A stretch of DNA of 64,000 nucleotides from an uncultured Bacteroidota bacterium (GCA_963779225.1 CAVZWW010000003.1:3445504-3509503), one strand, 5' to 3'; positions 1 to 64,000 are shown, counted from the first letter of the stretch. Numbers and translations: made by a program. The notes: generated by a model not told the origin, from the letters alone.

Positions 1-902
1 CCTGGACGCAGAGGAGACCAGTGGAGGAAAAAACGGGTGTAGTAGTTCAGCCCGACGAAATCACATCCATGGTCACCGTTAGCGTCGATGCGCTCCCGGA
101 CGACTCCCGGAAAACCAAATCGAAACCTGCCATCGGCCAGATACTCCAGAATGGCGTCGTTGAGGTTGCGGTCGGCAATCCGTGCAATGGCAACATCTAA
201 GGGGTTCCAGGCTGAAGCGGGTTCGAAATCAAACATATTCGTCGCAATCCCTACGGCCGGGGTAGGATTGATCGTCTTGCATGCTGCGTAGACCGCCGAG
301 TGTGTACGGAGGAGGTTGCGGAGCACGGCAGCGGCACTTCGCGCGGAATGATGCGCCGGTGGGAATTCTCCCGTGAAATACCCATTCACGGCAAAGACTG
401 CGGGTTCGTTGATGGTGCACCAGAGAGGAACACGGTCTGAGAGCCGTTTATACACGACTCGTGCAAACCGGGCGAACACATCCGGAGAGTCTTCCGAGAG
501 AAATCCACCGCGATTTTCGAACCAGAGGGGATTGGTGAAGTGGTGGAGCGTGATCATCGGGGTAATCCCTGACGCCAGGAGAGCGTCCACCAGGCCCTCA
601 TAGTGCTTCAGAACTTCCCCGTCGAACACCCCCTCCTCTGGTTCGATCTTGCTCCACTCTACCGAAAAGCGGTACGCGTTCAGGCCGATATCCGTCATGA
701 GCCGGATATCCTCCCTGTAGCGTTCCCAGTGTTCGCAGGCTCGCCCCGAACGCTGGCCCCCTGTGATCCGGGGGCGTCCGCCTGCATCCTTCGCGTCCTC
801 GAAGGCAGTCCAGTTGTTCCGCGTGCTCCCGCCTTCCACCTGATGGGAGGACGTGGCAGTCCCCCAGAGAAAGCCTTCTGGATAGATCCGTTTTCTGTTC
901 AA
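1..902 (-). CDS. Glycoside hydrolase family 1 (beta-glucosidase), runs off the left edge of the window
   Basis: Absent from the ORF track (no stop in window). Manual minus-strand translation gives GFLWGTATSSHQVEG, YRFSVEWSKIEP, ITLHHFTNPLWF, WCTINEP (acid/base Glu) and FVGLNYY. An in-frame TGA lies just upstream, so TTG at 902 is the likely start. Confidence 0.9.
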   Translation of the reverse strand, partial: MNRKRIYPEGFLWGTATSSHQVEGGSTRNNWTAFEDAKDAGGRPRITGGQRSGRACEHWERYREDIRLMTDIGLNAYRFSVEWSKIEPEEGVFDGEVLKHYEGLVDALLASGITPMITLHHFTNPLWFENRGGFLSEDSPDVFARFARVVYKRLSDRVPLWCTINEPAVFAVNGYFTGEFPPAHHSARSAAAVLRNLLRTHSAVYAACKTINPTPAVGIATNMFDFEPASAWNPLDVAIARIADRNLNDAILEYLADGRFRFGFPGVVRERIDANGDHGCDFVGLNYYTRFFLHWSPLRP

Positions 903-1077
903 GGCAGCGAAGATTTCATTGCAGCGACGGTCAGACGAACATTCTTGCCAGGTTCAGGCCTACGCGTTTCTCCCCTCTGGAACCGATACCTCGCAAGCCA
1001 ATGCGCATGCATCTCTTGAACTCGTAGCCAATGCCCGTGTGTTGCAGTTTTGTCCCTGTTTTCGAAGGCACAGTGGG

Positions 1078-2379
1078 CTAGAGGTACTTCATCTCAACTG
1101 CTTTCTTTTCCAATTCTTCCCGGAACTCGGGCGCGGCGATATCGATGAGCGCTCTCGCGCGATCTCTAATCCGCTTTCCATAGAGCGAAGCAACTCCATA
1201 TTCAGTAACAATATAACGGACATGATTTCGCGTTGTTACGACACCCCCACCAAGCCGGATAGCTGAGACGATTTTGCTGATCTTCTGCCCCTTGACACTG
1301 GCCGTGGACGGAAGCGCGATGATTGGCACTCCCCCCTTGCTCCTGGAGGCGCCGTAGATAAAGTCCACCTGTCCGCCGACGCCGCTATAGAGTCTGGGTC
1401 CGATGGAATCGGAGCACACCTGCCCGGTCAGGTCGACTTCAATTGCAGAGTTAATGGCCACCATCCTGGCATTCTGGGCGATAATGAACGGATCGTTCAC
1501 GTACTCCGTAGGGTGCATTTCCACGATCGGATTGTCGTTGACAAACTCGTACAGCCGCTTTGTGCCGAGCATAAAACCGGCGATGATCTTCCCCGGATGG
1601 AGCGTCTTAGCTTCCCCATCCACCACTCCCCGTTCCACAAGATTGATGATCCCGTCCGAGAACATTTCCGTGTGGACGCCGAGATGCTTATGATTCGTGA
1701 GCTGATGGAGCACGGCATCCGGAATCCCTCCGATACCCATCTGGAGCGTGGCACCGTCCGGGATCAGTCCGGCGATATGTTTTGCGATCTCCCGGGCGGT
1801 TTCTGAGGGATCTCCCATGGGCGTTTCCGGCAGCACATAGTCCACGGGAACGATATGGCTGATTTTTGAGACGTGGATGAACGCGTCTCCGAGGGTCCTG
1901 GGCATATTAGGATTCACTTCAGCAATCACGAGCCTGGCGCTTTGTGCAGCTGTCTTTGTGACGCCCACCTCGACTCCAAAAGAGCAGAAACCATGCTCAT
2001 CCGGAGGGCTGACATGGATCAGCGCGACATCAAGGGGAAGGTTTCCAAACTTGAACAGGCCCGGGATCTCGCTCAGAAAGCACGGGGTGAAGTCGGCCCG
2101 GCCTTCGTTGACCGCCTGCCGGACATTATCGCTTATGAAGAGCGTATTGACGCGGATATGCCCCTCCATTTCCGGTGCAACGTAGTCGGCGCTCCCTATC
2201 GTGAGCACCTGGACCACCTCAACATCCTTCAGCTCGTTTGCCCGCTTCACAAATGCTCCCATGACCTTCTGTGGCACGGAGCAGTTTCCCGTAAGGAATA
2301 CTCTCTGTCCCGAATTGATTACCTGTACCGCCTGTTCGGGGGTGACGGTGCGTTCCCGGAAGATATCCATCCAGCTCAT
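1078..2379 (-). CDS. Acetyl-CoA hydrolase/transferase family (4-hydroxybutyrate CoA-transferase-like)
   Basis: ATLQMGIGGIPDAV, HLGVHTEMFSDG, EVDLTGQVCSDSIG, SGVGGQVDF and GGVVTTRNHVRYIVTEYGVA motifs. Confidence 0.92.
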   Translation of the reverse strand: MSWMDIFRERTVTPEQAVQVINSGQRVFLTGNCSVPQKVMGAFVKRANELKDVEVVQVLTIGSADYVAPEMEGHIRVNTLFISDNVRQAVNEGRADFTPCFLSEIPGLFKFGNLPLDVALIHVSPPDEHGFCSFGVEVGVTKTAAQSARLVIAEVNPNMPRTLGDAFIHVSKISHIVPVDYVLPETPMGDPSETAREIAKHIAGLIPDGATLQMGIGGIPDAVLHQLTNHKHLGVHTEMFSDGIINLVERGVVDGEAKTLHPGKIIAGFMLGTKRLYEFVNDNPIVEMHPTEYVNDPFIIAQNARMVAINSAIEVDLTGQVCSDSIGPRLYSGVGGQVDFIYGASRSKGGVPIIALPSTASVKGQKISKIVSAIRLGGGVVTTRNHVRYIVTEYGVASLYGKRIRDRARALIDIAAPEFREELEKKAVEMKYL

Positions 2380-3485
2380 GACGATCTCTCCTTTTCGCCA
2401 TGATGCGCGGCAAGCACCGGGTTCACAATCTTGCCCCCCAGGGTGGCAACACCACGCTTGAGGGTAGAGCTCTCTTTCAGGGCCACTTCCAGTCCGACCC
2501 GGGCGATCTCCTGGATAAACGGCCAGGCGGCATTATTGAAGGCATGTGTGGCTGTTCGCGCAACGACAGAGGTCATGTTGGGGACGCAGTAGTGGAGGAT
2601 ATTCTCCTCCACGAAGGTCGGATCGCGGTGCGTTGTGAGGCGGCTCGTCTCCACGCATCCGCCCTGGTCGATGGAGATATCCAGTATGATCGAACGGGGT
2701 TTCATCAACTTCACCATATCGCGGGTAATGATGATGGGCGACCGTGTACCGGGAACCAGCACCGCGCCGACGAGCACATCGGCGAATTTGATCACCTTCC
2801 GGATATTGAAGGGATGGGAAACCATGGTCACAAGGCGTCCGGCCATGCCGTGCATCTCATCCAGGTATTGCAGGCGTGCAAGATCGTGATCCAGCACATA
2901 CACGCTGGCGCCTTCACGGAGAAACGCGTGGGCGGCGGCGGTCCCGAACGTTCCCGCTCCGATAATCACCACTTCCGCCGGGGGAACACCGGGAACACCA
3001 CCCAGGAGGATTCCTTTCCCGCCGTGGTGATTCTGCAGCATGGTTGCTGCGATCTGTGGTGCCATGCGGCCTGCAGCCTGACTTAACGGGATCTGAACAG
3101 GAAGCAAGCCGTGATCGTCCTGCATCAACTCGTAGGCGATGGCGGTGATCTTCTTCTTGAGGAGCATCTGTACTCTTTCGCGCCGCGAGACCGCCAGGTG
3201 CAGAAACCCCATCAACGTACATCCGTCCCGGAGCAGGTCGACTTCTTCCGCGGTGGGTCGGCCCACTTTCAGCACAAGCTCTGAACGGCCGTACAGTTCT
3301 TGCGGAGAATAGACAATTCGTCCGCCCGCGCGTTCATAGTCGAGATCGGGAAATCCGGCTCCCAGTCCGGCGTCCTTTTCGACATAGCATGAGTGGCCGG
3401 AGTGGGTCAGCAGTTCAACGCCCGCGGGCGTCAGCCCCACCCGGAATTCGTCAGCGCGCTGTTCTTTTGGTACGCCGATATCCAT
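2376..3485 (-). CDS. ald: Alanine dehydrogenase-family protein (divergent active site)
   Basis: IGVPKE..EFRV start, GFLHLA, IIGAG Rossmann motif, DISIDQGGCVET and HYCVPNM. The canonical KVKEP motif reads KVGRP. Overlaps the downstream gene by 4 nt. Confidence 0.8.
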   Translation of the reverse strand: MDIGVPKEQRADEFRVGLTPAGVELLTHSGHSCYVEKDAGLGAGFPDLDYERAGGRIVYSPQELYGRSELVLKVGRPTAEEVDLLRDGCTLMGFLHLAVSRRERVQMLLKKKITAIAYELMQDDHGLLPVQIPLSQAAGRMAPQIAATMLQNHHGGKGILLGGVPGVPPAEVVIIGAGTFGTAAAHAFLREGASVYVLDHDLARLQYLDEMHGMAGRLVTMVSHPFNIRKVIKFADVLVGAVLVPGTRSPIIITRDMVKLMKPRSIILDISIDQGGCVETSRLTTHRDPTFVEENILHYCVPNMTSVVARTATHAFNNAAWPFIQEIARVGLEVALKESSTLKRGVATLGGKIVNPVLAAHHGEKERSS

Positions 3486-3540
3486 TGTTCCTCCATAGAC
3501 CGTATGTTAAGCGCGTAAGTTCCGTGCACAGAAAGTGATA

Positions 3541-4605
3541 TTAATACTTCCCTACTGTGCGGGCTGTCTCGTACAATGCAACGACATTCTCCGTGGGTGA
3601 GTTGTCCTGCAGCATATGGGTGGGAGAGAAAGCATACCCTCCCCCGGGCATCATTGTTTCCAGCGTCTCGCGTGCCATAGTCACGGTCTCCGCAACGCTC
3701 CCCCGTGCGACGACACCGGCAGTGGAGATGCATCCGTGAAAGGAAAGCCGTGTGCCGTACGTGCGTTTGAGATATGCGGGCGACATGTCTTTTGCTTCCG
3801 GCTGAAGCGTGTCCACGATCGAAATACCCATCTCCAGGAAATCCTCGTACGCCCAGCTGCTGGATCCGCAGGAGTGCATCATCACCGGGATGCCGAAGCT
3901 CCGGGCGAGGTCCACAAACGGCTGGTGGCGGGGACGGATGTGTTTGCGGAAGAGTGCAAGGCTGATCAGGGGTGCGCGTTGCGTGCCCAGATCCTCGCCC
4001 AGCCAGAGGATGTCGATCTCCCCCTTCGCAGCCTCGAGCGTCCGCTCCAGCATTTTCAGCTGGAGCTCGTTCTTCCGGTCCATGAAGCGGAGGCACGCTT
4101 CTTCGTCGGTCATCAGGTCGACCAGGACCTGCTCCATGCTGCGGATCATGCCTGCGGTATTGATCATGTCGCCGGCGCCCGGGTTGCCTATGAGGAGGCA
4201 GTAGTGGCGGTTGGCTTTGCACTGTGCAGGGATGGCGGCGTAATCATAGTCATCGGGCGAGGGCATCGGCCAGCGTTCCACGTCTTCGAGCGAAGCATCG
4301 CGGAGCGGGAAATCACAGAAGTCCCAGTACCCTCCACTTTCGTGTTCCACCCATTTGGTGCGGATGCCCCAGAGGTCCACCTTGCGGCCGGGTGGAGCTG
4401 TGTGGAGTGGTGGCCCGGTGTAGGCCGGAATGATTTCCACGAAGTCGACGCCCAGGGCCTGGCGGAGTCCCTCATCGTCGTCGGGTCCCAGATTGTAGTG
4501 GGCTTTCAGGCGGCGATCGATTCCCGGGTTGGCCAGGTAGTCGATGGGAACGCGGTCGGGAATCTGGTGGTGAAAAGCCTGTAGGACGCGATCTCGTGAA
4601 GTCAT
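3541..4605 (-). CDS. Uroporphyrinogen decarboxylase (URO-D)/MtaA-CmuA family protein
   Basis: MTSRDRV...PDRVP start, EDLGTQ, MHSCG and YAFSPTHML. Start placed at MTSR (4605), not the longer ORF-track start. Confidence 0.85.
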   Translation of the reverse strand: MTSRDRVLQAFHHQIPDRVPIDYLANPGIDRRLKAHYNLGPDDDEGLRQALGVDFVEIIPAYTGPPLHTAPPGRKVDLWGIRTKWVEHESGGYWDFCDFPLRDASLEDVERWPMPSPDDYDYAAIPAQCKANRHYCLLIGNPGAGDMINTAGMIRSMEQVLVDLMTDEEACLRFMDRKNELQLKMLERTLEAAKGEIDILWLGEDLGTQRAPLISLALFRKHIRPRHQPFVDLARSFGIPVMMHSCGSSSWAYEDFLEMGISIVDTLQPEAKDMSPAYLKRTYGTRLSFHGCISTAGVVARGSVAETVTMARETLETMMPGGGYAFSPTHMLQDNSPTENVVALYETARTVGKY

Positions 4606-4661
4606 GGTACCGGAGGTTTTTGGGGGAACAGGAGTGGTCGAGCTGCTTGCGCAGTGCGCGG

Positions 4662-4900
4662 TGAGACTCAGCCTGAGTCGCACCCTGAGTCGCAGGAGCT
4701 TCCGGGCCCCACTTGGGCCTCAGGCAGCCCAACTTGTGCCCCAGCCAGAGGCTCTGCTTGAGGCACATCGTGAGCCACAAGCTGAGGCACAGTGGCATAT
4801 GTGGCATTTCTTGAGCCTCTGGCGACATATGAGTCTCAGACTGAGCCTCATGAGCCCCGGTGCCACACGCGCCTGCACATGCCTGCGGCACGGCTGAAAT
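4662..4900. repeat. Mosaic intergenic repeat block A (TGAGnCWCA / GTGGCAC modules)
   Basis: Repeated TGAGGCACA, TGAGCCACA, TGAGCCTCA and TGAGTCTCA. CCCAGCCAGAGGCTCTGCTTGAGGCACA is shared with blocks at 6405-6490 and 9113-9315. Confidence 0.8.
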
Positions 4901-5099
4901 TTACTCAAACCCCCCGTGACAATCAAGAAATCGACTTCCCGGTTCTCTCAACAAAAACACATTTGCCGATGGGGATTCCCGAGCCGGCAACGGTGATACG
5001 AATATCATGAACAACCTGAATTAAATGGAGATTCTGGATCAGCAACATGATCAACGCATGCAAAACCTGAAGAAATGGAAGGACACGTTCCGATTTCCC

Positions 5100-5128
5100 T
5101 TGACATTTTCTCACAGCAGTACTACCTT
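5100..5128 (+). promoter_or_regulatory. Sigma70-type promoter
   Basis: TTGACA-N17-TACCTT. The same spacing is kept in copy 2 (TTGACG-N17-TAACTT). Confidence 0.7.
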
Positions 5129-5134
5129 TCCCCC

Positions 5135-5226
5135 ATGCTTACATAGGTCGAATGCGGGCGTGCCCGCGTCAGACCTGGAAGCGCACCTGCTCTTAGATTC
5201 CATCTGCACTCCCTCCTCTCCCGCGG
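5135..5226 (+). ncRNA. Candidate structured 5' leader RNA, copy 1
   Basis: Begins 7 nt after the -10 box. Hairpin AGGTC-GA-ATGCGGG-loop-CCCGCGT-CA-GACCT (5145-5176) has stems conserved and loop changed between copies, followed by a CU-rich tract. No known RNA family recognised. Confidence 0.4.
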
Positions 5227-5495
5227 ATGTCAGTCTCCGCATTCTCTTTTGAGATCCTCAAGAACGGACTCAGACGCAAAGGCTCGATGGGAGACTCGGT
5301 GAGCCGCTGATCATTATCGTCTTTCCCGACACCACCTGGTCCCGCCTCAAGCCAAAATCTCTGACACCATCCTTGCGTACGCGGTGCGCTCACATATCCC
5401 GCCCGCTTCGGCGAGCGTCGCTCGTGGAGAGTCTGACAGTCTGCACCACCTGATGTGAGTCCATGTGGCAAGGACAATTTCACCCGGGAGAAAGG

Positions 5496-6230
5496 ATGAC
5501 AGCTATGATCGGTAAACGAGTTCTTCAGCATGTTCGAAGGCTGGCACTTGTTGCGTTGGTGCTCGCCGGGTTCGCGAGTGTTCAAAGTCAGCCAAAGGCC
5601 GGCGATTGGAAGGCGACAGCAGGTTTTGGAGAGTTCACGCTTACGGTTTCCGAGGGAGGGGCAAGCATCACGAAAATCGCTTTCATGTTCATGGCATTCA
5701 ATTGTGGAGGTGTGGGCATTACGTTGTCCGGCGGAATAACCGTTATGAGCTCCTGGAGTATCACGAATAATCAGTTTACGATCACCAAGAATCTGAACAC
5801 AAGTTTCTCGGGGACGCCGTGGCCGCTCACCATAGCGGGCACGTTTAGCGCATCGGGAGATCAGGTATCAGGCACCTGGAATGCAAATGTGGCCGGATCA
5901 CCCTGTTCCGGAAGCTGGGGCCCGGTCGGCCAGGTAGTGTCTGTAGAAGAAATCCGTGACATTCCCGCGCGGTATGCGTTGGGGCAAAACTACCCCAACC
6001 CGTTCAATCCCTCGACGATGATCTGTTACGAGTTGCCACGGAAGTCGGCTGTCCAACTGACCGTCTTCAACAACCTCGGTCAGCAGGTGGCTCAGCTCGC
6101 CAATGGCGACATGGAGGCGGGGTATCATGAGGTGCTGTTTGACGGAAGCGATCTGTCAAGCGGCGTGTACTTCTACCGCCTGAGGGCCGGGGATTTTGTA
6201 GAGACGCGCCAGTTGGTGCTTATGCGATAG
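5496..6230 (+). CDS. Secreted protein with T9SS C-terminal sorting domain; uncharacterised beta-rich cargo domain
   Basis: Signal-peptide-like N-terminus (RRLALVALVLAGFASVQS) and [13 protein letters not shown]...SSGVYFYRL...QLVLMR C-terminus. Start at 5496 or 5505. Confidence 0.85.
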   Translation: MTAMIGKRVLQHVRRLALVALVLAGFASVQSQPKAGDWKATAGFGEFTLTVSEGGASITKIAFMFMAFNCGGVGITLSGGITVMSSWSITNNQFTITKNLNTSFSGTPWPLTIAGTFSASGDQVSGTWNANVAGSPCSGSWGPVGQVVSVEEIRDIPARYALGQNYPNPFNPSTMICYELPRKSAVQLTVFNNLGQQVAQLANGDMEAGYHEVLFDGSDLSSGVYFYRLRAGDFVETRQLVLMR

Positions 6231-6270
6231 GAACATTTCGCTCCCCCGCTGCCGTACACACGGTGAAGAA

Positions 6271-6310
6271 AAAGGGCTGTCCCAGAAGTCCAGGGACGCC
6301 CTTTCTTTTT
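6271..6310 (+). terminator. Rho-independent terminator-like hairpin, copy 1
   Basis: AAAGGGCTGTCCC-loop-GGGACGCCCTTT followed by CTTTTT, ~40 nt after the stop codon. Confidence 0.75.
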
Positions 6311-6313
6311 GAA

Positions 6314-6403
6314 ATCGTGTAGAAGAAGGCCGTGGAGAAGAAAAAGCACAAGGTCGGGGAGAAGGCGCAGGACTTATTCAGGCATGGTGAAGATGTAGAG
6401 AAG
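6314..6403 (+). pseudogene. Possible internal relic of an IS1182-family transposase
   Basis: Reads IV*KKAVEKKKHKVGEKAQDLFRHGEDVE. With TAG read as former TGG this resembles the FVWKKSVEK...EE..YG..D segment recalled for IS1182 transposases. No start codon and no catalytic DDE region. Confidence 0.35.
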
Positions 6404-6404
6404 T

Positions 6405-6490
6405 GTGCCCCAGCCAGAGGCTCTGCTTGAGGCACAAGTTGAGGCACATCGTGAGCCACAAGCTGAGGCACTGAGCCTCATGAGCTTTGT
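6405..6490. repeat. Mosaic intergenic repeat block B
   Basis: TGAGGCACA-agt-TGAGGCACA-tcg-TGAGCCACA-agc-TGAGGCAC-TGAGCCTCA-TGAGC, with 12-bp periodicity. Confidence 0.8.
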
Positions 6491-6643
6491 GAGTAAATCG
6501 AAATGAAAGTGACACCTTCAGGCAATTCGATTTTGGCACCATCAAGACATTGCATAACACTGGTCCGCCGGGGATTGGAAAACGCAATCTCAAGGTGCAT
6601 TTCTATCGCATTCAAACAGGAGAATTATCGAAAGGACAAAGCA

Positions 6644-7078
6644 ATGGACCCGCGACCGCTCATGCTGTATGTACTCATTGCGCTCCTCGCCACTCAATGC
6701 GATACGATGGTTGCTCAAATCCCTACCGAAAGATTGAAAGTGAAATTGACGGATCAATGGGTTGAGCTCGTCGGAGAAGACTCCATGGCCAGTTTCAAAC
6801 TGACGGATTCATCGATCGTCAACGAGGATGCATTTCCCATCGTTAAGGTTGCCGCAGTTCCTCCCGTGGGCCGGTCTGTCCGTCAGTTTACGCCGATTAT
6901 AGTCAATGCGGTCGTCACGAAGCGGGGAAATGTCAGGAGGGCATGGATCGTCTCGAGCGACAGTCCATATTTCAACAAGTCAGTGCTAAAGGCTGTCGTT
7001 CAATGGAAATACCAGCCACGGATCTTCAATGGTGTTCCCGTAGACACGCTCGTCACAATCGAAATTCCCGTGCGGTGA
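6644..7078 (+). CDS. Exported protein with a TonB C-terminal domain
   Basis: Hydrophobic N-terminus; VNAVVTKRGNVRRAWIV...SVLKAVVQWKYQP matches the TonB_C pattern. Confidence 0.75.
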   Translation: MDPRPLMLYVLIALLATQCDTMVAQIPTERLKVKLTDQWVELVGEDSMASFKLTDSSIVNEDAFPIVKVAAVPPVGRSVRQFTPIIVNAVVTKRGNVRRAWIVSSDSPYFNKSVLKAVVQWKYQPRIFNGVPVDTLVTIEIPVR

Positions 7079-7326
7079 AACGATGTCACTGTAATCTTCA
7101 AAGCCGTCGTGCTGATAAGTTGATAGCTTCAGAAGATCACCTCGACCCCCCGTGACAATCAAGAAATCGACTTCTCGACTCTCTTAGGAAGAACCCACTT
7201 CCCGATCGGGGTTCCCGCCCTGGGAACGGTGGTATGAGCATTCTGAAAAAGACGGAGATTCTGAATCAGCAACGCGATCGGTACATGCAGAACCTGAAGA
7301 AATGGAAGGACACTTTCCAATTTCCC

Positions 7327-7355
7327 TTGACGTTTTCGAACAGCAGTACTAACTT
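7327..7355 (+). promoter_or_regulatory. Sigma70-type promoter (paralogue of 5100-5128)
   Basis: TTGACG-N17-TAACTT. Confidence 0.65.
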
Positions 7356-7361
7356 TCCTTT

Positions 7362-7453
7362 ATGCTTACATAGGTCGAATGCGGGGCCTCCCGCGTCAGA
7401 CCTGGAAGCGCACCTGCTGTTTGTCTCCATCTGCACTCCCTCCTCTCCCGCGG
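7362..7453 (+). ncRNA. Candidate structured 5' leader RNA, copy 2
   Basis: ATGCTTACATAGGTCGAATGCGGG-gcct-CCCGCGTCAGACCTGGAAGCGCACCTGC; hairpin at 7372-7403. Confidence 0.4.
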
Positions 7454-7595
7454 GTTTCAACTTCCACATTCAAAAAATGTGATTCGGTGCAAGAGTCAGC
7501 GAGCCGCCCAGTGTTTCCGTCCTACGCCACGACCCACTGAGCTCCGTTCTCTGGCCAGTTATCTCCCATAGCATCTGACTTGGAAGGAAGACAAG

Positions 7596-8853
7596 ATGAG
7601 AACTCAAACCATCTGTCTCGCACTCGTCCTCGTTCTGGTTTGTCCCTATGCGTCCGGTCAATGGGTGAAAACCGCCGGACCTTATGACGGCTCTATAAGA
7701 TGCTTTGCCGTTTCGGGCACGAATCTCTTTGCCGGGACTTCTGGGGGCGTCATTCTTTCCACCAACAACGGCACAAGCTGGACAGCAGTGAACACCGGCT
7801 TGACGCGCGCTGATGTCCGTGCTCTTGCCGTCTCCGGCACGAATGTCTTTGCCGGGACCGGGAATCAGAGCTATGGCCCCGTCTCAGATGGTCACGGTGT
7901 CTTTCGTTCCACCGACAACGGCACAAGCTGGACGGCGGTCAATGAAGGGTTGCCGAAGGATACATATGACACTACACGATATCTTTCCATCCAATGCTTT
8001 GCATCGAGCGGCACGAGTCTCTTTGCCGGAACTTGGGACGGCGTCTTCCTTTCCACCGACAACGGCACAAGCTGGACAGCAGTCAACACCGGCTTGACGA
8101 ATACTCAAGTCTTTTCTCTTGCCGTTTCGGGCACGAAACTCTTTGCCGGGACTCAGGATGGCGTCTTTCTTTCCACCAACAACGGCACAAGCTGGATTCG
8201 TCTTTTCATCAGCGGCTTGCCGCACAGTTCCTTCTGGTCTCTTGCCATTTCGGGCACGAATCTCTTTGCCGGGACTGACGGCTCCGGCGTCTTTCTTTCC
8301 ACCGATAGCGGCACAAGCTGGACTCAAGTCTTCGTCAGCTTGGGAGTCCATGCTCTTGCCGTTTCGGGCACGAATCTCTTTGTCGGGGATAATTACCGCG
8401 GCGTCTTTCTTTACACCAACAACATCGCAAGGAAGACTCCAGTCAACACCGGCTTGACGAACATTCACGTCTCGTCTCTTGCCGTTTCAGGCACAAATCT
8501 CTTTGCGGGAACCGAGGGCGGTGGCGTCTGGAGTCGACCGTTATCGGAGATGATCACCTCAGTCGAACCCGTCACGAGCCAATTGCCGCACGAGTTCTCG
8601 CTTCGTCAGAACTACCCCAACCCCTTCAATCCCTCGACGACGATCTGTTACGAGTTACCAAGGAAGTCGGCTGTCCGGCTGACCGTCTTCAACAACCTCG
8701 GCCAGCAGGTGGCTCAGCTCGCCAATGGCGACATGGAGGCAGGATATCATGAGGTGCAGTTTGACGGAAGCGAGTCTGTCAAGCGGCGTGTACTTCTATC
8801 GGTTGAGGGCCGGTGATTTTGTGGAGACGCGCAAGTTGGTGCTTATCCGATAG
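7596..8853 (+). CDS. Secreted BNR/Asp-box repeat beta-propeller protein with T9SS sorting domain (+1 frameshift at ~8774)
   Basis: Signal peptide and about seven ~40-aa repeats ([25 protein letters not shown]), then [13 protein letters not shown]. Removing one base at ~8774 restores [29 protein letters not shown] ending at 8853, colinear with the paralogue. Confidence 0.85.
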
Positions 8854-8896
8854 GGCCGTTTGGCCGCCCCCCCACTGCTGTACACACGGCGAAGAG

Positions 8897-8937
8897 AAGG
8901 GGCTGTCCCAGAAGTCCGGGGACGGCCCTTTCTTTTT
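8897..8937 (+). terminator. Rho-independent terminator-like hairpin, copy 2
   Basis: GGGCTGTCCC/GGGACGGCCC stem followed by TTTCTTTTT. Confidence 0.75.
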
Positions 8938-8940
8938 GAA

Positions 8941-9111
8941 ATCGTGTAGAAGAAGGCCGTGGAGAAGAAAAAGCACAAGGTCGGGGAGAAGGCGCAGGAC
9001 TTATTGAGGCATCGTGAAGATGTAGAAAAGGAAGAGACCAACGCCTACGGAGAGAAGGACATGGGGGACGAGCGTGCGGTGAAGCCGGAGTTGATCCGCC
9101 GGAAGACTTAG
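8941..9111 (+). pseudogene. Possible internal relic of an IS1182-family transposase (longer copy)
   Basis: IV*KKAVEKKKHKVGEKAQDLLRHREDVEKEETNAYGEKDMGDE...; family assignment is from motif memory only. Confidence 0.4.
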
Positions 9112-9112
9112 A

Positions 9113-9340
9113 CTGAGGACTTCCGGGCCCCACTTGAGCCTCAGCCAGGGCACATGTGGCACAGTGGCACTTCTTGAGTCTCTGGCGACATGTAAGCACG
9201 AGCCCCACTTGAGCCCCAGCCAGAGGCTCTGCTTGAGGCACAAGTTGAGGCACTGAGCCTCCTGAGCCCTGGCGCCACACGCGCCTGAACGTGCCTGCGG
9301 CACGGCTGAAATCTACTCACCCCCCGTGACATTCAAGAAA
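9113..9340. repeat. Mosaic repeat block C plus a third stub of the leader-start motif
   Basis: Shares CTTCCGGGCCCCACTTG, CCCAGCCAGAGGCTCTGCTTGAGGCACA and GCCACACGCGCCTG..C..GCCTGCGGCACGGCTGAAAT.TACTCA with block A. Ends in CCCCCCGTGACATTCAAGAAA. Confidence 0.85.
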
Positions 9341-9401
9341 CTGACGGTCGGTAAACCTGGACAGTCGGTGAACCTGGATAGTCTTCTATATGTAAAGGCT
9401 G

Positions 9402-10013
9402 TTACTTCCAAGTCGGAGGTCGAAAGAGTTTCCTACCTCCACCAATATTGATTACGTCGTCCAGTTGACATGTTTTCAACTGCTTCTCTCGGATACGAGT
9501 ATAAGAATCGCAAACTTCTATCAGCTGTTCGGCCTTCCGACCGATAGGAATAGCTACGCGGACTTGTTTGGAGGGATAAAGAGTTTTAACCGCCTGGATC
9601 GCCGGGATCTGATCGCTATCCCCGGACACTATCACTGAAATGTCGTGAAGATCTTGAATGGCAAAACGGAAAAGGTGGATTGCGATATTAACGTCTGTTT
9701 GCTTTTCTTCTCTGCCCTTGTACTGCTTCCCGCAAACAGAACAAAGCCTGTCGCGTTGCTTGAACTCACCATATACTGTTCGCACTCCCTTTAACTCATT
9801 TGCCTGAATGAGCAGTTTGTGTCTGACCACTTTGTCCGGTTTCCACGTCTGCAGTGCTGTGAAGTAATACACTCCCACGATTTTGTCTGTCTTGGGGACA
9901 AGAATGCGAGCCAGCTTGTCAAAATCCATCCATTTATATTTGTGATACGCGGGCTCATCGTCTAACGCATGGTAGAGATTGAATCCGTCAACAAAGACTA
10001 TTACCTTCGACAT
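9402..10013 (-). CDS. NYN (LabA/DUF88, PIN-like fold) domain ribonuclease with a CxxC insertion
   Basis: VFVDGFNLYH, YYFTA, CSVC, EEKQTDVNIA and SGDSD motifs. GGAGG lies 4 nt before ATG 10013. Visibly lower GC than its flanks. Confidence 0.9.
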   Translation of the reverse strand: MSKVIVFVDGFNLYHALDDEPAYHKYKWMDFDKLARILVPKTDKIVGVYYFTALQTWKPDKVVRHKLLIQANELKGVRTVYGEFKQRDRLCSVCGKQYKGREEKQTDVNIAIHLFRFAIQDLHDISVIVSGDSDQIPAIQAVKTLYPSKQVRVAIPIGRKAEQLIEVCDSYTRIREKQLKTCQLDDVINIGGGRKLFRPPTWK

Positions 10014-10022
10014 GTACCCTCC

Positions 10023-10053
10023 AAAAAAAACCCGAGTCCACAGGGATCTCGGG
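10023..10053 (-). terminator. Terminator-like hairpin in the NYN leader, directly before the RBS
   Basis: Minus strand CCCGAG-ATCCCTGTGGA-CTCGGG-TTTTTTTT-GGAGGGTAC-ATG. Confidence 0.7.
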
Positions 10054-10091
10054 GCCAATGAGACACGACATCTCAAAGGGATGACATTGCC

Positions 10092-10120
10092 AATATAAGC
10101 CCCCCCGACCGGAAATGCAA
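10092..10120 (-). promoter_or_regulatory. Sigma70-type promoter for the NYN locus
   Basis: Minus strand TTGCAT-N17-TATATT. Confidence 0.65.
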
Positions 10121-10242
10121 ATTGCTGGAATACTATCGTGCGAAAAATCGACCGAAGAACCCGTTGGACAGCCCGATAATTCATTGTTTTTCAGCATTTT
10201 ATGCGAGCATCATTTTCGCCATCGTTTTTGTCAGAAATGTCA

Positions 10243-10362
10243 TCACTTCCGACGAGCCTGAATCCATCGGAGCATCGGAGCCCACACTTTGGTCGGAGCA
10301 TTCGTTGCATAGAAGAGATCGATGTGGCCAAATTCTGTCTCAATAGGCGCGGAAATACTCAC
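10243..10362 (-). pseudogene. Possible C-terminal relic of an alpha/beta-hydrolase
   Basis: Reads ...ETEFGHIDLFYATNAPTKVWAPMLRWIQARRK*, like the catalytic-His tail of alpha/beta hydrolases. No upstream body is visible. Confidence 0.3.
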
Positions 10363-10672
10363 AGTGAACCCCCTGCACGATTGGTACAAGGGGTTCTGTG
10401 CCGGCCTACCGGCGTTGCGGATTGTGAAGCCAGTTTAAGGGTAAGCCATTCGATAGGACTTGTCGGGCGAAATCTGACCAAGCGAAATCTGACCACAATA
10501 TTCAGGCTACAAGACTCTGATACCGGAAGAACCCGACCGGCAAAATATGACGATATTGTTCGCATTAAAACACCGTACACCTCGGGTAACTGCTGCAAAC
10601 TTGCGGCTTGTGTGGCGTTTGGGTATCTTACCGCTGCCTTCCCTCTCTTTCCCATAGCTCAAGGAGTCACCC

Positions 10673-11593
10673 ATGAAAGTCCTGATCACCGACGGCATCT
10701 CGCCCGAAGGTGCCAAAATCCTCACAGACGCAGGCCTCACCGTCCACCAGCAGAAGTTGACCCCGGAAGAACTCCTCACCCGGATCGGCGACTACGAGGC
10801 AATTATCGTACGTTCCGCCACGAAGGTCACCAAAGACGTCATCGAAGCCGGGAAGAATCTCAAGGTGGTGGCGCGCGGAGGCGTCGGACTCGACAATATC
10901 GATACTGTTGCCGCCGCAGCGAAGCACATCCTGGTGCTTAACACCCCCGGAGCATCCGCAATCTCCGTCGCGGAACTCACACTGGCGCACATGCTTGCCG
11001 TCAGCCGTTTCCTTCACGTCAGCTCCATGGACATGCGCCAGGGAAAGTGGCCGAAGAAGGAGTACTCGGCAGGAATCGAACTCTACAAGAAGACTCTTGG
11101 CATCATCGGACTGGGAAGCATCGGCAAAGAAGTCGCACGCCGCGCTCTCGGGTTTGGCATGCACGTTCTGGCATACGACCCTCCCTTCTCCCCGATGGAT
11201 TTCATCGTCGAGATCACCACCAAAGAACGCCTGCTTGCTCAGGCGGATTACATCACGCTCCATCTTCCATTCGACAAGAAAGCGGGACCGACGGTCACCA
11301 AAGTTGATTTCGACGCCATGAAGAAAGGTGTTGTGCTGGTGAATTGCGCACGCGGCGGGATTGTTGATCAGAAAGCACTCCTGGAGGCGCTGAACAGCGG
11401 CAAAGTGGCCGCCGCCGCACTCGATGTCTTCGAGCACGAACCTCCCACCGAGGACGAGCGCGCGCTTATCAACCATCCCCACGTCAGCGTCTCACCGCAT
11501 ATCGGAGGGTCCACCGTGGAGGCGCAGGATCGGGTCGGGGCCGAGATCGCCATCAAAGTCGTGAAAGCCCTTGCACCGGACAAAATGCGGTAA
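10673..11593 (+). CDS. serA: D-3-phosphoglycerate dehydrogenase / D-2-hydroxyacid dehydrogenase (short form, no ACT domain)
   Basis: IIVRSATKV, RGGVGLDNID, GIIGLGSIG, VNCARGGIV, LDVFEHEP and SPHIGGST. Confidence 0.85.
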   Translation: MKVLITDGISPEGAKILTDAGLTVHQQKLTPEELLTRIGDYEAIIVRSATKVTKDVIEAGKNLKVVARGGVGLDNIDTVAAAAKHILVLNTPGASAISVAELTLAHMLAVSRFLHVSSMDMRQGKWPKKEYSAGIELYKKTLGIIGLGSIGKEVARRALGFGMHVLAYDPPFSPMDFIVEITTKERLLAQADYITLHLPFDKKAGPTVTKVDFDAMKKGVVLVNCARGGIVDQKALLEALNSGKVAAAALDVFEHEPPTEDERALINHPHVSVSPHIGGSTVEAQDRVGAEIAIKVVKALAPDKMR

Positions 11594-11605
11594 AAGGAGA
11601 ATATC

Positions 11606-12523
11606 ATGGAACGCCAGGAAGCCGAAGCAATTCTTACACTCAGCCTGATGGCGGCGTTTGCAGACGGAACGATGGCCGAAGCGGAACGTCAACGCGTCAA
11701 GGAAATCATGAACAACCTCGGCTTCGAATCGTCTCCGGCTCTTCTGCAACGGGTGGTGATGAAACAGGTCACCCTCGAAGAAACCGCGCGGCTCCTGGCG
11801 TCTCCTGAATCACGATCCCTCGCGTATGAGATGGCCGTCTACGTGTGCGAAGCCGACGGGGCCACCAACAGCGAGGAGCGGCGCTTTCTGGAAAACCTCC
11901 AGACGAACCTCGATATTGCCGCCCCTGCAGCTGCCGCCGTGCAGCGCGGGTCCGCGGCGGTAGTAACCACTCCGGCCACGGTGGAACAGGCTCCGCTCGC
12001 GGTCGAACCGAAAGAAGGCGAGCTGGATCCGATGATCCTGAAATACGCAATCCTTACAGGCGCGCTGGAACTGCTGCCGCAATCCCTGGCCACGATGGCC
12101 ATCATTCCCCTTCAGATCCGTATGGTCTACCGGGTCGGCGTGGCACACGGAGTGTCACTCGACAGGGGACACATAACAGAGTTCCTTGCGACAGTCGGTG
12201 TGGGGATGACGGCACAGATGGTGGAGGGAATGGCCCGGCGGGTGCTGGGTCGACTGGGGCGCACTCTTGGAGGCGGTCTGTTCGGGATGGCCACCAGCGC
12301 GATAACAGGTTCGGCGCTCACATTCGGAACGACGTACGCGCTCGGACAGGTCGCAAAAACGTACTATGCGGGCGGCCGCACACTCACGATGGATCAACTC
12401 AAAGCCCTCTTCCAGCGGCTCCTCGACGAAGGCAAGACCCTTTTTGCGCGCCACCAGGGCGAAGTGCAGTCGCGGGCACAAACGTTGAATCTTGCAGAAG
12501 TGCTCCCGCTGCTGAAACAATAA
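11606..12523 (+). CDS. TerB-like N-terminal domain fused to a DUF697/YcjF-like C-terminal domain
   Basis: MAAFADG..AEAER and VCEADG..NSEERRFL (TerB-like); LAIIPLQIRMVYRVG..HG and TYALGQVA..YY (DUF697-like). Confidence 0.7.
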   Translation: MERQEAEAILTLSLMAAFADGTMAEAERQRVKEIMNNLGFESSPALLQRVVMKQVTLEETARLLASPESRSLAYEMAVYVCEADGATNSEERRFLENLQTNLDIAAPAAAAVQRGSAAVVTTPATVEQAPLAVEPKEGELDPMILKYAILTGALELLPQSLATMAIIPLQIRMVYRVGVAHGVSLDRGHITEFLATVGVGMTAQMVEGMARRVLGRLGRTLGGGLFGMATSAITGSALTFGTTYALGQVAKTYYAGGRTLTMDQLKALFQRLLDEGKTLFARHQGEVQSRAQTLNLAEVLPLLKQ

Positions 12524-12720
12524 CGCTCGATCTTCGGGCGGTCGGTGGGGGGGCGGGCTGTTCGGCGCGGCTGCCAATTCTCCATCAGGCGCCACGCTCG
12601 ACTTCTACTCTCGCGTACCGCTGAAACGATCTCGCCTGACCGCACCGTCGGTCTGAACCCGTTGCCGATGTACCATCCCCCCCTAAATGTTCACGCGGCT
12701 CATTGCCGGAGAACTCGCCT

Positions 12721-13683
12721 TCACAACGCTCCCGCCCAACGCACTTTCTCCATCACCTGCGCACTCTGTCCGCCTTCGTGCCGGTTGTAGGGCCACACAC
12801 GAATTTCCTTCTCTCCCCCGAAGTGGTTATACGCGGCAAACACCGTACGCGGCGGACAGACATCATCCATCAACCCTACTGAAAAGAGCCCGCGGCATTT
12901 TGCCCGCGCCGCGAAGTTGATCCCGTCGAAATAAGAAAGCGTCTCAAAAACCTGTTCCACTTTGTCTCTGTGGATCTTGCAGAACTGGACAATCTCCGCA
13001 TAGGGATCCCGGTCCGTGATCTCCGTTGCCGTGCGATAGTGACAGAGGAACGGCACGTCCGGCATCACGGCTATCACCCGCTCATCCAGTGCGGACACCG
13101 CAAGGGCAATTCCACCTCCCTGACTCCCGCCGGTGAGCACCACACGGTCGGGATCGACGGCGGGAAACATCCTCGCAGTTTCGACTGCACGGACGGCGTC
13201 TGCGAACACGCGTCTGTAGTAATATGTGTCGGGCGAGAGAACACCCCGGGTCATAAACCCGGGGACCTGTGGATTCCCCCCGGTCTCTTCGGGATCAGGC
13301 GTATCTCCCCGTTGCCAGACACTTCCCTGTCCGCGCGTATCCATCACAAAGTGTGCGTAGCCGCAGCTGCTCCATGTGAGCCAGTCGATCGGGTATCCCC
13401 TCCCTCCGCCATAGCCGATATACTCCACCACACACGGCAGACGACCTTCGCGCCGCGAGGGTACAAGAAGCCAGCCTTTGATGGAGTTTCCCGCGAAACC
13501 CTGAAAGGTCACATCGAAGGCATCAACGGTTTTCAGTCCGGCTTCCACCGGGACGAATTGCGGAGTGAGCGGAATTCGCCGGGTATCGTCCAGCGTCCGT
13601 TTCCAGAATGCTTCAAAGTCTCCCGGTTCCACACGCGCGGGACGGTAGACGCGAAGCTCGTCAAGAGGAAGGTCAAAGAGCAT
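12721..13683 (-). CDS. Acetyl xylan esterase / cephalosporin-C deacetylase (CE7)
   Basis: [23 protein letters not shown] nucleophile, GLMDDVCPP and NRHEGG. Confidence 0.93.
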
Positions 13684-13963
13684 GCGGGAATCCTATGGCA
13701 TCTGTGAACATGTGTCGGGGGGATGAGTATATCTCGATCTCTGACGAATGCAGGCCTCTATGGCTGCAGATGGCCGACGCCCTGACGCGACAACGGCGAG
13801 ACACGCTCCACTCGGCCCGGCGTTGTGAAATGTGATTGCGAACGGGGTTTTCCGCAGACATCCGGTGTCGCCGCAACCGGCTCACCCGAAGGCATCGGCG
13901 GTCCGGACCAGTCGCCACGGCGGCAAGCCCCTTCGGAACGTCCCGGCTTTGAGATCACGGGCA

Positions 13964-15292
13964 CTAGCTGCCGCTGACCTGTTGCGCGCGGTTCAGTGGA
14001 AACCGGACCAGGAATTCTGTACCGTGGTCGGTCCGGAGTTCTATCGTGCCGGAAAGTTGTGCAACCAGGCTCCGCACAATAACCATTCCCATCGTGCGCG
14101 AGGTACGGTAATCCTCGGCGTCACCAATTCCCACGCCGTCATCGGCCACCCGCAACTGCAGCATCCCCGGGTGTTGCGGAGTCAACTCCACTTTGATCGT
14201 CCCCTCTCTGCGTCCCTTGAATCCGTGTTTCAGGGCATTCGTCACCAGCTCATTGATGATCAGCCCGCAGGGGATGGCCGTGTCCACGTGGAGTTGCACG
14301 TCGTCCGCCTTAACATCGACATGAACATTCCGCACACCGTACGACTGCAGGAGTTCGCGCGTCACCGTCCGGACGTACTCTCCGAAATCCACTTCAGCAA
14401 CGTTGCGTGTCTGGTAGAGCTTCTCGTGAATACGGGCCATGGATTGGACACGGCCGCGTGTTTCCTTCAACAGTTCCTTCGTCACCGGGTGATCGGCCGC
14501 CTGCTGCTGCAAGCTGAGCAGGCTGGAGATGACCTGGAGATTGTTTTTGACGCGGTGATGGATTTCGCGGAGCAGGATAACCTTTTCCTCCACCATCGCG
14601 CGCAAAGCATCTTCCGCTTTCCTTCGTTCCGCGATCTCCTGCTTCAGAGTGCTATTCGCGCGCAACAACTCTTCAGTGCGCTGATCGACGAGTGCATCCA
14701 GGCGCGCATTCATCTGCCTCAGCTCCGCCATCAGGAAGAGATTGTCCTGCCGCACCACCACCATCTCCACGAGACGCTGCAGGAGACCTGTGAGCACATC
14801 CAGCCGTTCTTCGGAATGTTCGTCTGCAAAGAGAAACATGCCGACCTCGCCCCCCTGTCTTTTAAATGGAATCAAGAGCAGTGAGGCGGGCTGCATCCCC
14901 ACGGATTCAAACAATCCCAGGAAAGGACGGAACTCAGGTTGCCGGGGGGACAGCAGAACGACTCCCTCTTCGAGGGAGGACTGTAAACCGGAGGAGAGGG
15001 GAAGGACAGAGTCTCTGAGGGAACAATCGGAGGAGACAAGATACGCCGCTTCAACAGTGAGGAGTCGCCCTTTGAGCACCCAGCAAACACTCGCGAGCAG
15101 ATCTTTCAGGACCGCGATCTTCTCGAGCGCGGTCTCCAGCAGGCGATGGCCGTCCGTCAGGAGATTGATTTGTTCCGCAATCAATCCGAGAAGAAGTGTA
15201 TCCTCAGCCTTCTCGGCGAGCATTTCGTTCTCTGCCGAAAGAACCCGGATCCTTGCCTGCAGCTCTGCAATCTCGTTCGCGCGGTCAGGCAT
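13964..15292 (-). CDS. Sensor histidine kinase (HisKA_2 type) with a GAF-like N-terminal region
   Basis: LLREIHHRVKNNLQVISSLL, GLIINELVTNALKH and VADDGVG. ATG overlaps the end of the upstream hydrolase. Confidence 0.9.
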   Translation of the reverse strand: MPDRANEIAELQARIRVLSAENEMLAEKAEDTLLLGLIAEQINLLTDGHRLLETALEKIAVLKDLLASVCWVLKGRLLTVEAAYLVSSDCSLRDSVLPLSSGLQSSLEEGVVLLSPRQPEFRPFLGLFESVGMQPASLLLIPFKRQGGEVGMFLFADEHSEERLDVLTGLLQRLVEMVVVRQDNLFLMAELRQMNARLDALVDQRTEELLRANSTLKQEIAERRKAEDALRAMVEEKVILLREIHHRVKNNLQVISSLLSLQQQAADHPVTKELLKETRGRVQSMARIHEKLYQTRNVAEVDFGEYVRTVTRELLQSYGVRNVHVDVKADDVQLHVDTAIPCGLIINELVTNALKHGFKGRREGTIKVELTPQHPGMLQLRVADDGVGIGDAEDYRTSRTMGMVIVRSLVAQLSGTIELRTDHGTEFLVRFPLNRAQQVSGS

Positions 15293-16106
15293 GCTGTCCG
15301 CCGAAAAACTCCAGCACCAGCGAAATGACCCTTTCCGGTTCATCAATCATGAGAAAATGTCCTCCCGTGGCGATCGAGACCAACCGGCTGTGTGGAATCT
15401 CGCGATGAAGTCTGTCGGAGATCATACTGCTCAAATACGGATCTGCTTCACCGCGTATGATCATTACCGGCATGGGCAATGATGGAAGCAGAGCGGCGAT
15501 ATCCATCAGATCGCGATTGTCCAGGGAACGTGCAAAATGCAGAAGGGCTTTCCGGCCGTCCGACGTCCCCATCGGCTTCATGAAGTAGGCCATCAGCTCT
15601 TTGGTGAGTTTCTCTTTATGAAAGAGCCCGCGCCGGACAAGAAGACGGAATGTCCCGACATCCAGCGAAGCCATCATGAGCTGCCTGATAATCGGCGTTC
15701 TCATGGCAATGATCGGCTGAACCGGCCAGAAGTCATAGGCAACGGTGTTGATGAGGGTCAGGTCAAGGAGACTGGCAGGATACCGCACGGCGAAGATCTG
15801 ACCGATGCCGCCCCCCAGGTCATGTCCGATGTAGTGAAACTTTGTGACGCCAAGTTTGTCCGTGAACTCCTTCAGTCGCCGGGCGTGATCCTTGAGAGCA
15901 TAGGAAACATCCACCGGTTTGTCGGAGTCACCGCACCCGAGCAGATCGACGGCCAGCACTCTGTACCTGGCCGCGAGGGAGGCTATCATCTCCTTCCAGA
16001 TGAAGGAGTAGGTGGTAATACCATGCACAAGCAGGAGCGTCTCTCCGGTACCGGACTCGGCGTATGCCAGCTTGTGCCCCGACACCTCAACGAAGTGCTT
16101 CTGCAT
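15285..16106 (-). CDS. Alpha/beta hydrolase, epoxide hydrolase/haloalkane dehalogenase-like (Asp nucleophile)
   Basis: LLVHG, DLLGCGDSDKP, GHDLGGG, RGEADPY and GGHF. Confidence 0.9.
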   Translation of the reverse strand: MQKHFVEVSGHKLAYAESGTGETLLLVHGITTYSFIWKEMIASLAARYRVLAVDLLGCGDSDKPVDVSYALKDHARRLKEFTDKLGVTKFHYIGHDLGGGIGQIFAVRYPASLLDLTLINTVAYDFWPVQPIIAMRTPIIRQLMMASLDVGTFRLLVRRGLFHKEKLTKELMAYFMKPMGTSDGRKALLHFARSLDNRDLMDIAALLPSLPMPVMIIRGEADPYLSSMISDRLHREIPHSRLVSIATGGHFLMIDEPERVISLVLEFFGGQHA

Positions 16107-16381
16107 AGTGAATCGTGTTCCCCTTTCCCGGCGAAACACACATCGCCTCCCCATCGACCGGCGGAGAGGCGGAACCTCGTGGGCTTGATGCCAGCACAAT
16201 GTATCACAGAAACATTTGAGTGTCAACCATCACCGTTTGACACGGTTTTTCAGGTGATGAACTGGCAAGATGTGGTGCTCTCGGGTTGGTCGGAGTGCGC
16301 ACAGTTTCGGAAACCGATCCGTGAATCGAGCACATACCGCGTCGTAAGGCGAATGAGGCGTTGGGAGGGTGAGAAAATCGA

Positions 16382-16582
16382 TTACTGCAAGCCTTGAATG
16401 AGATCCTTACTTCCCCGTAACATTCGATTCACGAGAGTCTGTCGATCGATTTTCTTCCGAGTCGCATATTTCTGTACAAACTCCGAGATATCCTTCTCGA
16501 GGTAAATCGGAAGATTTACTCGGGCATTTTCCCGATAGAACTTTCCCCGTTCTCCAACGGAAAAATCATATTCTTTTTTCAT
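16382..16582 (-). CDS. BrnA-like (CopG/RHH) antitoxin
   Basis: MKKEYDFSVGERGKFY...IYLEKDI...QTLVNRML, typical of antitoxins downstream of BrnT toxins. Confidence 0.7.
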   Translation of the reverse strand: MKKEYDFSVGERGKFYRENARVNLPIYLEKDISEFVQKYATRKKIDRQTLVNRMLRGSKDLIQGLQ

Positions 16583-16586
16583 TTCA

Positions 16587-16671
16587 TCACCTTGTTTGGT
16601 ATTGATGATCTTCTTCGCTTCTTGAAATTTGCCTTGGCTTTGGCAGGATCCCATTCAAAATTGTAGTTCAC
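16587..16671 (-). pseudogene. BrnT-like toxin with a large internal deletion
   Basis: GTG-NYNFEWDPAKAKANFKK (BrnT N-terminus) is fused directly, out of frame, to EEDHQYQTR* (C-terminus-like), 4 nt before the antitoxin ATG. Confidence 0.65.
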
Positions 16672-16811
16672 GCTGGATTCCTCAGCGATATTCCTTCTAC
16701 TATACGTTTTTTTCAGATAAATGCCAATTTTTGAGATGCGAGTTTTGAGAGATTTGTCCGTTGGAATTGTCCGATGCTGTGTGTATCTTTGGGCGACATC
16801 CCCTGCCTGCC

Positions 16812-17810
16812 ATGAAAGCACAACGCACCTGTCTTATCGTCGGCGCCGGCATTTCCGGACTGATGGCAGCCCACACGCTCTCCCGTGCCGGCTGCAAAGT
16901 CACGGTTCTCGACAAATCCCGGGGCGTCGGCGGGCGCATGGCAACACGGCGGCTGGATCGCTGGACATTCGACCACGGAGCACAGTACCTTTCCGCCCGG
17001 CATGAGTCATTCCGGGAGAAACTGCGTTCCTGGTGGAATGAAGGGTTGATACGCCCCTGGATGGAATCTCTTCTGGATGGCTCGGGCAGCGCCCAGCCGC
17101 TTGAATCTACCGCCTACGCCGGGTCGCCGTCCATGACATCCATCCCCAAAGCCATGGCGATCGGTCTGCACGTCGCGCTTCAGGAACGCGTGCAGAGCGC
17201 TCGGATCAACAATGAGGCCTGGAGTATCGACACGGATACGGACGAAACGTACATGGCGGAAGCCCTTTTGCTCACCGCCCCCCTCCCCCAGTCGCTCGCC
17301 ATTCTGGAAGCCGGAGGAGTGGTGCTCCCGTCTCCCCTGGGTGAAGAGTTGCAGGGTGCGCGCTATGATCCATGCTTCGCTCTGCTGGCGGGACTTTCGG
17401 GTCCTGCCGGCTTGCCATCCCCCGGAGCAATTCAGGTGAATGGTGATGTCATTGCCTGGATTGCCGACAATCATCAGAAGGGCGTTTCATCGTCGCCCGG
17501 GGCAATAACCATCCACGCAAGCACATCCTTCAGCAAGCAGAATCTTGAGGCATCCGAAAGTTCGATCCTGCAGACGTTAACGGAGGCCGCGCGTCCTTAC
17601 CTGGCATCCACGATCGAATCATTCCAGCTCCACCGGTGGCGCTACAGCACGCCGAAACACCCATTCCCGATGCTGACGGTGCTGGCTTCCGAGCAGCCTC
17701 CTCTTGTGTTCGCGGGCGATGCCTTCGGTTCGGGGGGTGTAGAGGGCGCTGCACTCTCCGGAATCGCCGCGGCAGAACTGCTCCTCGAACGCTGTGGTGC
17801 CGAGCACTGA
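16812..17810 (+). CDS. FAD/NAD(P)-dependent oxidoreductase, renalase-like
   Basis: IVGAGISGL, DKSRGVGGRMATRR, FDHGAQY, HRWRYS, FAGDAF and VEGAALSG. Confidence 0.88.
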   Translation: MKAQRTCLIVGAGISGLMAAHTLSRAGCKVTVLDKSRGVGGRMATRRLDRWTFDHGAQYLSARHESFREKLRSWWNEGLIRPWMESLLDGSGSAQPLESTAYAGSPSMTSIPKAMAIGLHVALQERVQSARINNEAWSIDTDTDETYMAEALLLTAPLPQSLAILEAGGVVLPSPLGEELQGARYDPCFALLAGLSGPAGLPSPGAIQVNGDVIAWIADNHQKGVSSSPGAITIHASTSFSKQNLEASESSILQTLTEAARPYLASTIESFQLHRWRYSTPKHPFPMLTVLASEQPPLVFAGDAFGSGGVEGAALSGIAAAELLLERCGAEH

Positions 17811-17832
17811 AATCTCCAATGAAAGGTTCGCC

Positions 17833-20049
17833 ATGAAGATCACTCTCCTCACTCTCATGTTCCTCCTTCCACTCACGATTGCTTTGAACAATGCCTATGG
17901 TTCCAGCCACACGGTGTACGTCTCTCCGTCAGGGAATGACCGTTGGAGCGGCAGGCTTTCGGCGCCTGACGGGGCGGGAACAGACGGCCCCGTTGCCACG
18001 CTTGAGCGTGCACGGGATATTGCCCGCGCGATCCGGGAGTCGACCGACACCACATTCGTCGTGCTGCGCGGTGGAACATACGTGCGTTCTCAGACATTTC
18101 ACCTCTCGAATGCGGACGGCGGCACGGCATCGGCACCAGTCATCTGGCGCGCCTATCCCGGTGAGTCTGTCCGTCTGAACGGCGGGGTCCGGATATCCGG
18201 TTTCACACCGGTCAGTGACACAGCGACACTCCGGCGCTTACCTGCGGCCATACGCAACAGGGTGGTCCGGGCGGATCTCCGTGCCATGGGCATTACAGAC
18301 TTCGGCGCCATTACACAGCGCGGCAATCCCGGTCTGGAGTTGTTCTACAAAGGAAATCGCATGCAACTGGCGCGATGGCCGAATGCAGAATATCTTCGCG
18401 TCACCGATGTGCCCCAGACGGGTGATACCATGTACAACAAAGGCCTCGAGCGCGAGAAGCGATTCGACGGAGTCCCGGCCGGCCGACATTATGGAAGATT
18501 CACCTACAGCGGCTCGCGCCCTTCCGGATGGTCCACGGTCAGCGGGATATATGTACACGGGTTCTGGACATTCGACTGGAGCGATACATTTCAGAAGGTG
18601 GAACGGATCGACACGGCGGCACACGAGATCACCCTTGCACTTCCACATCACCATTACGGCTACACCAGGAATCAGCGTTACTACTTCCTGAATGTCCTGG
18701 AGGAACTGGACGAGCCGGGGGAATGGTATCTCGATCGCACGAGCGGTGTGCTGTATTTTCTTGCCCCGGGCGGCATCTCGCCGTCGGAGGCGGAAGTCTC
18801 GATGCTTGAATCTCCGCTGGTTGCCCTTGATAGCTGCTCTCATGTCACGTTCCGGGATATGACATTCGAGGTGTCGCGTGGAAACGGTGTCGTCATCGAA
18901 GGCGGCACCGGCAACACGCTGGACGCCTGCACATGGCGCAATCTCGGGAGCGAGGGGGTGATCATCGGGAGCGGCACCCACCATCGCGTTGTGAACGGTG
19001 AACTGAAAGACCTCGCGCGTGCAGGGATTCTTCTTCGCGGCGGGGATCGGCTGACGCTGACCCGTGGGGACAACGAGGTCTATAACACACACATCCATCA
19101 CTACAGCACCTGGCTCCGCACCGGCAACTACGCGGTCGTTATGGATGGCGTGGGGCAGACGATACAGCACTGTCTTATCCATGATGCACCGTTCGAGGGC
19201 GTATACCTCAAGGGAAATGATCACCTGATTACGTTCAACGAAATGCACAGCATCCTCAAAGAATCGGGCGATGCGGGGGCAATTCACACCGGACGCAACT
19301 GGACTTGGCGCGGCAATGTCATTACCAACAATTACTTCCATGACCTGGTAGGACCCGGTCTGCACGGAGTGATGGGTGTGTATCTGGACGACTGGGGAAG
19401 CGGCTTCAGGGTGGAAGGGAATGTCTTCTACCGCGCCGGCCGTGCATCGATGATAGGGGGCGGAAGAGACAACATCATGCGGCACAATGTCTATGTCGAG
19501 TGCAAACCGTCCGTTCACTTCGACGCACGTGGATTGGGGTGGGCATCCTACTTTTTCGACGGCACCCTTTCCTACCTGTTCGATGGATTGAAAGAGGTGA
19601 ATCACAGTGCCCCGCCGTATATCACGCGATATCCCGAACTGGCAAAACTTCCGGGTAAAACCCAGGCACTCCCTGAAAACAATCTCATTGCCGATAATGT
19701 CTCGTGGGGGGGGCGCTGGATGGATATTTACGACTACCTGGCATTCGACATCAATGTTTCCACTTTCAGCGGGAATTATGTGGCTGATTCGATCGGGTTG
19801 CGTCGCCGGAAGGATGGTGAAACGGGTTGGGACCCCTACTACCTGGATATTGACTGGAAAGAGGGATTTGAGGCGTTGGGCAATGCCGATCCGCGTCTCC
19901 GGAAAACATTCCCGCGGGATCATTTCCTTTCCACGCCCCCGCTCGCATTTGACCCGAAAACGAGGAAATTTTCCATTCCGGCAGGTTCGCCTCTAAAGGG
20001 GGCAGGTTTTCCGCTTCCCCCGATCGAGAAGATGGGGTTACTGAAGTAG
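17833..20049 (+). CDS. Exported right-handed parallel beta-helix protein (GH141-like carbohydrate-active enzyme candidate)
   Basis: Signal peptide, YVSPSGNDRWSG, LARWPN, LEELDEPGEWY, ESGDAGAI, GVYLDD and GGRDN. Confidence 0.85.
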   Translation: MKITLLTLMFLLPLTIALNNAYGSSHTVYVSPSGNDRWSGRLSAPDGAGTDGPVATLERARDIARAIRESTDTTFVVLRGGTYVRSQTFHLSNADGGTASAPVIWRAYPGESVRLNGGVRISGFTPVSDTATLRRLPAAIRNRVVRADLRAMGITDFGAITQRGNPGLELFYKGNRMQLARWPNAEYLRVTDVPQTGDTMYNKGLEREKRFDGVPAGRHYGRFTYSGSRPSGWSTVSGIYVHGFWTFDWSDTFQKVERIDTAAHEITLALPHHHYGYTRNQRYYFLNVLEELDEPGEWYLDRTSGVLYFLAPGGISPSEAEVSMLESPLVALDSCSHVTFRDMTFEVSRGNGVVIEGGTGNTLDACTWRNLGSEGVIIGSGTHHRVVNGELKDLARAGILLRGGDRLTLTRGDNEVYNTHIHHYSTWLRTGNYAVVMDGVGQTIQHCLIHDAPFEGVYLKGNDHLITFNEMHSILKESGDAGAIHTGRNWTWRGNVITNNYFHDLVGPGLHGVMGVYLDDWGSGFRVEGNVFYRAGRASMIGGGRDNIMRHNVYVECKPSVHFDARGLGWASYFFDGTLSYLFDGLKEVNHSAPPYITRYPELAKLPGKTQALPENNLIADNVSWGGRWMDIYDYLAFDINVSTFSGNYVADSIGLRRRKDGETGWDPYYLDIDWKEGFEALGNADPRLRKTFPRDHFLSTPPLAFDPKTRKFSIPAGSPLKGAGFPLPPIEKMGLLK

Positions 20050-20081
20050 CTGAGAAATGTAGGGTTTTGGGGGGCTCTTGC

Positions 20082-20345
20082 AGCACATGTGGCTCCGTGG
20101 CACGTGTGGCTCCGTGGCACATGTGGATCTGGGCCTCCTGTGGCACATGTGGCTCCGTGGCACATGTGGCTCCCTCGCTCGCTTGAGGCTTAAGGCGCTG
20201 ACAAGGCACTGCGAGCCTCAGGGTGAGTCTCAAGTTGAGGCACAGCCTGAAGCACACGCTGAGTGAGCTCAGGCTGTATCACGTGTGTCACTTGTGACAC
20301 AAGATCCCACCGTGGCACGTCTGGCTCCCTCGCTCGAGATCCAGG
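20082..20345. repeat. Mosaic repeat block D with a 17-bp tandem unit GGCACATGTGGCTCCGT
   Basis: Four to five tandem or near-tandem copies at 20082-20172, followed by TGAGCCTCA-, TGAGTCTCA- and TGAGGCACA-type modules. Confidence 0.8.
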
Positions 20346-20574
20346 ATGCTCCCCTGTCACCGATGTGTGCTCACTATCGCCACCGGGAAGACCCCTTTGT
20401 AAAGTCTTCCATGTCACCTCTGTCGTTTCTTCAAAATGTGACGGCCGACACGGCCCCCTACCCTCGTTCCGACGTATATTGATGCACGATCGAACACGAA
20501 ACCTGCCCCGATGACACCCGGGTTCGATCACCAGTTACAGCTTCCAAACACACGAAATCAAAAAGAATCTCCAC

Positions 20575-22554
20575 ATGCGCGCCCGGTTTCACGGAAATAT
20601 GATTCGGATGACGGCAGCCTTCGGCTTGATGATCTCCGCCGCAGGTTTGTCTGCGTCAGCGCAGCCGGTGGAATCTTTCCAGTACACGGCCGGTGCAAAG
20701 GTAGATGGAGCCGGCAGACCCCGGGCAATGTATGGGTTGACCGCCCGCGTCGGCGATGGCAACGCCGAGACTTCCGCCCGCACGTTTCTTGAGCGCCATG
20801 CCTCCACGCTCGGCCTGACCGATGCAGCCGGCACCCTCACGGCTGCGAGCACGATTACCGTCCCGGGCGGTTCCCACGTCCGGTTTACGCAGAATGTCAA
20901 CGGTATCCCCATCTACGGAGCGGATGTTGTGGTCAGTCTGAATGTCCGCAACGAAGTCACCATGCTGGTGAACAACTCGCTGGCCGCCGTCCAGCCGCCC
21001 CCGGATGCTTCATTTGACCAGGCCCATGCACTGATGCTGGCACGCGAGCACCTGAAGACCGGCCCGGTTGCGATCGGGAATCCAGACGCCGCCACATTGA
21101 TGGTCTACCGCACACCGGACGGCACCACACGCCTGACCTATCGTGTCACCCTGTCCCGCGAAGAGCCGGCCGGTGACTGGGAGCTGTTCGTTGATGCAGA
21201 ATCCGGAGCCATCCTTCGTGCCCGCGATATGTTTGTGGATTTCCATGAAGGCGAACGCGTTCAGGGGCAGGGCTACGTGTATCTCACCGAACCCTTGAGC
21301 GCCGCGCGCCAGCCTTATGGCACTCCCGGTTTCGCGGACAACAACGACAGTGATTCCGACTCGTTGACCTCGCACCGGTCGCTCGTCACCCTTGACTCTC
21401 TGACATTCGCAAACGGTGTGTTCAAACTCGCCGGCCCATATTGCACCATCACCGACATTGAATCCCCCTTCGACTCCGTCTACACTGCGGCAACACCCGA
21501 TGGTTTTCAGTACACCCGCAGTCAGGCCGGCTTCGAGGCCGTCAACGCGTACTACCACGCCACCGAATCGTACAAGCGGCTGCAGGAACTCGGGTTCAGT
21601 TCGACCCGCCTCGCGCAGTTGCGCATCGACCCTCATGGATTCCAGGGTGCTGACAACTCGCACTACAGTCCGTCCGGGAACTGGATCTCGTTTGGAACCG
21701 GTGGTGTTGACGACGCGGAAGACGCCGATGTTATCTGGCATGAATACGCGCACGCGATTCAGTACGCATTTGTCCCCACCTGGGGTGGCGGCGAAATGGC
21801 CGCACTCGGTGAAGGATATTCCGACTACTGGGCATCCTCCCATTCACGTTCGACACACGAATGGACACGCGGCGAGACACCGTACGATTGGGTATTCCGG
21901 TGGGACGGTCATAACGAATTCTGGTCCGGCCGGCGGGTGAACGACAGCCGCACCTACCCGTTCAACAGTCTTACCGTGCATTCCGCCGGGCAGATCTGGT
22001 CATCAGCCCTTATGTCGGTATGGAATGAACTGGGCCGGGACGTGACAGACCGCCTCGTCATCAAGAGTCTCTTCTACCTTGGTTCGGGAGCCACGGCAAC
22101 CGATGCAGCGATGGCGGTATTGCAGGCGGACAGAGATCTGTATAGCGGCGAGCATCTTGCCACCCTGATCTACTGGCTCGGAACGGTCAAGCGGTTTATC
22201 GACCCGTCGGTCATCAACGACCCTTCAACGGATGTGGCGGACCTCTCGACCGCACCGGCAACATTCGCCCTCGATCAGAACTATCCGAACCCGTTCAACC
22301 CCACCACCACGCTCCGGTTCTCGCTCGCGGAAGGATCAACGGTGCGGCTGAAAGTGTTCAACGTCATCGGTCAGGAAGTCGGTACGCTGGCTGAAGGCCG
22401 GTACGCGGCCGGTGCTCATTCGATCGCCTGGGATGCAACGAATGCGGCGGGTGCAGCGGTTGGAACAAGTGTCTACATCGCCCGGCTCGACATCACCCCG
22501 GCGTCGGGCGGCGAGACCATGACGTTTGTACGGAAGATGGTATTACTTCGCTAA
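20575..22554 (+). CDS. Secreted zinc metallopeptidase (M36/M4-like; FTP/PepSY propeptide) with T9SS sorting domain
   Basis: HVRFTQ.VNGIPIYG, WELFVDAESG, VIWHEYAH zincin motif, GEGYSDY and [13 protein letters not shown]. Confidence 0.88.
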   Translation: MRARFHGNMIRMTAAFGLMISAAGLSASAQPVESFQYTAGAKVDGAGRPRAMYGLTARVGDGNAETSARTFLERHASTLGLTDAAGTLTAASTITVPGGSHVRFTQNVNGIPIYGADVVVSLNVRNEVTMLVNNSLAAVQPPPDASFDQAHALMLAREHLKTGPVAIGNPDAATLMVYRTPDGTTRLTYRVTLSREEPAGDWELFVDAESGAILRARDMFVDFHEGERVQGQGYVYLTEPLSAARQPYGTPGFADNNDSDSDSLTSHRSLVTLDSLTFANGVFKLAGPYCTITDIESPFDSVYTAATPDGFQYTRSQAGFEAVNAYYHATESYKRLQELGFSSTRLAQLRIDPHGFQGADNSHYSPSGNWISFGTGGVDDAEDADVIWHEYAHAIQYAFVPTWGGGEMAALGEGYSDYWASSHSRSTHEWTRGETPYDWVFRWDGHNEFWSGRRVNDSRTYPFNSLTVHSAGQIWSSALMSVWNELGRDVTDRLVIKSLFYLGSGATATDAAMAVLQADRDLYSGEHLATLIYWLGTVKRFIDPSVINDPSTDVADLSTAPATFALDQNYPNPFNPTTTLRFSLAEGSTVRLKVFNVIGQEVGTLAEGRYAAGAHSIAWDATNAAGAAVGTSVYIARLDITPASGGETMTFVRKMVLLR

Positions 22555-23346
22555 CGGTTTGTCTTCGCGGATTCTTCTCTCCATGTGTTGCAGCACTATG
22601 CCGCACACTTCATCCACCTGTGCGGTTGCAGGCAACACGGCTTTGATCTTCCCCAGATAGCGCCGACGGCGAACCGCCCGAAGCGTGGGCACGAAGTTCA
22701 CATCAAGCACCCATCCCAGCTGAAACAACTTGAGATCGTTTACGTTGCGGATATTTCTGTTGTCAACAATGCGTCCTGCCAGGAGGTCCTCGTACACACC
22801 CCTGGTAATGTCCGGAGTATCCGGAAGGCCTATGGAGAGGGCCTGATTCTTCCGCCGTTCAGGGGCATAGTAGTTGTCGATCACCAGCTTCCAGATGTCC
22901 AGTTTGTCGGCATCGCGCAGGAGACGGGCGAAGAACTTGATGCGTGAGTCGCGTACGGGGGGTACTGCGCGAAGATTGTGGTACAGGATGGCCCGGCGGA
23001 TAATTTCGCGAGTGCGCGGGTCAAAACGTTCCAGCACGCGGCGCCGGCGCAGAATCTTGAGCGTCAGTTTTGCGTGATTTTCCGAGCGTGAATCTGCGAA
23101 GGTGCGATACCGCGTAAACTGTTCGAATCGGCCCACGTCGTGCAGGAGAACAATCACCTCAACAATCCGGAGGTCGGCTGCGGAAAGACTGAGAGCTCTG
23201 CCGATCGCCAGAGCTTCGCGGCACACCCGAAGCGTGTGCGACTCTTTCAGGAGCAGATTGCGCCGGACGTCAGGGTCGCCGGAAGTATACTCCCGTACAT
23301 ACCGGACAAACCAGACGCGGATTGCACGGGCATCCCGATCGGTCAT
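22543..23346 (-). CDS. HD-domain phosphohydrolase
   Basis: KESHT, LLHDVGRF, ENHA, AILYHN and LRDADKLD. Confidence 0.88.
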   Translation of the reverse strand: MTDRDARAIRVWFVRYVREYTSGDPDVRRNLLLKESHTLRVCREALAIGRALSLSAADLRIVEVIVLLHDVGRFEQFTRYRTFADSRSENHAKLTLKILRRRRVLERFDPRTREIIRRAILYHNLRAVPPVRDSRIKFFARLLRDADKLDIWKLVIDNYYAPERRKNQALSIGLPDTPDITRGVYEDLLAGRIVDNRNIRNVNDLKLFQLGWVLDVNFVPTLRAVRRRRYLGKIKAVLPATAQVDEVCGIVLQHMERRIREDKPLAK

Positions 23347-24359
23347 TCGGCTGACACCTTTCTTCCCTCCATTTCCGAGAGCAAACGGAGAGCTTTTTCC
23401 TTACGGGGTCGGTCGATGGCGGTACGGATCTCCAGTGAGGCGGCCCGGGTCAGCGCACGGCGGGCATCTTCGGGTCTGTCCCAATCCAGATAGAGGACGC
23501 CGAGTTCGTAACGGTGTCGCATGATATCCGGCGCCAGAGCCACTGCCTGCAGGAGCGCGGCTTCTGCTTCCGGATAGCCCCCGTCGGGGATTTTTCCCAG
23601 AAATACGGCCGCAAGTTGCCGTTTGAGCCAACCCACATTCCCCAGGGCGCGGTAGAATGATCCGCGGATCGAGAGAGCGCCGTCGGCGCGCGGGTTAATG
23701 CGCAACGCCCGTGTCGTCTCATCCAGTAGCTCCCTCGAGAGTCGAACCTGATCCCGCATATCGGCATCCAGCGCAAGGTAACCCAGCGCCCCCGCCAGCC
23801 ATGTATGACCTTCGGCAGTCAGCGAATCCAGATCGATGGAACGCCGGGCATAATCCTCCGCCCGTTTGATAAGCGGAGCACGATCAGCCGGATCATCGAG
23901 CACTTCCCCCTTACATACGTAGACCCGTGCGAGGCGCCAGAGGACACCTGCGTTCCGGGGGTCCTGCGCAAGAGCACCTTCGTAAGCCTCAATAGCCTCG
24001 GGATAGTCGATTTTGATGAAATACCGGTCCCCCGAAGCCATCAACGTTGCGGCATCAGTCGCAGTCAGACTCGCCTGCTCAGGAACGGTCACCGTCGCCT
24101 GATCAGTAGCACTGGAGTCTTCCTGATCAAGAAGAGTGAGTGTGGCCCGATCAGTAGAGGTCATCGTTCCCGCATCAGTTGCCATCGGGGTATCCAGAGC
24201 AATGGCAGTCAGCATTGCCTGATCGGCGGCAGTCAGCGTTCCCGCGTCAGTTGCCATCGGGGTATCCAGAGCAATGGCAGTCAGCATTGCCTGATCGGCG
24301 GCAGTCATCGTTCCCGCATCAGTTGGCAGAAGAAGGAGGGCGTACAGAAGAAGTGTCAT
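23343..24359 (-). CDS. Exported TPR protein with an N-terminal tandem-repeat linker
   Basis: Hydrophobic start, 24-aa repeats, then TPR helices (AIEAYEGALAQDPRNA, LLQAVALAPD, ELGVLY). Confidence 0.75.
   Translation of the reverse strand: MTLLLYALLLLPTDAGTMTAADQAMLTAIALDTPMATDAGTLTAADQAMLTAIALDTPMATDAGTMTSTDRATLTLLDQEDSSATDQATVTVPEQASLTATDAATLMASGDRYFIKIDYPEAIEAYEGALAQDPRNAGVLWRLARVYVCKGEVLDDPADRAPLIKRAEDYARRSIDLDSLTAEGHTWLAGALGYLALDADMRDQVRLSRELLDETTRALRINPRADGALSIRGSFYRALGNVGWLKRQLAAVFLGKIPDGGYPEAEAALLQAVALAPDIMRHRYELGVLYLDWDRPEDARRALTRAASLEIRTAIDRPRKEKALRLLSEMEGRKVSAE
24160..24324 (-). repeat. 72-bp in-frame coding tandem repeat (about 2.3 copies)
   Basis: Unit starts at 24160, 24232 and 24304; encodes TDAGT(M/L)TAADQAMLTAIALDTPMA. 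Confidence 0.9.
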
Positions 24360-24510
24360 TTATTAATTTACGAGAATCGGTGCGGACAAACAAGACTCGG
24401 ATTTGTCCTTTTGCACTCCACGCGGGGAAATCGTATACTTGAGCATATCCTCCCGGGACAGTAAATCTGTCTCTTCAAGAGGCAAACACAGAGAATTCTC
24501 CACGAAGGGT

Positions 24511-24873
24511 ATGATCCTGCCGCCCATTCTGAAAGAACTCTTTGCCCTTCCCCGTCCGAGCGACGTGGATTCGCTTGTACATATTCTCGATCCGGAAGCC
24601 GGGGATCAGTCACCTTTCGGCTTCCCCTCCGGACACTGCAGCCTGACCGTGGTAACCTGGGGGACCCTCGCGCTTCTTTTCCGTAAGCGATGGCTGGCGG
24701 TTCCGGGGGTCATTTTTGCCGTCTTGATGCCGCTTTCAAGGATGTATCTGGGACGTCACTTTGCGGGGGACGTTTTCGGGGGAATAGCCCCCGGCTTCCC
24801 TTTTGTTTGCCCGAGAAACGGTATCAGTTCAAGTGAGATAATATTAATTCTATCAACATATTACAGAGGATAG
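24511..24873 (+). pseudogene. PAP2 phosphatase internal fragment
   Basis: KELFALPRP, FPSGH and SRMYLGRHFAGDV are present, but the N- and C-terminal membrane segments are missing. Confidence 0.65.
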
Positions 24874-24878
24874 CTAAT

Positions 24879-26965
24879 ATGAATTCATCTATTATTTTCA
24901 GGCCATTACGCATTCGTGTCGCGTTGACGGCTTTGCTGTTCCTTGTCGCATGGCAAAGCGCACCGGCAGCCGATTCCCTTTCCGCTAACGACTTGCTCGC
25001 GCTGAAACACGTAGCCACAGCCATTATCAGCCCTGACGGCGAATGGGTCACATATACGATAGACGTTCCCCGAAGTCTTGACGATGATCCGGGCCCCGCC
25101 TACAGCGAGCTGCACGTGTATTCTGTGAAAGGGCGCACATCCCGTCCGTTCATCACGGGAAAGCAGCGGATCCTCTCACCCCTCTGGCGTCCTGACGGCT
25201 CAGCCATCGCCTATCTGACCCGGAGAGGTGAAAAGGCCCCGACCCAGGTCTGGATGATCCCGCTGACGGGCGGAGAATCCTCACAACTCACCGATGCTCC
25301 CGAAGGCGTTCAGGGCTTCCGGTGGCATCCATCCGGCTCAAAGATCGGGTATATCGCGCAGGAGCCAAAAACCGCCCCGCGAGAAAGCCCTGGAGGGCAA
25401 AGGCTACGGATTCATCTACTATGAAGAGAACCTCAAGAACCGAAACCTCTACATGATTGATGTGCCGGAAGGGACAAAACCTCCTGGAATCCAGCTCACG
25501 AAAGACACAAACGTCTGGTCATTCGAATTCTCCCCCGACGGCAAGACCGCGGCAGTTGCGGCCTCTCCCAGGAACCTGATCGACCAGAGCTACATGTTTC
25601 AACAGATCTTCCTGCTGGACCTTACGAAGTCGCGCAATGAAATCCCTTGTGAATCCCGATGCGAAACTGGGCAACTTTGCGTTTTCACCCGACGGAACAT
25701 CGCTCGCGTATGCTGCGGCAAAGTCCAAATCCGACCACGCAGTGAGTCAGGCTTTTGTTATACCTTCTCGCGGTGGTGCCCCGACGAACCTGACGCCGCC
25801 CAAATTCCGCGGCCACATCAACTGGGTGGGCTGGAAGGACAAAGCCACGCTTGTCTATCGCGCCGGCGAGGGTGTACAGACGACACTCACGGCGGTTCGT
25901 CTTGATGGGAGCGATCGTGAAATTCTTCTTACATCCGGCACGACAGGTGTCGTTTTTGAGGCGGTTTCTGTAGCCGGCGACCTTCGCCTCGCCGTCTTTG
26001 CCGGACAGTCCCCCTCCACTCCGGGAGATCTCTATGTCTGGTCTCCGGCCGACGGGCTGATTCGCGGAACAACGGTGAATCCTCTACTCTCCTCAAAGAC
26101 CCTCGGGACGCAGCAGGTGGTTCGCTACAAGGCGAAGGATGGACTCGAGATCGAGGGACTGCTCTTGCTGCCGGTTGGCTATGAAAAGGGAAAGAACTAC
26201 CCGTTGATCGTCGTCGTGCACGGAGGACCCGAATCGCACTACTCGAACAGGTGGCTCACCTCATATAGCGAACCCGGGCAGGTGCTGGCGGGCAAAGGAT
26301 ATGCCGTCTTCTACCCGAATTACCGCGCGAGCACGGGGTACGGCGTCGAGTTTGCCGCTCAGGGACTCGGGGATCCGGCGGGCAAGGAATTTGATGACAT
26401 TGCCGACGGTATCGAATACCTCGTCGCGGATGGAATTGCGGATCGTGCCCGCGTGGGTCTCGGAGGAGGATCATACGGGGGGTATGCCGCAGCCTGGTTT
26501 GCGACGTATTATACGAAATATGTCCGGGCAGTGGTGATGTTCGTCGGGATCAGCGACATCGTCAGCAAGCAGGGAACAACGGATATTCCGTATGAGGATT
26601 TCTTTGTGCATATGGGGAAGAAGGTGGAGGATAACTGGGAGTTCAGCCTGAAGCGGAGCCCCGTGTACTGGGCCCGGCAGAGTTCAACGGCGACGCTCAT
26701 CTGCGGCGGGACTTCCGATACCCGGGTGCATCCTTCCCAGAGCATGGAGCTGTACCGCCGGATGAAGATGAATGATCATCCCGCGGTGCGTCTGGTGCAG
26801 TATCCCGGCGAGCAACATGGCAACAGCCGTCAGCCAGGGCGGGCCGATCTGCTGTACAGGACTCTGGATTGGTACGATTGGTATGTGCGGGACGGCAAAC
26901 CACTGAGCGGTCCCATGCCGCCTCTGGACATCAGTGAGAAATATGGTCTACAACTGCCGGAATAG
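24879..26965 (+). CDS. Exported S9 family peptidase (prolyl oligopeptidase/dipeptidyl aminopeptidase-like), two +1 frameshifts
   Basis: Propeller repeats (ISPDG, WRPDG, FSPDG), VHGGP, GGSYGGY, DTRVHP and GEQHG. Single extra bases at ~25377 (CCCC) and ~25628 (AA) join three ORF pieces. Confidence 0.9.
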
Positions 26966-26985
26966 TTCGTGGCTCAGGGTGAGAC

Positions 26986-27777
26986 TCAGACCAGGAGGAG
27001 GGGGTCCCCGATGCGAAGGGTCTTGCCTGCTTCCGTCGGTGGAATTTGCGTGTTCACGCAGAGGCGGTAGAAATGATCAAATTGCGAGGGTTCCGCCCAG
27101 GAAGGCAGCGTGGCTTTGCGGCGCTCGATGAACCTCGCCATAAATCCCGGCGTCACGTCTGCTGAAACGGGATCACGCGTCGGCACCACACACCGGGCAC
27201 AAGGATTGATCCCCAGAAACTTCACGCCGCCGATGGAAAACGGACAGCTCCCCCCTTTCGCACCGTAGAGCCGGTCCTCCCAGAAAGGCGGAACACCATC
27301 GATCAGGAGATTAGGTCTGAAGCGCCGCAGTATGTCTGCGGCTTCGAGTCCGGGGTACCATGAGGCAACCGTTTCGAGTGTCGCCTGGCTGACGATCGTG
27401 GGCCCGAACGCGGCGGTGTCATCCGGAAAACCTCCGGCAGAGTTCTCCTGCATTGCCACATCCACGCCGAGGAATCTGGTCAGCCACTCCCCGGCGAGGC
27501 GGGATTCTTCCGGCATCAGAAAAACCGCCTCATCCCCCATGCCCTCCGCCTTCAGGAAAACCGAAAACGGGTGCATCCGGTACCGGCTACGGACCAGAGA
27601 CACCCGTTCATTCTTCTTCCCATTGATAAACCTGCCGGCCCTATCACGCATTGCCCACCGCCGGTCATTCTCAAGTGCACCCCCGGGATCTATCCGGGCG
27701 TCGCCTGCAATGAGAGGATCCAGCGCTTTCAGCGGATAGATCAAGACCGACCGTAATGTCGGGCGCAGAGTCTCCAA
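26986..27777 (-). CDS. MOSC domain protein
   Basis: IYPLKAL, DRRWAM, RRFRPNLLIDG, FWED and CARCVVP. Confidence 0.9.
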   Translation of the reverse strand: METLRPTLRSVLIYPLKALDPLIAGDARIDPGGALENDRRWAMRDRAGRFINGKKNERVSLVRSRYRMHPFSVFLKAEGMGDEAVFLMPEESRLAGEWLTRFLGVDVAMQENSAGGFPDDTAAFGPTIVSQATLETVASWYPGLEAADILRRFRPNLLIDGVPPFWEDRLYGAKGGSCPFSIGGVKFLGINPCARCVVPTRDPVSADVTPGFMARFIERRKATLPSWAEPSQFDHFYRLCVNTQIPPTEAGKTLRIGDPLLLV

Positions 27778-27780
27778 TGA

Positions 27781-28230
27781 CTACTTTCCTGCCGGCACAG
27801 GCTGCGGACTGGTGCAATGCTCCTTGAATATCTCCGTGAGATGCGCCGCGATCCGGGAGGCGTCCGTGCTTTCAATCTGATAGCGCGGGATGAAATCCAC
27901 CAGCTGCCCATCTTTCCAGAGGGAAATGGACGGAGAAGAGGGAGGGACATTGCCCATCAGTTCCCGCACACGCGCAGTGGCCTCGACATCGCCGCCGGCA
28001 AACACGGTTGTCAGATGCTGCGGGCGAACAGAAGATTGGTTCAATGCAAGGCCGATTGCCGGACGCGCCTTGCCGGCGGCACATCCACATACTGAATTGA
28101 ACACAAGCAGCTGGGTTCCGGGTGTTTCACGTATGGAACGATCGACATCTTCGACCGTCCTCAATTCAGAAAACCCGAGACGGGTAAGTTCATCGCGAAA
28201 CGGTTGAATCATCGCAGGATCGTAGCGCAT
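27781..28230 (-). CDS. BrxA/BrxB family bacilliredoxin
   Basis: NSVCGCAAGKARP (CGC motif), TVFAG and PPSSPSI. Confidence 0.9.
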   Translation of the reverse strand: MRYDPAMIQPFRDELTRLGFSELRTVEDVDRSIRETPGTQLLVFNSVCGCAAGKARPAIGLALNQSSVRPQHLTTVFAGGDVEATARVRELMGNVPPSSPSISLWKDGQLVDFIPRYQIESTDASRIAAHLTEIFKEHCTSPQPVPAGK

Positions 28231-28837
28231 GCAGTGAACCTTTATATGATGGGAAAGAACAGACTTCACCCTAATAACGCCCGGAAGCGGGTTCGGGTTC
28301 CGTCGGAAGGCGTCGGGCGGGAGAAACAACCCGCTTCCTGCGCCCGGGGCGCCGGCGTGGTTCCGCATTCAGGCGGTCCGCCAGAGAAATGTTCGCCTTA
28401 AATTGCGGAAAGGGCATGGTCGATGTCCGATTCCACGGCTTGCGGATGCGTGTTGGCCAACTATCGCGGTCGGGACTGGGATTTTGGCCGGACAGTGGCC
28501 ATAGACATGCCTTAGGCCCCAATAAGCCCCCAACCTGGAAGGAAACGCTCTCTGAAGGGCTGTCTGAATTGGCCATCCTCCTCTTGCGCTTGTCCAAACG
28601 CCTGTGTAGATTTCCCTCAGTCCGGCAGGGCCCTCCAGGGCATTCCAGATTGCACAGACCCCGCGACTCTCCTTTCTTGAACGGACTGTTCTCTCTCAAA
28701 GCGCACTTTTTTAGTGAGCGCATTTCCGGGGTCGTGCCGCAGCGGCCTTCAGTGGAATGCCTATCTCAGGAACCCCTCGCATCAATTGCGCCGGCATTAT
28801 GGGGCGAGATTGGTGCGGTGAGAAAGGAGTCCTCACC

Positions 28838-31828
28838 ATGAAGTCGCATACCTCTCTCGCCTTCTTCTGCTTGATACTCCTGTGTACTTCCGGTCAGCTG
28901 GCCATGGCCGGCCTCAATGAAAGCCAGCGCGCAAAACTTCACCCCACGTTTCAAATCCTGGTTGAAGAGTGGCAGCAGGACAGGCTTGCATCGAAAGCTG
29001 ACAGCCAGCACGAGGCGATCATTCTCACCTCCCATCCCGAAGCGTTGACAAATGCCGGGATCATCGTAAACTCTGTGTACAATGGGTTTGTCACCGCCCG
29101 CGTACGAACCGAGCAACTCGAAGTGCTTGCCTCACTCGAAGCCGTCAGGTTCGTGGATCCCGGGTCAACGAACGAACTGCACGCGGAAGTGAGCGTGCAT
29201 GAAACCGGAGCGCCTCTGCTCCATGAGGGTTATGATCATGGAGTCCTCTATAGGGGGGAAGATGTCATCGTCGTGATCTATGACACCGGGATTGACTGGA
29301 AGCATCTCGACTTTCGTTCACTTTCGGACCCGACGCAATCACGGATTCTCGCCATATGGGATCAGACACTCTCCGCCATCGGCAGCGAGGCTCCACCTGC
29401 CGGCTTTGGATATGGCGTTGAGTACACACAAAGCCAGATCAACGACGAGATCGATGGTTCACCTGCAGGATTCGTACGGGAATCCGACATCCATGGTCAC
29501 GGCACCCATGTCGCCGGCAGTGCGGCCGGAAACGGGGGAGCACTGGGGGGCAAGTTCGTCGGAATGGCTCCCGGTGCCGATATTGTTGTGGTCAAAGGAG
29601 GCAATGGATCTTTCGGTGAGTCGGGCATGATCGACGGTCTCACGTACGCGCACAACATCGCCTCGGCCCGTGGCAAGCCCGTTGTTGTCAATTTCAGTAT
29701 CGGTGGGCAGACAGGACCTCATGACGGAACGCGTCCGTATGAGGTGGCAATCGATCAATTCTCAAGCAACAGCGGGCATGCGGTAGTGGTGTCGGCGGGG
29801 AACGACGGAGCCAACTTGATGCATGTTTCCCGGGTCATCAGTGCCGGCGGGACAGAGACGATCACCTTCACCGTGCCATCATATACACCGAAAGCGGGGA
29901 CAGAGAATGATGCGTTCTTGTTTGATCTCTGGTGCAACGGTAACAACGACATCACGGCAACAGTGATTTCACCGAATGGCATCAGCTATACGCGTGGAAC
30001 GGGGCAATCCGGTGAGGGGCCGGTCACGACCGATGGAACAATAACTCTCTACAATGCCATCAGCAGTTACAATGGCCACACCAATGTTCAATCATGGGTG
30101 CATGATAAGACTGCGGATGTGCCGAGCACCGGTGAGTGGACACTCTCGCTGACCAACAATGCCGGGACGTCCGTGACCTGTCACGGTTGGCTCGCGATAA
30201 AAACCGTCGGGAGTTCTACGGTGACCGTGACGGGCGGCAACACCGACCGGACGGTCTCCATGCCGGCCACATCGGCCGCTGCTATTACCGTTGGATCATA
30301 CATGTCAAAATGGGGCTGGCCTTCCTATAACGGTGCGTTCTACACAAGCGGCACTGATCGCACTGACAACATATCCACTTTCAGCAGTATAGGTCCCACC
30401 AGAGATGACCGGCAGAAGCCGGACATTGCGGCACCGGGGCAGTGGATAGCTTCGGCGCTCTCCAGCACGGCCGACACGACAGGAGATTACCCCTATGTTC
30501 AGCCGGGTGAAAAACACTGGATGATGCAGGGAACGAGCATGGCCGCTCCGCATGTCACGGGGGCGGTTGCACTGCTCCTGGGTGCCGGGACGAACCTCAT
30601 GTCGACACAGATCAAGAGTCTCCTTACGACAACAGCCCTCAGTGACGCATACGCTACATCCCTTCCGAATCCGGTTTGGGGATACGGTAAGATGGACATC
30701 TTCAGGGCGCTGATTCATCACAAGTATCCCTCCGCAATCGCTTATCGTACACTTGTTGCCTATGACGGCGTCGGGGCAAGCTCTGTAAACTCGATCACTG
30801 GCTCCAATAAGGCCGGAGTGAAATTCGTTGCCCCGGTAGACGGGCGTCTCACAGCTGTCCGGATCAACGTGACTACCAATGTGACTTCGGCATTCGTTGG
30901 AAGCGGGGATGCAGTGGTGCAAGTCTATGCGGTGAGCGGAGGACTTCCCGGAGCTGCGCTGGGCTCTCCCATCTCGATCCCCTTCGCCCTGCTTTCACGG
31001 GGAACAGTCAACACGATTTCCATGCTTGCGGCCAACATCTCTCTCACTACGGGAACGGAGTATATCGTTACGCTGGCAGTTTCTGTTCCCGGAGACGAGC
31101 TAGGATTGCGGGCTGATGGCCTGGCTTCCCCGCCGACGACATCAATGTGGTTCGATGGTAGTACCTGGAGTCTCTGGTCGACAGGCCACCTGCGCATCCA
31201 GTCGGTCATTACAACCGATGTCGAGCCCCTTCCGGTCCAGCTCGTGGATTTTGGATGTTCGGCTGCGACCCTCGGTGGTGTCACGCTGGAGTGGAGAACA
31301 ATGAGTGAAGTGAACAACTACGGATTCACCGTGCAGCGGAAACTCAAAGAGGAAGCGGTCTACAAGAACGTGGCCGATGGCTTCCTGCCGGGAAAGGGCA
31401 CCACGATCGAGCCTCAGGTTTACAGGTTTACGGACAGGACTGTCAAGGCGGCAGGAACATATGCATATCGACTCGAACAGCAGGATCTGGACGGGACGAT
31501 CTCGTACTCGCAGGATATTGTCGTGGATGTGACGGTGACAGATATCGCCGAAGAAGCACCGAAAGAGTTCAGGTTGATGCAGAACTATCCTAACCCCTTC
31601 AACCCCCGGACCCTCTTAAAGTTTTCCGTCGAGACGAAAGGCCGTGCGCAGCTGGTTGTTTACAATGTACTGGGTGAACAGGTCGCCACGCTTTTCGACG
31701 AGACCGTAGAGGCGGGGCGGTACTATGAGAGCACGTTTTCAGGAGAGAAGCTCCCCTCGGGAGCCTACATTGCTCGATTGACGGCGGGAAGCAGGACGGG
31801 TCTGATAAAGCTTATGCTGGTACGATAG
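28838..31828 (+). CDS. Secreted S8 subtilase with accessory beta-sandwich domains and T9SS sorting domain
   Basis: Triad IYDTGID / HGHGTHVAG / GTSMAAPHV; PVQLVDF...SEVNNYGF domain; [10 protein letters not shown]. Confidence 0.93.
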   Translation: MKSHTSLAFFCLILLCTSGQLAMAGLNESQRAKLHPTFQILVEEWQQDRLASKADSQHEAIILTSHPEALTNAGIIVNSVYNGFVTARVRTEQLEVLASLEAVRFVDPGSTNELHAEVSVHETGAPLLHEGYDHGVLYRGEDVIVVIYDTGIDWKHLDFRSLSDPTQSRILAIWDQTLSAIGSEAPPAGFGYGVEYTQSQINDEIDGSPAGFVRESDIHGHGTHVAGSAAGNGGALGGKFVGMAPGADIVVVKGGNGSFGESGMIDGLTYAHNIASARGKPVVVNFSIGGQTGPHDGTRPYEVAIDQFSSNSGHAVVVSAGNDGANLMHVSRVISAGGTETITFTVPSYTPKAGTENDAFLFDLWCNGNNDITATVISPNGISYTRGTGQSGEGPVTTDGTITLYNAISSYNGHTNVQSWVHDKTADVPSTGEWTLSLTNNAGTSVTCHGWLAIKTVGSSTVTVTGGNTDRTVSMPATSAAAITVGSYMSKWGWPSYNGAFYTSGTDRTDNISTFSSIGPTRDDRQKPDIAAPGQWIASALSSTADTTGDYPYVQPGEKHWMMQGTSMAAPHVTGAVALLLGAGTNLMSTQIKSLLTTTALSDAYATSLPNPVWGYGKMDIFRALIHHKYPSAIAYRTLVAYDGVGASSVNSITGSNKAGVKFVAPVDGRLTAVRINVTTNVTSAFVGSGDAVVQVYAVSGGLPGAALGSPISIPFALLSRGTVNTISMLAANISLTTGTEYIVTLAVSVPGDELGLRADGLASPPTTSMWFDGSTWSLWSTGHLRIQSVITTDVEPLPVQLVDFGCSAATLGGVTLEWRTMSEVNNYGFTVQRKLKEEAVYKNVADGFLPGKGTTIEPQVYRFTDRTVKAAGTYAYRLEQQDLDGTISYSQDIVVDVTVTDIAEEAPKEFRLMQNYPNPFNPRTLLKFSVETKGRAQLVVYNVLGEQVATLFDETVEAGRYYESTFSGEKLPSGAYIARLTAGSRTGLIKLMLVR

Positions 31829-31914
31829 CCATCTGAGGCTGCAGAGGACAAATGACCCAGTAGACGCCCGACTCACTCTGAGCCAGACCCCGGCGCGCGA
31901 GAGGTCCGGGAATC

Positions 31915-32070
31915 AGATATTGACATTATCTCATTGGGATAGCCTTCGACAAACCGGGGGAGAGAGAACCTGCATGAAGAGGCCGGGAACGTTTGTTCTT
32001 GGGTGTAATCCGGAAAAGGTGAAACGGCACGTTGTAGCGTTTGCTGAGGGGTGCCAGCGATTCGCAATAG
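31915..32070 (-). pseudogene. purU: Degenerate internal fragment of purU
   Basis: Nucleotide match to about 36925-37125, e.g. GAAAAGGTGAAACGGCACGTTGTAGCGTT and GGGAGAGAGAACCTGCATG, with an internal deletion; reads RYNVPFHLF and PRFVEGYPN. Confidence 0.75.
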
Positions 32071-32116
32071 GAAATGCCAAGTGGCTTAGAGACTCAGGGT
32101 GAGACTCATCCTGAGA

Positions 32117-32725
32117 CTAAAAATTGTCAACCGCCACTTCCTGCATAACTGGCCGAAGCATGGGGAACGACTGCCTGGACGGCTTTTCGTCCTCGCAGTT
32201 GGGGAACTTCACAACAAGCATTGGATGTATCTGTACAACAGCATCGTCCGGAATATCGCGTTCAACAACAGCGTTTGCGCCAATCTTGACGTTGTTGCCG
32301 ATTTTGATGCGCCCCGCAAGTTTTGCACCGGGAGCGACATAGACATTGTTCCCGATAACAGGAAACCCTTGTTTGGTCCTTGCCCGTGAATACCCGAGAG
32401 TGATATCATGGGTAATAGTGAAACATTCTCCTACAACGACGTCGCCTGCAACAAAGATGCCTCCGTAGTGGATAATCAGGAATCCGGGACCGATTTGTGC
32501 TTCAGGGCCTATATCAATTCCCCAGCATCTACGTACATGAAGGCGGTATATTGATACCAGGGGCTTCAGTAGTATCCTGACAAGTAGGGACCTCTTCCGT
32601 AGCCATTGCCCCACTCGATATGCCACAACAGCGTGAACACCGGGAGTCCGAAGACATTCAAAGATCTTCCTCGTCTTAGAACCTTCCACGTATGAAAGAG
32701 CCCGCTGCAGATCCCGTTTCAACAT
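32117..32725 (-). CDS. Serine O-acetyltransferase-like hexapeptide-repeat acyltransferase (polysaccharide-locus type)
   Basis: YRVGQW, GIDIGPEAQIGPG, HDITLG and PVIGNNVYVAPGAK. Confidence 0.85.
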   Translation of the reverse strand: MLKRDLQRALSYVEGSKTRKIFECLRTPGVHAVVAYRVGQWLRKRSLLVRILLKPLVSIYRLHVRRCWGIDIGPEAQIGPGFLIIHYGGIFVAGDVVVGECFTITHDITLGYSRARTKQGFPVIGNNVYVAPGAKLAGRIKIGNNVKIGANAVVERDIPDDAVVQIHPMLVVKFPNCEDEKPSRQSFPMLRPVMQEVAVDNF

Positions 32726-32906
32726 TAGTGTGCCCCGATGGTTGATCTACTCACATTTCACCCGTAAGATAGCACATCCCGTCAGCGAGGACGTTGATCG
32801 CTGTCACAGGTGACAGGTGATGGCGCGAAGTGTGACGACGTTCACACAGGGAGATCGTACTCCCTCATTGTCCCCTTTGTGTGTAATTGTCGCTAAGTGT
32901 TGGAAC

Positions 32907-32996
32907 GGGTTGGGGTTGGGGTTGGGGTTGGGGTCTGGGTTCGGGTTCGAGTCGGGGTTCGGGTTCGGATCGGGGTTCGAGTCGGGGTTCGGGTTG
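32907..32996 (+). repeat. G-rich hexamer simple repeat (TTGGGG)4 followed by GGGTTC variants
   Basis: GGGTTGGGGTTGGGGTTGGGGTTGGGGTCTGGGTTCGGGTTCGAGTCGGGGTTCGGGTTC... Confidence 0.9.
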
Positions 32997-33071
32997 GTCT
33001 GATCCAATGAAAGGTCTCAAACAAGAGGAACGTGTGTCACCTGTGTGTCCACGAGTGGGTCAGGCTCAGGC

Positions 33072-33908
33072 TCAGGGTGAACTTGTTTTCTGTTTCGCCA
33101 TTGCCAGGGTACGAAGGAGCTCTCTTGCGACTACCCTCCGTCCCTTCTCATTTAAGTGTCCGCCATCATCGGTATACTCTTCGAGCAGAGTGTACACGGT
33201 CTTTCCCTCAAACTCAAAACTCTTTCTCGTCCCGTCACCCCTTGTCGATTCAATCCCCGCAAGATCGAACACCAGAGTCTTCCCGTATTCCTTCATGATC
33301 ATGTCGTTAAATACAGACCGCTTGTACGCTTCAAGGTCCGACTCGTCACTCCGCCCAATAATCTTTTTGATCATGCGTTTCCAGCCCGCGGATCTGGTGG
33401 TCAACGGTACTGTCGTGTGCAGAAATGTCACGGAAGGATGTTCTGTCTTAAGTGCTGAGATCGTTTGCCTGTAGTAGGCAAACATTTCTTCGACATTGGT
33501 TCCCGCGTCGACATCGACATAACAAAACTTTACAAATGCTATATCCAACGAATCGCCAAGCAGGCCGCGGTCGATCACGTCCTTGAAAGCGTCACATTTA
33601 CTGTTCGGCTTGCCATTTTCCCCGATAGATGATTCCGCAAAGAACGGACCGGAGAGTTTTCCTGCTTCCTCCGGGGAAACAAATAGGAGCGCCGGGCTGC
33701 GTGCCTCAACAGCGAGCTCCTTCAAACCCTGTAGAATATTCCTCCCCACCGACTGATGTCCAAAATAGATGCGCATGTTTCCGACAGTCTCAAGATTATG
33801 CTTCAACCGGTCATCCATCACCATGCCTCGCTCGCGATAGTCTGATTGATCTGAACACGAAATGAGAAGTGCACAACTCAGGCAGATTGCCCACAGGTAT
33901 GTTCCCAT
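33072..33908 (-). CDS. Lipoprotein, uncharacterised SGNH-like family
   Basis: Lipobox LISC; YFGHQSVG, FVKFCY, FDLA.IES and DDGGHLN. Confidence 0.7.
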   Translation of the reverse strand: MGTYLWAICLSCALLISCSDQSDYRERGMVMDDRLKHNLETVGNMRIYFGHQSVGRNILQGLKELAVEARSPALLFVSPEEAGKLSGPFFAESSIGENGKPNSKCDAFKDVIDRGLLGDSLDIAFVKFCYVDVDAGTNVEEMFAYYRQTISALKTEHPSVTFLHTTVPLTTRSAGWKRMIKKIIGRSDESDLEAYKRSVFNDMIMKEYGKTLVFDLAGIESTRGDGTRKSFEFEGKTVYTLLEEYTDDGGHLNEKGRRVVARELLRTLAMAKQKTSSP

Positions 33909-34009
33909 CACATCACCCCGCTGTTTCTTCATAACTCATTCATCCCAACATAGAATACAAAGGGTTCAAGTGTGCATTCCGAACATTCCCCTTCCCCCAA
34001 CATCAACGA

Positions 34010-35092
34010 TTACTGCAACAACAAGAGTTTTCGCGTTTGAACGAAGTTACCGGCCTGCAGCCTGTAGAAATACACGCCGCTGGAAAGCCCGCTCCCGTCA
34101 AACCGCAATTCGTGATACCCTGCCCCCTGTTCCCCATTCTGAAGAAGTGCGACCGACTGGCCAAGCAGGTTGAGGATTGTCAGCCGGACAGTTGACCTGT
34201 GGGGCAGGCCATAACGGATCATGGTAGAGGGATTGAACGGATTGGGATAGTTCTGGTCCAGTTGGAAGGCTTCAGGCATTATCGTCCCGGTCCCGGGTGC
34301 GACTACTCCGGTGTGCGTTTCGTAGGCCAGCGCAGCGTCACACACCTGCTGCACCAGCTGAGGAGCCGCCAATGTTGTCGCGTCCGCATTGGGGTGACTG
34401 TCTGATGATCCGCTCGCCAGCTCCAGCGGAAGCATGCCGTCAACGCCGGCGAGAATATGGAAGAAATCAAAAACGAAAATGTTTTTGGGGAACGCCCCGG
34501 CGATAGGGTCGAGACCGGCGGCGAGTGTATCCTTTGCCCAACGGCAGAAGGCATCGGAGAGCGCTGCTTCAGAGGCATTCGTGCTTCCTGCCACCTGAGG
34601 TGCGTTCGTCCATATGATAAAGAAGTTCTCCGGCCGTCCCTTCATAACGGAGATCAACGAACGCCAGTGCCACTTGTAGTTTGTGACACTCTTGATAGAC
34701 GGATTGAGTGAATCCGCGTTCGAGCCTGGACCGGACATATTGGACGAAGGGAAACAGGACTTGATCATGATCACCGGGTAGGCGGCAAGGAACGGCCGGA
34801 TGTCGTTCGAACCATCTTCGTTGTCAAAGATGGTGTGCCAGGTTGCCCATTCGTTGTCATCCGAAGGCCACCAGGTTTCGATCATTTTTATAGAATCGGA
34901 CCCGAGAAGGCCGTGCGAAAGATTGTACCTGGCTATCTCCCCTAAAACCGACACCTGTCCGCCGTTTGGTCCCCAAATGCAGGCGCCCGTTGAATGGTGA
35001 AGGAATATTCCAGAACGATAACGGGTCTGACCGAAAGAAATGGCTGCAATCAGGAAAATAACAACAATTATGGAGGTTCTCTTCAGCCGCAT
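34010..35092 (-). CDS. Secreted uncharacterised (HHSTG, SGNH-like) protein with T9SS sorting domain
   Basis: Signal peptide; IFLHHSTG, MIKSCFP, FDFFHIL and DSHPN; [13 protein letters not shown]. Confidence 0.8.
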   Translation of the reverse strand: MRLKRTSIIVVIFLIAAISFGQTRYRSGIFLHHSTGACIWGPNGGQVSVLGEIARYNLSHGLLGSDSIKMIETWWPSDDNEWATWHTIFDNEDGSNDIRPFLAAYPVIMIKSCFPSSNMSGPGSNADSLNPSIKSVTNYKWHWRSLISVMKGRPENFFIIWTNAPQVAGSTNASEAALSDAFCRWAKDTLAAGLDPIAGAFPKNIFVFDFFHILAGVDGMLPLELASGSSDSHPNADATTLAAPQLVQQVCDAALAYETHTGVVAPGTGTIMPEAFQLDQNYPNPFNPSTMIRYGLPHRSTVRLTILNLLGQSVALLQNGEQGAGYHELRFDGSGLSSGVYFYRLQAGNFVQTRKLLLLQ

Positions 35093-35192
35093 GAGTTTGT
35101 CCTTTCACGATAGCCCATCCCATAAAAGAGTACAATAATCATGCCATTTGATTCAGGAAGGCGGAAACCCGGCGGGGCTTCCAGCATGGAAT

Positions 35193-35228
35193 GAGTAAAG
35201 GCCCGGGGTGCATTCCAGGCCTTTATTC
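35193..35228. terminator. Intergenic hairpin, probable terminator
   Basis: GAGTAAAGGCC...GGCCTTTATTC inverted repeat downstream of the 35260-36222 gene. Confidence 0.55.
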
Positions 35229-35259
35229 ACGTAAGCATATCCCTATTGACCTGCTGAAT

Positions 35260-36222
35260 CTACTTCGCCATGAGCAACTTCTTCGTCTGCACAAAATCCC
35301 CTGCCGTCAGCCGATAGAAGTACACGCCGCTTGACAGCCCGCTCCCATCGAACTTCACCTCATGATACCCCGACTCCCGTTCTCCATTCTGGAGAAGCGC
35401 AACCTGCTCGCCGAGGGTGTTGAAGACCGTCAGGGTCACATGCGAAGGATTGGGGAGGCTATAGCGAATCGTCGTGCTTGGATTGAAAGGGTTTGGGTAG
35501 TTCTGCCCTAGTTCATACGAATGCGCTACCTCCTCGCTCACGCCCGTAACGGACGAGACCCTGACGGCCTCGCTCAAATGGACAGATCCGTCCAGATCCA
35601 CCTGAGCCAGCCGGTAGTAGTTGACACCCGTGGGAGCATCTTCGTCAGTGAACTCGTACTTTTGCGGGATGTTGGTGGTTCCATGCCCGGCCACAAAGCT
35701 GTTCGGGATCGGAGCAAAAGATCCCTCACCCGACACCTGCCGTTCCACCGTGAAACCGTAATTGTTGATCTCGCTTACTGTCTCCCATGTCAGGCGAACT
35801 GCCCGCGGACTGACCTGGAGACCCAAAAATGATGAGAGCTGGATGGGGACTGGATCGGAGACGGTGATGCTGACCGTTCCATAAACGGTCGGCGACTTGT
35901 GGCCGGCATTAACGGTGTAGTCGCCCGGGACCGGTGCGGTGAGAACGAATGGATTAGTGGTGGATGGAGTTTTGGAGGCCACCACGGTACCAGCGGCATT
36001 CACAAGCTCACCCGCCACTTTGCCCGACGTCCCGGAAACCGTCACGGTGACACTCAGCCCCGTGGCATATGCGCTGACGATTCCGGCATTCAGGTTGTGG
36101 CAGCCGCCACCGCCACAGCCGGGCAGGTCACCATTAAACGTCGGTTCTGACGACAGGCGGACCATCACTCCTGCAGTAAGCGCGCCTACACATATAATTC
36201 CTGCAACCGTTCTTCCCTTCAT
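35260..36222 (-). CDS. Secreted T9SS protein with an N-terminal CX4CH motif
   Basis: Signal peptide, LPGCGGGGCHN, PIQLSSF...SEINNYGF domain and [13 protein letters not shown]. Confidence 0.82.
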   Translation of the reverse strand: MKGRTVAGIICVGALTAGVMVRLSSEPTFNGDLPGCGGGGCHNLNAGIVSAYATGLSVTVTVSGTSGKVAGELVNAAGTVVASKTPSTTNPFVLTAPVPGDYTVNAGHKSPTVYGTVSITVSDPVPIQLSSFLGLQVSPRAVRLTWETVSEINNYGFTVERQVSGEGSFAPIPNSFVAGHGTTNIPQKYEFTDEDAPTGVNYYRLAQVDLDGSVHLSEAVRVSSVTGVSEEVAHSYELGQNYPNPFNPSTTIRYSLPNPSHVTLTVFNTLGEQVALLQNGERESGYHEVKFDGSGLSSGVYFYRLTAGDFVQTKKLLMAK

Positions 36223-36445
36223 ATTCTCCTCACCTGGTTGTTGTGGATTTTGATGATGCGTGGCGCACTCCCTCAGGGAATGCCACGAAAACGGACTGAA
36301 CAGAATCCATCCAAATCAAAGAACAGACTTAATACTGCTCTACATCACGTTTCTCCCGAGCGACCTCAATATAGCCTTTTGTAGACCTCTCTACAAGAAC
36401 GTCTCAGCTGAACCCGGTATTCTGCTTGCCCTGCCTTGCCGGGTG

Positions 36446-36544
36446 CTATCGGTCTTCCCCCGCACCCTTCCGCAGGTTCTTTTTTACCGTCTTCTTCACC
36501 GCATTCTCACGCTGCGACACAGGCGACTTCTTCACATCCTCCAT
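36446..36544 (-). other. 32-codon basic ORF resembling the end of the aconitase tail (relic or micropeptide)
   Basis: MEDVKKSPVSQRENAVKKTVKKNLRKGAGEDR* versus aconitase ...[15 protein letters not shown]. Confidence 0.35.
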
Positions 36545-36638
36545 GTGTCAACGTGAGAGGATTCAGCAAGTGCGATGGGACTACCTGCACTTCCTTGAGA
36601 GGCGGAAGGCAGGTTATGACCCGGGGTGCGAAACGATC

Positions 36639-37508
36639 TCAATCAAAAACTATCGTTTTCCTTCCATGAACAAGGACTCGATCTTCCAGATGAAGGCGTA
36701 TCGCCCGGGCCAGCACCAGCCGCTCAAGATCCCTGCCCTTCCGGACAAGATCTTCAAGCGAGTCCCTATGTGTTATGTGGCCGATATCCTGTTCAATGAT
36801 GGGTCCTTCGTCCAGATCCTTTGTCACATAGTGACTGGTAGCTCCAATAATCTTCACGCCCCGTTCATATGCCTGCTTGTAGGGATTGCTCCCGGCGAAC
36901 GCCGGAAGGAAGGAGTGGTGAATATTGATGATCCCGTTGGGATAACTTTCCACGAACCGGGGAGAGAGAACCTGCATGTAGCGGGCCAGGACGATTGTGT
37001 CGATCTCCTCCTTCTTCAGCAAATCGAGCTCCAGCTCCTCCTGCTGCGATTTGTTCTCGGGTGTAATCGGGAAAAGGTGAAACGGCACGTTGTAGCGTTC
37101 GCTGAGGGATTTCAGGGATTCGTGATTCGAAACGACAAGACAGATATCCGCGTTATACTCGCCAAGGCTGTGACGCCAGAGGATTTCGAGCAGGCAATGG
37201 TCGGCTTTCGATACAAATATCGCGAGCCGGTGTTTCTTGTGGTTCAGCCTGATGTTCCAGCGTGCGTCAAATTCCTTCGCAAGCGGCGCGAAAGCATGAG
37301 TGAGGTCGTCCGGCGCAATCGTGAAGCCGGCCATGTCCCAGGCAATCCTCAAGAAGAACTGCCGCTCGTAGGAATCGACATGCTCGTTCAGGTCGATGAT
37401 GTTGCCCCCGCGCTCGAAAACGAAGTGGGCAATCCGGGATACGAGCCCTCTCCGATCCGCGCAGGCCAGCAGCAGCGTTGCAGTCAACCTCTCTTCTGAC
37501 AAATCCAC
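36639..37508 (-). CDS. purU: Formyltetrahydrofolate deformylase
   Basis: N-terminal ACT domain (CADRRGLV), VLARYMQVLS, INIHHSFLPAFAG, GATSHYVT and GPIIEQ. Confidence 0.96.
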   Translation of the reverse strand: MDLSEERLTATLLLACADRRGLVSRIAHFVFERGGNIIDLNEHVDSYERQFFLRIAWDMAGFTIAPDDLTHAFAPLAKEFDARWNIRLNHKKHRLAIFVSKADHCLLEILWRHSLGEYNADICLVVSNHESLKSLSERYNVPFHLFPITPENKSQQEELELDLLKKEEIDTIVLARYMQVLSPRFVESYPNGIINIHHSFLPAFAGSNPYKQAYERGVKIIGATSHYVTKDLDEGPIIEQDIGHITHRDSLEDLVRKGRDLERLVLARAIRLHLEDRVLVHGRKTIVFD

Positions 37509-37638
37509 TCTCCTTGAGTCAACCCCTCTCCGTACAGGAGTCGTTTGGCGCAGCTCCCTCCATGAGGGCCTTCTTGCCCTGGCCGTTTGCGGAACCTTCG
37601 AGCTCCGGCCCTCCTCAGGCTTTCTCGAAAACTCCTTT

Positions 37639-40197
37639 CTACCGCCTCTTTTTTCCGCTTCCCCTGACCGGCCCTTTCGACCCCTTCCGCAGAACCTTCT
37701 TCACGGTCTTCCTGACCGGCTTCCTCGAACTCTTCTTCGCACGATCGCGAAGACTCTTCTTCACTGTTGTCTTTGCCGTTGCCTTTACTGCTTTCTTCGC
37801 GCGCTTCTTGCTTCCCTTCTCGGCTGCTTTCTTCACAACCCTCTTTACTGCCTTCCGCGCTGACTTCTTCGCCGCCCGCTTTTTCTTCGCAACTTTACGG
37901 GCGGCCTTGCCCTCCTCTGCCGCCTTAACACCTTTCCTGCTTCCCTGCGCAGCGATGAGATTCAACGCGCTCCCTGCGCGGAACCACCCGATCTGATTTT
38001 CGTTGTACGTGTGATTCAACAAACACTCTTCTGATAGGCCATCGGTATGCTTCAGGACCATCCGCAGCGGCTTGCCAGGAGTCAGTTCGGCCAGCCCGAG
38101 AAGAGAAATGCGATCGTCCTCCCGGATTTTATCGTAGTCCGATGGTTGCGCAAACGTCAGGGGCAACATCCCTTGCTTCTTCAGGTTGGTTTCGTGGATA
38201 CGGGCAAAACTCTTCACAATAATTGCGCGTCCGCCCAGCCACCGCGGCTCCATTGCGGCGTGTTCGCGGCTCGACCCTTCGCCGTAATTCTCATCGCCAA
38301 CCACCACCCAGCCGAGTCGCTGCGCTTTGTACTCCCGGGCAACGGCGGAAAACTCTTTCCGCTCCCCGGTCAGCACATTCGCGCCCGCTCCGGTTTCACC
38401 GGTAAAGGCATTGATCGCGCCGCTGAACATATTGTTGGAGATGTTGTCCAGATGGCCGCGGTATTTGAGCCACTTGCCCGCCGGAGAGATATGATCGGTT
38501 GTGCATTTGCCGCGTGCCTTCACCAGCACGGGCACGTCCGTGATATCCCCTCCATCCCATGCCGGGAATGCTTCAAGGGCCTGGAGCCGATCGCTCTTTG
38601 GATTGATGTCCACGGGGACTGCTGATCCATCGGCCGCCGGAGATACGTATCCGCTCTCTCCCGGTGTGAACCCCTTCCGGGGAAGCTCATCCCCCTGCGG
38701 AGGATTCAATTTCACCGCCACACCCTGTTCGTTCAATAACACATCGGTCTGCGGGTTGAATGTCAGTCTTCCCGCGAGGGCCAACGCTGTGACGATCTCC
38801 GGGCTGGCGACAAATGCATGTGTGTCAGGGTTGGCATCGTTGCGTCCCGCGAAATTCCGGTTGAACGAGGTAATGATGGAATTCCGGTCCCCTTTGCTGA
38901 CGTCGTGACGTCTCCACTGTCCGATGCACGGGCCGCAGGCATTGGCCAGCACAACCCCGCCGATTCCCGTCAGCACTTCGAGGTGGCCGTCCCGCTCGAT
39001 CGTTGCACGCACCTGTTCGGAACCCGGAGTGATGGTAAACTCCGACTTCGCACGCAGCCCATTCTCCCTGGCCTGTCGTGCGACGCTCGTCGCGCGCTCA
39101 ATGTCTTCATAGCTGGAGTTGGTGCAACTCCCGATTAACGCTACGCGGAGTTCCTCGGGGAAGTTGTTGCTCCTCACGGCAGCCGCAAACTCGGACAGTT
39201 TCCATGCGCGGTCCGGGGAAAACGGGCCGTTCACCATCGGTTCGAGTTCAGAGAGATTGATTTCGATCACCTGATCGTAGAACTCCGCGGGAGAGGATGC
39301 CACTTCAGGGTCTGCCCGGAGGTTTTGCGCGATCCCGTCGGCCAGTGCGGCGACTTCCGCGCGTCCGGTGCTGTTGAGGTACTTTGCCATCCGCTCGTCA
39401 TAGGGAAAAATGGACGTCGTTGCACCGATCTCGGCGCCCATATTGCAGATGGTCCCCTTTCCTGTCGCGGATATAGAGCTTGTCCCTTCTCCAAAATATT
39501 CCACAACCGCACCCGTCCCACCTTTCACGGTGAGGATACCGGCAAGTTTCAGAATCACATCCTTTGCACTCGTCCATCCACTCAGGGTGCCGGTAAGTTT
39601 CACGCCTATGATCTTCGGAAATTTCAGTTCCCATCCCATCCCCGCCATCACATCAACCGCGTCCGCTCCGCCGACACCGATTGCGATCATCCCGAGACCG
39701 CCTGCGTTCGGGGTATGGGAATCCGTCCCGATCATCATCGCTCCCGGAAAAGCATAGTTTTCCAGGACGACCTGATGGATAATGCCCGACCCCGGCTTCC
39801 AGAATCCGATCCCGTGCCGGGAGGAGACCCCGGCCAGGAAGTCGTACACTTCCTTGTTGTCGTCAATTGCCTGGGCGAGATCTCTTTCCGCACCCACCCG
39901 GGCTTGAATGAGATGGTCGCAGTGCACGGTAGACGGAACGGCAACGCGGGGAATACCTGCAGACATGAACTGCAGGAGCGCCATCTGGGCGGTCGCGTCC
40001 TGCATCGCCACCCGGTCGGGTGCAAATTCAAGATATGATTTGCCGCGAGTCGCAGGCTCCTTCAATGGCCGCCAGCAATGGGCATAGAGGATCTTTTCGG
40101 TGAGGGTCAACGGCCGGCCAACCATGCGTCTGGCAAATTTGACCCTGCCGGGGGTGCGGGCATATACCCGCTGGATAAGATCGAGATCAAAGACCAT
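37639..40197 (-). CDS. acnA: Aconitate hydratase (mitochondrial/Bacteroidota type) with a ~101-aa Lys/Arg/Ala-rich C-terminal extension
   Basis: [54 protein letters not shown] and [12 protein letters not shown], then the basic tail. Confidence 0.95.
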
Positions 40198-40403
40198 GGG
40201 AAGTGTACCTCCAGTGCTTGTGCGGAAAGAAAAAGATGGGCATAATATACGCAGAGCATCACACCGGTGCAAGTTGCCCGCGTGGGGGAATCGGCGTTTG
40301 ACGCGGATTGTCTGACCCGGTTTTCAGGCGATGCAACGGGCTGGGGATCGTTGCACAAATCCGTGTTTTTTGCTATTTTAGTTAATCTTAGCACATTTTG
40401 ACC

Positions 40404-40694
40404 ATGACGACAAACCCACAGGAACTCGGAGAGGTCGAGGAAGCGGTCGAGGACGAAGTCCAGACCCACGAACCGGCCAAAGTGATCCTGTTCAACGACG
40501 AAATCCATACGTTCGAGGATGTCATCGGACAGTTGATCAAGGCCATCCATTGCTCGCGCGCAAAAGGCGAAGCGCTGGCCTGGGAGGTCCACACCCGCGG
40601 GCGGGCAATGGTCTATGCGGGCGAGATGAGCCGCTGTATGCAGGTCAGCGGCATACTCGAAGAAATCCAACTGATGACGCAGATTGAGGTCTGA
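40404..40694 (+). CDS. clpS: ATP-dependent Clp protease adaptor
   Basis: [15 protein letters not shown]...[11 protein letters not shown]; TGA overlaps the alaS ATG. Confidence 0.9.
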
Positions 40695-43444
40695 TGAAAG
40701 CCGACGAAATACGCCAGGGGTTCCTTGACTTCTTTGCCGTGCACGGACACCGGATTGTGCCCAGCGCACCGGTGATTCCCCATGGCGACCCCACCCTCTA
40801 CTTCACCAATGCGGGGATGAATCAGTTCAAGGATGTCTTCCTCGGCACGGGAACCCGCGAATACGTCCGCGCCGCGGACACGCAGAAATGCATCCGCGTC
40901 AGCGGCAAGCACAACGACCTCGAGGAAGTGGGACGCGACACCTATCACCACACCTTTTTTGAGATGCTGGGCAACTGGTCGTTCGGCGACTACTACAAGA
41001 AAGAGGCGATCGGGTGGGCCTGGGAGCTGCTCACCGGCGTGTGGGGACTCGACAAGACACGGCTGTATGCCACGGTATTCGAGACCGACAGCGAAGCCGA
41101 GGCCCTCTGGCGCAAGGAGACGGACATCAATCCCTCCCATATCCTCAGGTTCGGCAAGAAAGACAATTTCTGGGAGATGGGCGACACCGGACCCTGCGGT
41201 CCGTGCTCCGAGATCCATATCGATCTGACGCCGGACGGTTCGGGGGGCGGACTGGTGAATGCGGGCGATGCGCGGGTGATGGAAATCTGGAATCTGGTCT
41301 TCATCCAGAACAACCGCACTCAGAGTGGCGAGCTGGAACCCCTCCCCGCAAAACATGTCGACACGGGAATGGGATTTGAACGTCTCTGCGCGGTCTTGCA
41401 GGGAAAGCGTTCGAACTACGACATCGACGTGTTCACCCCGATTATCACCGCGATTGCAGCTAAAGACCGGCCGGCCGTACGAGGGGGACGCCTATCAGGT
41501 GGCCATGCGCGTCATCGCCGACCACATACGGATGCTCACCTTCGCCATCACGGACGGTGCGCTGCCCGGCAACGACGGGCGCGGGTACGTGCTCCGGCGC
41601 ATACTCCGCCGTGCAGCCCGGTTCGGCCGCACTCTGGAAATGCACGAGCCCTTCATCTACACCATCACCGACTCCGTGGTGGAGACAATGGGGAAGGTGT
41701 TTCCCGAAATCATCGACAAGCGGGATCATGTCAAGCAGGTCATCCGGAGCGAGGAGGAAAGCTTTGGCGTCACGCTCGACCGGGGTCTGGAGATTTTCTC
41801 CTCGGTGCTCGAACGAATGGGCACATCCAGGGTCTTCCCCGCCGACGATGCCTTCCGTTTGTATGACACCTACGGGTTCCCTTTCGACCTTACCCGGATG
41901 ATGGCCGACGAACGCGGACTTCAACTCGATGAAGCCACGTTCACCGTGCTGATGGACGAACAGAAGAAGCGCGCCCGCGATGCCAGCAAGATGGATCTCA
42001 CTGGCGACACGCGTGTAATCGCCCGACATATTGGAGAATTCCCGGACAGCCTCTTCGTCGGTTACGACACCGTCGAGACGGATGCCGTCGTGGCCAAGGT
42101 GCTGGATGGCAAGTTCCTTTCTCTCGACCGCACGCCGTTCTACGTCGCCTCCGGCGGTCAGGTTGACGATATAGGCCTTATCGAAGGCGACCGGTTCACC
42201 GCGGAGGTGATTGAGTCATTCAGGCAGGACAGGCGGATCGTTCACGAAGTCCGGTTCGTGCGCGGGACCCCCGCCGACGCCGCGTCAGCCCCGGTACATG
42301 TGTACGTTGACCGTCAACGGCGGACGGACATCCAGCGCAACCATTCCGCAACGCATCTGGTCCATGAGGCCCTGCGCCGCGTGCTCGGCGAGCATGTGCA
42401 TCAACAGGGATCGCTTGTCGCGCCTGACCGGCTCCGGTTTGATTTTCCCCACTTACGGAAAGATCACGCCCGAAGAGATCACCGCGATCGAAGAGATGGT
42501 CAACGGCAAAGATCACGGAGCAGATTCCGGTCCAGACCGAAGCCGACATCCCCATCGAATCGGCGAAGAAGATACCGAATGTGAAGATGTTCTTCGGCGA
42601 CAAGTACGGCGACATCGTCCGTGTCGTAATTATGGACCCACGGTACAGCGTGGAATTCTGCGGTGGCACACACGTACGAAACACCGGCGACATCGGGATG
42701 TTCAAGATCGTATCCGAAACAGGCATCGCAAGCGGGGTGCGGCGCATTGAAGCCATCACGGGCGAAGGGATCGGCCGCTATATACAGCATCAGGTCGATA
42801 AGGTTAAAGAAATCGACGACAGGCTTGCGCGGCTTATCGAGGAACATGAAACACTGAGGCGGGAAGTGGAGGGACGGACCGGCACCCTGCCGGCATTCAC
42901 GCGACCGGCATTGGGAACGGTCTCCCTTTCCCCATCCACCCCATCGCGCGATGCGCTGAAGGCGGTGGAGCATGCATACGGCGAAAGGGATCAAGCTGCG
43001 GCGGAAGTGACGCGGCTGAATCTTGATCTCAAGAAGATCCTGAGCAACGCCAATGTACGGGATGCGTCCTCCGCCCTCGACACACTCCTGCAGAAGGTTA
43101 CCACGGTATCGGGTGTGAACGTGGTTGCGGGAAGAGTCGACGCGACGGACATGGACGATCTGAAGCGTGTCGGTGATGCGCTTCGTGCAAAGCTGCAGAA
43201 CGGTGTGGGAGTGCTGGGGACGGTGATCGACGAAAAGGCCCAGCTGGTTTGCGTGGTCACGGACGATCTGGTCGCCGGCAAGAAGCTGAACGCAGGCAAA
43301 ATCGTCGGAGAGCTTGCGAAGGTTGTCGGGGGCGGAGGGGGTGGGCGTCCGCATATGGCCACCGCCGGAGGCAAGGATATCACCCGGCTGGACGAGGCAT
43401 TGGCGGAGCTGCCCGCACTGGTGAAACGGCTCCTGGGCAAGTAG
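40694..43444 (+). CDS. alaS: Alanine--tRNA ligase, split by three +1 insertions (probable sequencing errors)
   Basis: [49 protein letters not shown] and [13 protein letters not shown]. Extra bases at ~41463 (AAA), ~42453 (TT) and ~42509 (AAA). Confidence 0.96.
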
Positions 43445-43550
43445 GAGGGCGGAGCAGTCCGCACTGGTGGAACGGCTCCTGGGGAGATAGCACACGGGGT
43501 TGTCCGCGCTGGTGAAACGGCTCCTGGGAAAGTAGCTGGCGGAGCTGCGC
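43402..43550 (+). repeat. Tandem degenerate copies of the alaS 3' end (~45-bp period)
   Basis: GCACTGGTGAAACGGCTCCTGGG...TAG in units 43402-43444, 43445-43490 and 43491-43535, plus a partial fourth. Confidence 0.88.
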
Positions 43551-44090
43551 TCCTTGCGAGGCCCCTGGCCGGAGCATGGATGTTGGCCAGGCCCACGATC
43601 GTGCAACAGCTTATGCGGTAGCACGGGAGAGAAGGCTCCGATGCGAAAGGCTGGGCGGCTCTCGGGCACGCATAGCGAAATGGCTCGATGTGCAAGCCTA
43701 ACCGGCTCTCAGTCTGGTGGGAACACGAGAGAGCTTCAACATAGAGCGTGAAATACCTTCAACGGAAGAGATCAAACAACTGCCGGATAAGCAGTTGACG
43801 CGATGGTTTGAGGGTGCAATTTAAGCAATTCCCAGTCAAGTAGGTGCGCGCAAAGGCTTCATTTCAAGGCGCATATTGGTTTGATGTCAAGAGGCGCCCC
43901 TACCCACTTGAAGGATCTCCGTGCCCCTTTGCCAGGGGATGGCCTGCACATGGCAGCACGCGGTGCAATTGGGAGCACGCTCCCGGGTGCGCTGGCGAAA
44001 GCCAGCGGTGCGGAGCATCCATGATCTTGATCGATATATCAGCAGCATTTGTTCTGACGATTCACTTTGCATTGACCTCTCAGGAGCCCT

Positions 44091-44696
44091 ATGCCTCATC
44101 TCCCATTGACCGTCCTGGCCCGCCAGGCATTCATTCAGGACGAGCTTCACGCCAGCGCAGCCGTCAAAAAAGCCATCCTGGACCAGTGCACCGACAGGAT
44201 CATCAAGGCTGTCGATGTGATCATCAACGCCCTGAACAAAGGCGGCAAGATTCTCCTCTGCGGGAACGGTGGCAGCGCCGCCGACGCACAGCACCTTGCC
44301 ACCGAGCTGATCATCCGGATGGACCCGAAAATCAAACGCCCGGCCATCCCGGCCATCTCGCTTTCGACTGACAGTTCGATGCTTACCGCCGGAGCCAACG
44401 ACATCGGCTACGACAACGTCTTTGCGCGCGCCGTCGAGGGGCTCGGCAGGCCGGGGGACGTTTTGATCGGCATCAGCACCAGCGGCCAGTCCGCCAGCAT
44501 CAACAACGCACTTCAGACTGCGCGCACCGGAGGTCTGGCCACCATTGCCCTGCTGGGTAAAGACGGCGGCAAAACGAAGGATCTGGCCGATATCGCCATT
44601 ATCGTCCCCTCCCATGACACACAGCGCATCCAGGAAGGCCACATCACCATCGGTCACATCATCTGTTCATTGATCGAACGCGAAATGTACGCCTGA
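44091..44696 (+). CDS. gmhA: D-sedoheptulose-7-phosphate isomerase
   Basis: CGNGGSAADAQH, ANDIGYD.VFAR, ISTSG and RIQEGH. Confidence 0.93.
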   Translation: MPHLPLTVLARQAFIQDELHASAAVKKAILDQCTDRIIKAVDVIINALNKGGKILLCGNGGSAADAQHLATELIIRMDPKIKRPAIPAISLSTDSSMLTAGANDIGYDNVFARAVEGLGRPGDVLIGISTSGQSASINNALQTARTGGLATIALLGKDGGKTKDLADIAIIVPSHDTQRIQEGHITIGHIICSLIEREMYA

Positions 44697-44703
44697 TACA
44701 TAC

Positions 44704-46134
44704 ATGAGCACGTCAAAACGCGGCGATCTGCTGATCCCTTCCCTGCTGGTCCTCTGTGACGCTCTGGCCATCGAGGCCGCTTTCCTTCTTGCCTACTGGC
44801 TGCGGTTCCAGACGGCGGTCTTCGCCCCGTTCGGCTTTCTCGAAGCGGAATCTCCGCCTCTCAGCGGTTATTTCACAGGTTCCCTGTTTGTCATTGCCGC
44901 CTGGATTCTCCTCTTCAACGCGCGGAAGATGTACGGCGTTCGCCGGAACGTGAATCTCTCGGACGAGCTCGTCAATGTCGTCAAAGTGGTGAGCATGGGC
45001 ATGCTCATTGTGATGAGCGCGACATTCTTCTACCGCGACTTCTCGTATTCACGTATTGTCTTCGGATTGGTGTGGGGGTTCGCCTCATCGGGTATTTTCC
45101 TGGGACGGGCGTTTGTGCGGGCGCTTGAGCGGAGCCTCTACCGTCAGGGCCGCCACCTCCAGCAGGCGGTAATCGTTGGCAACGACGATCTCGCCGAACA
45201 GGTCTATACACGCCTCCACCTCCATCCTTCGTTCGGCTTTCAGATCGTGGGATATTTCGCCGGTGTTCCGGCTGACGCATCCCGGCGGCTGTCGCAGGCA
45301 TCGTACCTGGGATCTGTCGACGGCACACCGGACTACATCCGTACGCACGGGATCGATCTTGCGTTCATCGCCCTCCGCTCGAGCGACCACCCGCGTCTTT
45401 TCGATCTGATCAGCGAATGTGAGGGGATGAACATCGAATTCATGATGGTCCCCGATCTCCTGGATATCCTGACGAGCCAGGTCCGTGTGCGTGACCTCGA
45501 AGGGATTCCTTTCCTGCGGCTCAAGGGCATCCCGTTGACCACCTGGGGGAGGATCACAAAACGTGCGTTCGATGTCGCGGTGTCAGCGTTCATCCTTGCC
45601 GCGTCATTTCCCCTTCTCCTCCTCATTGCGCTTGCCGTCAGGCTGGATTCCCGGGGGCCTGTCCTTTTCCGGCAGAAGCGTGTCGGTCTCGACGGGCGGG
45701 AATTCACCATGTACAAGTTCCGCTCCATGGTGGCCGGCGCGGAGCGGTTCGACAGAGAGGCGGGACTCGGGATCCGTAATGATCCACGCCGCACGCCGGT
45801 GGGGCGATTCATCAGGCGGGTCAGCCTCGACGAACTTCCTCAGTTCTGGAATGTCCTTCGGGGCGACATGAGTCTCGTAGGACCCCGCCCCGAACGGGCG
45901 CATGTTGTGCAGGGGCTGGTCGGCACCGTTCCCAAGTACCTGGATCGCCACCGGGTTAAAACCGGTCTTACGGGTTGGGCGCAGGTAAACGGACTCCGCG
46001 GTGATACCTCTATCGAGGAGCGGACAAAATACGATCTCTACTACATCGAAAACTGGTCACTCGGATTCGATATCAGGATACTTCTCCGCACCGTGCGTGC
46101 CGCCCTTTTTGCTACGGAGCCCGTCCACCGATGA
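44704..46134 (+). CDS. Undecaprenyl-phosphate glucose phosphotransferase (WcaJ-type)
   Basis: N-terminal TM helices, KRAFD, YKFRSM, LDELPQ, GDMSLVGPRPE, GLTGWAQVNG and DLYYIENWS. Confidence 0.92.
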   Translation: MSTSKRGDLLIPSLLVLCDALAIEAAFLLAYWLRFQTAVFAPFGFLEAESPPLSGYFTGSLFVIAAWILLFNARKMYGVRRNVNLSDELVNVVKVVSMGMLIVMSATFFYRDFSYSRIVFGLVWGFASSGIFLGRAFVRALERSLYRQGRHLQQAVIVGNDDLAEQVYTRLHLHPSFGFQIVGYFAGVPADASRRLSQASYLGSVDGTPDYIRTHGIDLAFIALRSSDHPRLFDLISECEGMNIEFMMVPDLLDILTSQVRVRDLEGIPFLRLKGIPLTTWGRITKRAFDVAVSAFILAASFPLLLLIALAVRLDSRGPVLFRQKRVGLDGREFTMYKFRSMVAGAERFDREAGLGIRNDPRRTPVGRFIRRVSLDELPQFWNVLRGDMSLVGPRPERAHVVQGLVGTVPKYLDRHRVKTGLTGWAQVNGLRGDTSIEERTKYDLYYIENWSLGFDIRILLRTVRAALFATEPVHR

Positions 46135-46460
46135 TACCCCTGTTCGTGTTCTTCGTTCATGTCGTTGGGGTTGCGGCCATATTCACGAAACGGTGGCAGG
46201 AGGAGGGGCTTGCCGAGGGAATACTCGGCGTGGTCTTCGCGCTCTTGATCTTTTTTGTTGGTTGGAGCATGACCGCCTTCATTCTGAAGTTTGTCATGCA
46301 GCCTGAGGGGTTTGGCCGGTGGTTTGACCGTGACGCGGCGTCATTGCTGCTTCTCACGGTGGTAGAGGGGATCTTCTACTACTTCTACTTGCGGAATGAT
46401 CTGCCGGAGGAGGAACCTGCGGAACAGCGTGGCAACCGCGATCCATTCAATCCAGCTTGA
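46131..46460 (+). CDS. Hypothetical membrane protein
   Basis: Three hydrophobic segments; ATGA overlap with the upstream gene. Confidence 0.65.
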   Translation: MIPLFVFFVHVVGVAAIFTKRWQEEGLAEGILGVVFALLIFFVGWSMTAFILKFVMQPEGFGRWFDRDAASLLLLTVVEGIFYYFYLRNDLPEEEPAEQRGNRDPFNPA

Positions 46461-47244
46461 AGTTGAACGTCACCACACATTTCTGCTCCCGCTGGGGGAG
46501 CGTGCGTGGCAGTGGTTCGAACCTCCAGCGGCGCAGTTCACGCATAGCCGCCTCTTCGAGGCGGGCATTGGCTTTCTGCACGGGCTTTACGGATTTCACG
46601 GTGCCATTGGGTGCCACAACCGCTTCAATCCGGACCTGTGCCTGCACATTGGCGCCTGCGGGGTAACGGGGCAGATCCCCGCTGACTTTCTTCCGCTTTC
46701 CCCCTCCGGTCCACTGGACCGATCCGAAGAGCGCCTTGCCGATATCACTGGCCACCGTACCGACTCCGTTAAGAGAACCGGTGGGGCTCTTCCCTGTCGG
46801 TCGGCCTACGGCCAGCGCGCTTTCATCTTTCTTCCCGCTTATCCCGCCCTTCGCTTCCTTTTTTCCCACTCCGGATCCTGCCGTGCGTGCGGATGAAGTC
46901 GACCCTTCGCGTGCATCAATCTTCTTGGTGGGGGGCAGGCTGAAGACTTGATCGCGGCTCTGCGAAGAACGCTCCGGAAGTCGTACGCGGGAGGCCAGCG
47001 GGGAAGATTTTCCGGGTGCCCGGACGGGTTTTCCCTGGCGCGCAGCTGCGCGGGGAGAGACTTTTAACACCTTCTCCGGCAACGGCGCCGTGGGAGGAGG
47101 CAGTTTCACCAGCTCCACCTCCACCACATCCGTTATACCCGCTGTGCTCTCGATTCGCCAGAGGATGAGCACAAGCAGCGCGAGCAGATGCAGCACAGCA
47201 GTGCCGATCCAGGCATACATCTGATCACGACTGATCGATCGCAT
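46447..47244 (-). CDS. tonB: Energy transducer TonB
   Basis: N-terminal TM with LH motif, Pro-rich linker and C-terminal PRYP...RRWRFEP; follows exbD. Confidence 0.85.
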   Translation of the reverse strand: MRSISRDQMYAWIGTAVLHLLALLVLILWRIESTAGITDVVEVELVKLPPPTAPLPEKVLKVSPRAAARQGKPVRAPGKSSPLASRVRLPERSSQSRDQVFSLPPTKKIDAREGSTSSARTAGSGVGKKEAKGGISGKKDESALAVGRPTGKSPTGSLNGVGTVASDIGKALFGSVQWTGGGKRKKVSGDLPRYPAGANVQAQVRIEAVVAPNGTVKSVKPVQKANARLEEAAMRELRRWRFEPLPRTLPQREQKCVVTFNFKLD

Positions 47245-47247
47245 GGG

Positions 47248-47661
47248 TTATTTTGCCGGAGTCGTTACCGTCTCGGTGGCAATCATAAATCGAACCGCAC
47301 CTGCAGCCTTTGCAAGATCTATCACACGTACCGTGTTCTGCAAGGTCACGTCTTTGTCAGCACGTATCTGCACCACCCTGTCAGGAGCGTCCTTCAAAGC
47401 TGCAGCAACTTCCTGCTGCAGCCGTTCAAAGGAGGTCTCGGCCGAGTTCAGATACACCTTCCCCTGATTGGTCAGAGTAACCGTCACCACCTGCTCGGTC
47501 TTCTGTTCCCCCGTCTCCGCGCGCGGCAATTGCACCTTGATGCCCGGTTCGGCCATGAAGGATGAAGAAAGCAGAAAGAAGATCAGCAACAACATGACCA
47601 CGTCGGTAAGTGACGTATAGTTGAAGGTAGCCAGAAGTTCCTGTCGGGGTTTGAGCTGCAT
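47248..47661 (-). CDS. exbD: Biopolymer transporter ExbD/TolR
   Basis: LTDVVMLLLIFFLL and IRADKDV. Confidence 0.92.
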   Translation of the reverse strand: MQLKPRQELLATFNYTSLTDVVMLLLIFFLLSSSFMAEPGIKVQLPRAETGEQKTEQVVTVTLTNQGKVYLNSAETSFERLQQEVAAALKDAPDRVVQIRADKDVTLQNTVRVIDLAKAAGAVRFMIATETVTTPAK

Positions 47662-48375
47662 CTATTCTTTCCGCCGGAAGAATTCTTCGTCTGGGACCAC
47701 AGGCCGTGCGGCGCTTCTCGGTACTTCTCCGCCGCCGCCGGGAATCGGGGCAAGCGACGCCCCCGGCCCCTCATCCACCATGTCCAGGAACTCGTTTGTT
47801 GTCAATTCCATCTCGTGAACGAGCTGAAGGACGCGCGTCACGAAATAGTTGTAGAAGAGCAGTGCCGGGATGCCGATGGTCAATCCGAACGCCGTCGTGA
47901 GAAGCGCTTCCCAGATGCCGCCCGCGAGGGCTCCCGGCCCCACCATGCCGCTCTGCAGTTCGATGGTCCGGAAGGCATTGATCATCCCTGTGACCGTTCC
48001 AAGGAAACCCAGCATTGGAGCGATACCGCTGATGCTTGCAAGAATCGCCAGCCGCTTCTCAAGATGAAACACCTCTTCGCGTCCGGCGTTCTCCACAGCT
48101 TCCCTGACTTTGACTTCGCCCTCGCCATGCTTGAGGACGCCCCGTCGCACGATGTTTGCGATCGGGGCATCCTTCTGGCTGCAATAGGTCAGCACGGCGT
48201 TCACATCGCCGTGCCGGTAGATGCTTTTCAGCTTCAACAGGAACTGGCCTGCATCAAGGCGGGCACGGCGCAGGACGAAGAAGCGTTCGATCACCACGTA
48301 CGCTGCCAGCACAGAACAGAGGAGAATGGGCCACATGAGGACCCCTCCTCTGAACATCATGTCGTAAAGGCTCAT
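47662..48375 (-). CDS. exbB: MotA/TolQ/ExbB proton channel
   Basis: APMLGFLGTVTGMI and GGIWEALLTTAFGL. Confidence 0.93.
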   Translation of the reverse strand: MSLYDMMFRGGVLMWPILLCSVLAAYVVIERFFVLRRARLDAGQFLLKLKSIYRHGDVNAVLTYCSQKDAPIANIVRRGVLKHGEGEVKVREAVENAGREEVFHLEKRLAILASISGIAPMLGFLGTVTGMINAFRTIELQSGMVGPGALAGGIWEALLTTAFGLTIGIPALLFYNYFVTRVLQLVHEMELTTNEFLDMVDEGPGASLAPIPGGGGEVPRSAARPVVPDEEFFRRKE

Positions 48376-48391
48376 TGATTCTCCGGATAAA

Positions 48392-49015
48392 TCATCTGTT
48401 GCTTGGCGTGGCGACGTAGACTTTTTCTTCCGTCTGGATCTGCAAACGTCCGATCACCTCGCGGGCGTCCGCACGTGTAGCATAGCGACCGACGCGGACA
48501 CGATACCAGGTTTCCCCGTCCATTTTCCCCTGGTCCACGTATGCGTCAAAACCTCCCGGCCGTCAACAACGACGCCTGCTCATCCGCTTTAGCCTTGCTC
48601 TGCCAGGCGGAGAACTGGACGGTAAACCGGCCGTCACCGGTCGGGACAATGCCCGGTGTGGGACTTTCGAGCCCTTTCATGGCCGGAGCTTTCGTGTCGG
48701 GGGGAGTTCCGGGCAACGGAAGGGTTTCCACCGGAGCAGGCGTGGGCTCCGGGGTGGGGGCCATATCGGGTTCAGGGAAAGCTTCCACAACGACCGGAGC
48801 TTTCTTTCCCCAGAGGTGAATCACTTTGAAGTAATTCAGTGCAAACACACCGGCACCGATGACGGCAAGAATAAGAACGACAAGGACAACGGGTGATAAC
48901 CGTCCCCCCCGCCGCCACCGACCTCACGCAGGCCGGTAGGCATCGGGTTTCTGCCCGTTTCGGGCGCTCCACCGTCCGCACCTGTTTCCTCGTCACTGAG
49001 ATTTAAGCGTGGCAT
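48392..49015 (-). CDS. Membrane-anchored SPOR domain protein, two +1 frameshifts
   Basis: Removing one G at 48904-48910 and one at 48555-48557 gives TM (VVLVVLILAVIGAGVFAL), Pro-rich linker, FTVQFSAW...WYRVRVGRY. Confidence 0.8.
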
Positions 49016-49057
49016 TGTAGAACCTCCTCTATGGTTCAGTGAAAAGACATACAGCAT

Positions 49058-50773
49058 TTACCAGATGTATTCCACTCCAAACTCCGCCGTGCGCGGGATA
49101 CCCGCATAACCTTCCCACCACGTGCGGTCTGCATCGAAAATATTGCCAAGTGAAAACGAGAGACGAAGCGATGGCACCACAATGTACTCTGCGCGGAGGC
49201 CGATGTCAAGATAGGTGGGCAACGCGCGCGTGTTTTCCGGGTCGACATAACGGGATCCGACAAGCCTGAGGCTCGGTATCAGGCGCAACCCGAACGGGAA
49301 CCGGTGAACGGATTGAAAATCCAATTCCAGATCAGGCTTGTATGGCACCGAACGTTCCGTCGCGGTGTCCCTCATGCGCCGGATAACAAGCGATACATTA
49401 AGCATATCCTGATCGGAAATATCAAGGGAAAGATTCCCTTCAATGGCGAAAACCGACACCCTGTCCGCATACGAAGGAGTCCAGAATCCCGTGCTGTCTT
49501 TGTTAACAAAGATCGGCATGTCTTTGATCCGGTCATACCGTAACAGGGCTCCGAGGCGGAGGCCCGGATCCGGGCGGTAGTCCATTCCGGCAACAAGGTG
49601 GGTTGTCGTCCGGCGGTTCCGCAGATGCGGCGCATTCACCAGATACGGATTTTCCTCCAGAATACCCCACAACGAAGCACGCTGAACCGAGGGGTCGAAG
49701 CGGAGATAGGTGGTCACTCCCAACGCCGGACGCCAGAACAGTCCGAAGTGTACATCGACCCACCCTTTGGAGCCGCGGTCCGTGCCCCGTTCCGAACCTG
49801 CAGTCAGCCCTCCTTCAATATCGACGACTTCTGTTACCGCGGTACGTACCTTCGCCCCCGCAGTGATCAGATAGGGGCTGTTGACCGGCATGGCCGCGGT
49901 GTAGGCCGAAGACCAGAATGAAGCATTACCCAGAATCGCCAGCCTGCCCGCATCCGCATGTACGCCGAAATCGAACCCCAGCTGTGTCTCCTGGCTTTTG
50001 ACCGGATCTTCAAACGATGTACCACGCATGTGCAAACCCGGTGTGATGCGGACCGCACCAATCCGGATACTGCGAACTTCCGCATCCCCCGCAATGCTCG
50101 TCACCATCCGCCACTGCTCGGGCCGGTTTGAACCGTATGCCCGGTATCCGCTTCCGTCCATCGAGAAGCTCCCCGCCACCCTCGTTCCTGCCAGCTCCAC
50201 TCCACCTGAAAGTGTATTGCGCCCACGTTGATAGTCGGCGTTTGGCGCATGTCCCCCTCCCGATCGGAAGCCGGCGGAGAGCATCACGTCTGCAGTACTG
50301 AACCCCTGACCGATCCATCCATCAAAAGAGGGCGTACGAAACGAACCATACCCGGCCCTGAGGCCGGCGGAAAACGGAGCGGTTTGAGAGTCATATATAG
50401 GGTTCTTCGGATCACCGGCCAGAACCGAACGATCGCGCCTTCCAAGCCCTGCGGAACGTGCACCGGCATTTTCGCCGTCTCCGACAAAAGACGGGCGTTG
50501 GGCCTGGTTCAACCGGCGGCTGTCTTCGCCTGTAATAGTGTATTCGGGGACATCAAACTTTGGATAACGTACGTGCGGGTCTGTGCCTGTCGTGTCCTCG
50601 CCGGGAGCATTCGCGGGCCGAAGAACCGAATCGGGGAGCAATGGGAGAGGTGTCCCGCGGGCCGGCTCAGGCTTTGGCTCGGGTTTAGTTTGAGCCTGCA
50701 CATGCCCGGCCCATCCGGCAATGCACAGGACCAGCACAATCACCATAGCCCGGGATGTGTTTCCCTGGTTCAT
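49058..50773 (-). CDS. Outer-membrane beta-barrel protein (TonB-dependent receptor-like)
   Basis: Signal peptide, amphipathic strands and a C-terminal GNIFD...FGVEYIW barrel signature. Confidence 0.75.
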   Translation of the reverse strand: MNQGNTSRAMVIVLVLCIAGWAGHVQAQTKPEPKPEPARGTPLPLLPDSVLRPANAPGEDTTGTDPHVRYPKFDVPEYTITGEDSRRLNQAQRPSFVGDGENAGARSAGLGRRDRSVLAGDPKNPIYDSQTAPFSAGLRAGYGSFRTPSFDGWIGQGFSTADVMLSAGFRSGGGHAPNADYQRGRNTLSGGVELAGTRVAGSFSMDGSGYRAYGSNRPEQWRMVTSIAGDAEVRSIRIGAVRITPGLHMRGTSFEDPVKSQETQLGFDFGVHADAGRLAILGNASFWSSAYTAAMPVNSPYLITAGAKVRTAVTEVVDIEGGLTAGSERGTDRGSKGWVDVHFGLFWRPALGVTTYLRFDPSVQRASLWGILEENPYLVNAPHLRNRRTTTHLVAGMDYRPDPGLRLGALLRYDRIKDMPIFVNKDSTGFWTPSYADRVSVFAIEGNLSLDISDQDMLNVSLVIRRMRDTATERSVPYKPDLELDFQSVHRFPFGLRLIPSLRLVGSRYVDPENTRALPTYLDIGLRAEYIVVPSLRLSFSLGNIFDADRTWWEGYAGIPRTAEFGVEYIW

Positions 50774-53763
50774 TGAAGTTCCGTCAGTTTACGGGCAGCT
50801 TCCCGCCCGACAACATCATCAGCGTGCTGCCTGGCAACGGTTTCATACGATTCGCGGGCTTTCGCCGTGTCTTTGAGCGCGAGGTAACAATCCCCCATTT
50901 TCAGCGTCGAACGTCCGATCCAATCTGACGATGCGGGATACACATATTTAACGCGTGCAAATGCGGCGATAGCGTCTTTGAATCGATCCTGACGCACGAG
51001 CGTTTCGCCTGCACCGTACTGTGATTCGGCGCCAATGTCGTCTGTGCGGCGGCGGGCGACATCAGTATAGAGCGCTGTGGCGCGGTCGTATTCCCGTCCG
51101 GCGAGGTAGATATCGGCAGATTCCAGCCGTGCAAGGTCACCGAACTTTGACTGTTTCTCCGTCGCAGCCACTCCCGCCAGATGCTTGAGTGCGCCTTTTT
51201 CGTCGCCTGCCCTCCGCATCATACGCCCCTGCTCCAGAGCAGCCTGCCGGCCTTCATCCGTTGCCGGATGTTCCCGCGCTGCTTGTTGCAGCAGCGTGAT
51301 GGCCTCAGTGTAGTTCTTTTGTTCTCCGTTCAGGAGTCCGAGCTCAAGCAGAGCACCGGCTGTAGCTTCACTCGCGGGATACTTCGCCAGCAACGAACGT
51401 AACGTGCTTTCCGCTTCAGGCAACCGCCCCAGCGCACGGGCGCTCTTTGCCGTGTACAGTTGCGCCTCCGGGAGCAGAGCGCTCGCCGGGTATGACGTCG
51501 AGAATTTCCTGAAACCGTTCAGGGCATCGGCAAATGATCCCTGTTCAAAAAGAGCCTCGGCCTGGGAGAATGTGATCCGTTCCGCGGAAGGAGTCGAGGC
51601 GTTTTCCTTCAGAAACAGTGCGACAACCGCCTCACCTTCGGCCGGTTTTCCCGTCTGTTCATATGCATCGCGCAAACCGCGAATGGCATCAGGGACCGAA
51701 GGACTCGATGCATGGTTCGTCAACACTTCGCGATAGACCTTGATCGCCTCGGGGTATTCGCCAAGATTATAGTGGGCATCGCCTGCGCTGCACAGTACCC
51801 GGGGCAGAAGGTCGCTCTCCGGAAACGCCGTTCGCAATTCCCCGAACTCTTTCAGTGCTTTCCGGTAGTCACGCTGCTGGAAGGAAACCCAGCCGATGGC
51901 ATAGCGCGCGTCATCTCGGTAATCGGATTTCGGGTAGAGCCGGGCAAGCCCCCGGAGTTCTTCAACGCCTGCAGCCGTTTCACCACCGCGTATCAGTGCC
52001 TGACCGAGCTGATACTGCGCATAGTCCGCTCCTTCCCTTCCGGCGAATTTCTTCAGGACATCACGGTACGTTGCCGCGGCTTTCTTAAAATCTTTCAGGA
52101 CATACTGGCAATCCCCCTGCCTCACGCGCGCATCCATCACGAAGGCGCTGGCAGGATACTGCGTCGCCACTTTCGTGAACAGCGTAAGCGCACCGGCTGC
52201 ATCACCCAGCTTGTAACGCGCCCAGGCTTTCCCGTATAGCGCATCGGCGACACGAGGACCGGAGAGCTTGCCGATTGCCATGGTATACGCGGAATCCGCT
52301 TCCTTCAGCTTTTCCTGATGATACCGGGATTCGCCGAGCCAGAACCAGGCATCTCCGGAGCGATCGTCGCCCGGATGTTTGGCCAGAAATGCTTCGAGCG
52401 TCGAGGCTGCCCCGATGTATTCTCCTGTACGGGCAAGCGTAAGTCCTTCCTGATACATGGCGTCGGCTGCCACTTCTTCTGTCACGCCCCTGGCTTCCTG
52501 CGCTTCACGGTACGATGCGAGAGCCTCTGCGGTCTTCCCCTGTGCACGCTGCACTTCGCCCAGCACGAACAGGGCGCGCGGCCGAACGGAACTTTCAGGG
52601 TAACGCCCAATCACTTCCAGAAGGATTGTCGCCGCACTGTCGAGCCGTCCGTCTTCCAGGCGCATCACACCCAGTTCCACGAGGGCGTCCGGGACGAAGG
52701 GATGATCCGGGTTGCCGGCCACCTTGCGGAATTGGCTTTCCGCTTCGCGCCGTTTCTGGGCGAGTTTGAGGGCGAGGCCTGCACGGAACTGGGCCGTCCG
52801 GGCAACTTCGTCACTTCCGGCGGCAAGGGCCAGGAATTCCGTAGCGGCAATATCGTTCTTCCCCTGGTGGAGATGCACCCACGCACGGGAATACATGACA
52901 TCGCGGGAGAGGCGATGGAGTGGATATGCCGTCAGAAACGTATCATACCAGGCAAGTGCCGCCGGATAGTCTTCGCGGCGGTAGGCCACTTCTGCAAGAA
53001 GGTATGTCGCTTCGGCGCGATCATTGGAATCAGACAGTACGGGTCGGGCGGCAGTCAGCACCACCGATGCGCGCGTCAGGTCCCCGCTCTGCACATGGGT
53101 CTCGCCGATGCGCACGCGTGCCGATGCCGCAAGCGGACTGTTGGGATGGAGCTTCATCAGCTGTGAATAAGCATCGATGGCTTCCGCGGACTTTTTTCGC
53201 TGTTGTAGAAGCCAGCCGGTGGAGTACCAGGCGTAATCGGCGAGTTTTCCCTGTGGGAATTCGTTCCGGGATTTTGTGTAGTACACAAGCGCACTGTCGA
53301 TCTGATCCAGCTTGTAGTAGGATTCACCGATCCAGTAGTCTGCTTCGCCCGCCAGTTCACTCCGGCGGCGGGAAGACACCTCTCTGAATCTCTTGATCGC
53401 GTCCGTGTACCGGCCTTCTGCATACTGAATCTCCGCCGTACGGAAAAGCGCGTCATCCACGAGAATGCTTCCGGGGTATTCGCGCCGGAATTGTTCGTAT
53501 CGCTGGATGGCCTCACCGTTTCGTCCAGAGAGTTTCAGGCATTCGGCTATGAGGTATGCGGCGTCCTGGCAGCGTGGACTGGAGGGGTGACGGTCGAGAA
53601 AACGGAGGAACTCTTCACTGGCGAGCTGATACTGGCCATCTTTGTACAGTCCATAGGCGACGGTATAGTCTTGCGCCTCGTAGGAAGGAGTCATTGGCTG
53701 ACCGGCCGCCTGCGCCAGAAAAAGCAGAAACAACAAAGAAATGCGTAGGGTGTGTCCTACCAT
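50770..53763 (-). CDS. Large exported tetratricopeptide-repeat protein (~1000 aa)
   Basis: Signal peptide followed by many TPR units with YP.S/A..A motifs. Confidence 0.92.
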   Translation of the reverse strand: MVGHTLRISLLFLLFLAQAAGQPMTPSYEAQDYTVAYGLYKDGQYQLASEEFLRFLDRHPSSPRCQDAAYLIAECLKLSGRNGEAIQRYEQFRREYPGSILVDDALFRTAEIQYAEGRYTDAIKRFREVSSRRRSELAGEADYWIGESYYKLDQIDSALVYYTKSRNEFPQGKLADYAWYSTGWLLQQRKKSAEAIDAYSQLMKLHPNSPLAASARVRIGETHVQSGDLTRASVVLTAARPVLSDSNDRAEATYLLAEVAYRREDYPAALAWYDTFLTAYPLHRLSRDVMYSRAWVHLHQGKNDIAATEFLALAAGSDEVARTAQFRAGLALKLAQKRREAESQFRKVAGNPDHPFVPDALVELGVMRLEDGRLDSAATILLEVIGRYPESSVRPRALFVLGEVQRAQGKTAEALASYREAQEARGVTEEVAADAMYQEGLTLARTGEYIGAASTLEAFLAKHPGDDRSGDAWFWLGESRYHQEKLKEADSAYTMAIGKLSGPRVADALYGKAWARYKLGDAAGALTLFTKVATQYPASAFVMDARVRQGDCQYVLKDFKKAAATYRDVLKKFAGREGADYAQYQLGQALIRGGETAAGVEELRGLARLYPKSDYRDDARYAIGWVSFQQRDYRKALKEFGELRTAFPESDLLPRVLCSAGDAHYNLGEYPEAIKVYREVLTNHASSPSVPDAIRGLRDAYEQTGKPAEGEAVVALFLKENASTPSAERITFSQAEALFEQGSFADALNGFRKFSTSYPASALLPEAQLYTAKSARALGRLPEAESTLRSLLAKYPASEATAGALLELGLLNGEQKNYTEAITLLQQAAREHPATDEGRQAALEQGRMMRRAGDEKGALKHLAGVAATEKQSKFGDLARLESADIYLAGREYDRATALYTDVARRRTDDIGAESQYGAGETLVRQDRFKDAIAAFARVKYVYPASSDWIGRSTLKMGDCYLALKDTAKARESYETVARQHADDVVGREAARKLTELQ

Positions 53764-53799
53764 ATAAAGTATTGCGTTAATGACTCCTCGTATGCTGTT

Positions 53800-53828
53800 A
53801 ATTTACCATTTGAAGAGCGAGAAGTCAA
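53800..53828 (-). promoter_or_regulatory. Sigma70-type promoter of the TPR-tonB operon
   Basis: Minus strand TTGACT-N17-TAAATT, about 35 nt upstream of the TPR start. Confidence 0.6.
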
Positions 53829-54433
53829 GTGGAGAACGTCTGAATCGGCTCACAATAGGGCAACCAGGGGACCGTCGGGGAAGGCAATGACTGCGAATTA
53901 GGGCCCGACGGAGGGAGCGAATAACGGCTCGAATTGAGACCCCCGAAGGCAGGGTTTCGGCGGTCTGCGGGACGCGGGATCTGGCTCCGTCGCCCGAGTC
54001 TTCGAAAGGCCTCTTCGGCACTCTCGAGGGAGCCACATGTGCCACAGAGCCTCTCAAGAGCCTACTTCTTTATGAAGAGAAATTGCATGAGGCAACGAAA
54101 GAATGCCTGGGAAAAGAGCCAAAACAAGGAACGATTCAGCCCTCGCAGAGAGCTCATAGGAGCATCGACGGAGGGGGCTGGGGGAAGGTGTGGTGTGGGG
54201 ATTTCACAAATACCGGCTCAAACCCCGCCAGAAGCCCCTCCAGAGCCTAATATGGGCCTCAGGAGAGACCCGCCGGGGAGAAAACCACCTTTCCCCTCCG
54301 GGTAGGTACAGGAAGCGGCCCTCCGGGGCGTACAGGAAGCGGCCCCCGACTGAGCGCAAGCCGGTGCCCTCATCGTTGGAGCGACCGGCCTGCAGCTCAA
54401 TTCAGCAGCTCATCTGTTGAAACTCATCCTCCC

Positions 54434-55810
54434 TTACACCTCCAGGGCCACATCTGTACCAGGCTGGAGCGCCGGACGTGAAGAAGGGGGGGCTTTGGGG
54501 AGTACCGTTTCGCCGAAGCGGTCCCCCGACGTTGCGAATTCCGGATACGCATACATTCCGTGCTCTCCAATGTCGAGCCCTTCATGTTCCTCCGCTTCAG
54601 ACACACGCACACCTATCGTGATCTTGAGGATATTCCAGACGATGAGTGAGACGACAAACACGAATGCGCCGACAGCCGCGACGCCGATTACCTGTGAGAG
54701 CAGGAGCGACGATCCCCCTCCGAAGAACAGCCCATCCCCCGTCGTATTAGGCATGAACCGCCCCTCGGCGAACAGTCCGACAGCGATCGTACCGAAGACA
54801 CCGTTGACCAGGTGGACCGAGAGAGCGCCGACAGGGTCGTCGATTTTTATACGATCGAACCCGATTACCGCAAACACGACGATCGCACCGGCTACCGTAC
54901 CGATAATGAGTGAGCTGCCCACGCTGACGTAGGCGCAGCCTGCGGTGATGGCGACGAGACCTGCAAGGCACCCGTTAATCGTCATGCTCAAGTCAGGCTT
55001 GCCCAGGAGGAGCCACGCCACAATAGTTGAACTCAGCAGACCGGCAGCTGCGGCGCTGTTGGTCGTGACGCAGATTCTGGCGATCGCTTCGGGGTCGGCT
55101 GCCATAGTGCTCCCCGGATTGAATCCGAACCATCCGAGCCAGAGCACAAAAACGCCGATCGTCGCCAGGGGCATGCTGTGACCGGGGATGGGATGGACCC
55201 TGCCGTCACGGAACTTCCCGATTCTCGGGCCGAGTACGAGCACACCGGATAGTGCCGCCCATCCTCCGACAGAGTGAACGACGGTTGATCCCGCAAAGTC
55301 CCAGAAGCCGAGCCCGGCCAGCCAGCCGCCGCCCCAGATCCAGTGACCGGACAATGGATAGATAAGCGCGACCAGCACGAATGAAAAGACAATGAACGAC
55401 AGATATTTAATCCGCTCGGCAACGGCGCCGGAAACGATGGTGGCTGCGGTCCCCGCAAACACGAGCTGGAAGAAGAACTTTGCCAGAAGCGGGACGGTCG
55501 CCCAGCTGAGTGCGCTGTACACCCCCTGATATGCGTCTCCTGTAGCGGGACTGTTGTCGGCCCCGGAGATCCCGAAGAGTCCCTGCAGCCCCAGAAATCC
55601 GTTTCCATTCCCGTACATGAGTCCCCATCCAATTACCCAGAATGCCAGGGACGATATCGCAAAGACGATGAAATTCTTTGAGAGAATATTCACCGTATTC
55701 TTCATGCGCGCAAAGCCCGCCTCGACCATGGAGAATCCCAGATTCATGAAGAAGACAAGCATTGCGGTAATGAGCACCCAGAGTGTATCGAAAAGTACTT
55801 TGTTGTCCAT
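54434..55810 (-). CDS. amt: Ammonium transporter
   Basis: GFSMVEAG, FFQLVFA, IVSGAVAER, DFAGSTVVH, WFGFNPGS and DDPVGALSVH. Confidence 0.96.
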   Translation of the reverse strand: MDNKVLFDTLWVLITAMLVFFMNLGFSMVEAGFARMKNTVNILSKNFIVFAISSLAFWVIGWGLMYGNGNGFLGLQGLFGISGADNSPATGDAYQGVYSALSWATVPLLAKFFFQLVFAGTAATIVSGAVAERIKYLSFIVFSFVLVALIYPLSGHWIWGGGWLAGLGFWDFAGSTVVHSVGGWAALSGVLVLGPRIGKFRDGRVHPIPGHSMPLATIGVFVLWLGWFGFNPGSTMAADPEAIARICVTTNSAAAAGLLSSTIVAWLLLGKPDLSMTINGCLAGLVAITAGCAYVSVGSSLIIGTVAGAIVVFAVIGFDRIKIDDPVGALSVHLVNGVFGTIAVGLFAEGRFMPNTTGDGLFFGGGSSLLLSQVIGVAAVGAFVFVVSLIVWNILKITIGVRVSEAEEHEGLDIGEHGMYAYPEFATSGDRFGETVLPKAPPSSRPALQPGTDVALEV

Positions 55811-55856
55811 AACCCCTTTACTCCCTGCTATTGTGATTTATAATGCGAGTCCTTGG

Positions 55857-56942
55857 TCAGAAAGCGATCACTGCTGCAAGCGCGAACGTGTCCTGATGCC
55901 GGAGGACATCCAAGCCTATCCCGTCATCGAAGACCGGCGCTGTGGACCAGTCATGCCGGAACTCCGCCCGCAGCAACAGATGGGTGAACAGCATATGCTC
56001 AACTGTCGCCGTGACTTCACCCAGACGTTGAGCCATGCCGGTGGAGAACCCGTCCGGGTCGTCGTAGATTTCCGAACGAAGGGCCATTGCCGTTTCATCG
56101 TTGAACCCGTACCGCGCATACAGTGCAATCCCCTTCCAGGAGGCACTGCCGGCCGGGAGGTCTTCCGTGCCGTAGTCTCCGTTGACAGCAAGGGCAATAC
56201 TCTCCGTCGGCCGGAACTGTAACGTGAGATCAAAGACATTTCGTGCACCCGCGCCGGCTGAATCCGCCTGTTCCTTGCCTCCGATCCATCCGGCTACCAC
56301 GGTGAGTCGATCCGTGGGGTTGGCCAGCAGGCTTGCACCGAGAGTCTTCGAACTGTTGTTGTCCTGTATGTTGTTCCATCCGTTGTTCAGATAGGCTGTG
56401 ACAGTGAGGTTGGGGAGAACGGAATAACCGGCTCGAAGTCCGACATGATAGTAAGGGACTGCCAGGGCGAAGAGAAACGATCGGCTGTAGTTCCAGTTAT
56501 CCCTCGACTCGATGACTTCATAGCCCATGTGTGTGACGAATTTCCCCACGTCGACAGTCAGACCTGAACCCAGTGGCAGAACGGCGGTGAGATATGCCTG
56601 CTGGAGATTGTTGAGAGTGCTTTGCGTTCCTCCCTGCACCAGATCGTTCACCGATCCGAAATCCGCGTCGATGCGGAACCCGACTGGGGCGGCAGTCTTC
56701 TGGAACACGATCTCCGCAAGTGCCAGATCGAACTGGTTTTCACTGACGTCGAAATTCCGGAACTTGTTGACCTGGCTGATCGGCTTTGCGAAGTTTTTGC
56801 TGAAATAGACATCCACAAATCCCGTCATCTTCACCGCTTGCGTTTCCTCATCTTCCTGAGCAAATCCGCTCAGGGGCAGCCCGATCAGAAATCCGACCAA
56901 CGGCATGAGCGCACACCTTTCTATCCTCTCCACACTGATCAT
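55857..56942 (-). CDS. Outer-membrane beta-barrel porin (BBP2/DUF1597-like)
   Basis: GFVDVY, NLQQAY, DVGKFVTHMGYE, NYSRSFLF, PYYHVG, NGWN and RAEFRHD; GGAGG RBS before ATG 56942. Confidence 0.82.
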   Translation of the reverse strand: MISVERIERCALMPLVGFLIGLPLSGFAQEDEETQAVKMTGFVDVYFSKNFAKPISQVNKFRNFDVSENQFDLALAEIVFQKTAAPVGFRIDADFGSVNDLVQGGTQSTLNNLQQAYLTAVLPLGSGLTVDVGKFVTHMGYEVIESRDNWNYSRSFLFALAVPYYHVGLRAGYSVLPNLTVTAYLNNGWNNIQDNNSSKTLGASLLANPTDRLTVVAGWIGGKEQADSAGAGARNVFDLTLQFRPTESIALAVNGDYGTEDLPAGSASWKGIALYARYGFNDETAMALRSEIYDDPDGFSTGMAQRLGEVTATVEHMLFTHLLLRAEFRHDWSTAPVFDDGIGLDVLRHQDTFALAAVIAF

Positions 56943-56990
56943 GAAACCCTCCAAAAGGTTTACGAATTCTGCTTCGTAGTTGACGGTGTG

Positions 56991-57422
<432 letters not shown>

Positions 57423-57481
57423 TTAGGTTCGGGCGTCATGTTAGATTACTTTCTAAGGTCCATAGATGTTTTGGCCTAACT

Positions 57482-57510
57482 AATGTAGCGTCCGGAGGAC
57501 CTCTTGTCAA
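57482..57510 (-). promoter_or_regulatory. Sigma70-type promoter of the glnB-porin-amt operon
   Basis: Minus strand TTGACA-N17-TACATT. Confidence 0.7.
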
Positions 57511-57692
57511 GCAAAATCTTTTCGCACACCAATTTCTGGCGAAAGAGGGCGATTTTGACCTTGTTTTTGGGGCGAATGGGGATGAGAGCAGAAGAGGAAG
57601 AAGTAAGGGAAAGCTACATTACTGCGGAGACAAGGACCTTCTGAGCATCCAGATCTTCAACTGGAGTGTAATTCCGGGTTCATACCAGGCAC

Positions 57693-58745
57693 TTATTCAG
57701 CGACGTATTCAGTCGCCCTTGCAGACTGCGGATCCTGCATGATCTGCACAAGCATCCCGAACAACACATCCCGGTCTTCTGCCAGGGTGGTACTTTTCGT
57801 TTGCAGGTCGGCCTCTGCCAGGAGGCAGAAAGCATGTTCGACACGTTCGGAGGAGTAGCGGCGGGCGGCGTCCATGTAGGATTGCAGCACCCTCGGGCTG
57901 AACCGCATCTTCGACATCAGCTCACCACGGTTAGGAGGGCCGGACGCACGGAGGTAGTGATGCAGTTTCCAGATATTGGCAAAGTAGATCGTCAGCATGG
58001 ACATCAAGAGAACGACCGGATAGCGGTCCCTGAGCATGTGTTCCATGATCTTCAGGGCTCGGGGCAGATTCCCCTGCCCTATCGCATTCTGCAATTCGAA
58101 GATGGTGAACTCGCGGGAAAATCCCACCAGGTCGGCGACATGCTGCGCGGTTACCTGATTGCCTTTCCCCACAAAGGTCAGGAGTTTTTCGATTTCGTTG
58201 TCGATTTCACGAAGAGAGGATCCGACGTAGGCGGCAAGAAGGTCTGCTCCTTCCTCGTCAATCGTTCCTCCGCGGGCGTGAACGCGGTCACCAATCCACC
58301 CTGGCAGCAGCTCCTCACCAATCGGGGCGAAGTCAAATGCTGCTCCCCGGCCATGGAGTCCTGCGAACGGCTTTTTGCGCAGATCGGCCTTGCGGGCGAT
58401 CAGTATGAGGACGGTAGACTCGGAGGGGCGATCGACGTATGATTGAAGCAGTTCCAGGTCGCGCGCTGACAGGCGTTCCACATTACGGGCAACCACCGCA
58501 CGTCTGTCGCCCATCATCGGCATCGAAGACGCGCGGGCCACGATGTCCCGCGCGTCCACGTCTGCACAATCCACCACTTCCAGATTGAAATCCCGATGTT
58601 CGGCCGGCACGGCGGCATCCAGGATTTCCCCGGAACCTTTCTCCAGCAAAAAATCTTCCTCGCCCTGCAGCAGATAGACCGGAAGAAGCTGCTTCTTCCC
58701 GAGCGAAGCGTGGAGTTCTTTGTACGACGGGCCGGCCTTGGCCAT
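57693..58745 (-). CDS. holA: DNA polymerase III subunit delta
   Basis: VYLLQGEEDF, DFNLEVVD, SMPMMGDRR, NEIEKL and FTIFELQNAI; TAATG overlap with the cyclophilin gene. Confidence 0.9.
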   Translation of the reverse strand: MAKAGPSYKELHASLGKKQLLPVYLLQGEEDFLLEKGSGEILDAAVPAEHRDFNLEVVDCADVDARDIVARASSMPMMGDRRAVVARNVERLSARDLELLQSYVDRPSESTVLILIARKADLRKKPFAGLHGRGAAFDFAPIGEELLPGWIGDRVHARGGTIDEEGADLLAAYVGSSLREIDNEIEKLLTFVGKGNQVTAQHVADLVGFSREFTIFELQNAIGQGNLPRALKIMEHMLRDRYPVVLLMSMLTIYFANIWKLHHYLRASGPPNRGELMSKMRFSPRVLQSYMDAARRYSSERVEHAFCLLAEADLQTKSTTLAEDRDVLFGMLVQIMQDPQSARATEYVAE

Positions 58746-59392
58746 TACTTCTTCTCGGGTGCCTTTTCGGTTGCGGCGCCTTCCCACGGCTCACGGCGGA
58801 TCGTGACTTTCTTCATCACGACATCCACCTTGGGTTTTCCGTCGGTTGCGCCCATCTGCGGATCGATTTCCACTTCGCCGATCTTGTCCACGACATCGAT
58901 GCCTTTGATGACCTTGCCGAAAATCGTGTAGTTCTTCGGCATGCGCATGTTGTCGCGCAGCATGATGAAGAACTGGCTGGTATTCGTGTTCGGTCCGCGG
59001 TTGGCCATGGCCAGCACGCCCTTCAGGTAGCCCGCCTTATAGGAAGGGGCGGCCGAATTCAGTTCGTCTTCAAATTCCTTGCCGTAGATGCTCTTGCCGC
59101 CCGTACCGGTTCCGGTCGGGTCGCCTCCCTGAATCACAAACCCCTTGGACACCCGATGAAAGATGATGCCGTTGAAATACTTCTTTTCCGCAAGTTTGAC
59201 GAAGTTGTCGACCGTCTTCGGCGCATCATCGCGGTACAATTCGGCTTCGATCGTGCCAAGCGATGTTTCGATCACAGCGATCTCTAACTGCTTTGCAGGC
59301 GCTTTCTCTTTTTGCGCTTCCGCTTCCCCACCGGCCATAACCATTCCCAGTGCCATCATTGCCACCATTGTTGTTAAGGATGATTTGTACAT
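58745..59392 (-). CDS. Exported cyclophilin-type peptidyl-prolyl isomerase
   Basis: APKTVDNF, FHRVSKGFVIQGGDP, LAMANRGPNTNTSQFFI and YTIFGKV. Confidence 0.95.
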   Translation of the reverse strand: MYKSSLTTMVAMMALGMVMAGGEAEAQKEKAPAKQLEIAVIETSLGTIEAELYRDDAPKTVDNFVKLAEKKYFNGIIFHRVSKGFVIQGGDPTGTGTGGKSIYGKEFEDELNSAAPSYKAGYLKGVLAMANRGPNTNTSQFFIMLRDNMRMPKNYTIFGKVIKGIDVVDKIGEVEIDPQMGATDGKPKVDVVMKKVTIRREPWEGAATEKAPEKK

Positions 59393-59425
59393 GCCACTCC
59401 TCCGTTGATTAATAGTTGAAAACAT

Positions 59426-60106
59426 TTACAGCAAAAAAGTCATACCGATGCGCACACCGGCGCTGAAGGACTCCATCGTCACGGGCGCGCCCTCGGCGTT
59501 CACCCCGGGTGATTTTCCGGCGGCATTCCTCACATCGCCTATGAACTCCCACCGCAGATTTCCGGCAAGATGCACGAATACGCGTTCCCCGAGGGCGGAA
59601 TTCCCGGTCAGCGCAACCACGATTCCCGGACCGGACCCCGTATACGGCTCGTCGATCGTACCGTACTTTATCGCCAGCGTCCCGAAGTGGTATCCGATTC
59701 CCGCACCCACACCGAGGTCATAGAATGGTTCATTGACGAACAGATAGTGCGCGAGCAGCGTGGGCATGTGCACGGTCATCGTGAAATCGCCCGGCCCGTA
59801 GCCCGACTCGATGTTGTACGAATTCAGCATGTACGCATATTCGGCGGTAACAGTCCACTCGTCAGACAGCCGCATGCGAAAGGAACCAAAGAAATCCGCC
59901 CCCGCGTGAAACTGATCGACCCGCTGCGCGGGTTTGAATGCACCGTTGATCATATCCACAACATCGCCGGGGCTGATGTAGTTCACACCCATCCCGGCTG
60001 AAATCGCAAAACGCGGCGCCTCGGACGGCGTTTCCTGGGCCAGGACGGCGGAAGAGAACACCGGCAGAACGGTCATCAAACCCGAAACGAGAACGCGTCC
60101 GATCAC
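59426..60106 (-). CDS. Hypothetical exported protein, probable small outer-membrane beta-barrel
   Basis: Signal peptide, alternating hydrophobic strands and a terminal GVRIGMTFLL. Confidence 0.65.
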   Translation of the reverse strand: MIGRVLVSGLMTVLPVFSSAVLAQETPSEAPRFAISAGMGVNYISPGDVVDMINGAFKPAQRVDQFHAGADFFGSFRMRLSDEWTVTAEYAYMLNSYNIESGYGPGDFTMTVHMPTLLAHYLFVNEPFYDLGVGAGIGYHFGTLAIKYGTIDEPYTGSGPGIVVALTGNSALGERVFVHLAGNLRWEFIGDVRNAAGKSPGVNAEGAPVTMESFSAGVRIGMTFLL

Positions 60107-61149
60107 GATGCCGCCTTGTCGTTGTCCCTCACAGCCTCGCCAATCCGGATCTGATCGTGCAGGAAGTAGTACAGCCCGATCAACGTCACGCCGATGAATC
60201 CGACCGCATGGGTAACCGTTGCATAACTCAGTGCGGTTGTCGCGTCAACAGCAAACAACCGGGTGAGGCTCTGAGACGTAAAAGCATGGTACGTTCCGGT
60301 CCCTCCCGGTGTGGGAAGGGCCACTCCAATGCTCGATATGGCGAGTACCACCAGCGCCCCGCTGAAGCCAACCTGATCCTGAAGGCCGAATGCGAAAAAG
60401 GCTGCATACGTCATCAGGACATATAGTCCCCAGATGAACACGCTGAGGACAAAAATGATGACGAAGCGCCCGGGGTGTTTTAGGAAAAGGAAACCGTCCA
60501 GGAATGCATGGACCCACCCATCAAGCTTGGCATCGATCCGTGCCGGCAGAACCTTTCGGAAGATTCCCAGGGCTTTGTCCGTCCAGTCGCGCCGCATCAT
60601 CAGCATGATCAGGAATCCCAGCACAACCGCCGTGGCCGCGCTAATGATGAGTCCGGCCTCCTCGAGCCACGGAAAAGATTCCTTGAGCGGCCCCTGGTAT
60701 ACGAGAGGGATCAGCACCACAAGCACCAGAAATGATACCGTATCGATGATGCGTTCGACGACGATCGTACCGAATGCCGCGCTCTTGGGGATATCCTCAG
60801 CCTTTGCCAGAGCGTACGGGCGGGCGATCTCTCCCGCACGCGGGATGATGTTGTTCATCATATAGCCCACCATCACACCCGAAAACAAATTGCGCATCGA
60901 GATTCCCACCTTCACGGGCTCGAGCATATACCGCCACCTCCACGCGCGAAGGTAGTGGCTCAACATCAGGCAGGAGAAATACGGGATCATCCACCAGTAG
61001 TTGGCTTCTCGTATGGAAACAAGGAGCTTGTGGAAGTCGGTGCCGCGAAATGCCAGGTAGAGAAAAAGCACCGTGATGACGGCGCTTATGCCGTACCGTA
61101 TCAGGGGACGGGTCCAGGTGCGGGCCGGTGTGGATGGTGTGGCGGTCAA
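60103..61149 (-). CDS. Lysylphosphatidylglycerol synthase TM / flippase-like (UPF0104) membrane protein
   Basis: LRAWRWRYML, NNIIPRAGEIAR, VVERIID and PTPGGTGTYH. Confidence 0.88.
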   Translation of the reverse strand: MTATPSTPARTWTRPLIRYGISAVITVLFLYLAFRGTDFHKLLVSIREANYWWMIPYFSCLMLSHYLRAWRWRYMLEPVKVGISMRNLFSGVMVGYMMNNIIPRAGEIARPYALAKAEDIPKSAAFGTIVVERIIDTVSFLVLVVLIPLVYQGPLKESFPWLEEAGLIISAATAVVLGFLIMLMMRRDWTDKALGIFRKVLPARIDAKLDGWVHAFLDGFLFLKHPGRFVIIFVLSVFIWGLYVLMTYAAFFAFGLQDQVGFSGALVVLAISSIGVALPTPGGTGTYHAFTSQSLTRLFAVDATTALSYATVTHAVGFIGVTLIGLYYFLHDQIRIGEAVRDNDKAAS

Positions 61150-61157
61150 TGGATTTC

Positions 61158-61796
61158 CTATCGAAGGTCGACGACTTCGACGCCGTCCGGAGGCTGAAAA
61201 CTGAAGCGGGTATCGGGAACGCCCGTGTTGGTCTTGATGGAGTTGACGATGTACGTTGTCTCCTTGCCGTGGAGATCCACAATTTCCACTTTGCGGGTCA
61301 ACCAGTCGCTTTCGTTCACCCAGAGTTTCATGGATTTGATGGCCATGGAGGGGTTCTGGGGAACCATTTTCAGGACGGTGGCATCCGCGCGGCCGATCTT
61401 TTCATGTCCCACAATGGAAGGGGAAAAATCCTCCGGCGCCGCGGTCAGGATGCGCTCGGGAGAGATGGAGCGCTCGTTCATTTTGAACCGGTCAATCAGC
61501 ACCTGATTGTTGGACACGGAATAGGACCAGACCGTCTCGCCATCCGTCACGACGGTTTGCCCTTCGAATTCAACCCGGTACTTGTTTTCCTTTTTGAAGA
61601 AGAGTGTACCGGACACTTCCTGTTCGATGCGTGCAAGGGAGAACTTCACCTTCTGCGTGAACCGCACCTCGGCATCTTCGATACGGTCATACGACTTCCG
61701 GACGTGTTCAAGCACGTCCTCTGCGCTGTCGGCGGCCGACAGTCTGCCCGCGGCAAGCACCACCGCGAACATGACAGGCACAAACCGGACCTTCAT
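61158..61796 (-). CDS. lolA: Outer-membrane lipoprotein carrier LolA-like protein
   Basis: RFTQ, GTLFFKKENKYR, VVTDGETVWSY and FSFQPPDGVEVVDLR; follows ftsK. Confidence 0.85.
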   Translation of the reverse strand: MKVRFVPVMFAVVLAAGRLSAADSAEDVLEHVRKSYDRIEDAEVRFTQKVKFSLARIEQEVSGTLFFKKENKYRVEFEGQTVVTDGETVWSYSVSNNQVLIDRFKMNERSISPERILTAAPEDFSPSIVGHEKIGRADATVLKMVPQNPSMAIKSMKLWVNESDWLTRKVEIVDLHGKETTYIVNSIKTNTGVPDTRFSFQPPDGVEVVDLR

Positions 61797-61996
61797 GCGG
61801 CACCTCTTCGTTTGCGTTTGCTGCACTCCTCAGCCTTCGAGGAGCTTGATGACGCAATCAACACCCTGCCAATCACCGGGGTCTCGCGCATACGGCCGGC
61901 GGATTCCCTGCAGCCTCCGTCGGGTGACTCTTTTCAGCAAGGCCATCAACGGTTGCAGCCTACCTGCCCCACATCCAAGGATGTACGGTCACGTTT

Positions 61997-64000
61997 CTAC
62001 AGGTAAGCATTAAGCTCTTCTTCCGATCCCACCAGCACTTCGCGGGCCTTGCTGCCGTCCGCCGGGCCGACGATACCCGAGGCTTCAAGTTCGTCCACCA
62101 GCCGCGCCGCGCGTGAGTACCCCACCTTCAACCTCCGCTGCAGCAGGGATACCGATCCCTGCTGATAGCGCACGATAACACGTGCTGCATCTTCGAACAG
62201 TTCGTCCCGATCATCCCCTCCCCCGCCTTCTCCGGAACGTTTCTTCTCGACCACCGAGGGCATCTTGAACGGTTGTGCATAACCCTGCTGGGCGGAGATA
62301 TGTTCCATCAGGGCATCAATTTCGTCGGGAGAGATGTACGCGTTCTGCAGGCGCATAGGTTTCGGACTCCCGCTCGCAAGGTAGAGCATATCGCCGTTGC
62401 CCAGGAGTTGTTCTGCGCCGTTGGCATCCAGAATCGTGCGTGAATCGGTCTTTGAAGCCACCTGATAGGCAATGCGCGCCGGAAAGTTCGCTTTGATGAC
62501 GCCTGTGATAACGTCCACGGACGGCCGTTGTGTCGCCACGATAAGATGCATCCCCACCGCCCGTGCCATTTGTGCCAGGCGTGCGATCGGCTCTTCCACC
62601 TCGCGCGCCGCGGTGATCATCAGGTCGGCCAGCTCGTCAATGATCACCACGAGGAACGGCATCGTCGCGTGCGTGACCTCCTCGGTATTCTTGAGCTTGC
62701 CCGCGGCGAGCCTCTCGTTGTACTCCTGAATATTTCTGACACCCGCTTTGGAAAGGAGATTGTACCGCCGTTCCATTTCCAGCTCGGCACCCTTCAGCGC
62801 CAGCACGGCATTGCCGGGGGTCGTCACGATTTCTTCGTTGATATCAGGAGACACCGCCAGGAAGTGACTCTTGAGCTTCGCATACTGCGAAAGTTCAATC
62901 TTCTTCGGGTCGATGATCAACAGCTTCAACATCGACGGGTGCATATGGTAAAGCAGGCTCGCCAGCATGGTGTTGATCCCGACGCTCTTGCCCGAACCGG
63001 TCGAGCCTGCCATCAAGACGTGCGGCATCCGGGAGAGGTCGTCCACAAACACCTCGCCGGCGATCGTCTTGCCCATCGCGAGCGGGAGATTTGCCTTTGC
63101 ATCGCGGAACACGCTGGAATTGAGGACGCTCCGGATCGTAACCAGCGAAGCGTGGGCATTCGGGAATTTCAACGCCGACCGCGGATTTGCCCGGAATCGG
63201 CGCCATGATCCGGATCCCCTTTGCCGCAAGTTTCAGGGCAATATCGTTTTCGAGACTTACGATGCTGCTGATCTTTACGCCGGTCGCGGGCACCAGTTCG
63301 TACAGTGTCACCACCGGGCCGGGCGTAACGCTCACGCTTTCCAGTTCGACGTCGAACTGCAGAAGGGTTTCGCGCAGCAATTCCGCGTTGGCCTGAAGTT
63401 CCGCCTCGTCGATTTTCTCCTTTCCCGGTTTCGGTGCCGAGAGCAAATCGATGGACGGGAATACATAGTCGATCTCTTCCACGGCCGACCCTGCCGCTTT
63501 CACTGCCGGTTCCGTCCCGGGGGTCTCTCCGGAACCCCCTGCATCGTCCTCCGCGTCGTCTTTCGCCGTGCCGAAGTTCAGCACAAGGGGCTTGGAGCCG
63601 GCTATTTCATTTACCGGAGGAGCAACGGGTTCTTCACTCTCCGCCCGCGTGATTCGCACCGGCGCTTTTGCCTGCCGGACAGGAGTTATAGGTTGAACAC
63701 CCCTCAGATCTCCGCGATCTCCAGCGTCTTCCGCTTTGCCCTCTGCAGCAGCCTCGGCAGCCAGTTCCGCTTCGGCCCTGCGCCGCTCGCGGGCTTCCTG
63801 CCAGGCATCCCGTCTCCGTCCTGCCCAATCCAGTAACTTCAGCCAGCCGCTCCGCAGCCGCTCGACCATCTGATGCACGTCCAGGTCCGCTCCCACCATG
63901 GCGGCAACGAACATGCCGCACACCAGGATTACCGAACCTCCCGCGCGGCCAAGCAGTTGCGCAAGAACATTCGAGGTAAACTCACCGATCATTCCGCTCC
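61997..64000 (-). CDS. ftsK: DNA translocase FtsK (5' part outside the window; one +1 frameshift at ~63163)
   Basis: PGPVVTLYE, PGKSAVGVEIP, PHVLMAGSTGSGKS, IIDELADLM, HLIVATQRPSVDV and gamma domain SVSLLQRRLKVGYSRAAR. Confidence 0.96.

Follow-up and report, generated by a model that had tools for sequence, protein, structure and literature searches.

Common flanks of two adjacent secreted-protein genes in an environmental Ignavibacteriota bacterium: a probable single old duplication and recombination event

Two adjacent secreted-protein genes in a 64-kb stretch of DNA from an environmental Ignavibacteriota bacterium (the window) have flanks in common, and these were probably produced by one old local duplication and recombination event. 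Both genes would share their upstream and tail regions because the inserted gene received the flanks of its neighbour in that event. No finding at the locus demonstrates a system dedicated to swapping cargos. Its chromosomal setting is unremarkable, with the order URO-D(-) / cargo-1 T9SS gene(+) / 2-Hacid_dh(+), and the intergenic spot downstream of the cargo-1 gene gathers accessory DNA (Table 1).

Table 1. Features of the two modules and their surroundings, in window coordinates.
Feature	Position	Strand	Basis or remark
REP-like mosaic palindromic block 0, directly ahead of module 1, with self-complementary unit TGTGCCCCAGCCAGAGGCTCTGCTTGAGGCACA	4694..4908	.	
27-nt motif ACCCCCCGTGACAATCAAGAAATCGAC, copy 1, start of duplicated unit	4909..4935	+	sequence repeats
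Private upstream segment with operator-like palindrome TGGAAGGACACGTTCC	4936..5099	+	counterpart 7172-7326
Sigma70-like promoter, TTGACA, 17-nt spacer, TACCTT	5100..5128	+	predicted function
Leader core copy 1: hairpin 5145-5176, invariant CAGACCTGGAAGCGCAC, CU-rich CTGCACTCCCTCCTC	5129..5244	+	covariance model R1
Gene-specific 5' UTR of module 1	5245..5495	+	orthologous to L048 positions 1-249
Gene 1: putative signal peptide, 8-strand beta cargo, T9SS type-A CTD 5985-6227	5496..6230	+	Pfam, structure model
Trailer 1: intrinsic terminator 6274-6310, 97%-conserved purine-rich block 6298-6403	6231..6403	+	
REP-like block 1, truncated at both ends	6404..6490	.	self-comparison
TonB_C-domain small gene, GC3 0.56, in inserted segment 6491-7144	6644..7078	+	Pfam
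Module-2 upstream block: motif 7145-7171, private segment, promoter TTGACG-17-TAACTT 7327-7355	7145..7471	+	
Module-2 leader core with hairpin 7372-7403	inside 7145..7471	+	
Gene-specific 5' UTR of module 2	7472..7595	+	homologous to BNR-family UTRs in L006, L044, L045
Gene 2: putative signal peptide, BNR/sortilin propeller, CTD 8607-8850	7596..8853	+	Pfam, repaired frame
Trailer 2: terminator 8899-8937, conserved block 8925-9030, extension 9031-9119	8854..9119	+	
REP-like block 2	9116..9318	.	self-comparison
Motif copy 3, truncated start of third unit, cut off by low-GC NYN segment	9319..9345	+	
NYN-domain gene in 46% GC insertion (9346 to about 10596)	9402..10013	-	Pfam, GC

Results

Self-BLASTN demonstrated that segments 4909-5244 and 7145-7471 were 81.0% identical over 336 nt (E 3e-89), and that segments 5985-6403 and 8607-9030 were 91.5% identical over 424 nt (E 3e-171). 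Both flanks are therefore true copies, as an earlier note on this DNA had claimed. The extents given there for the conserved blocks needed correction: the blocks are real, but similarity of the leader family, with indels, runs past 5244 and 7471. The CTD tail was likewise copied, but the high-identity 3' tract begins within the CTD at QNYPNPFNP and not at the linker, and the frame of gene 2 is broken. The shared tracts break at the end of the leader core and at the CTD start, both of which are conserved lineage-wide. The cargos between the flanks, described earlier as unrelated, had no similarity (BLASTP E 0.21), and structure prediction agreed, since the model of cargo 1 was an 8-strand beta domain and not a propeller, whereas cargo 2 was a BNR/sortilin propeller by Pfam.

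The sequence CCCCCCGTGACAWTCAAGAAA occurred exactly three times in the window, at 4910, 7146 and 9320 (0.01 occurrences expected). Copy 1 of the 27-nt motif was identical to copy 2 (27/27) and matched copy 3 at 24/27 positions; the motif was found in direct orientation only, without an inverted partner in the window, and had no copy among 49 related loci. The other landmarks of the earlier note were also found: the third start motif with a low-GC NYN gene beyond it, the TonB-C gene between the modules, the mosaic repeat blocks after both modules, and a terminator hairpin after both stop codons. A further repeat block (block 0) had segments in common with 9116-9318 and 6404-6490 at 83-95%, and 9252-9340 was 90% identical to 4840-4930. 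Besides the two units and the 27-nt stub, no further flank pair was found in 64 kb, and neither the private upstream segment nor the trailer was found in 49 other loci.

Each intrinsic terminator consists of a GC-rich hairpin followed by a T-run, and the 85-89-nt terminator segments fold at -28 and -45 kcal/mol (z -2.2 and -4.3). The two trailers were 92.5% identical; trailer 1 was absent after the L048 orthologue, and the extension region of trailer 2 holds a possible 50-aa ORF (8959-9111).

Module 1 is the resident gene. Its Por_Secre_tail domain (PF18962) scored 33.1 bits against a cut-off of 27, and the tail of the gene-1 model matched the solved T9SS CTDs 8qb1 and 8gl8_D. The N-termini of the gene products, which are the putative signal peptides, were hydrophobic by eye, and the cargo-1 model had a helix at residues 5-25. 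All 14 homologues of gene 1 (237-251 aa) had a C-terminal sorting domain, which was Por_Secre_tail in 13 of them and FlgD_ig only in the most distant one. Cargo 1 is syntenic in two relatives, in the URO-D / 2-Hacid_dh setting. The nearest relative, L048, carries a single unit in the order cargo 1, AAA_14(-), 2-Hacid_dh, with housekeeping genes 89% identical in nucleotides to those of the window; the order in the P0127 contig is AlaDH, URO-D, cargo 1, 860 nt, 2-Hacid_dh. The L048 sequence begins within the 3' end of the leader core, shares the cargo-1 UTR, and was 79% identical by BLASTN to window positions 5222-6235 (UTR and gene). Because the UTR of module 1 is orthologous to that of L048, the junction of the leader with cargo 1 is ancestral. 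The cargos are not freely exchanged, since cargo 1 keeps its place in two other genomes and both combinations of cargo and CTD are fixed in relatives.

Module 2 is lineage-specific and lies, together with the TonB-C and NYN genes, inside the insertion 6404-10596, a variable spot. The TonB_C gene had no counterpart in L048 or the P0127 contig, and L048 homology picks up again at 10597. Judged by sequence comparison, the BNR gene is a chimera, whose cargo groups with the BNR family and whose CTD groups with the cargo-1 clade. CTD1 and CTD2 had 92.7% nucleotide identity, where 13 CTDs compared with one another gave a background of 55-75%, and the repaired CTD2 translation was 94% identical to CTD1. 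The amino acid identity of CTD2 was 75-79% to cargo-1 orthologues, whereas its identity to BNR-family CTDs reached 74% at most, with a median of 53%; CTD1 and CTD2 were each about 75% identical to the CTD of the L048 orthologue. The junction of leader, UTR and signal peptide in the BNR gene was common to L006, L044 and L045. Two marks of segmental duplication or ectopic gene conversion were thus found, namely above-background identity extending into non-coding flanks and discordant phylogeny within one gene. The BNR cargo itself had no homologue above 62% amino acid identity, and no extant donor or close paralogue was found. If the replacing sequence came from a paralogue, that donor must since have been lost or the sequence must have been imported.

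A +1 G at 8774 breaks the CTD frame of gene 2. Because of this shift the annotated ORF stops at 8816, whereas the repaired frame ends at 8853, and the CTD as assembled, split by the extra G, scored 16.7 bits with Pfam against the cut-off of 27. The chimera could now be dead, or the frameshift could equally be a long-read assembly error. CTD frameshifts are frequent in related MAG loci, and together with the one in CTD2 they would suit an artefact in which a repeat was mis-joined or duplicated during long-read MAG assembly. However, the copies differ by 8-20% with substitutions of coding type, each adjoins its own gene, different from the other and conserved independently, and both are carried on a 3.75-Mb contig, so that such an artefact is very improbable.

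A widely occurring promoter and leader, not described before, make up the 3' half of the upstream block, and no other feature of the locus is as novel as this leader family. Leader core copy 1 scored 133 bits with covariance model R1, and 49 copies of the leader (~115 nt) were found in Ignavibacteriota MAGs and metagenomes. The predicted sigma70-like promoter has a fixed arrangement across leader copies, in which the -10 element ends 39-42 nt before CAGACC, or 47-49 nt where the hairpin has insertions (about 33 of 39 distinct copies). The leader is probably a transcribed regulatory 5' UTR. Although apices and 5' strands differ, its 5' hairpin forms in about 38 of 40 variants; 96% of cells in the alignment were paired, with no double-sided changes because the columns barely vary. 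Neither leader nor trailer gave a match at gathering score to Rfam 15 in 64 kb, and matches at an E of 5 or less were at chance level alone.

T9SS cargo genes lay downstream of about 60% of leader copies (about 20 among the 31 that could be assessed), whereas such genes make up about 6 of the 60 in the window. Other copies sit ahead of kinases, hybrid sensors and hydrolases, and the leader was absent from the window's four other CTD genes. The role of a constant cassette flank, which the earlier note had assigned to promoter and leader, was not upheld, since this is a dispersed regulatory element that also precedes non-T9SS genes. The private upstream segment was 77% identical to its counterpart 7172-7326, with 81.5% identity over the private upstream part. 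It was not coding (differences by codon position 7/12/13), and nothing ahead of the other leader copies matched it significantly.

Leader core copy 2 was closer to that of L013, from a different MAG species (88-97%), than to copy 1 (84-85%). Leader cores and REP-like repeats are dispersed, and in relatives the region behind many CTD genes holds a terminator/trailer of a conserved family, all of which would be consistent with independent landing of leader, REP and terminator/trailer modules that are mobile or recruited again and again to intergenic sites, with no copying between the two modules of the window. However, among the sequences seen, the trailer, the CTD and some 215 nt ahead of the promoter were common to these two modules alone, CTD2 belongs to the cargo-1 clade, and both flanks are equally diverged; independent landing is thus considered unlikely.

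The age of the copies was estimated from their divergence. The dS between CTD1 and CTD2 was 0.28, with a dN/dS of 0.10, and the dS between species was higher (0.44-0.59). With a pS of 0.234 in the CTD, 22.6% mismatches in the private upstream segment and 15% in trailer A, both flanks are of equal age, at 15-23% neutral divergence, in keeping with a single old duplication whose crossovers fell at the leader core and the CTD start. The copying event is therefore old, and purifying selection has acted on both tails since then. The 27-nt motif and trailer block B (103/106) are conserved far above the neutral level, so selection or later conversion acts there.

Recombination at the CTD recurs in relatives and is not a one-off: a CTD swap was found in P0126, and a gene pair in L001 shared CTD and trailer at 81% with cargos only 27% identical in amino acids. 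The idea of recombinational cargo exchange thus stands as far as the copied flanks, the non-homologous middle and this recurrence are concerned, but a single old event is seen here. A dedicated cassette array, in which promoter/leader and CTD/trailer serve as recombination arms for routine exchange that builds the T9SS secretome, would account for breakpoints that coincide with leader core and CTD start, for the stub of a third unit, for CTD swaps and CTD-plus-trailer pairs in relatives, and for the enrichment of the leader before T9SS cargos. Against it, besides the age of the event, the fixed cargo architectures, the synteny of cargo 1, the leaders before non-T9SS genes and the lack of a leader at the window's other CTD genes, there was no recombinase among the Pfam-scanned ORFs at 600-13700 (most of the ORFs in that span; the neighbours were metabolic genes, TonB_C and NYN), no inverted or att-like site was found in 64 kb, and the private parts of the flanks occurred nowhere else in 49 loci. 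Such an array is quite unlikely.

Discussion

One old duplication and recombination event may have proceeded as follows. In the lineage of the window, the resident unit (27-nt motif, private upstream segment, promoter, leader, cargo 1, CTD, terminator/trailer and REP) would have undergone tandem copying, for which unequal crossing-over between the REP-like blocks on either side is the simplest route, and the stub at 9319-9345 would be the remnant of a third unit. In the second copy, the part from the end of the leader core to the CTD start would have been replaced by the corresponding part, with UTR, signal peptide and propeller, of a T9SS gene of BNR/sortilin type. By an equivalent route, a BNR gene would have landed first and its flanks would have been overwritten by those of its neighbour; with two copies only, duplication followed by replacement is indistinguishable from insertion followed by flank conversion. 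Crossovers would have fallen where all such genes have sequence in common, which is only in the leader core and at the QNYPNPFNP beginning of the CTD. The result would be a BNR cargo with the promoter region, sorting tail and terminator of its neighbour, and the TonB-C and NYN segments would have been inserted later.

T9SS substrate genes of Porphyromonas gingivalis undergo recombination and gene conversion; rgpA/kgp/hagA have adhesin and C-terminal regions in common, and domain rearrangements are reported (PMC5266723). As there, homologous recombination between paralogous cargo genes at the present locus would have swapped their 3' parts together with the sorting domain, giving chimeric surface proteins. 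In contrast to P. gingivalis, the tract in the window extends over the terminator/trailer and includes an upstream block of 335 nt, the cargos have no relation to each other and the host is an environmental Ignavibacteriota; the likeness stops short of population-level allelic exchange.

Polymorphic toxin loci with orphan modules, such as CDI cdiA-CT/cdiI and Rhs tips, also have constant sequence that provides homology for replacement of a variable part, with truncated extra units downstream. However, the variable part in the window lies at the N-terminus, as a cargo with its own signal peptide, where those loci vary a C-terminal toxin tip; each unit carries a separate promoter, and there are no immunity genes or toxin domains. 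Enterobacterial REP/BIME intergenic palindromes are substrates of tandem duplication, and imperfect palindromic units in mosaic order likewise bracket the duplicated units here, although the sequence family is unrelated and the suggested role in duplication follows from position only. Expression-site switching systems, such as Mycoplasma vsa and Bacteroides shufflons, similarly have shared 5' sequence before alternative surface-protein genes, whereas both units of the window are in direct orientation, with a promoter each and without a recombinase or inverted sites.

Regulon-wide conserved 5' leaders include riboswitches, T-boxes and the UpxY-dependent leaders of Bacteroides capsule loci. The leader described here resembles them as an oriented element of ~115 nt at a fixed distance from the promoter, ahead of many different genes in several species. 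It differs from them in matching no Rfam family, and the genes that follow it encode secreted, surface and signalling proteins and not one pathway. It is conceivable, though unlikely, that the promoter-leader is a new class of cis-regulatory 5' UTR that, together with CTD/terminator/trailer, gives the members of a regulon shared homology arms, with recurrent cargo exchange. If this were true, the promoter-leader would define an Ignavibacteriota regulon of secreted, surface and signalling proteins, and cargo exchange between its members would be a recurrent, selectable re-wiring of protein export and expression.

Arrangement of the two modules

Self-comparison of the window confirmed both repeat pairs of the earlier note. 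The upstream pair was 81% identical over 336 nt and the downstream pair 91.5% over 424 nt. The start motif that it had placed at three positions, CCCCCCGTGACAWTCAAGAAA, was also found there in three copies, against 0.01 expected in the window. Alignment of the modules demonstrated that the 3' tract starts at QNYPNPFNP, within the T9SS sorting domain (CTD), spans the stop codon and the terminator hairpin and then enters a purine-rich block of 106 nt. In module 1, the tract extends as far as the start of a REP-like palindromic block. The order of the locus was REP0 (the first of three such REP-like blocks), unit 1, truncated REP1, the TonB insertion, unit 2, REP2, the initial 27 nt of another, third unit and the NYN insertion.

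Features of the locus, with related features elsewhere (window positions unless a locus is named)
Feature	Location	Strand	Remark
Por_Secre_tail (gene 1)	5496-6230		Pfam
BNR/Sortilin with weak, cut Por_Secre_tail (gene 2)	7596-8816		Pfam
TonB_C	6644-7078		Pfam
NYN	9402-10013	(-)	Pfam; inside a 46% GC stretch
Additional T9SS CTD gene	20575-22554		
Additional T9SS CTD gene	28757-31828		
Additional T9SS CTD gene	34010-35092	(-)	
Additional T9SS CTD gene	35260-36222	(-)	
Upstream repeat pair	4909-5244, 7145-7471		
Segment matching the other module only	4909-5122		5' ~215 nt of the upstream block
Downstream repeat pair	5985-6403, 8607-9030		
Start motif	4910, 7146, 9320		
Promoter-plus-leader family	5100-5244, 7327-7471		also loci L001, L005-L047
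Operator-like palindromes	5077-5093, 7303-7319		immediately 5' of the -35 box
Purine-rich trailer block	6298-6403, 8925-9030		
Possible 50-aa ORF	8959-9111		module 2 trailer
REP0, REP1, REP2	4694-4908, 6404-6490, 9116-9318		
Lineage-specific DNA	6404-10596		REP1, TonB-C, module 2, REP2, NYN
Further block of the REP-like short-repeat family	20100-20340		GTGGCACATGTGGC, GAGGCAC...
CTD-only ORF	L002 1622-1873; L003 1467-1718		83 aa
Conserved trailer after CTD genes	L001 2931-3125, 12353-12535		also L030, L031, L015, L037
Inverted repeat	L005 1242-1514, 6146-6419		274 nt, 98% identity

The cargos were unrelated, as had been claimed: BLASTP of cargo 1 against the BNR cargo gave an E value of 0.21, and the predicted structure of cargo 1 (pLDDT 73) consisted of eight beta strands with an Ig-like tail and was not a propeller. 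The tail of this model matched solved T9SS CTDs, and its cargo part hit avidin-like barrels weakly. In module 2, an extra G (+1) at 8774 breaks the CTD frame of the BNR gene and reflects either pseudogenisation in the recent past or an indel error of long-read sequencing. Because split or frameshifted CTDs were frequent in related MAG loci (L001, L004, L011 and L014), it may be an assembly error. Leader and trailer were absent from all four additional CTD genes of the window, and the CTDs of three of them (all but 20575-22554) were 60-75% identical to CTD1 and CTD2 at the nucleotide level.

Origin and age of the gene 2 tail

CTD1 and CTD2, the sorting domains of genes 1 and 2, were 92.7% identical in nucleotide sequence; identity among 13 CTDs was 55-75%. 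Each was about 75% identical in amino acids to the CTD of the cargo-1 gene of L048, a related locus, and the signature ELPxKSAVxLT..LGQQVxQLxNGDME was common to all three. CTDs of the BNR family were at most 74% identical to CTD2 (median 53%). Judged from these sequence comparisons, the tail of gene 2 appears to derive from gene 1. In a CTD protein search, none of the matches listed, which did not include the window's own protein, exceeded 79%; because the search was saturated and did not return that protein, the lack of closer matches is not evidence.

The dS between CTD1 and CTD2 was 0.28, with a dN/dS of 0.10, and the dS of their split from L048 was 0.44-0.59. The divergence of the two tails is thus younger than that split, and selection has retained both tails since the event. 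Non-coding divergence was 22.6% in the upstream segment private to the modules and 15% in trailer A. Two ages for the flanks, which would imply that the 3' block was converted recently, were considered and rejected, since the synonymous divergence of the CTDs (0.23) matches that of the non-coding flanks. Therefore, one event of one age made both flanks.

Resident gene, insertions and proposed mechanism

All 14 cargo-1 homologues (237-251 aa) ended in a C-terminal sorting domain. In L048, whose housekeeping genes were 89% identical in nucleotide sequence to those of the window (dS 0.44-0.46), an AAA_14/DUF4143 gene and then 2-Hacid_dh come after cargo 1. The contig of P0127, a cargo-1 protein of a relative, has the order AlaDH, URO-D, cargo 1, 860 nt and 2-Hacid_dh. 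This synteny indicates that module 1 was the ancestral occupant, and the DNA from REP1 to NYN is lineage-specific and lies in a variable spot. The L048 sequence begins inside the 3' end of the leader core and shares the cargo-1 UTR with the window; therefore, the leader/cargo-1 junction is ancestral. The leader/BNR junction is ancestral too, because the BNR gene has a UTR and signal peptide homologous with those found in BNR genes of L006, L044 and L045 that also carry the leader.

In the simplest account, unequal crossing-over mediated by REP would have produced tandem units, and the interior of one unit would then have been swapped for a BNR gene, with one crossover point in the leader core and the other where the CTD begins. 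In the mirror account, the BNR gene may have arrived first, both flanks being overwritten afterwards. The protein collection, which covered the 3.75-Mb contig itself, contained no homologue of the BNR cargo above 62% amino acid identity, so the donor was lost or external.

The low-GC TonB-C and NYN segments both adjoin a copy of a 27-nt motif, CCCCCCGTGACA (7144/7145 and 9345/9346), and these copies may mark an insertion hot spot. The 27-nt motif was identical between the modules (27/27) and trailer block B nearly so (103/106), both far above the conservation of the other flank parts. The motif was absent from the 49 related loci searched, and the window contained no tRNA or tmRNA gene that could have served as an integration site.

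A promoter-plus-leader family

BLASTN detected the last ~120 nt of the upstream block in three copies beside CTD genes on a relative's contig. An exact-pattern scan gave 13 matches in 7 Ignavibacteriota/'Bacteroidetes' MAGs, six of them within one genome, and 31 further metagenome contigs also carried the leader. The covariance model recovered 49 copies (41 distinct), only the two known ones being in the window. In the alignment, 54 of 133 columns were at least 90% conserved, and a promoter, TTGACA/CAGACA-17-TATATT, lay at a fixed distance from the leader in about 33 of 39 copies. A 5' hairpin folded in about 38 of 40 variants, with differing apices and 5' strands; 3' of it lie the near-invariant CAGACCTGGAAGCGCAC and then the CU-rich CTGCACTCCCTCCTC, with near-invariant tracts of 17 and 15 nt. 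No double-sided changes were counted, 96% of cells being paired in columns that hardly vary. A second helix, GGAAGCGCA/TGCACTCC, was rejected because its loop is deleted in four natural variants. Rfam gave no match for leader or trailer. Coding by the upstream block was also rejected (codon-position differences 7/12/13; syn:nonsyn 7:17), and its ORF did not align with the relatives' MNELQEFENDVW micro-ORF.

The gene 3' of the leader was on the same strand in every case. T9SS cargos, many of them BNR/sortilin, followed in about 20 of 31 assessable copies. Other genes encoded Ser/Thr kinases with TPR, hybrid histidine kinase/response regulator/AraC sensors, a CarboxypepD_reg protein, an alpha/beta hydrolase and an M2/M3 peptidase. 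The 'constant promoter/leader' flank of the earlier note was copied between the modules, but its 3' half is a lineage-wide element that also precedes non-T9SS genes; among the sequences compared, only the 5' part matched the other module alone. This family was previously undescribed and is the most novel by-product of the analysis. With its copy number, near-invariant tracts, fixed promoter distance and lack of an Rfam match, it may reflect a common control of secreted and sensory proteins in a phylum that has been little studied.

The operator-like palindromes of the window read TGGAAGGACAC(G/T)TTCC, and another, GTAGGAAAATTCCTAC, lies immediately 5' of the -35 box in a different leader subfamily (upstream regions of L006-L015). 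The inverted repeat of L005 flanks ~4.6 kb that include a leader-bearing WD40-CTD gene.

Trailers and recurrence of CTD recombination

A conserved trailer family with terminator and micro-ORF was found behind many CTD genes of relatives. It comprises the terminator GGGCTCGGCATTCATCACCGGGCCC, an SD-like AGGAG and the micro-ORF MNELQEFENDVWSPG, whose copies differ chiefly at third codon positions. The purine-rich block of the window was 97% identical between modules, neutral divergence being 15-23%; neither a fold signal nor an Rfam hit was obtained for it. The possible ORF in the module 2 trailer is truncated in module 1.

Within the cargo-1 family, the cargo of P0126 was 86% identical to that of P0128 but its CTD only 60%, and this CTD carries a 13-aa insertion, SAKGGSASGGDGS, common to the distant P0133. 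The cargo and CTD phylogenies of these proteins are discordant. Two L001 genes separated by 9.4 kb were alike at 81% in the CTD and a 190-nt trailer; the similarity begins exactly at the CTD start, and the cargos are 27% identical in amino acids. Taken together with the trailer family, these cases indicate that CTD recombination carrying the 3' flank is recurrent in the lineage. It resembles the T9SS substrate exchanges of P. gingivalis (PMC5266723). A complete CTD-only ORF without cargo or signal peptide sits 81 nt 3' of a GH43-CTD gene, an arrangement repeated in two samples.

The cargo-swapping cassette array proposed in the earlier note was upheld in part. Gene 2 is chimeric and CTD recombination recurs, but the locus records one old local event. 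No recombinase was found among the ORFs between 600 and 13700 that were scanned against Pfam, and the 64-kb window showed neither specific sites nor a flank pair beyond these two modules. Gene 2 is best read as a chimeric T9SS gene from old local duplication and recombination; a cargo-swapping device was not demonstrated. As a caution, flanks with the look of dedicated cassette arms proved in part to be ordinary regulatory elements found across the lineage. The locus provides a dated case in which a T9SS substrate gained its neighbour's sorting tail, terminator and promoter region and was then kept by selection. Such acquisition of a tail from a neighbour is one concrete route by which large T9SS secretomes can diversify.

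What the first reader, a model, noticed from the sequence alone, without database searches (positions are those of the whole stretch)
9402..10120. NYN ribonuclease behind promoter, short structured RNA and terminator: type III toxin-antitoxin-like layout
Seen on the minus strand: TTGCAT-N17-TATATT, then a ~70-nt leader with hairpin UGAGAU-GUCGU-GUCUCA (10059-10075), a repeated AUCCCU hexamer and an alternative CAAUG/CAUUG pairing. It ends in CCCGAG..CUCGGG-U8, which abuts GGAGG and the ATG of an intact NYN nuclease (DGFN, EKQTDV, SGDSD, plus CxxC). The gene is lower in GC than its flanks and abuts the third module-start stub. Established: NYN domains are PIN-fold RNases, and type III TA loci such as ToxIN use promoter, antitoxin RNA, intrinsic terminator, RNase toxin. 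Inference: the leader may be an abundant small RNA that binds or is processed by the NYN protein (RNA-antitoxin or defence module), or an autoregulatory attenuator. I know of no characterised NYN system of this kind.
Basis: partly seen in the sequence, partly recalled or inferred. Interest (0 to 1): 0.65.

Follow-up and report, generated by a model that had tools for sequence, protein, structure and literature searches.

The report
Conserved small RNA partnered with NYN nuclease
Directly upstream of an intact NYN ribonuclease gene lies a roughly 63-nt two-hairpin small RNA gene, absent from Rfam and from the searched literature, that travels with this nuclease family across many bacterial phyla in a layout like an RNA-antitoxin (type III) toxin-antitoxin or phage-defence module.

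Summary
On its own the promoter match is no better than chance. Comparison with relatives shows the leader is a real, conserved RNA.

- **RNA gene:** a covariance model built without the window or its close relatives hits 10087..10024(-) at 73.3 bits. The next best hit in the 64 kb is 9.4 bits.
- **Linkage:** the same motif, 5'-AUCAUCCC / P1 hairpin / GGC / CCC-P2 terminator-GGG / U-tract, precedes at least 75 of 80 NYN homologues from many phyla and also viral contigs.
- **Structure:** 15 of 19 base pairs show compensatory changes.
- **Start:** sigma70-like promoters are placed so that transcription would begin at the motif.
- **Inheritance:** the unit shared with a distant genomic context is exactly the sRNA plus NYN.
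- **Trans action:** in three loci the RNA gene is divergent from NYN. Several lineages carry three tandem units. Orphan copies exist.

These points argue for a separate RNA partner rather than a cis leader. The protein belongs to PADLOC candidate HEC-09, published as a single gene with no RNA and no defence phenotype. Rfam 15 and the searched literature hold nothing like the RNA. An RNA antitoxin or regulator of a NYN toxin is the best reading, but toxicity, binding and expression were not tested.

The parts
10115..10120 (-). -35-like hexamer TTGCAT of the sRNA promoter
   Evidence: Read. The scanner reports the overlapping TTTGCA-18-TATATT, 9 of 12 matches. Relatives carry TTGACA-N17-TATAAT-like boxes at the same distance from the motif.
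10092..10097 (-). -10 hexamer TATATT
   Evidence: Across loci the -10 box most often ends 10-13 nt before the first C of the conserved CCC. That places the predicted start at the AUCAU tail.
10023..10085 (-). Small RNA gene, about 63 nt: 5' tail GUCAU plus C (10085-10080), P1 hairpin (10079-10055), linker C (10054), P2 hairpin that doubles as the intrinsic terminator (10053-10031), and U8 (10030-10023)
   Evidence: CM hits of 79.9 bits (R1), 75.1 bits (R2) and 73.3 bits (leave-out R3). The MFE structure equals the consensus. Covariation is shown. Homology to the L003 context begins exactly at 10085.
10055..10079 (-). P1: 10-pair stem with two U-U mismatches, loop GUCGU
   Evidence: All 10 P1 pairs show compensatory changes in relatives.
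10023..10053 (-). P2 plus U8: CCCGAG-A-UCC-CUGU-GGA-CUCGGG followed by eight U, an intrinsic terminator
   Evidence: The closing CCC/GGG pairs are invariant in 22 sequences and the inner pairs covary.
10018..10022 (-). Shine-Dalgarno GGAGG, immediately after the U-tract
9402..10013 (-). NYN (LabA-like, PIN-fold) nuclease gene, 203 aa, of the HEC-09 family
   Evidence: Pfam PF01936 at E 7.6e-13. PADLOC HEC-09 at E 7e-53, covering 1-203 of 203. 627 homologues. Catalytic D9, D107, D132 and D134 are invariant. AF2 pLDDT is 94.9. The best PDB match is 2qip at E 2.8e-9.

Best explanation
The locus is a two-part module made of a small structured RNA gene and the NYN ribonuclease gene behind it.

**Shown by sequence and comparison**
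- A sigma70-type promoter is placed so that transcription should start at the conserved 5'-(A/G)UCAUCCC.
- The RNA folds into P1, a single C linker, and P2. P2 with its U-tract is also an intrinsic terminator.
- The NYN start codon follows within a median of 12 nt. In tandem loci NYN can therefore only be transcribed by read-through of that terminator.
- RNA and NYN are inherited together as one unit.
- The RNA is under stronger constraint than the coding DNA.
- In some lineages the RNA is encoded on the opposite strand, or as three tandem units.

**Inferred**
- The terminator makes the roughly 60-nt RNA far more abundant than NYN mRNA.
- The RNA binds NYN through the invariant 5' tail and the CC/GG-C-CCC/GGG helix junction and keeps the nuclease in check. 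This is type III toxin-antitoxin logic.
- In multi-unit loci NYN or a host RNase cuts the precursor at the repeated UCAUCCC.
- When RNA supply stops, through phage-induced transcription shut-off or loss of a plasmid, free NYN cleaves RNA and arrests growth.
For: **Conserved, covarying RNA**
- 94% of cells are paired and 15 of 19 pairs show compensatory changes. 0 of 500 shuffles reach the observed values, and slid controls give 23-51% paired.
- On 68 distinct sequences all 19 pairs show compensatory changes.

**Specific linkage to NYN**
- All 73 CM hits in 659 kb lie just upstream of NYN.
- At least 75 of 80 genome loci carry the motif.
- 94 of 120 pattern hits in metagenomes are followed by NYN.
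- All 27 hits on viral contigs but one weak one (L268, E 0.11) lie just upstream of NYN.

**Placement and inheritance**
- The promoter position implies a start at the motif.
- U-tract to ATG is a median of 12 nt and at most 35 nt in 40 of 41 loci. In L027, L031 and L038 the U-tract abuts ATG.
- Homology with L003-L005, which sit in a different context (TilS/Hpt/FtsH), spans window 10085..9418 only. The RNA is 62/64 identical against 74.7% overall.

**Trans-acting signature**
- The RNA gene is divergent in L047, L061 and L066, with its own -10 box and terminator. In L047 no gene lies downstream of it.
- Three tandem units behind one promoter, with only the last carrying a U-tract, occur in L080, L085, L223 and L226. 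This resembles type III antitoxin arrays.

**Accessory, mobile character**
- Distribution across phyla is patchy.
- The gene sits alone among housekeeping genes.
- It is the sole cargo of 3.5-4.3 kb enterobacterial plasmids.
- The family was found embedded in Hma defence loci.
- A GmrSD-like gene neighbours it in L061.

**Intact nuclease**
- The catalytic residues are invariant.
Against: - There is no expression, binding, cleavage or toxicity data for any member.
- The published HEC-09 construct, which included about 150 bp upstream, gave no defence against the phages tested, and no toxicity was reported for it.
- Classical type III antitoxins are tandem direct repeats processed by ToxN-like toxins. 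Here most loci hold one unit, and the toxin fold is NYN/PIN-like, not ToxN/Kid-like.
- Orphan RNAs outnumber RNA-less NYN genes. However, that asymmetry is about what the 10-fold difference in target size would give, and my searches are subject to ascertainment bias, so it does not prove an antitoxin role.
- Divergent loci are rare: 3 among roughly 170 motif-bearing loci.
- Metatranscriptome contigs of a related module show no excess of the RNA region. These libraries are not suited to 60-nt RNAs.
Confidence: 0.5

Rival explanations
1. RNP partner without an antitoxin role. The RNA is a cofactor, activator, specificity element, sensor or decoy substrate that NYN needs in order to act, for example in RNA processing or in defence triggered by a phage factor. 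It would not be a neutraliser of a toxic enzyme.
For: This reading rests on the same linkage, covariation, divergent-orientation and array evidence as the main explanation. The HEC-09 construct showed no reported toxicity or defence. The invariant single-stranded 5' AUCAU and the helix-junction nucleotides look like a protein recognition surface.
Against: - There is no variable guide-like segment. The loops and stems vary only as structure requires.
- A high RNA-to-protein ratio enforced by a terminator is typical of an inhibitor held in excess, not of a stoichiometric cofactor.
- Carriage as the sole cargo of tiny plasmids fits an addiction or defence module better than a housekeeping RNP.
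Confidence: 0.27
2. Purely cis-acting leader. The element is a transcription attenuator or autoregulatory 5' UTR, either a site in NYN's own mRNA that the protein binds or cleaves, or a small riboswitch. It would control read-through into NYN and have no function as a free RNA.
For: In about 98% of loci the element lies 5' of NYN on the same strand, with a terminator immediately before the start codon. In the window the CCCUUU of the tail and P1 could pair with the GGAGGG Shine-Dalgarno sequence in read-through transcripts.
Against: - The RNA gene is on the opposite strand from NYN in L047, L061 and L066, which come from two unrelated lineages. Each copy keeps its own promoter-like -10 box and terminator.
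- Three-unit arrays exist.
- No conserved alternative (antiterminator) pairing is visible. Covariation supports only P1 and P2.
- The Shine-Dalgarno pairing is not general, because many loci lack a Shine-Dalgarno sequence.
- The same cassette is found before other genes and as orphan copies with an intact promoter.
Confidence: 0.17
3. Nothing special. The hairpins are the ordinary terminator of an upstream transcript, or a chance structure, next to an unrelated nuclease gene.
For: The promoter match in the window is at chance level. The fold of the longer 88-nt stretch is only z = -1.9.
Against: - The leave-out CM hit is 73.3 bits, against 9.4 bits for the next best in 64 kb.
- The element is conserved and covaries across phyla.
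- No minus-strand gene lies upstream. The neighbour is a divergent serA-like gene.
Confidence: 0.01

Closest known systems
Type III toxin-antitoxin systems (ToxIN, CptIN, TenpIN)
   Same: The order is promoter, non-coding RNA, Rho-independent terminator, then endoribonuclease gene. The terminator sets a high RNA-to-toxin ratio. The modules are small and mobile, on chromosomes, plasmids and phage-like contigs. Some loci carry 3 tandem RNA units behind one promoter.
   Different: The nuclease has a metal-dependent NYN/PIN-like fold, not the ToxN/Kid-like fold. Most loci hold a single two-hairpin unit rather than a repeat array. The terminator hairpin itself is a conserved part of the RNA. Processing, complex formation and toxicity are unknown.
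AvcID (type III TA with a non-RNase toxin and an sRNA antitoxin; PMC10511110, listed)
   Same: It is a precedent for a type III system outside the ToxN-like families, with a small RNA encoded next to a protein toxin and activation on transcription shut-off.
   Different: Its toxin is a dCMP deaminase, and its RNA is unrelated in sequence and structure.
HEC-09, an Hma-embedded candidate defence gene (bioRxiv 10.1101/2024.01.29.577857; PADLOC PDLC04163)
   Same: It is the same protein family. The window protein matches the HEC-09 HMM end to end at E 7e-53. So do the divergent-locus, array-locus, viral and E. coli plasmid homologues.
   Different: It was published as a single-gene candidate with MARF1-like NYN similarity and no defence phenotype. 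No RNA component is mentioned. The window copy is not inside an Hma system.
LabA-like NYN proteins (Pfam PF01936; PDB 2qip, VPA0982)
   Same: The fold and the catalytic acidic residues match. 2qip is the best structural hit, at E 2.8e-9 and TM 0.60/0.73.
   Different: This clade carries a conserved beta-hairpin insertion with an invariant CxxC (residues about 78-104). It also carries the associated RNA. 2qip has no known function.
Cis-regulatory leaders that end in a terminator (attenuators, small riboswitches, ribosomal-protein leaders)
   Same: The element is a short structured RNA with an intrinsic terminator directly before the regulated ORF.
   Different: No alternative antiterminator pairing is conserved. 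The element also occurs on the opposite strand, as arrays and as orphans. No Rfam family matches.

Membership tests
Type III toxin-antitoxin system | The toxin is a protein endoribonuclease or another enzyme | tested here: met
   NYN domain at E 7.6e-13, with catalytic D9, D107, D132 and D134 invariant. Activity itself was not assayed.
Type III toxin-antitoxin system | A non-coding RNA gene lies immediately upstream of the toxin gene, separated from it by an intrinsic terminator | tested here: met
   The exceptions are three divergent loci.
Type III toxin-antitoxin system | The antitoxin is an array of tandem direct repeats processed into units by the toxin | tested here: inconclusive
   The window and most loci hold a single unit. 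Three-unit arrays occur in L080, L085, L223 and L226, and double CM hits are seen in L222. Processing cannot be tested with these tools.
Type III toxin-antitoxin system | The RNA binds the toxin protein directly and neutralises it, and the toxin alone arrests growth | not testable with these tools
   This needs expression and rescue, pull-down and EMSA experiments.
ToxN/CptN/TenpN toxin families | The toxin belongs to the ToxN-like (Kid/MazF-like fold) protein families | tested here: not met
   Pfam gives only NYN. Foldseek's best hit is the LabA-like 2qip. PADLOC gives HEC-09, not ToxN, among matches to E 0.1.
HEC-09 (PADLOC candidate) / NYN PF01936 | Full-length match to the family HMM | tested here: met
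   PDLC04163 at E 7e-53 covering 1-203 of 203. PF01936 scores 49.6 bits against a cut-off of 24.2.
HEC-09 (PADLOC candidate) / NYN PF01936 | Embedded in an Hma, BREX or RM defence locus | tested here: not met
   The window neighbours are a serA-like gene and genes for T9SS-sorted proteins. Close relatives sit among housekeeping genes.
HEC-09 (PADLOC candidate) / NYN PF01936 | Anti-phage activity | not testable with these tools
   The published representative showed none against the phages tested.
Cis-acting attenuator or riboswitch | The element is always in the 5' UTR of the controlled gene, on the same strand | tested here: not met
   It is on the opposite strand in L047, L061 and L066. Orphan copies exist.
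Cis-acting attenuator or riboswitch | A conserved mutually exclusive antiterminator pairing | tested here: not met
RNAalifold and the pair counts support only P1 and P2.
Any Rfam 15 family | Match at or above the family's gathering score | tested here: not met
   No match on the window or on 17 loci. Narrow searches give only noise. The best is RF02278 at 14.4 bits against a gathering score of 50.

The most novel reading that the evidence does not exclude
This may be a previously unrecognised, widespread class of RNA-protein toxin-antitoxin or abortive-infection module. In it a two-hairpin, terminator-ended sRNA, present as one to three units, is the cognate inhibitor and possibly the processed substrate of a NYN/PIN-fold RNase. 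That would make the 'single-gene' candidate HEC-09 a two-component type III-like system. It would also explain why testing HEC-09 as a plain gene showed nothing.
Probability: 0.45. Interest if true: 0.8.

Novelty: new variant of a known kind. Interest (0 to 1): 0.72.

Why it matters
- **Scale:** the NYN family is large. It has 1011 clusters at 50% identity with E of 1e-30 or better. It spans many phyla, viral contigs, and small plasmids of E. coli, Salmonella and Klebsiella.
- **Missing component:** the family is annotated only as 'NYN domain-containing protein' or as the unproven defence candidate HEC-09. Recognising an obligatory RNA partner changes how such loci should be annotated, cloned and assayed. 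In the window the ORF stays open across the RNA up to position 10184, so gene callers can absorb the RNA gene into an over-long protein call.
- **New families:** if the RNA is an antitoxin, this adds a new toxin fold and a new RNA family to type III TA systems. It also offers a compact RNA-controlled RNase for study or as a tool.
- **Ready tools:** the covariance models built here can find further members directly.

Tried and rejected
- **Rfam.** Four searches found no family: the window at 4 kb and at 91 nt, 17 loci at gathering threshold, and an array locus.
- **Literature.** Searches for NYN or DUF88 combined with type III TA, ncRNA, RNA motif or antitoxin found no description of this RNA.
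- **RNA-seq.**
  - No RNA run holds the window's module.
  - One metatranscriptome contig (run X16) matches only 36 nt of P1, with different flanks, so it is a homologue from another organism.
  - The cultured carrier Magnetospirillum sp. UT-4 has no listed runs.
  - Runs that hold the L012-type module are assembled contigs. They are uninformative on RNA ends or abundance.
- **Simple scanners.** The terminator was missed because of its 11-nt loop, and the promoter match is at chance level.
- **Toxin-loss asymmetry.** I considered using orphan RNAs versus RNA-less NYN genes as evidence for an antitoxin role. I rejected it as decisive, because the 10-fold difference in target size and ascertainment bias could both produce it.
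- **Shine-Dalgarno pairing.** Pairing of the conserved 5' tail with the NYN Shine-Dalgarno sequence or start region fits the window. It is not general, because many loci have no Shine-Dalgarno sequence.
- **Enterobacterial plasmids.** Model R1 does not detect the motif there. A different, longer structured leader with a terminator occupies that position.
- **Solved structures.** A sequence search found no informative relative.

Full report
**1. The observation**

All features are present on the minus strand:
- TTGCAT (10120-10115), a 17-nt spacer, then TATATT (10097-10092).
- A hairpin UGAGAU/GUCGU/GUCUCA (10075-10059). It extends to a 10-pair stem, C10079-G10055, with two U-U mismatches.
- A terminator CCCGAG...CUCGGG (10053-10031) followed by U8 (10030-10023).
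- GGAGG (10022-10018) and ATG (10013).
- An intact 203-aa ORF that ends at 9402.

The protein is a NYN domain protein (Pfam PF01936, E 7.6e-13). D9, E102-E103-K104, T106-D107, D132 and D134 are invariant in 31 homologues, and so is C91-x-x-C94. GC is 0.46-0.48 over the gene against 0.57-0.62 in the flanks.

Taken alone the promoter match is at chance level, with 1 found and 1.1 expected. The 88-nt stretch folds only modestly better than shuffles, at z = -1.9. The 63-nt RNA from 10085 to 10023 folds into exactly two hairpins, at -22.7 kcal/mol and z = -3.68.

**2. Comparison with relatives**

The protein has 627 homologues in the indexed search, most of them 202-204 aa and stand-alone. In the exhaustive search, 1011 clusters at 50% identity reach E of 1e-30 or better.

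The closest relatives already point to an RNA:
- L003-L005 encode a protein 82% identical to the window's. They lie in a different context, CHAD/His_Phos on one side and TilS/Hpt/FtsH on the other.
- Their leader is almost identical from GTCATCCC to the U-tract. Everything upstream of the -10 box is unrelated, and there they carry a consensus TTGACA-N17-TATATT.
- By blastn the shared segment is window 10085..9418, which is the RNA's first base to the end of NYN. It is 74.7% identical overall, while the RNA is 62/64 identical.

I then fetched 80 loci from one-per-species genomes. They cover Ignavibacteria, Omnitrophota, Planctomycetota, Acidobacteriota, Desulfobacterota, Chlamydiota, Gemmatimonadota, Spirochaetota, several Proteobacteria and others. 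Almost all show the same arrangement upstream of NYN:
- a sigma70-like promoter;
- AUCAUCCC;
- a hairpin of variable sequence;
- GGC;
- CCC(G/A)...(C/U)GGG;
- a U-tract;
- then the start codon.

**3. The structure is supported by covariation**

- A MAFFT alignment of 22 diverse leaders gives an RNAalifold consensus of two helices with 19 pairs. Fifteen of them show compensatory changes.
- Pair counting gives 94.3% of cells paired, against 78% in shuffles and 23-51% when the partners are slid by 1-3 columns. None of 500 shuffles reaches any observed measure.
- On the 68 distinct sequences of a model-based alignment, all 19 pairs show compensatory changes. That alignment is fitted to the model, so I treat it as corroboration only.
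- G-U pairs are frequent. This is expected for an RNA read from this strand, not for a DNA palindrome.
- The invariant or nearly invariant nucleotides are the 5' tail AUCAU, the CC/GG that closes P1, the single C linker, and the CCC/GGG that closes P2.
- In many lineages the two loops share a YNGUG-like consensus. The RNA therefore looks like two similar hairpin units.

**4. Specificity**

- Model R1 found 73 hits in 659 kb, searched on both strands. Every hit lies next to a NYN gene, with one per locus except the arrays.
- Model R2, run with filters off, recovered the motif in 10 of the 14 loci that R1 had missed. At least 75 of 80 loci therefore carry it. L062, L073 and L082 show variant forms by eye, and L071 is unclear.
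- Model R3 was built without the window, L001-L005 and L019. It hits window 10087..10024 at 73.3 bits, E 8e-18. The next best hit in 64 kb scores 9.4 bits.
- In the reverse direction, an exact-pattern scan of metagenome contigs returned 120 hits, and 94 of them are followed by NYN. About 7 of the remainder lack P1 and are chance matches.
- On viral contigs, 27 hits were found and all but one weak hit (L268, E 0.11) lie just upstream of NYN.

**5. Separate RNA gene or cis leader?**

Five observations bear on this.

(a) *Promoter position.* The -10 box most often ends 10-13 nt before the first C of CCC. That predicts a transcript that begins at the conserved tail.

(b) *Terminator position.* The U-tract ends a median of 12 nt before the start codon, and at most 35 nt before it in 40 of 41 loci. 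In L027, L031 and L038 it abuts ATG. There is no room for a separate NYN promoter, so NYN must be transcribed by read-through.

(c) *Divergent loci.* In L047 (Ignavibacterium) and in L061 and L066 (Acidobacteriota), the RNA gene is on the opposite strand. It diverges from NYN and has its own -10 box and terminator. In L047 nothing is encoded downstream of it. There the RNA cannot be part of the NYN mRNA.

(d) *Arrays.* L080, L085, L223 and L226 have three tandem units behind one promoter. The P1 sequences differ between units and only the last unit carries the U-tract. L222 shows double hits.

(e) *Orphans.* Genuine motifs occur without an intact NYN:
- truncated NYN remnants in L101, L106 and L181;
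- at least four different deletion end points, all just after the terminator, in the L012-type locus (L113, L127, L166, L171, L192);
- a second copy in L070;
- the cassette in front of other genes, such as an SDH/ClpP-like protease in L182.

Points (c) to (e) argue against a purely cis-acting attenuator. No conserved antiterminator pairing is visible either.

**6. What the protein is**

- The AlphaFold2 model is confident, with pLDDT 94.9. Its only significant PDB neighbour is the LabA-like NYN protein 2qip, at E 2.8e-9.
- PADLOC places the protein, end to end, in HEC-09 at E 7e-53. The divergent-locus, array-locus, viral and E. coli plasmid homologues fall there as well.
- HEC-09 was proposed from embedding in Hma defence loci. 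It was described as a MARF1-like NYN RNase and tested with about 150 bp of upstream sequence. It gave no protection against the phages used, and the paper mentions no RNA.

**7. Context**

- Close relatives sit alone among housekeeping genes, in different places.
- L061 lies next to a GmrSD-type restriction gene.
- Homologues about 31% identical are the only cargo of 3.5-4.3 kb ColE1-like plasmids of E. coli, Salmonella and Klebsiella. The search found 338 plasmid records, and 12 of 5426 complete E. coli genomes carry the pHFQ5 type. The HTH gene on these plasmids looks like a Rep protein.
- In those plasmids the R1 motif is not detected. A longer leader occupies the same place. It has hairpins with compensatory changes and a strong terminator 20 nt before the ATG.

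This is the distribution expected of an accessory, selfish or defensive module.

**8. Mechanism**

The shown and inferred steps are separated in the Best explanation section. The most likely reading, at about 0.5, is a type III-like arrangement with three parts:
- an abundant, terminator-ended sRNA holds a NYN RNase in check;
- the nuclease is made only by read-through;
- loss of RNA supply frees the nuclease.

The main rival, at about 0.27, is an RNP in which the RNA is needed for NYN function or directs it. A purely cis-acting leader is less likely, at about 0.17. None of binding, processing, toxicity or expression could be tested. No usable RNA-seq exists for the window's organism, and the runs that hold a related module are assembled contigs.

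**9. Novelty**

No Rfam 15 family matches. No paper in the searchable library links NYN or DUF88 proteins with a non-coding RNA or with type III TA systems. The protein family is known only as a candidate. The RNA component and the two-part nature of the module appear to be new. I classify it as a new variant of a known kind: type III-like RNA-protein modules with a new nuclease fold and a new RNA family. It fails the membership test for the ToxN, CptN and TenpN families.

Noticed in passing
L090 1162-1500 (E. coli plasmid pHFQ5, NZ_AP023432.1); also L091 and L092: HEC-09-type NYN is the sole cargo of 3.5-4.3 kb ColE1-like plasmids of E. coli, Salmonella and Klebsiella. Upstream lies a longer leader, different from the window's, with compensatory changes in its hairpins, a GGATGACAT-AA-ATGTCATCC palindrome, and a strong terminator 20 nt before the ATG. 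This would be a tractable laboratory model.
   Followed up: partly
L085 380-585; L080 3775-3970; L223 1590-1790; L226 4800-4965: Three tandem copies of the two-hairpin unit lie behind one promoter. Each copy starts with UCAUCC(C), and only the last carries the U-tract. This array resembles type III antitoxin repeats.
   Followed up: partly
L113, L127, L166, L171, L181, L192; L101 and L106; L070 2366-2434: These are orphan sRNA copies. NYN is deleted at no fewer than four different end points just after the terminator, or is truncated after about 10 codons. L070 has a second sRNA copy and a NYN fragment at 1661-1846.
   Followed up: partly
L182 1670-2930; L196 488-720; L200 1668-1800: The same promoter-sRNA-terminator cassette sits directly before other genes. 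L182 has an SDH/ClpP-like serine protease (PF01972) with a C-terminal Cys-rich tail. L196 has a distant NYN-like ORF (…VNVYIDYANV…). L200 has a short unidentified ORF.
   Followed up: partly
window 9402-10184 (-): The reading frame of NYN stays open upstream across the whole sRNA, giving a 260-aa ORF. Several database homologues are called at 220-293 aa. Gene callers probably absorb the RNA gene into an over-long protein call.
   Followed up: no
window 8775-9280 versus 6152-6490; also 8607-8773 versus 5985-6151: The 3' end of a T9SS-sorted protein gene and about 500 nt downstream of it are duplicated at 84-97% identity. The second copy ends about 120 nt from the NYN stop codon.
   Followed up: partly
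window 10100-10672: About 570 nt of low-GC non-coding DNA lies between the sRNA promoter and the divergent serA-like gene. The blocks 10361-10472 and 10595-10809 are conserved in L001 and L002 at 82-93%. A terminator-like hairpin sits on the + strand at 10203-10219. No Rfam match was found.
   Followed up: no
L012 357-1080, runs X25-X38: Sequences 95-99% identical to this Brocadiaceae-labelled module occur in RNA libraries from cold seeps, lakes, groundwater, aquifers and crude oil. They include a variant that joins 419 to 989, deleting most of NYN. This is an unusually cosmopolitan spread. Mobility or contamination has not been resolved.
   Followed up: no
L003 5650-5723; L009 3585-3656; L057 3743-3816: tRNA genes lie within about 100-350 nt of the module in several loci. 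They are possible integration hot spots.
   Followed up: no
L061 1684-3566 (-): A GmrSD-type restriction endonuclease (PF03235 plus PF07510) and a small NikA-like/RHH protein lie beside the divergent sRNA-NYN pair.
   Followed up: partly
L019 3923-3986 versus window 10024-10087: P2 and the U-tract are identical between the window and L019, although the NYN proteins are only 48% identical and the P1 sequences differ. This may reflect strong constraint on P2 or exchange of RNA segments.
   Followed up: no
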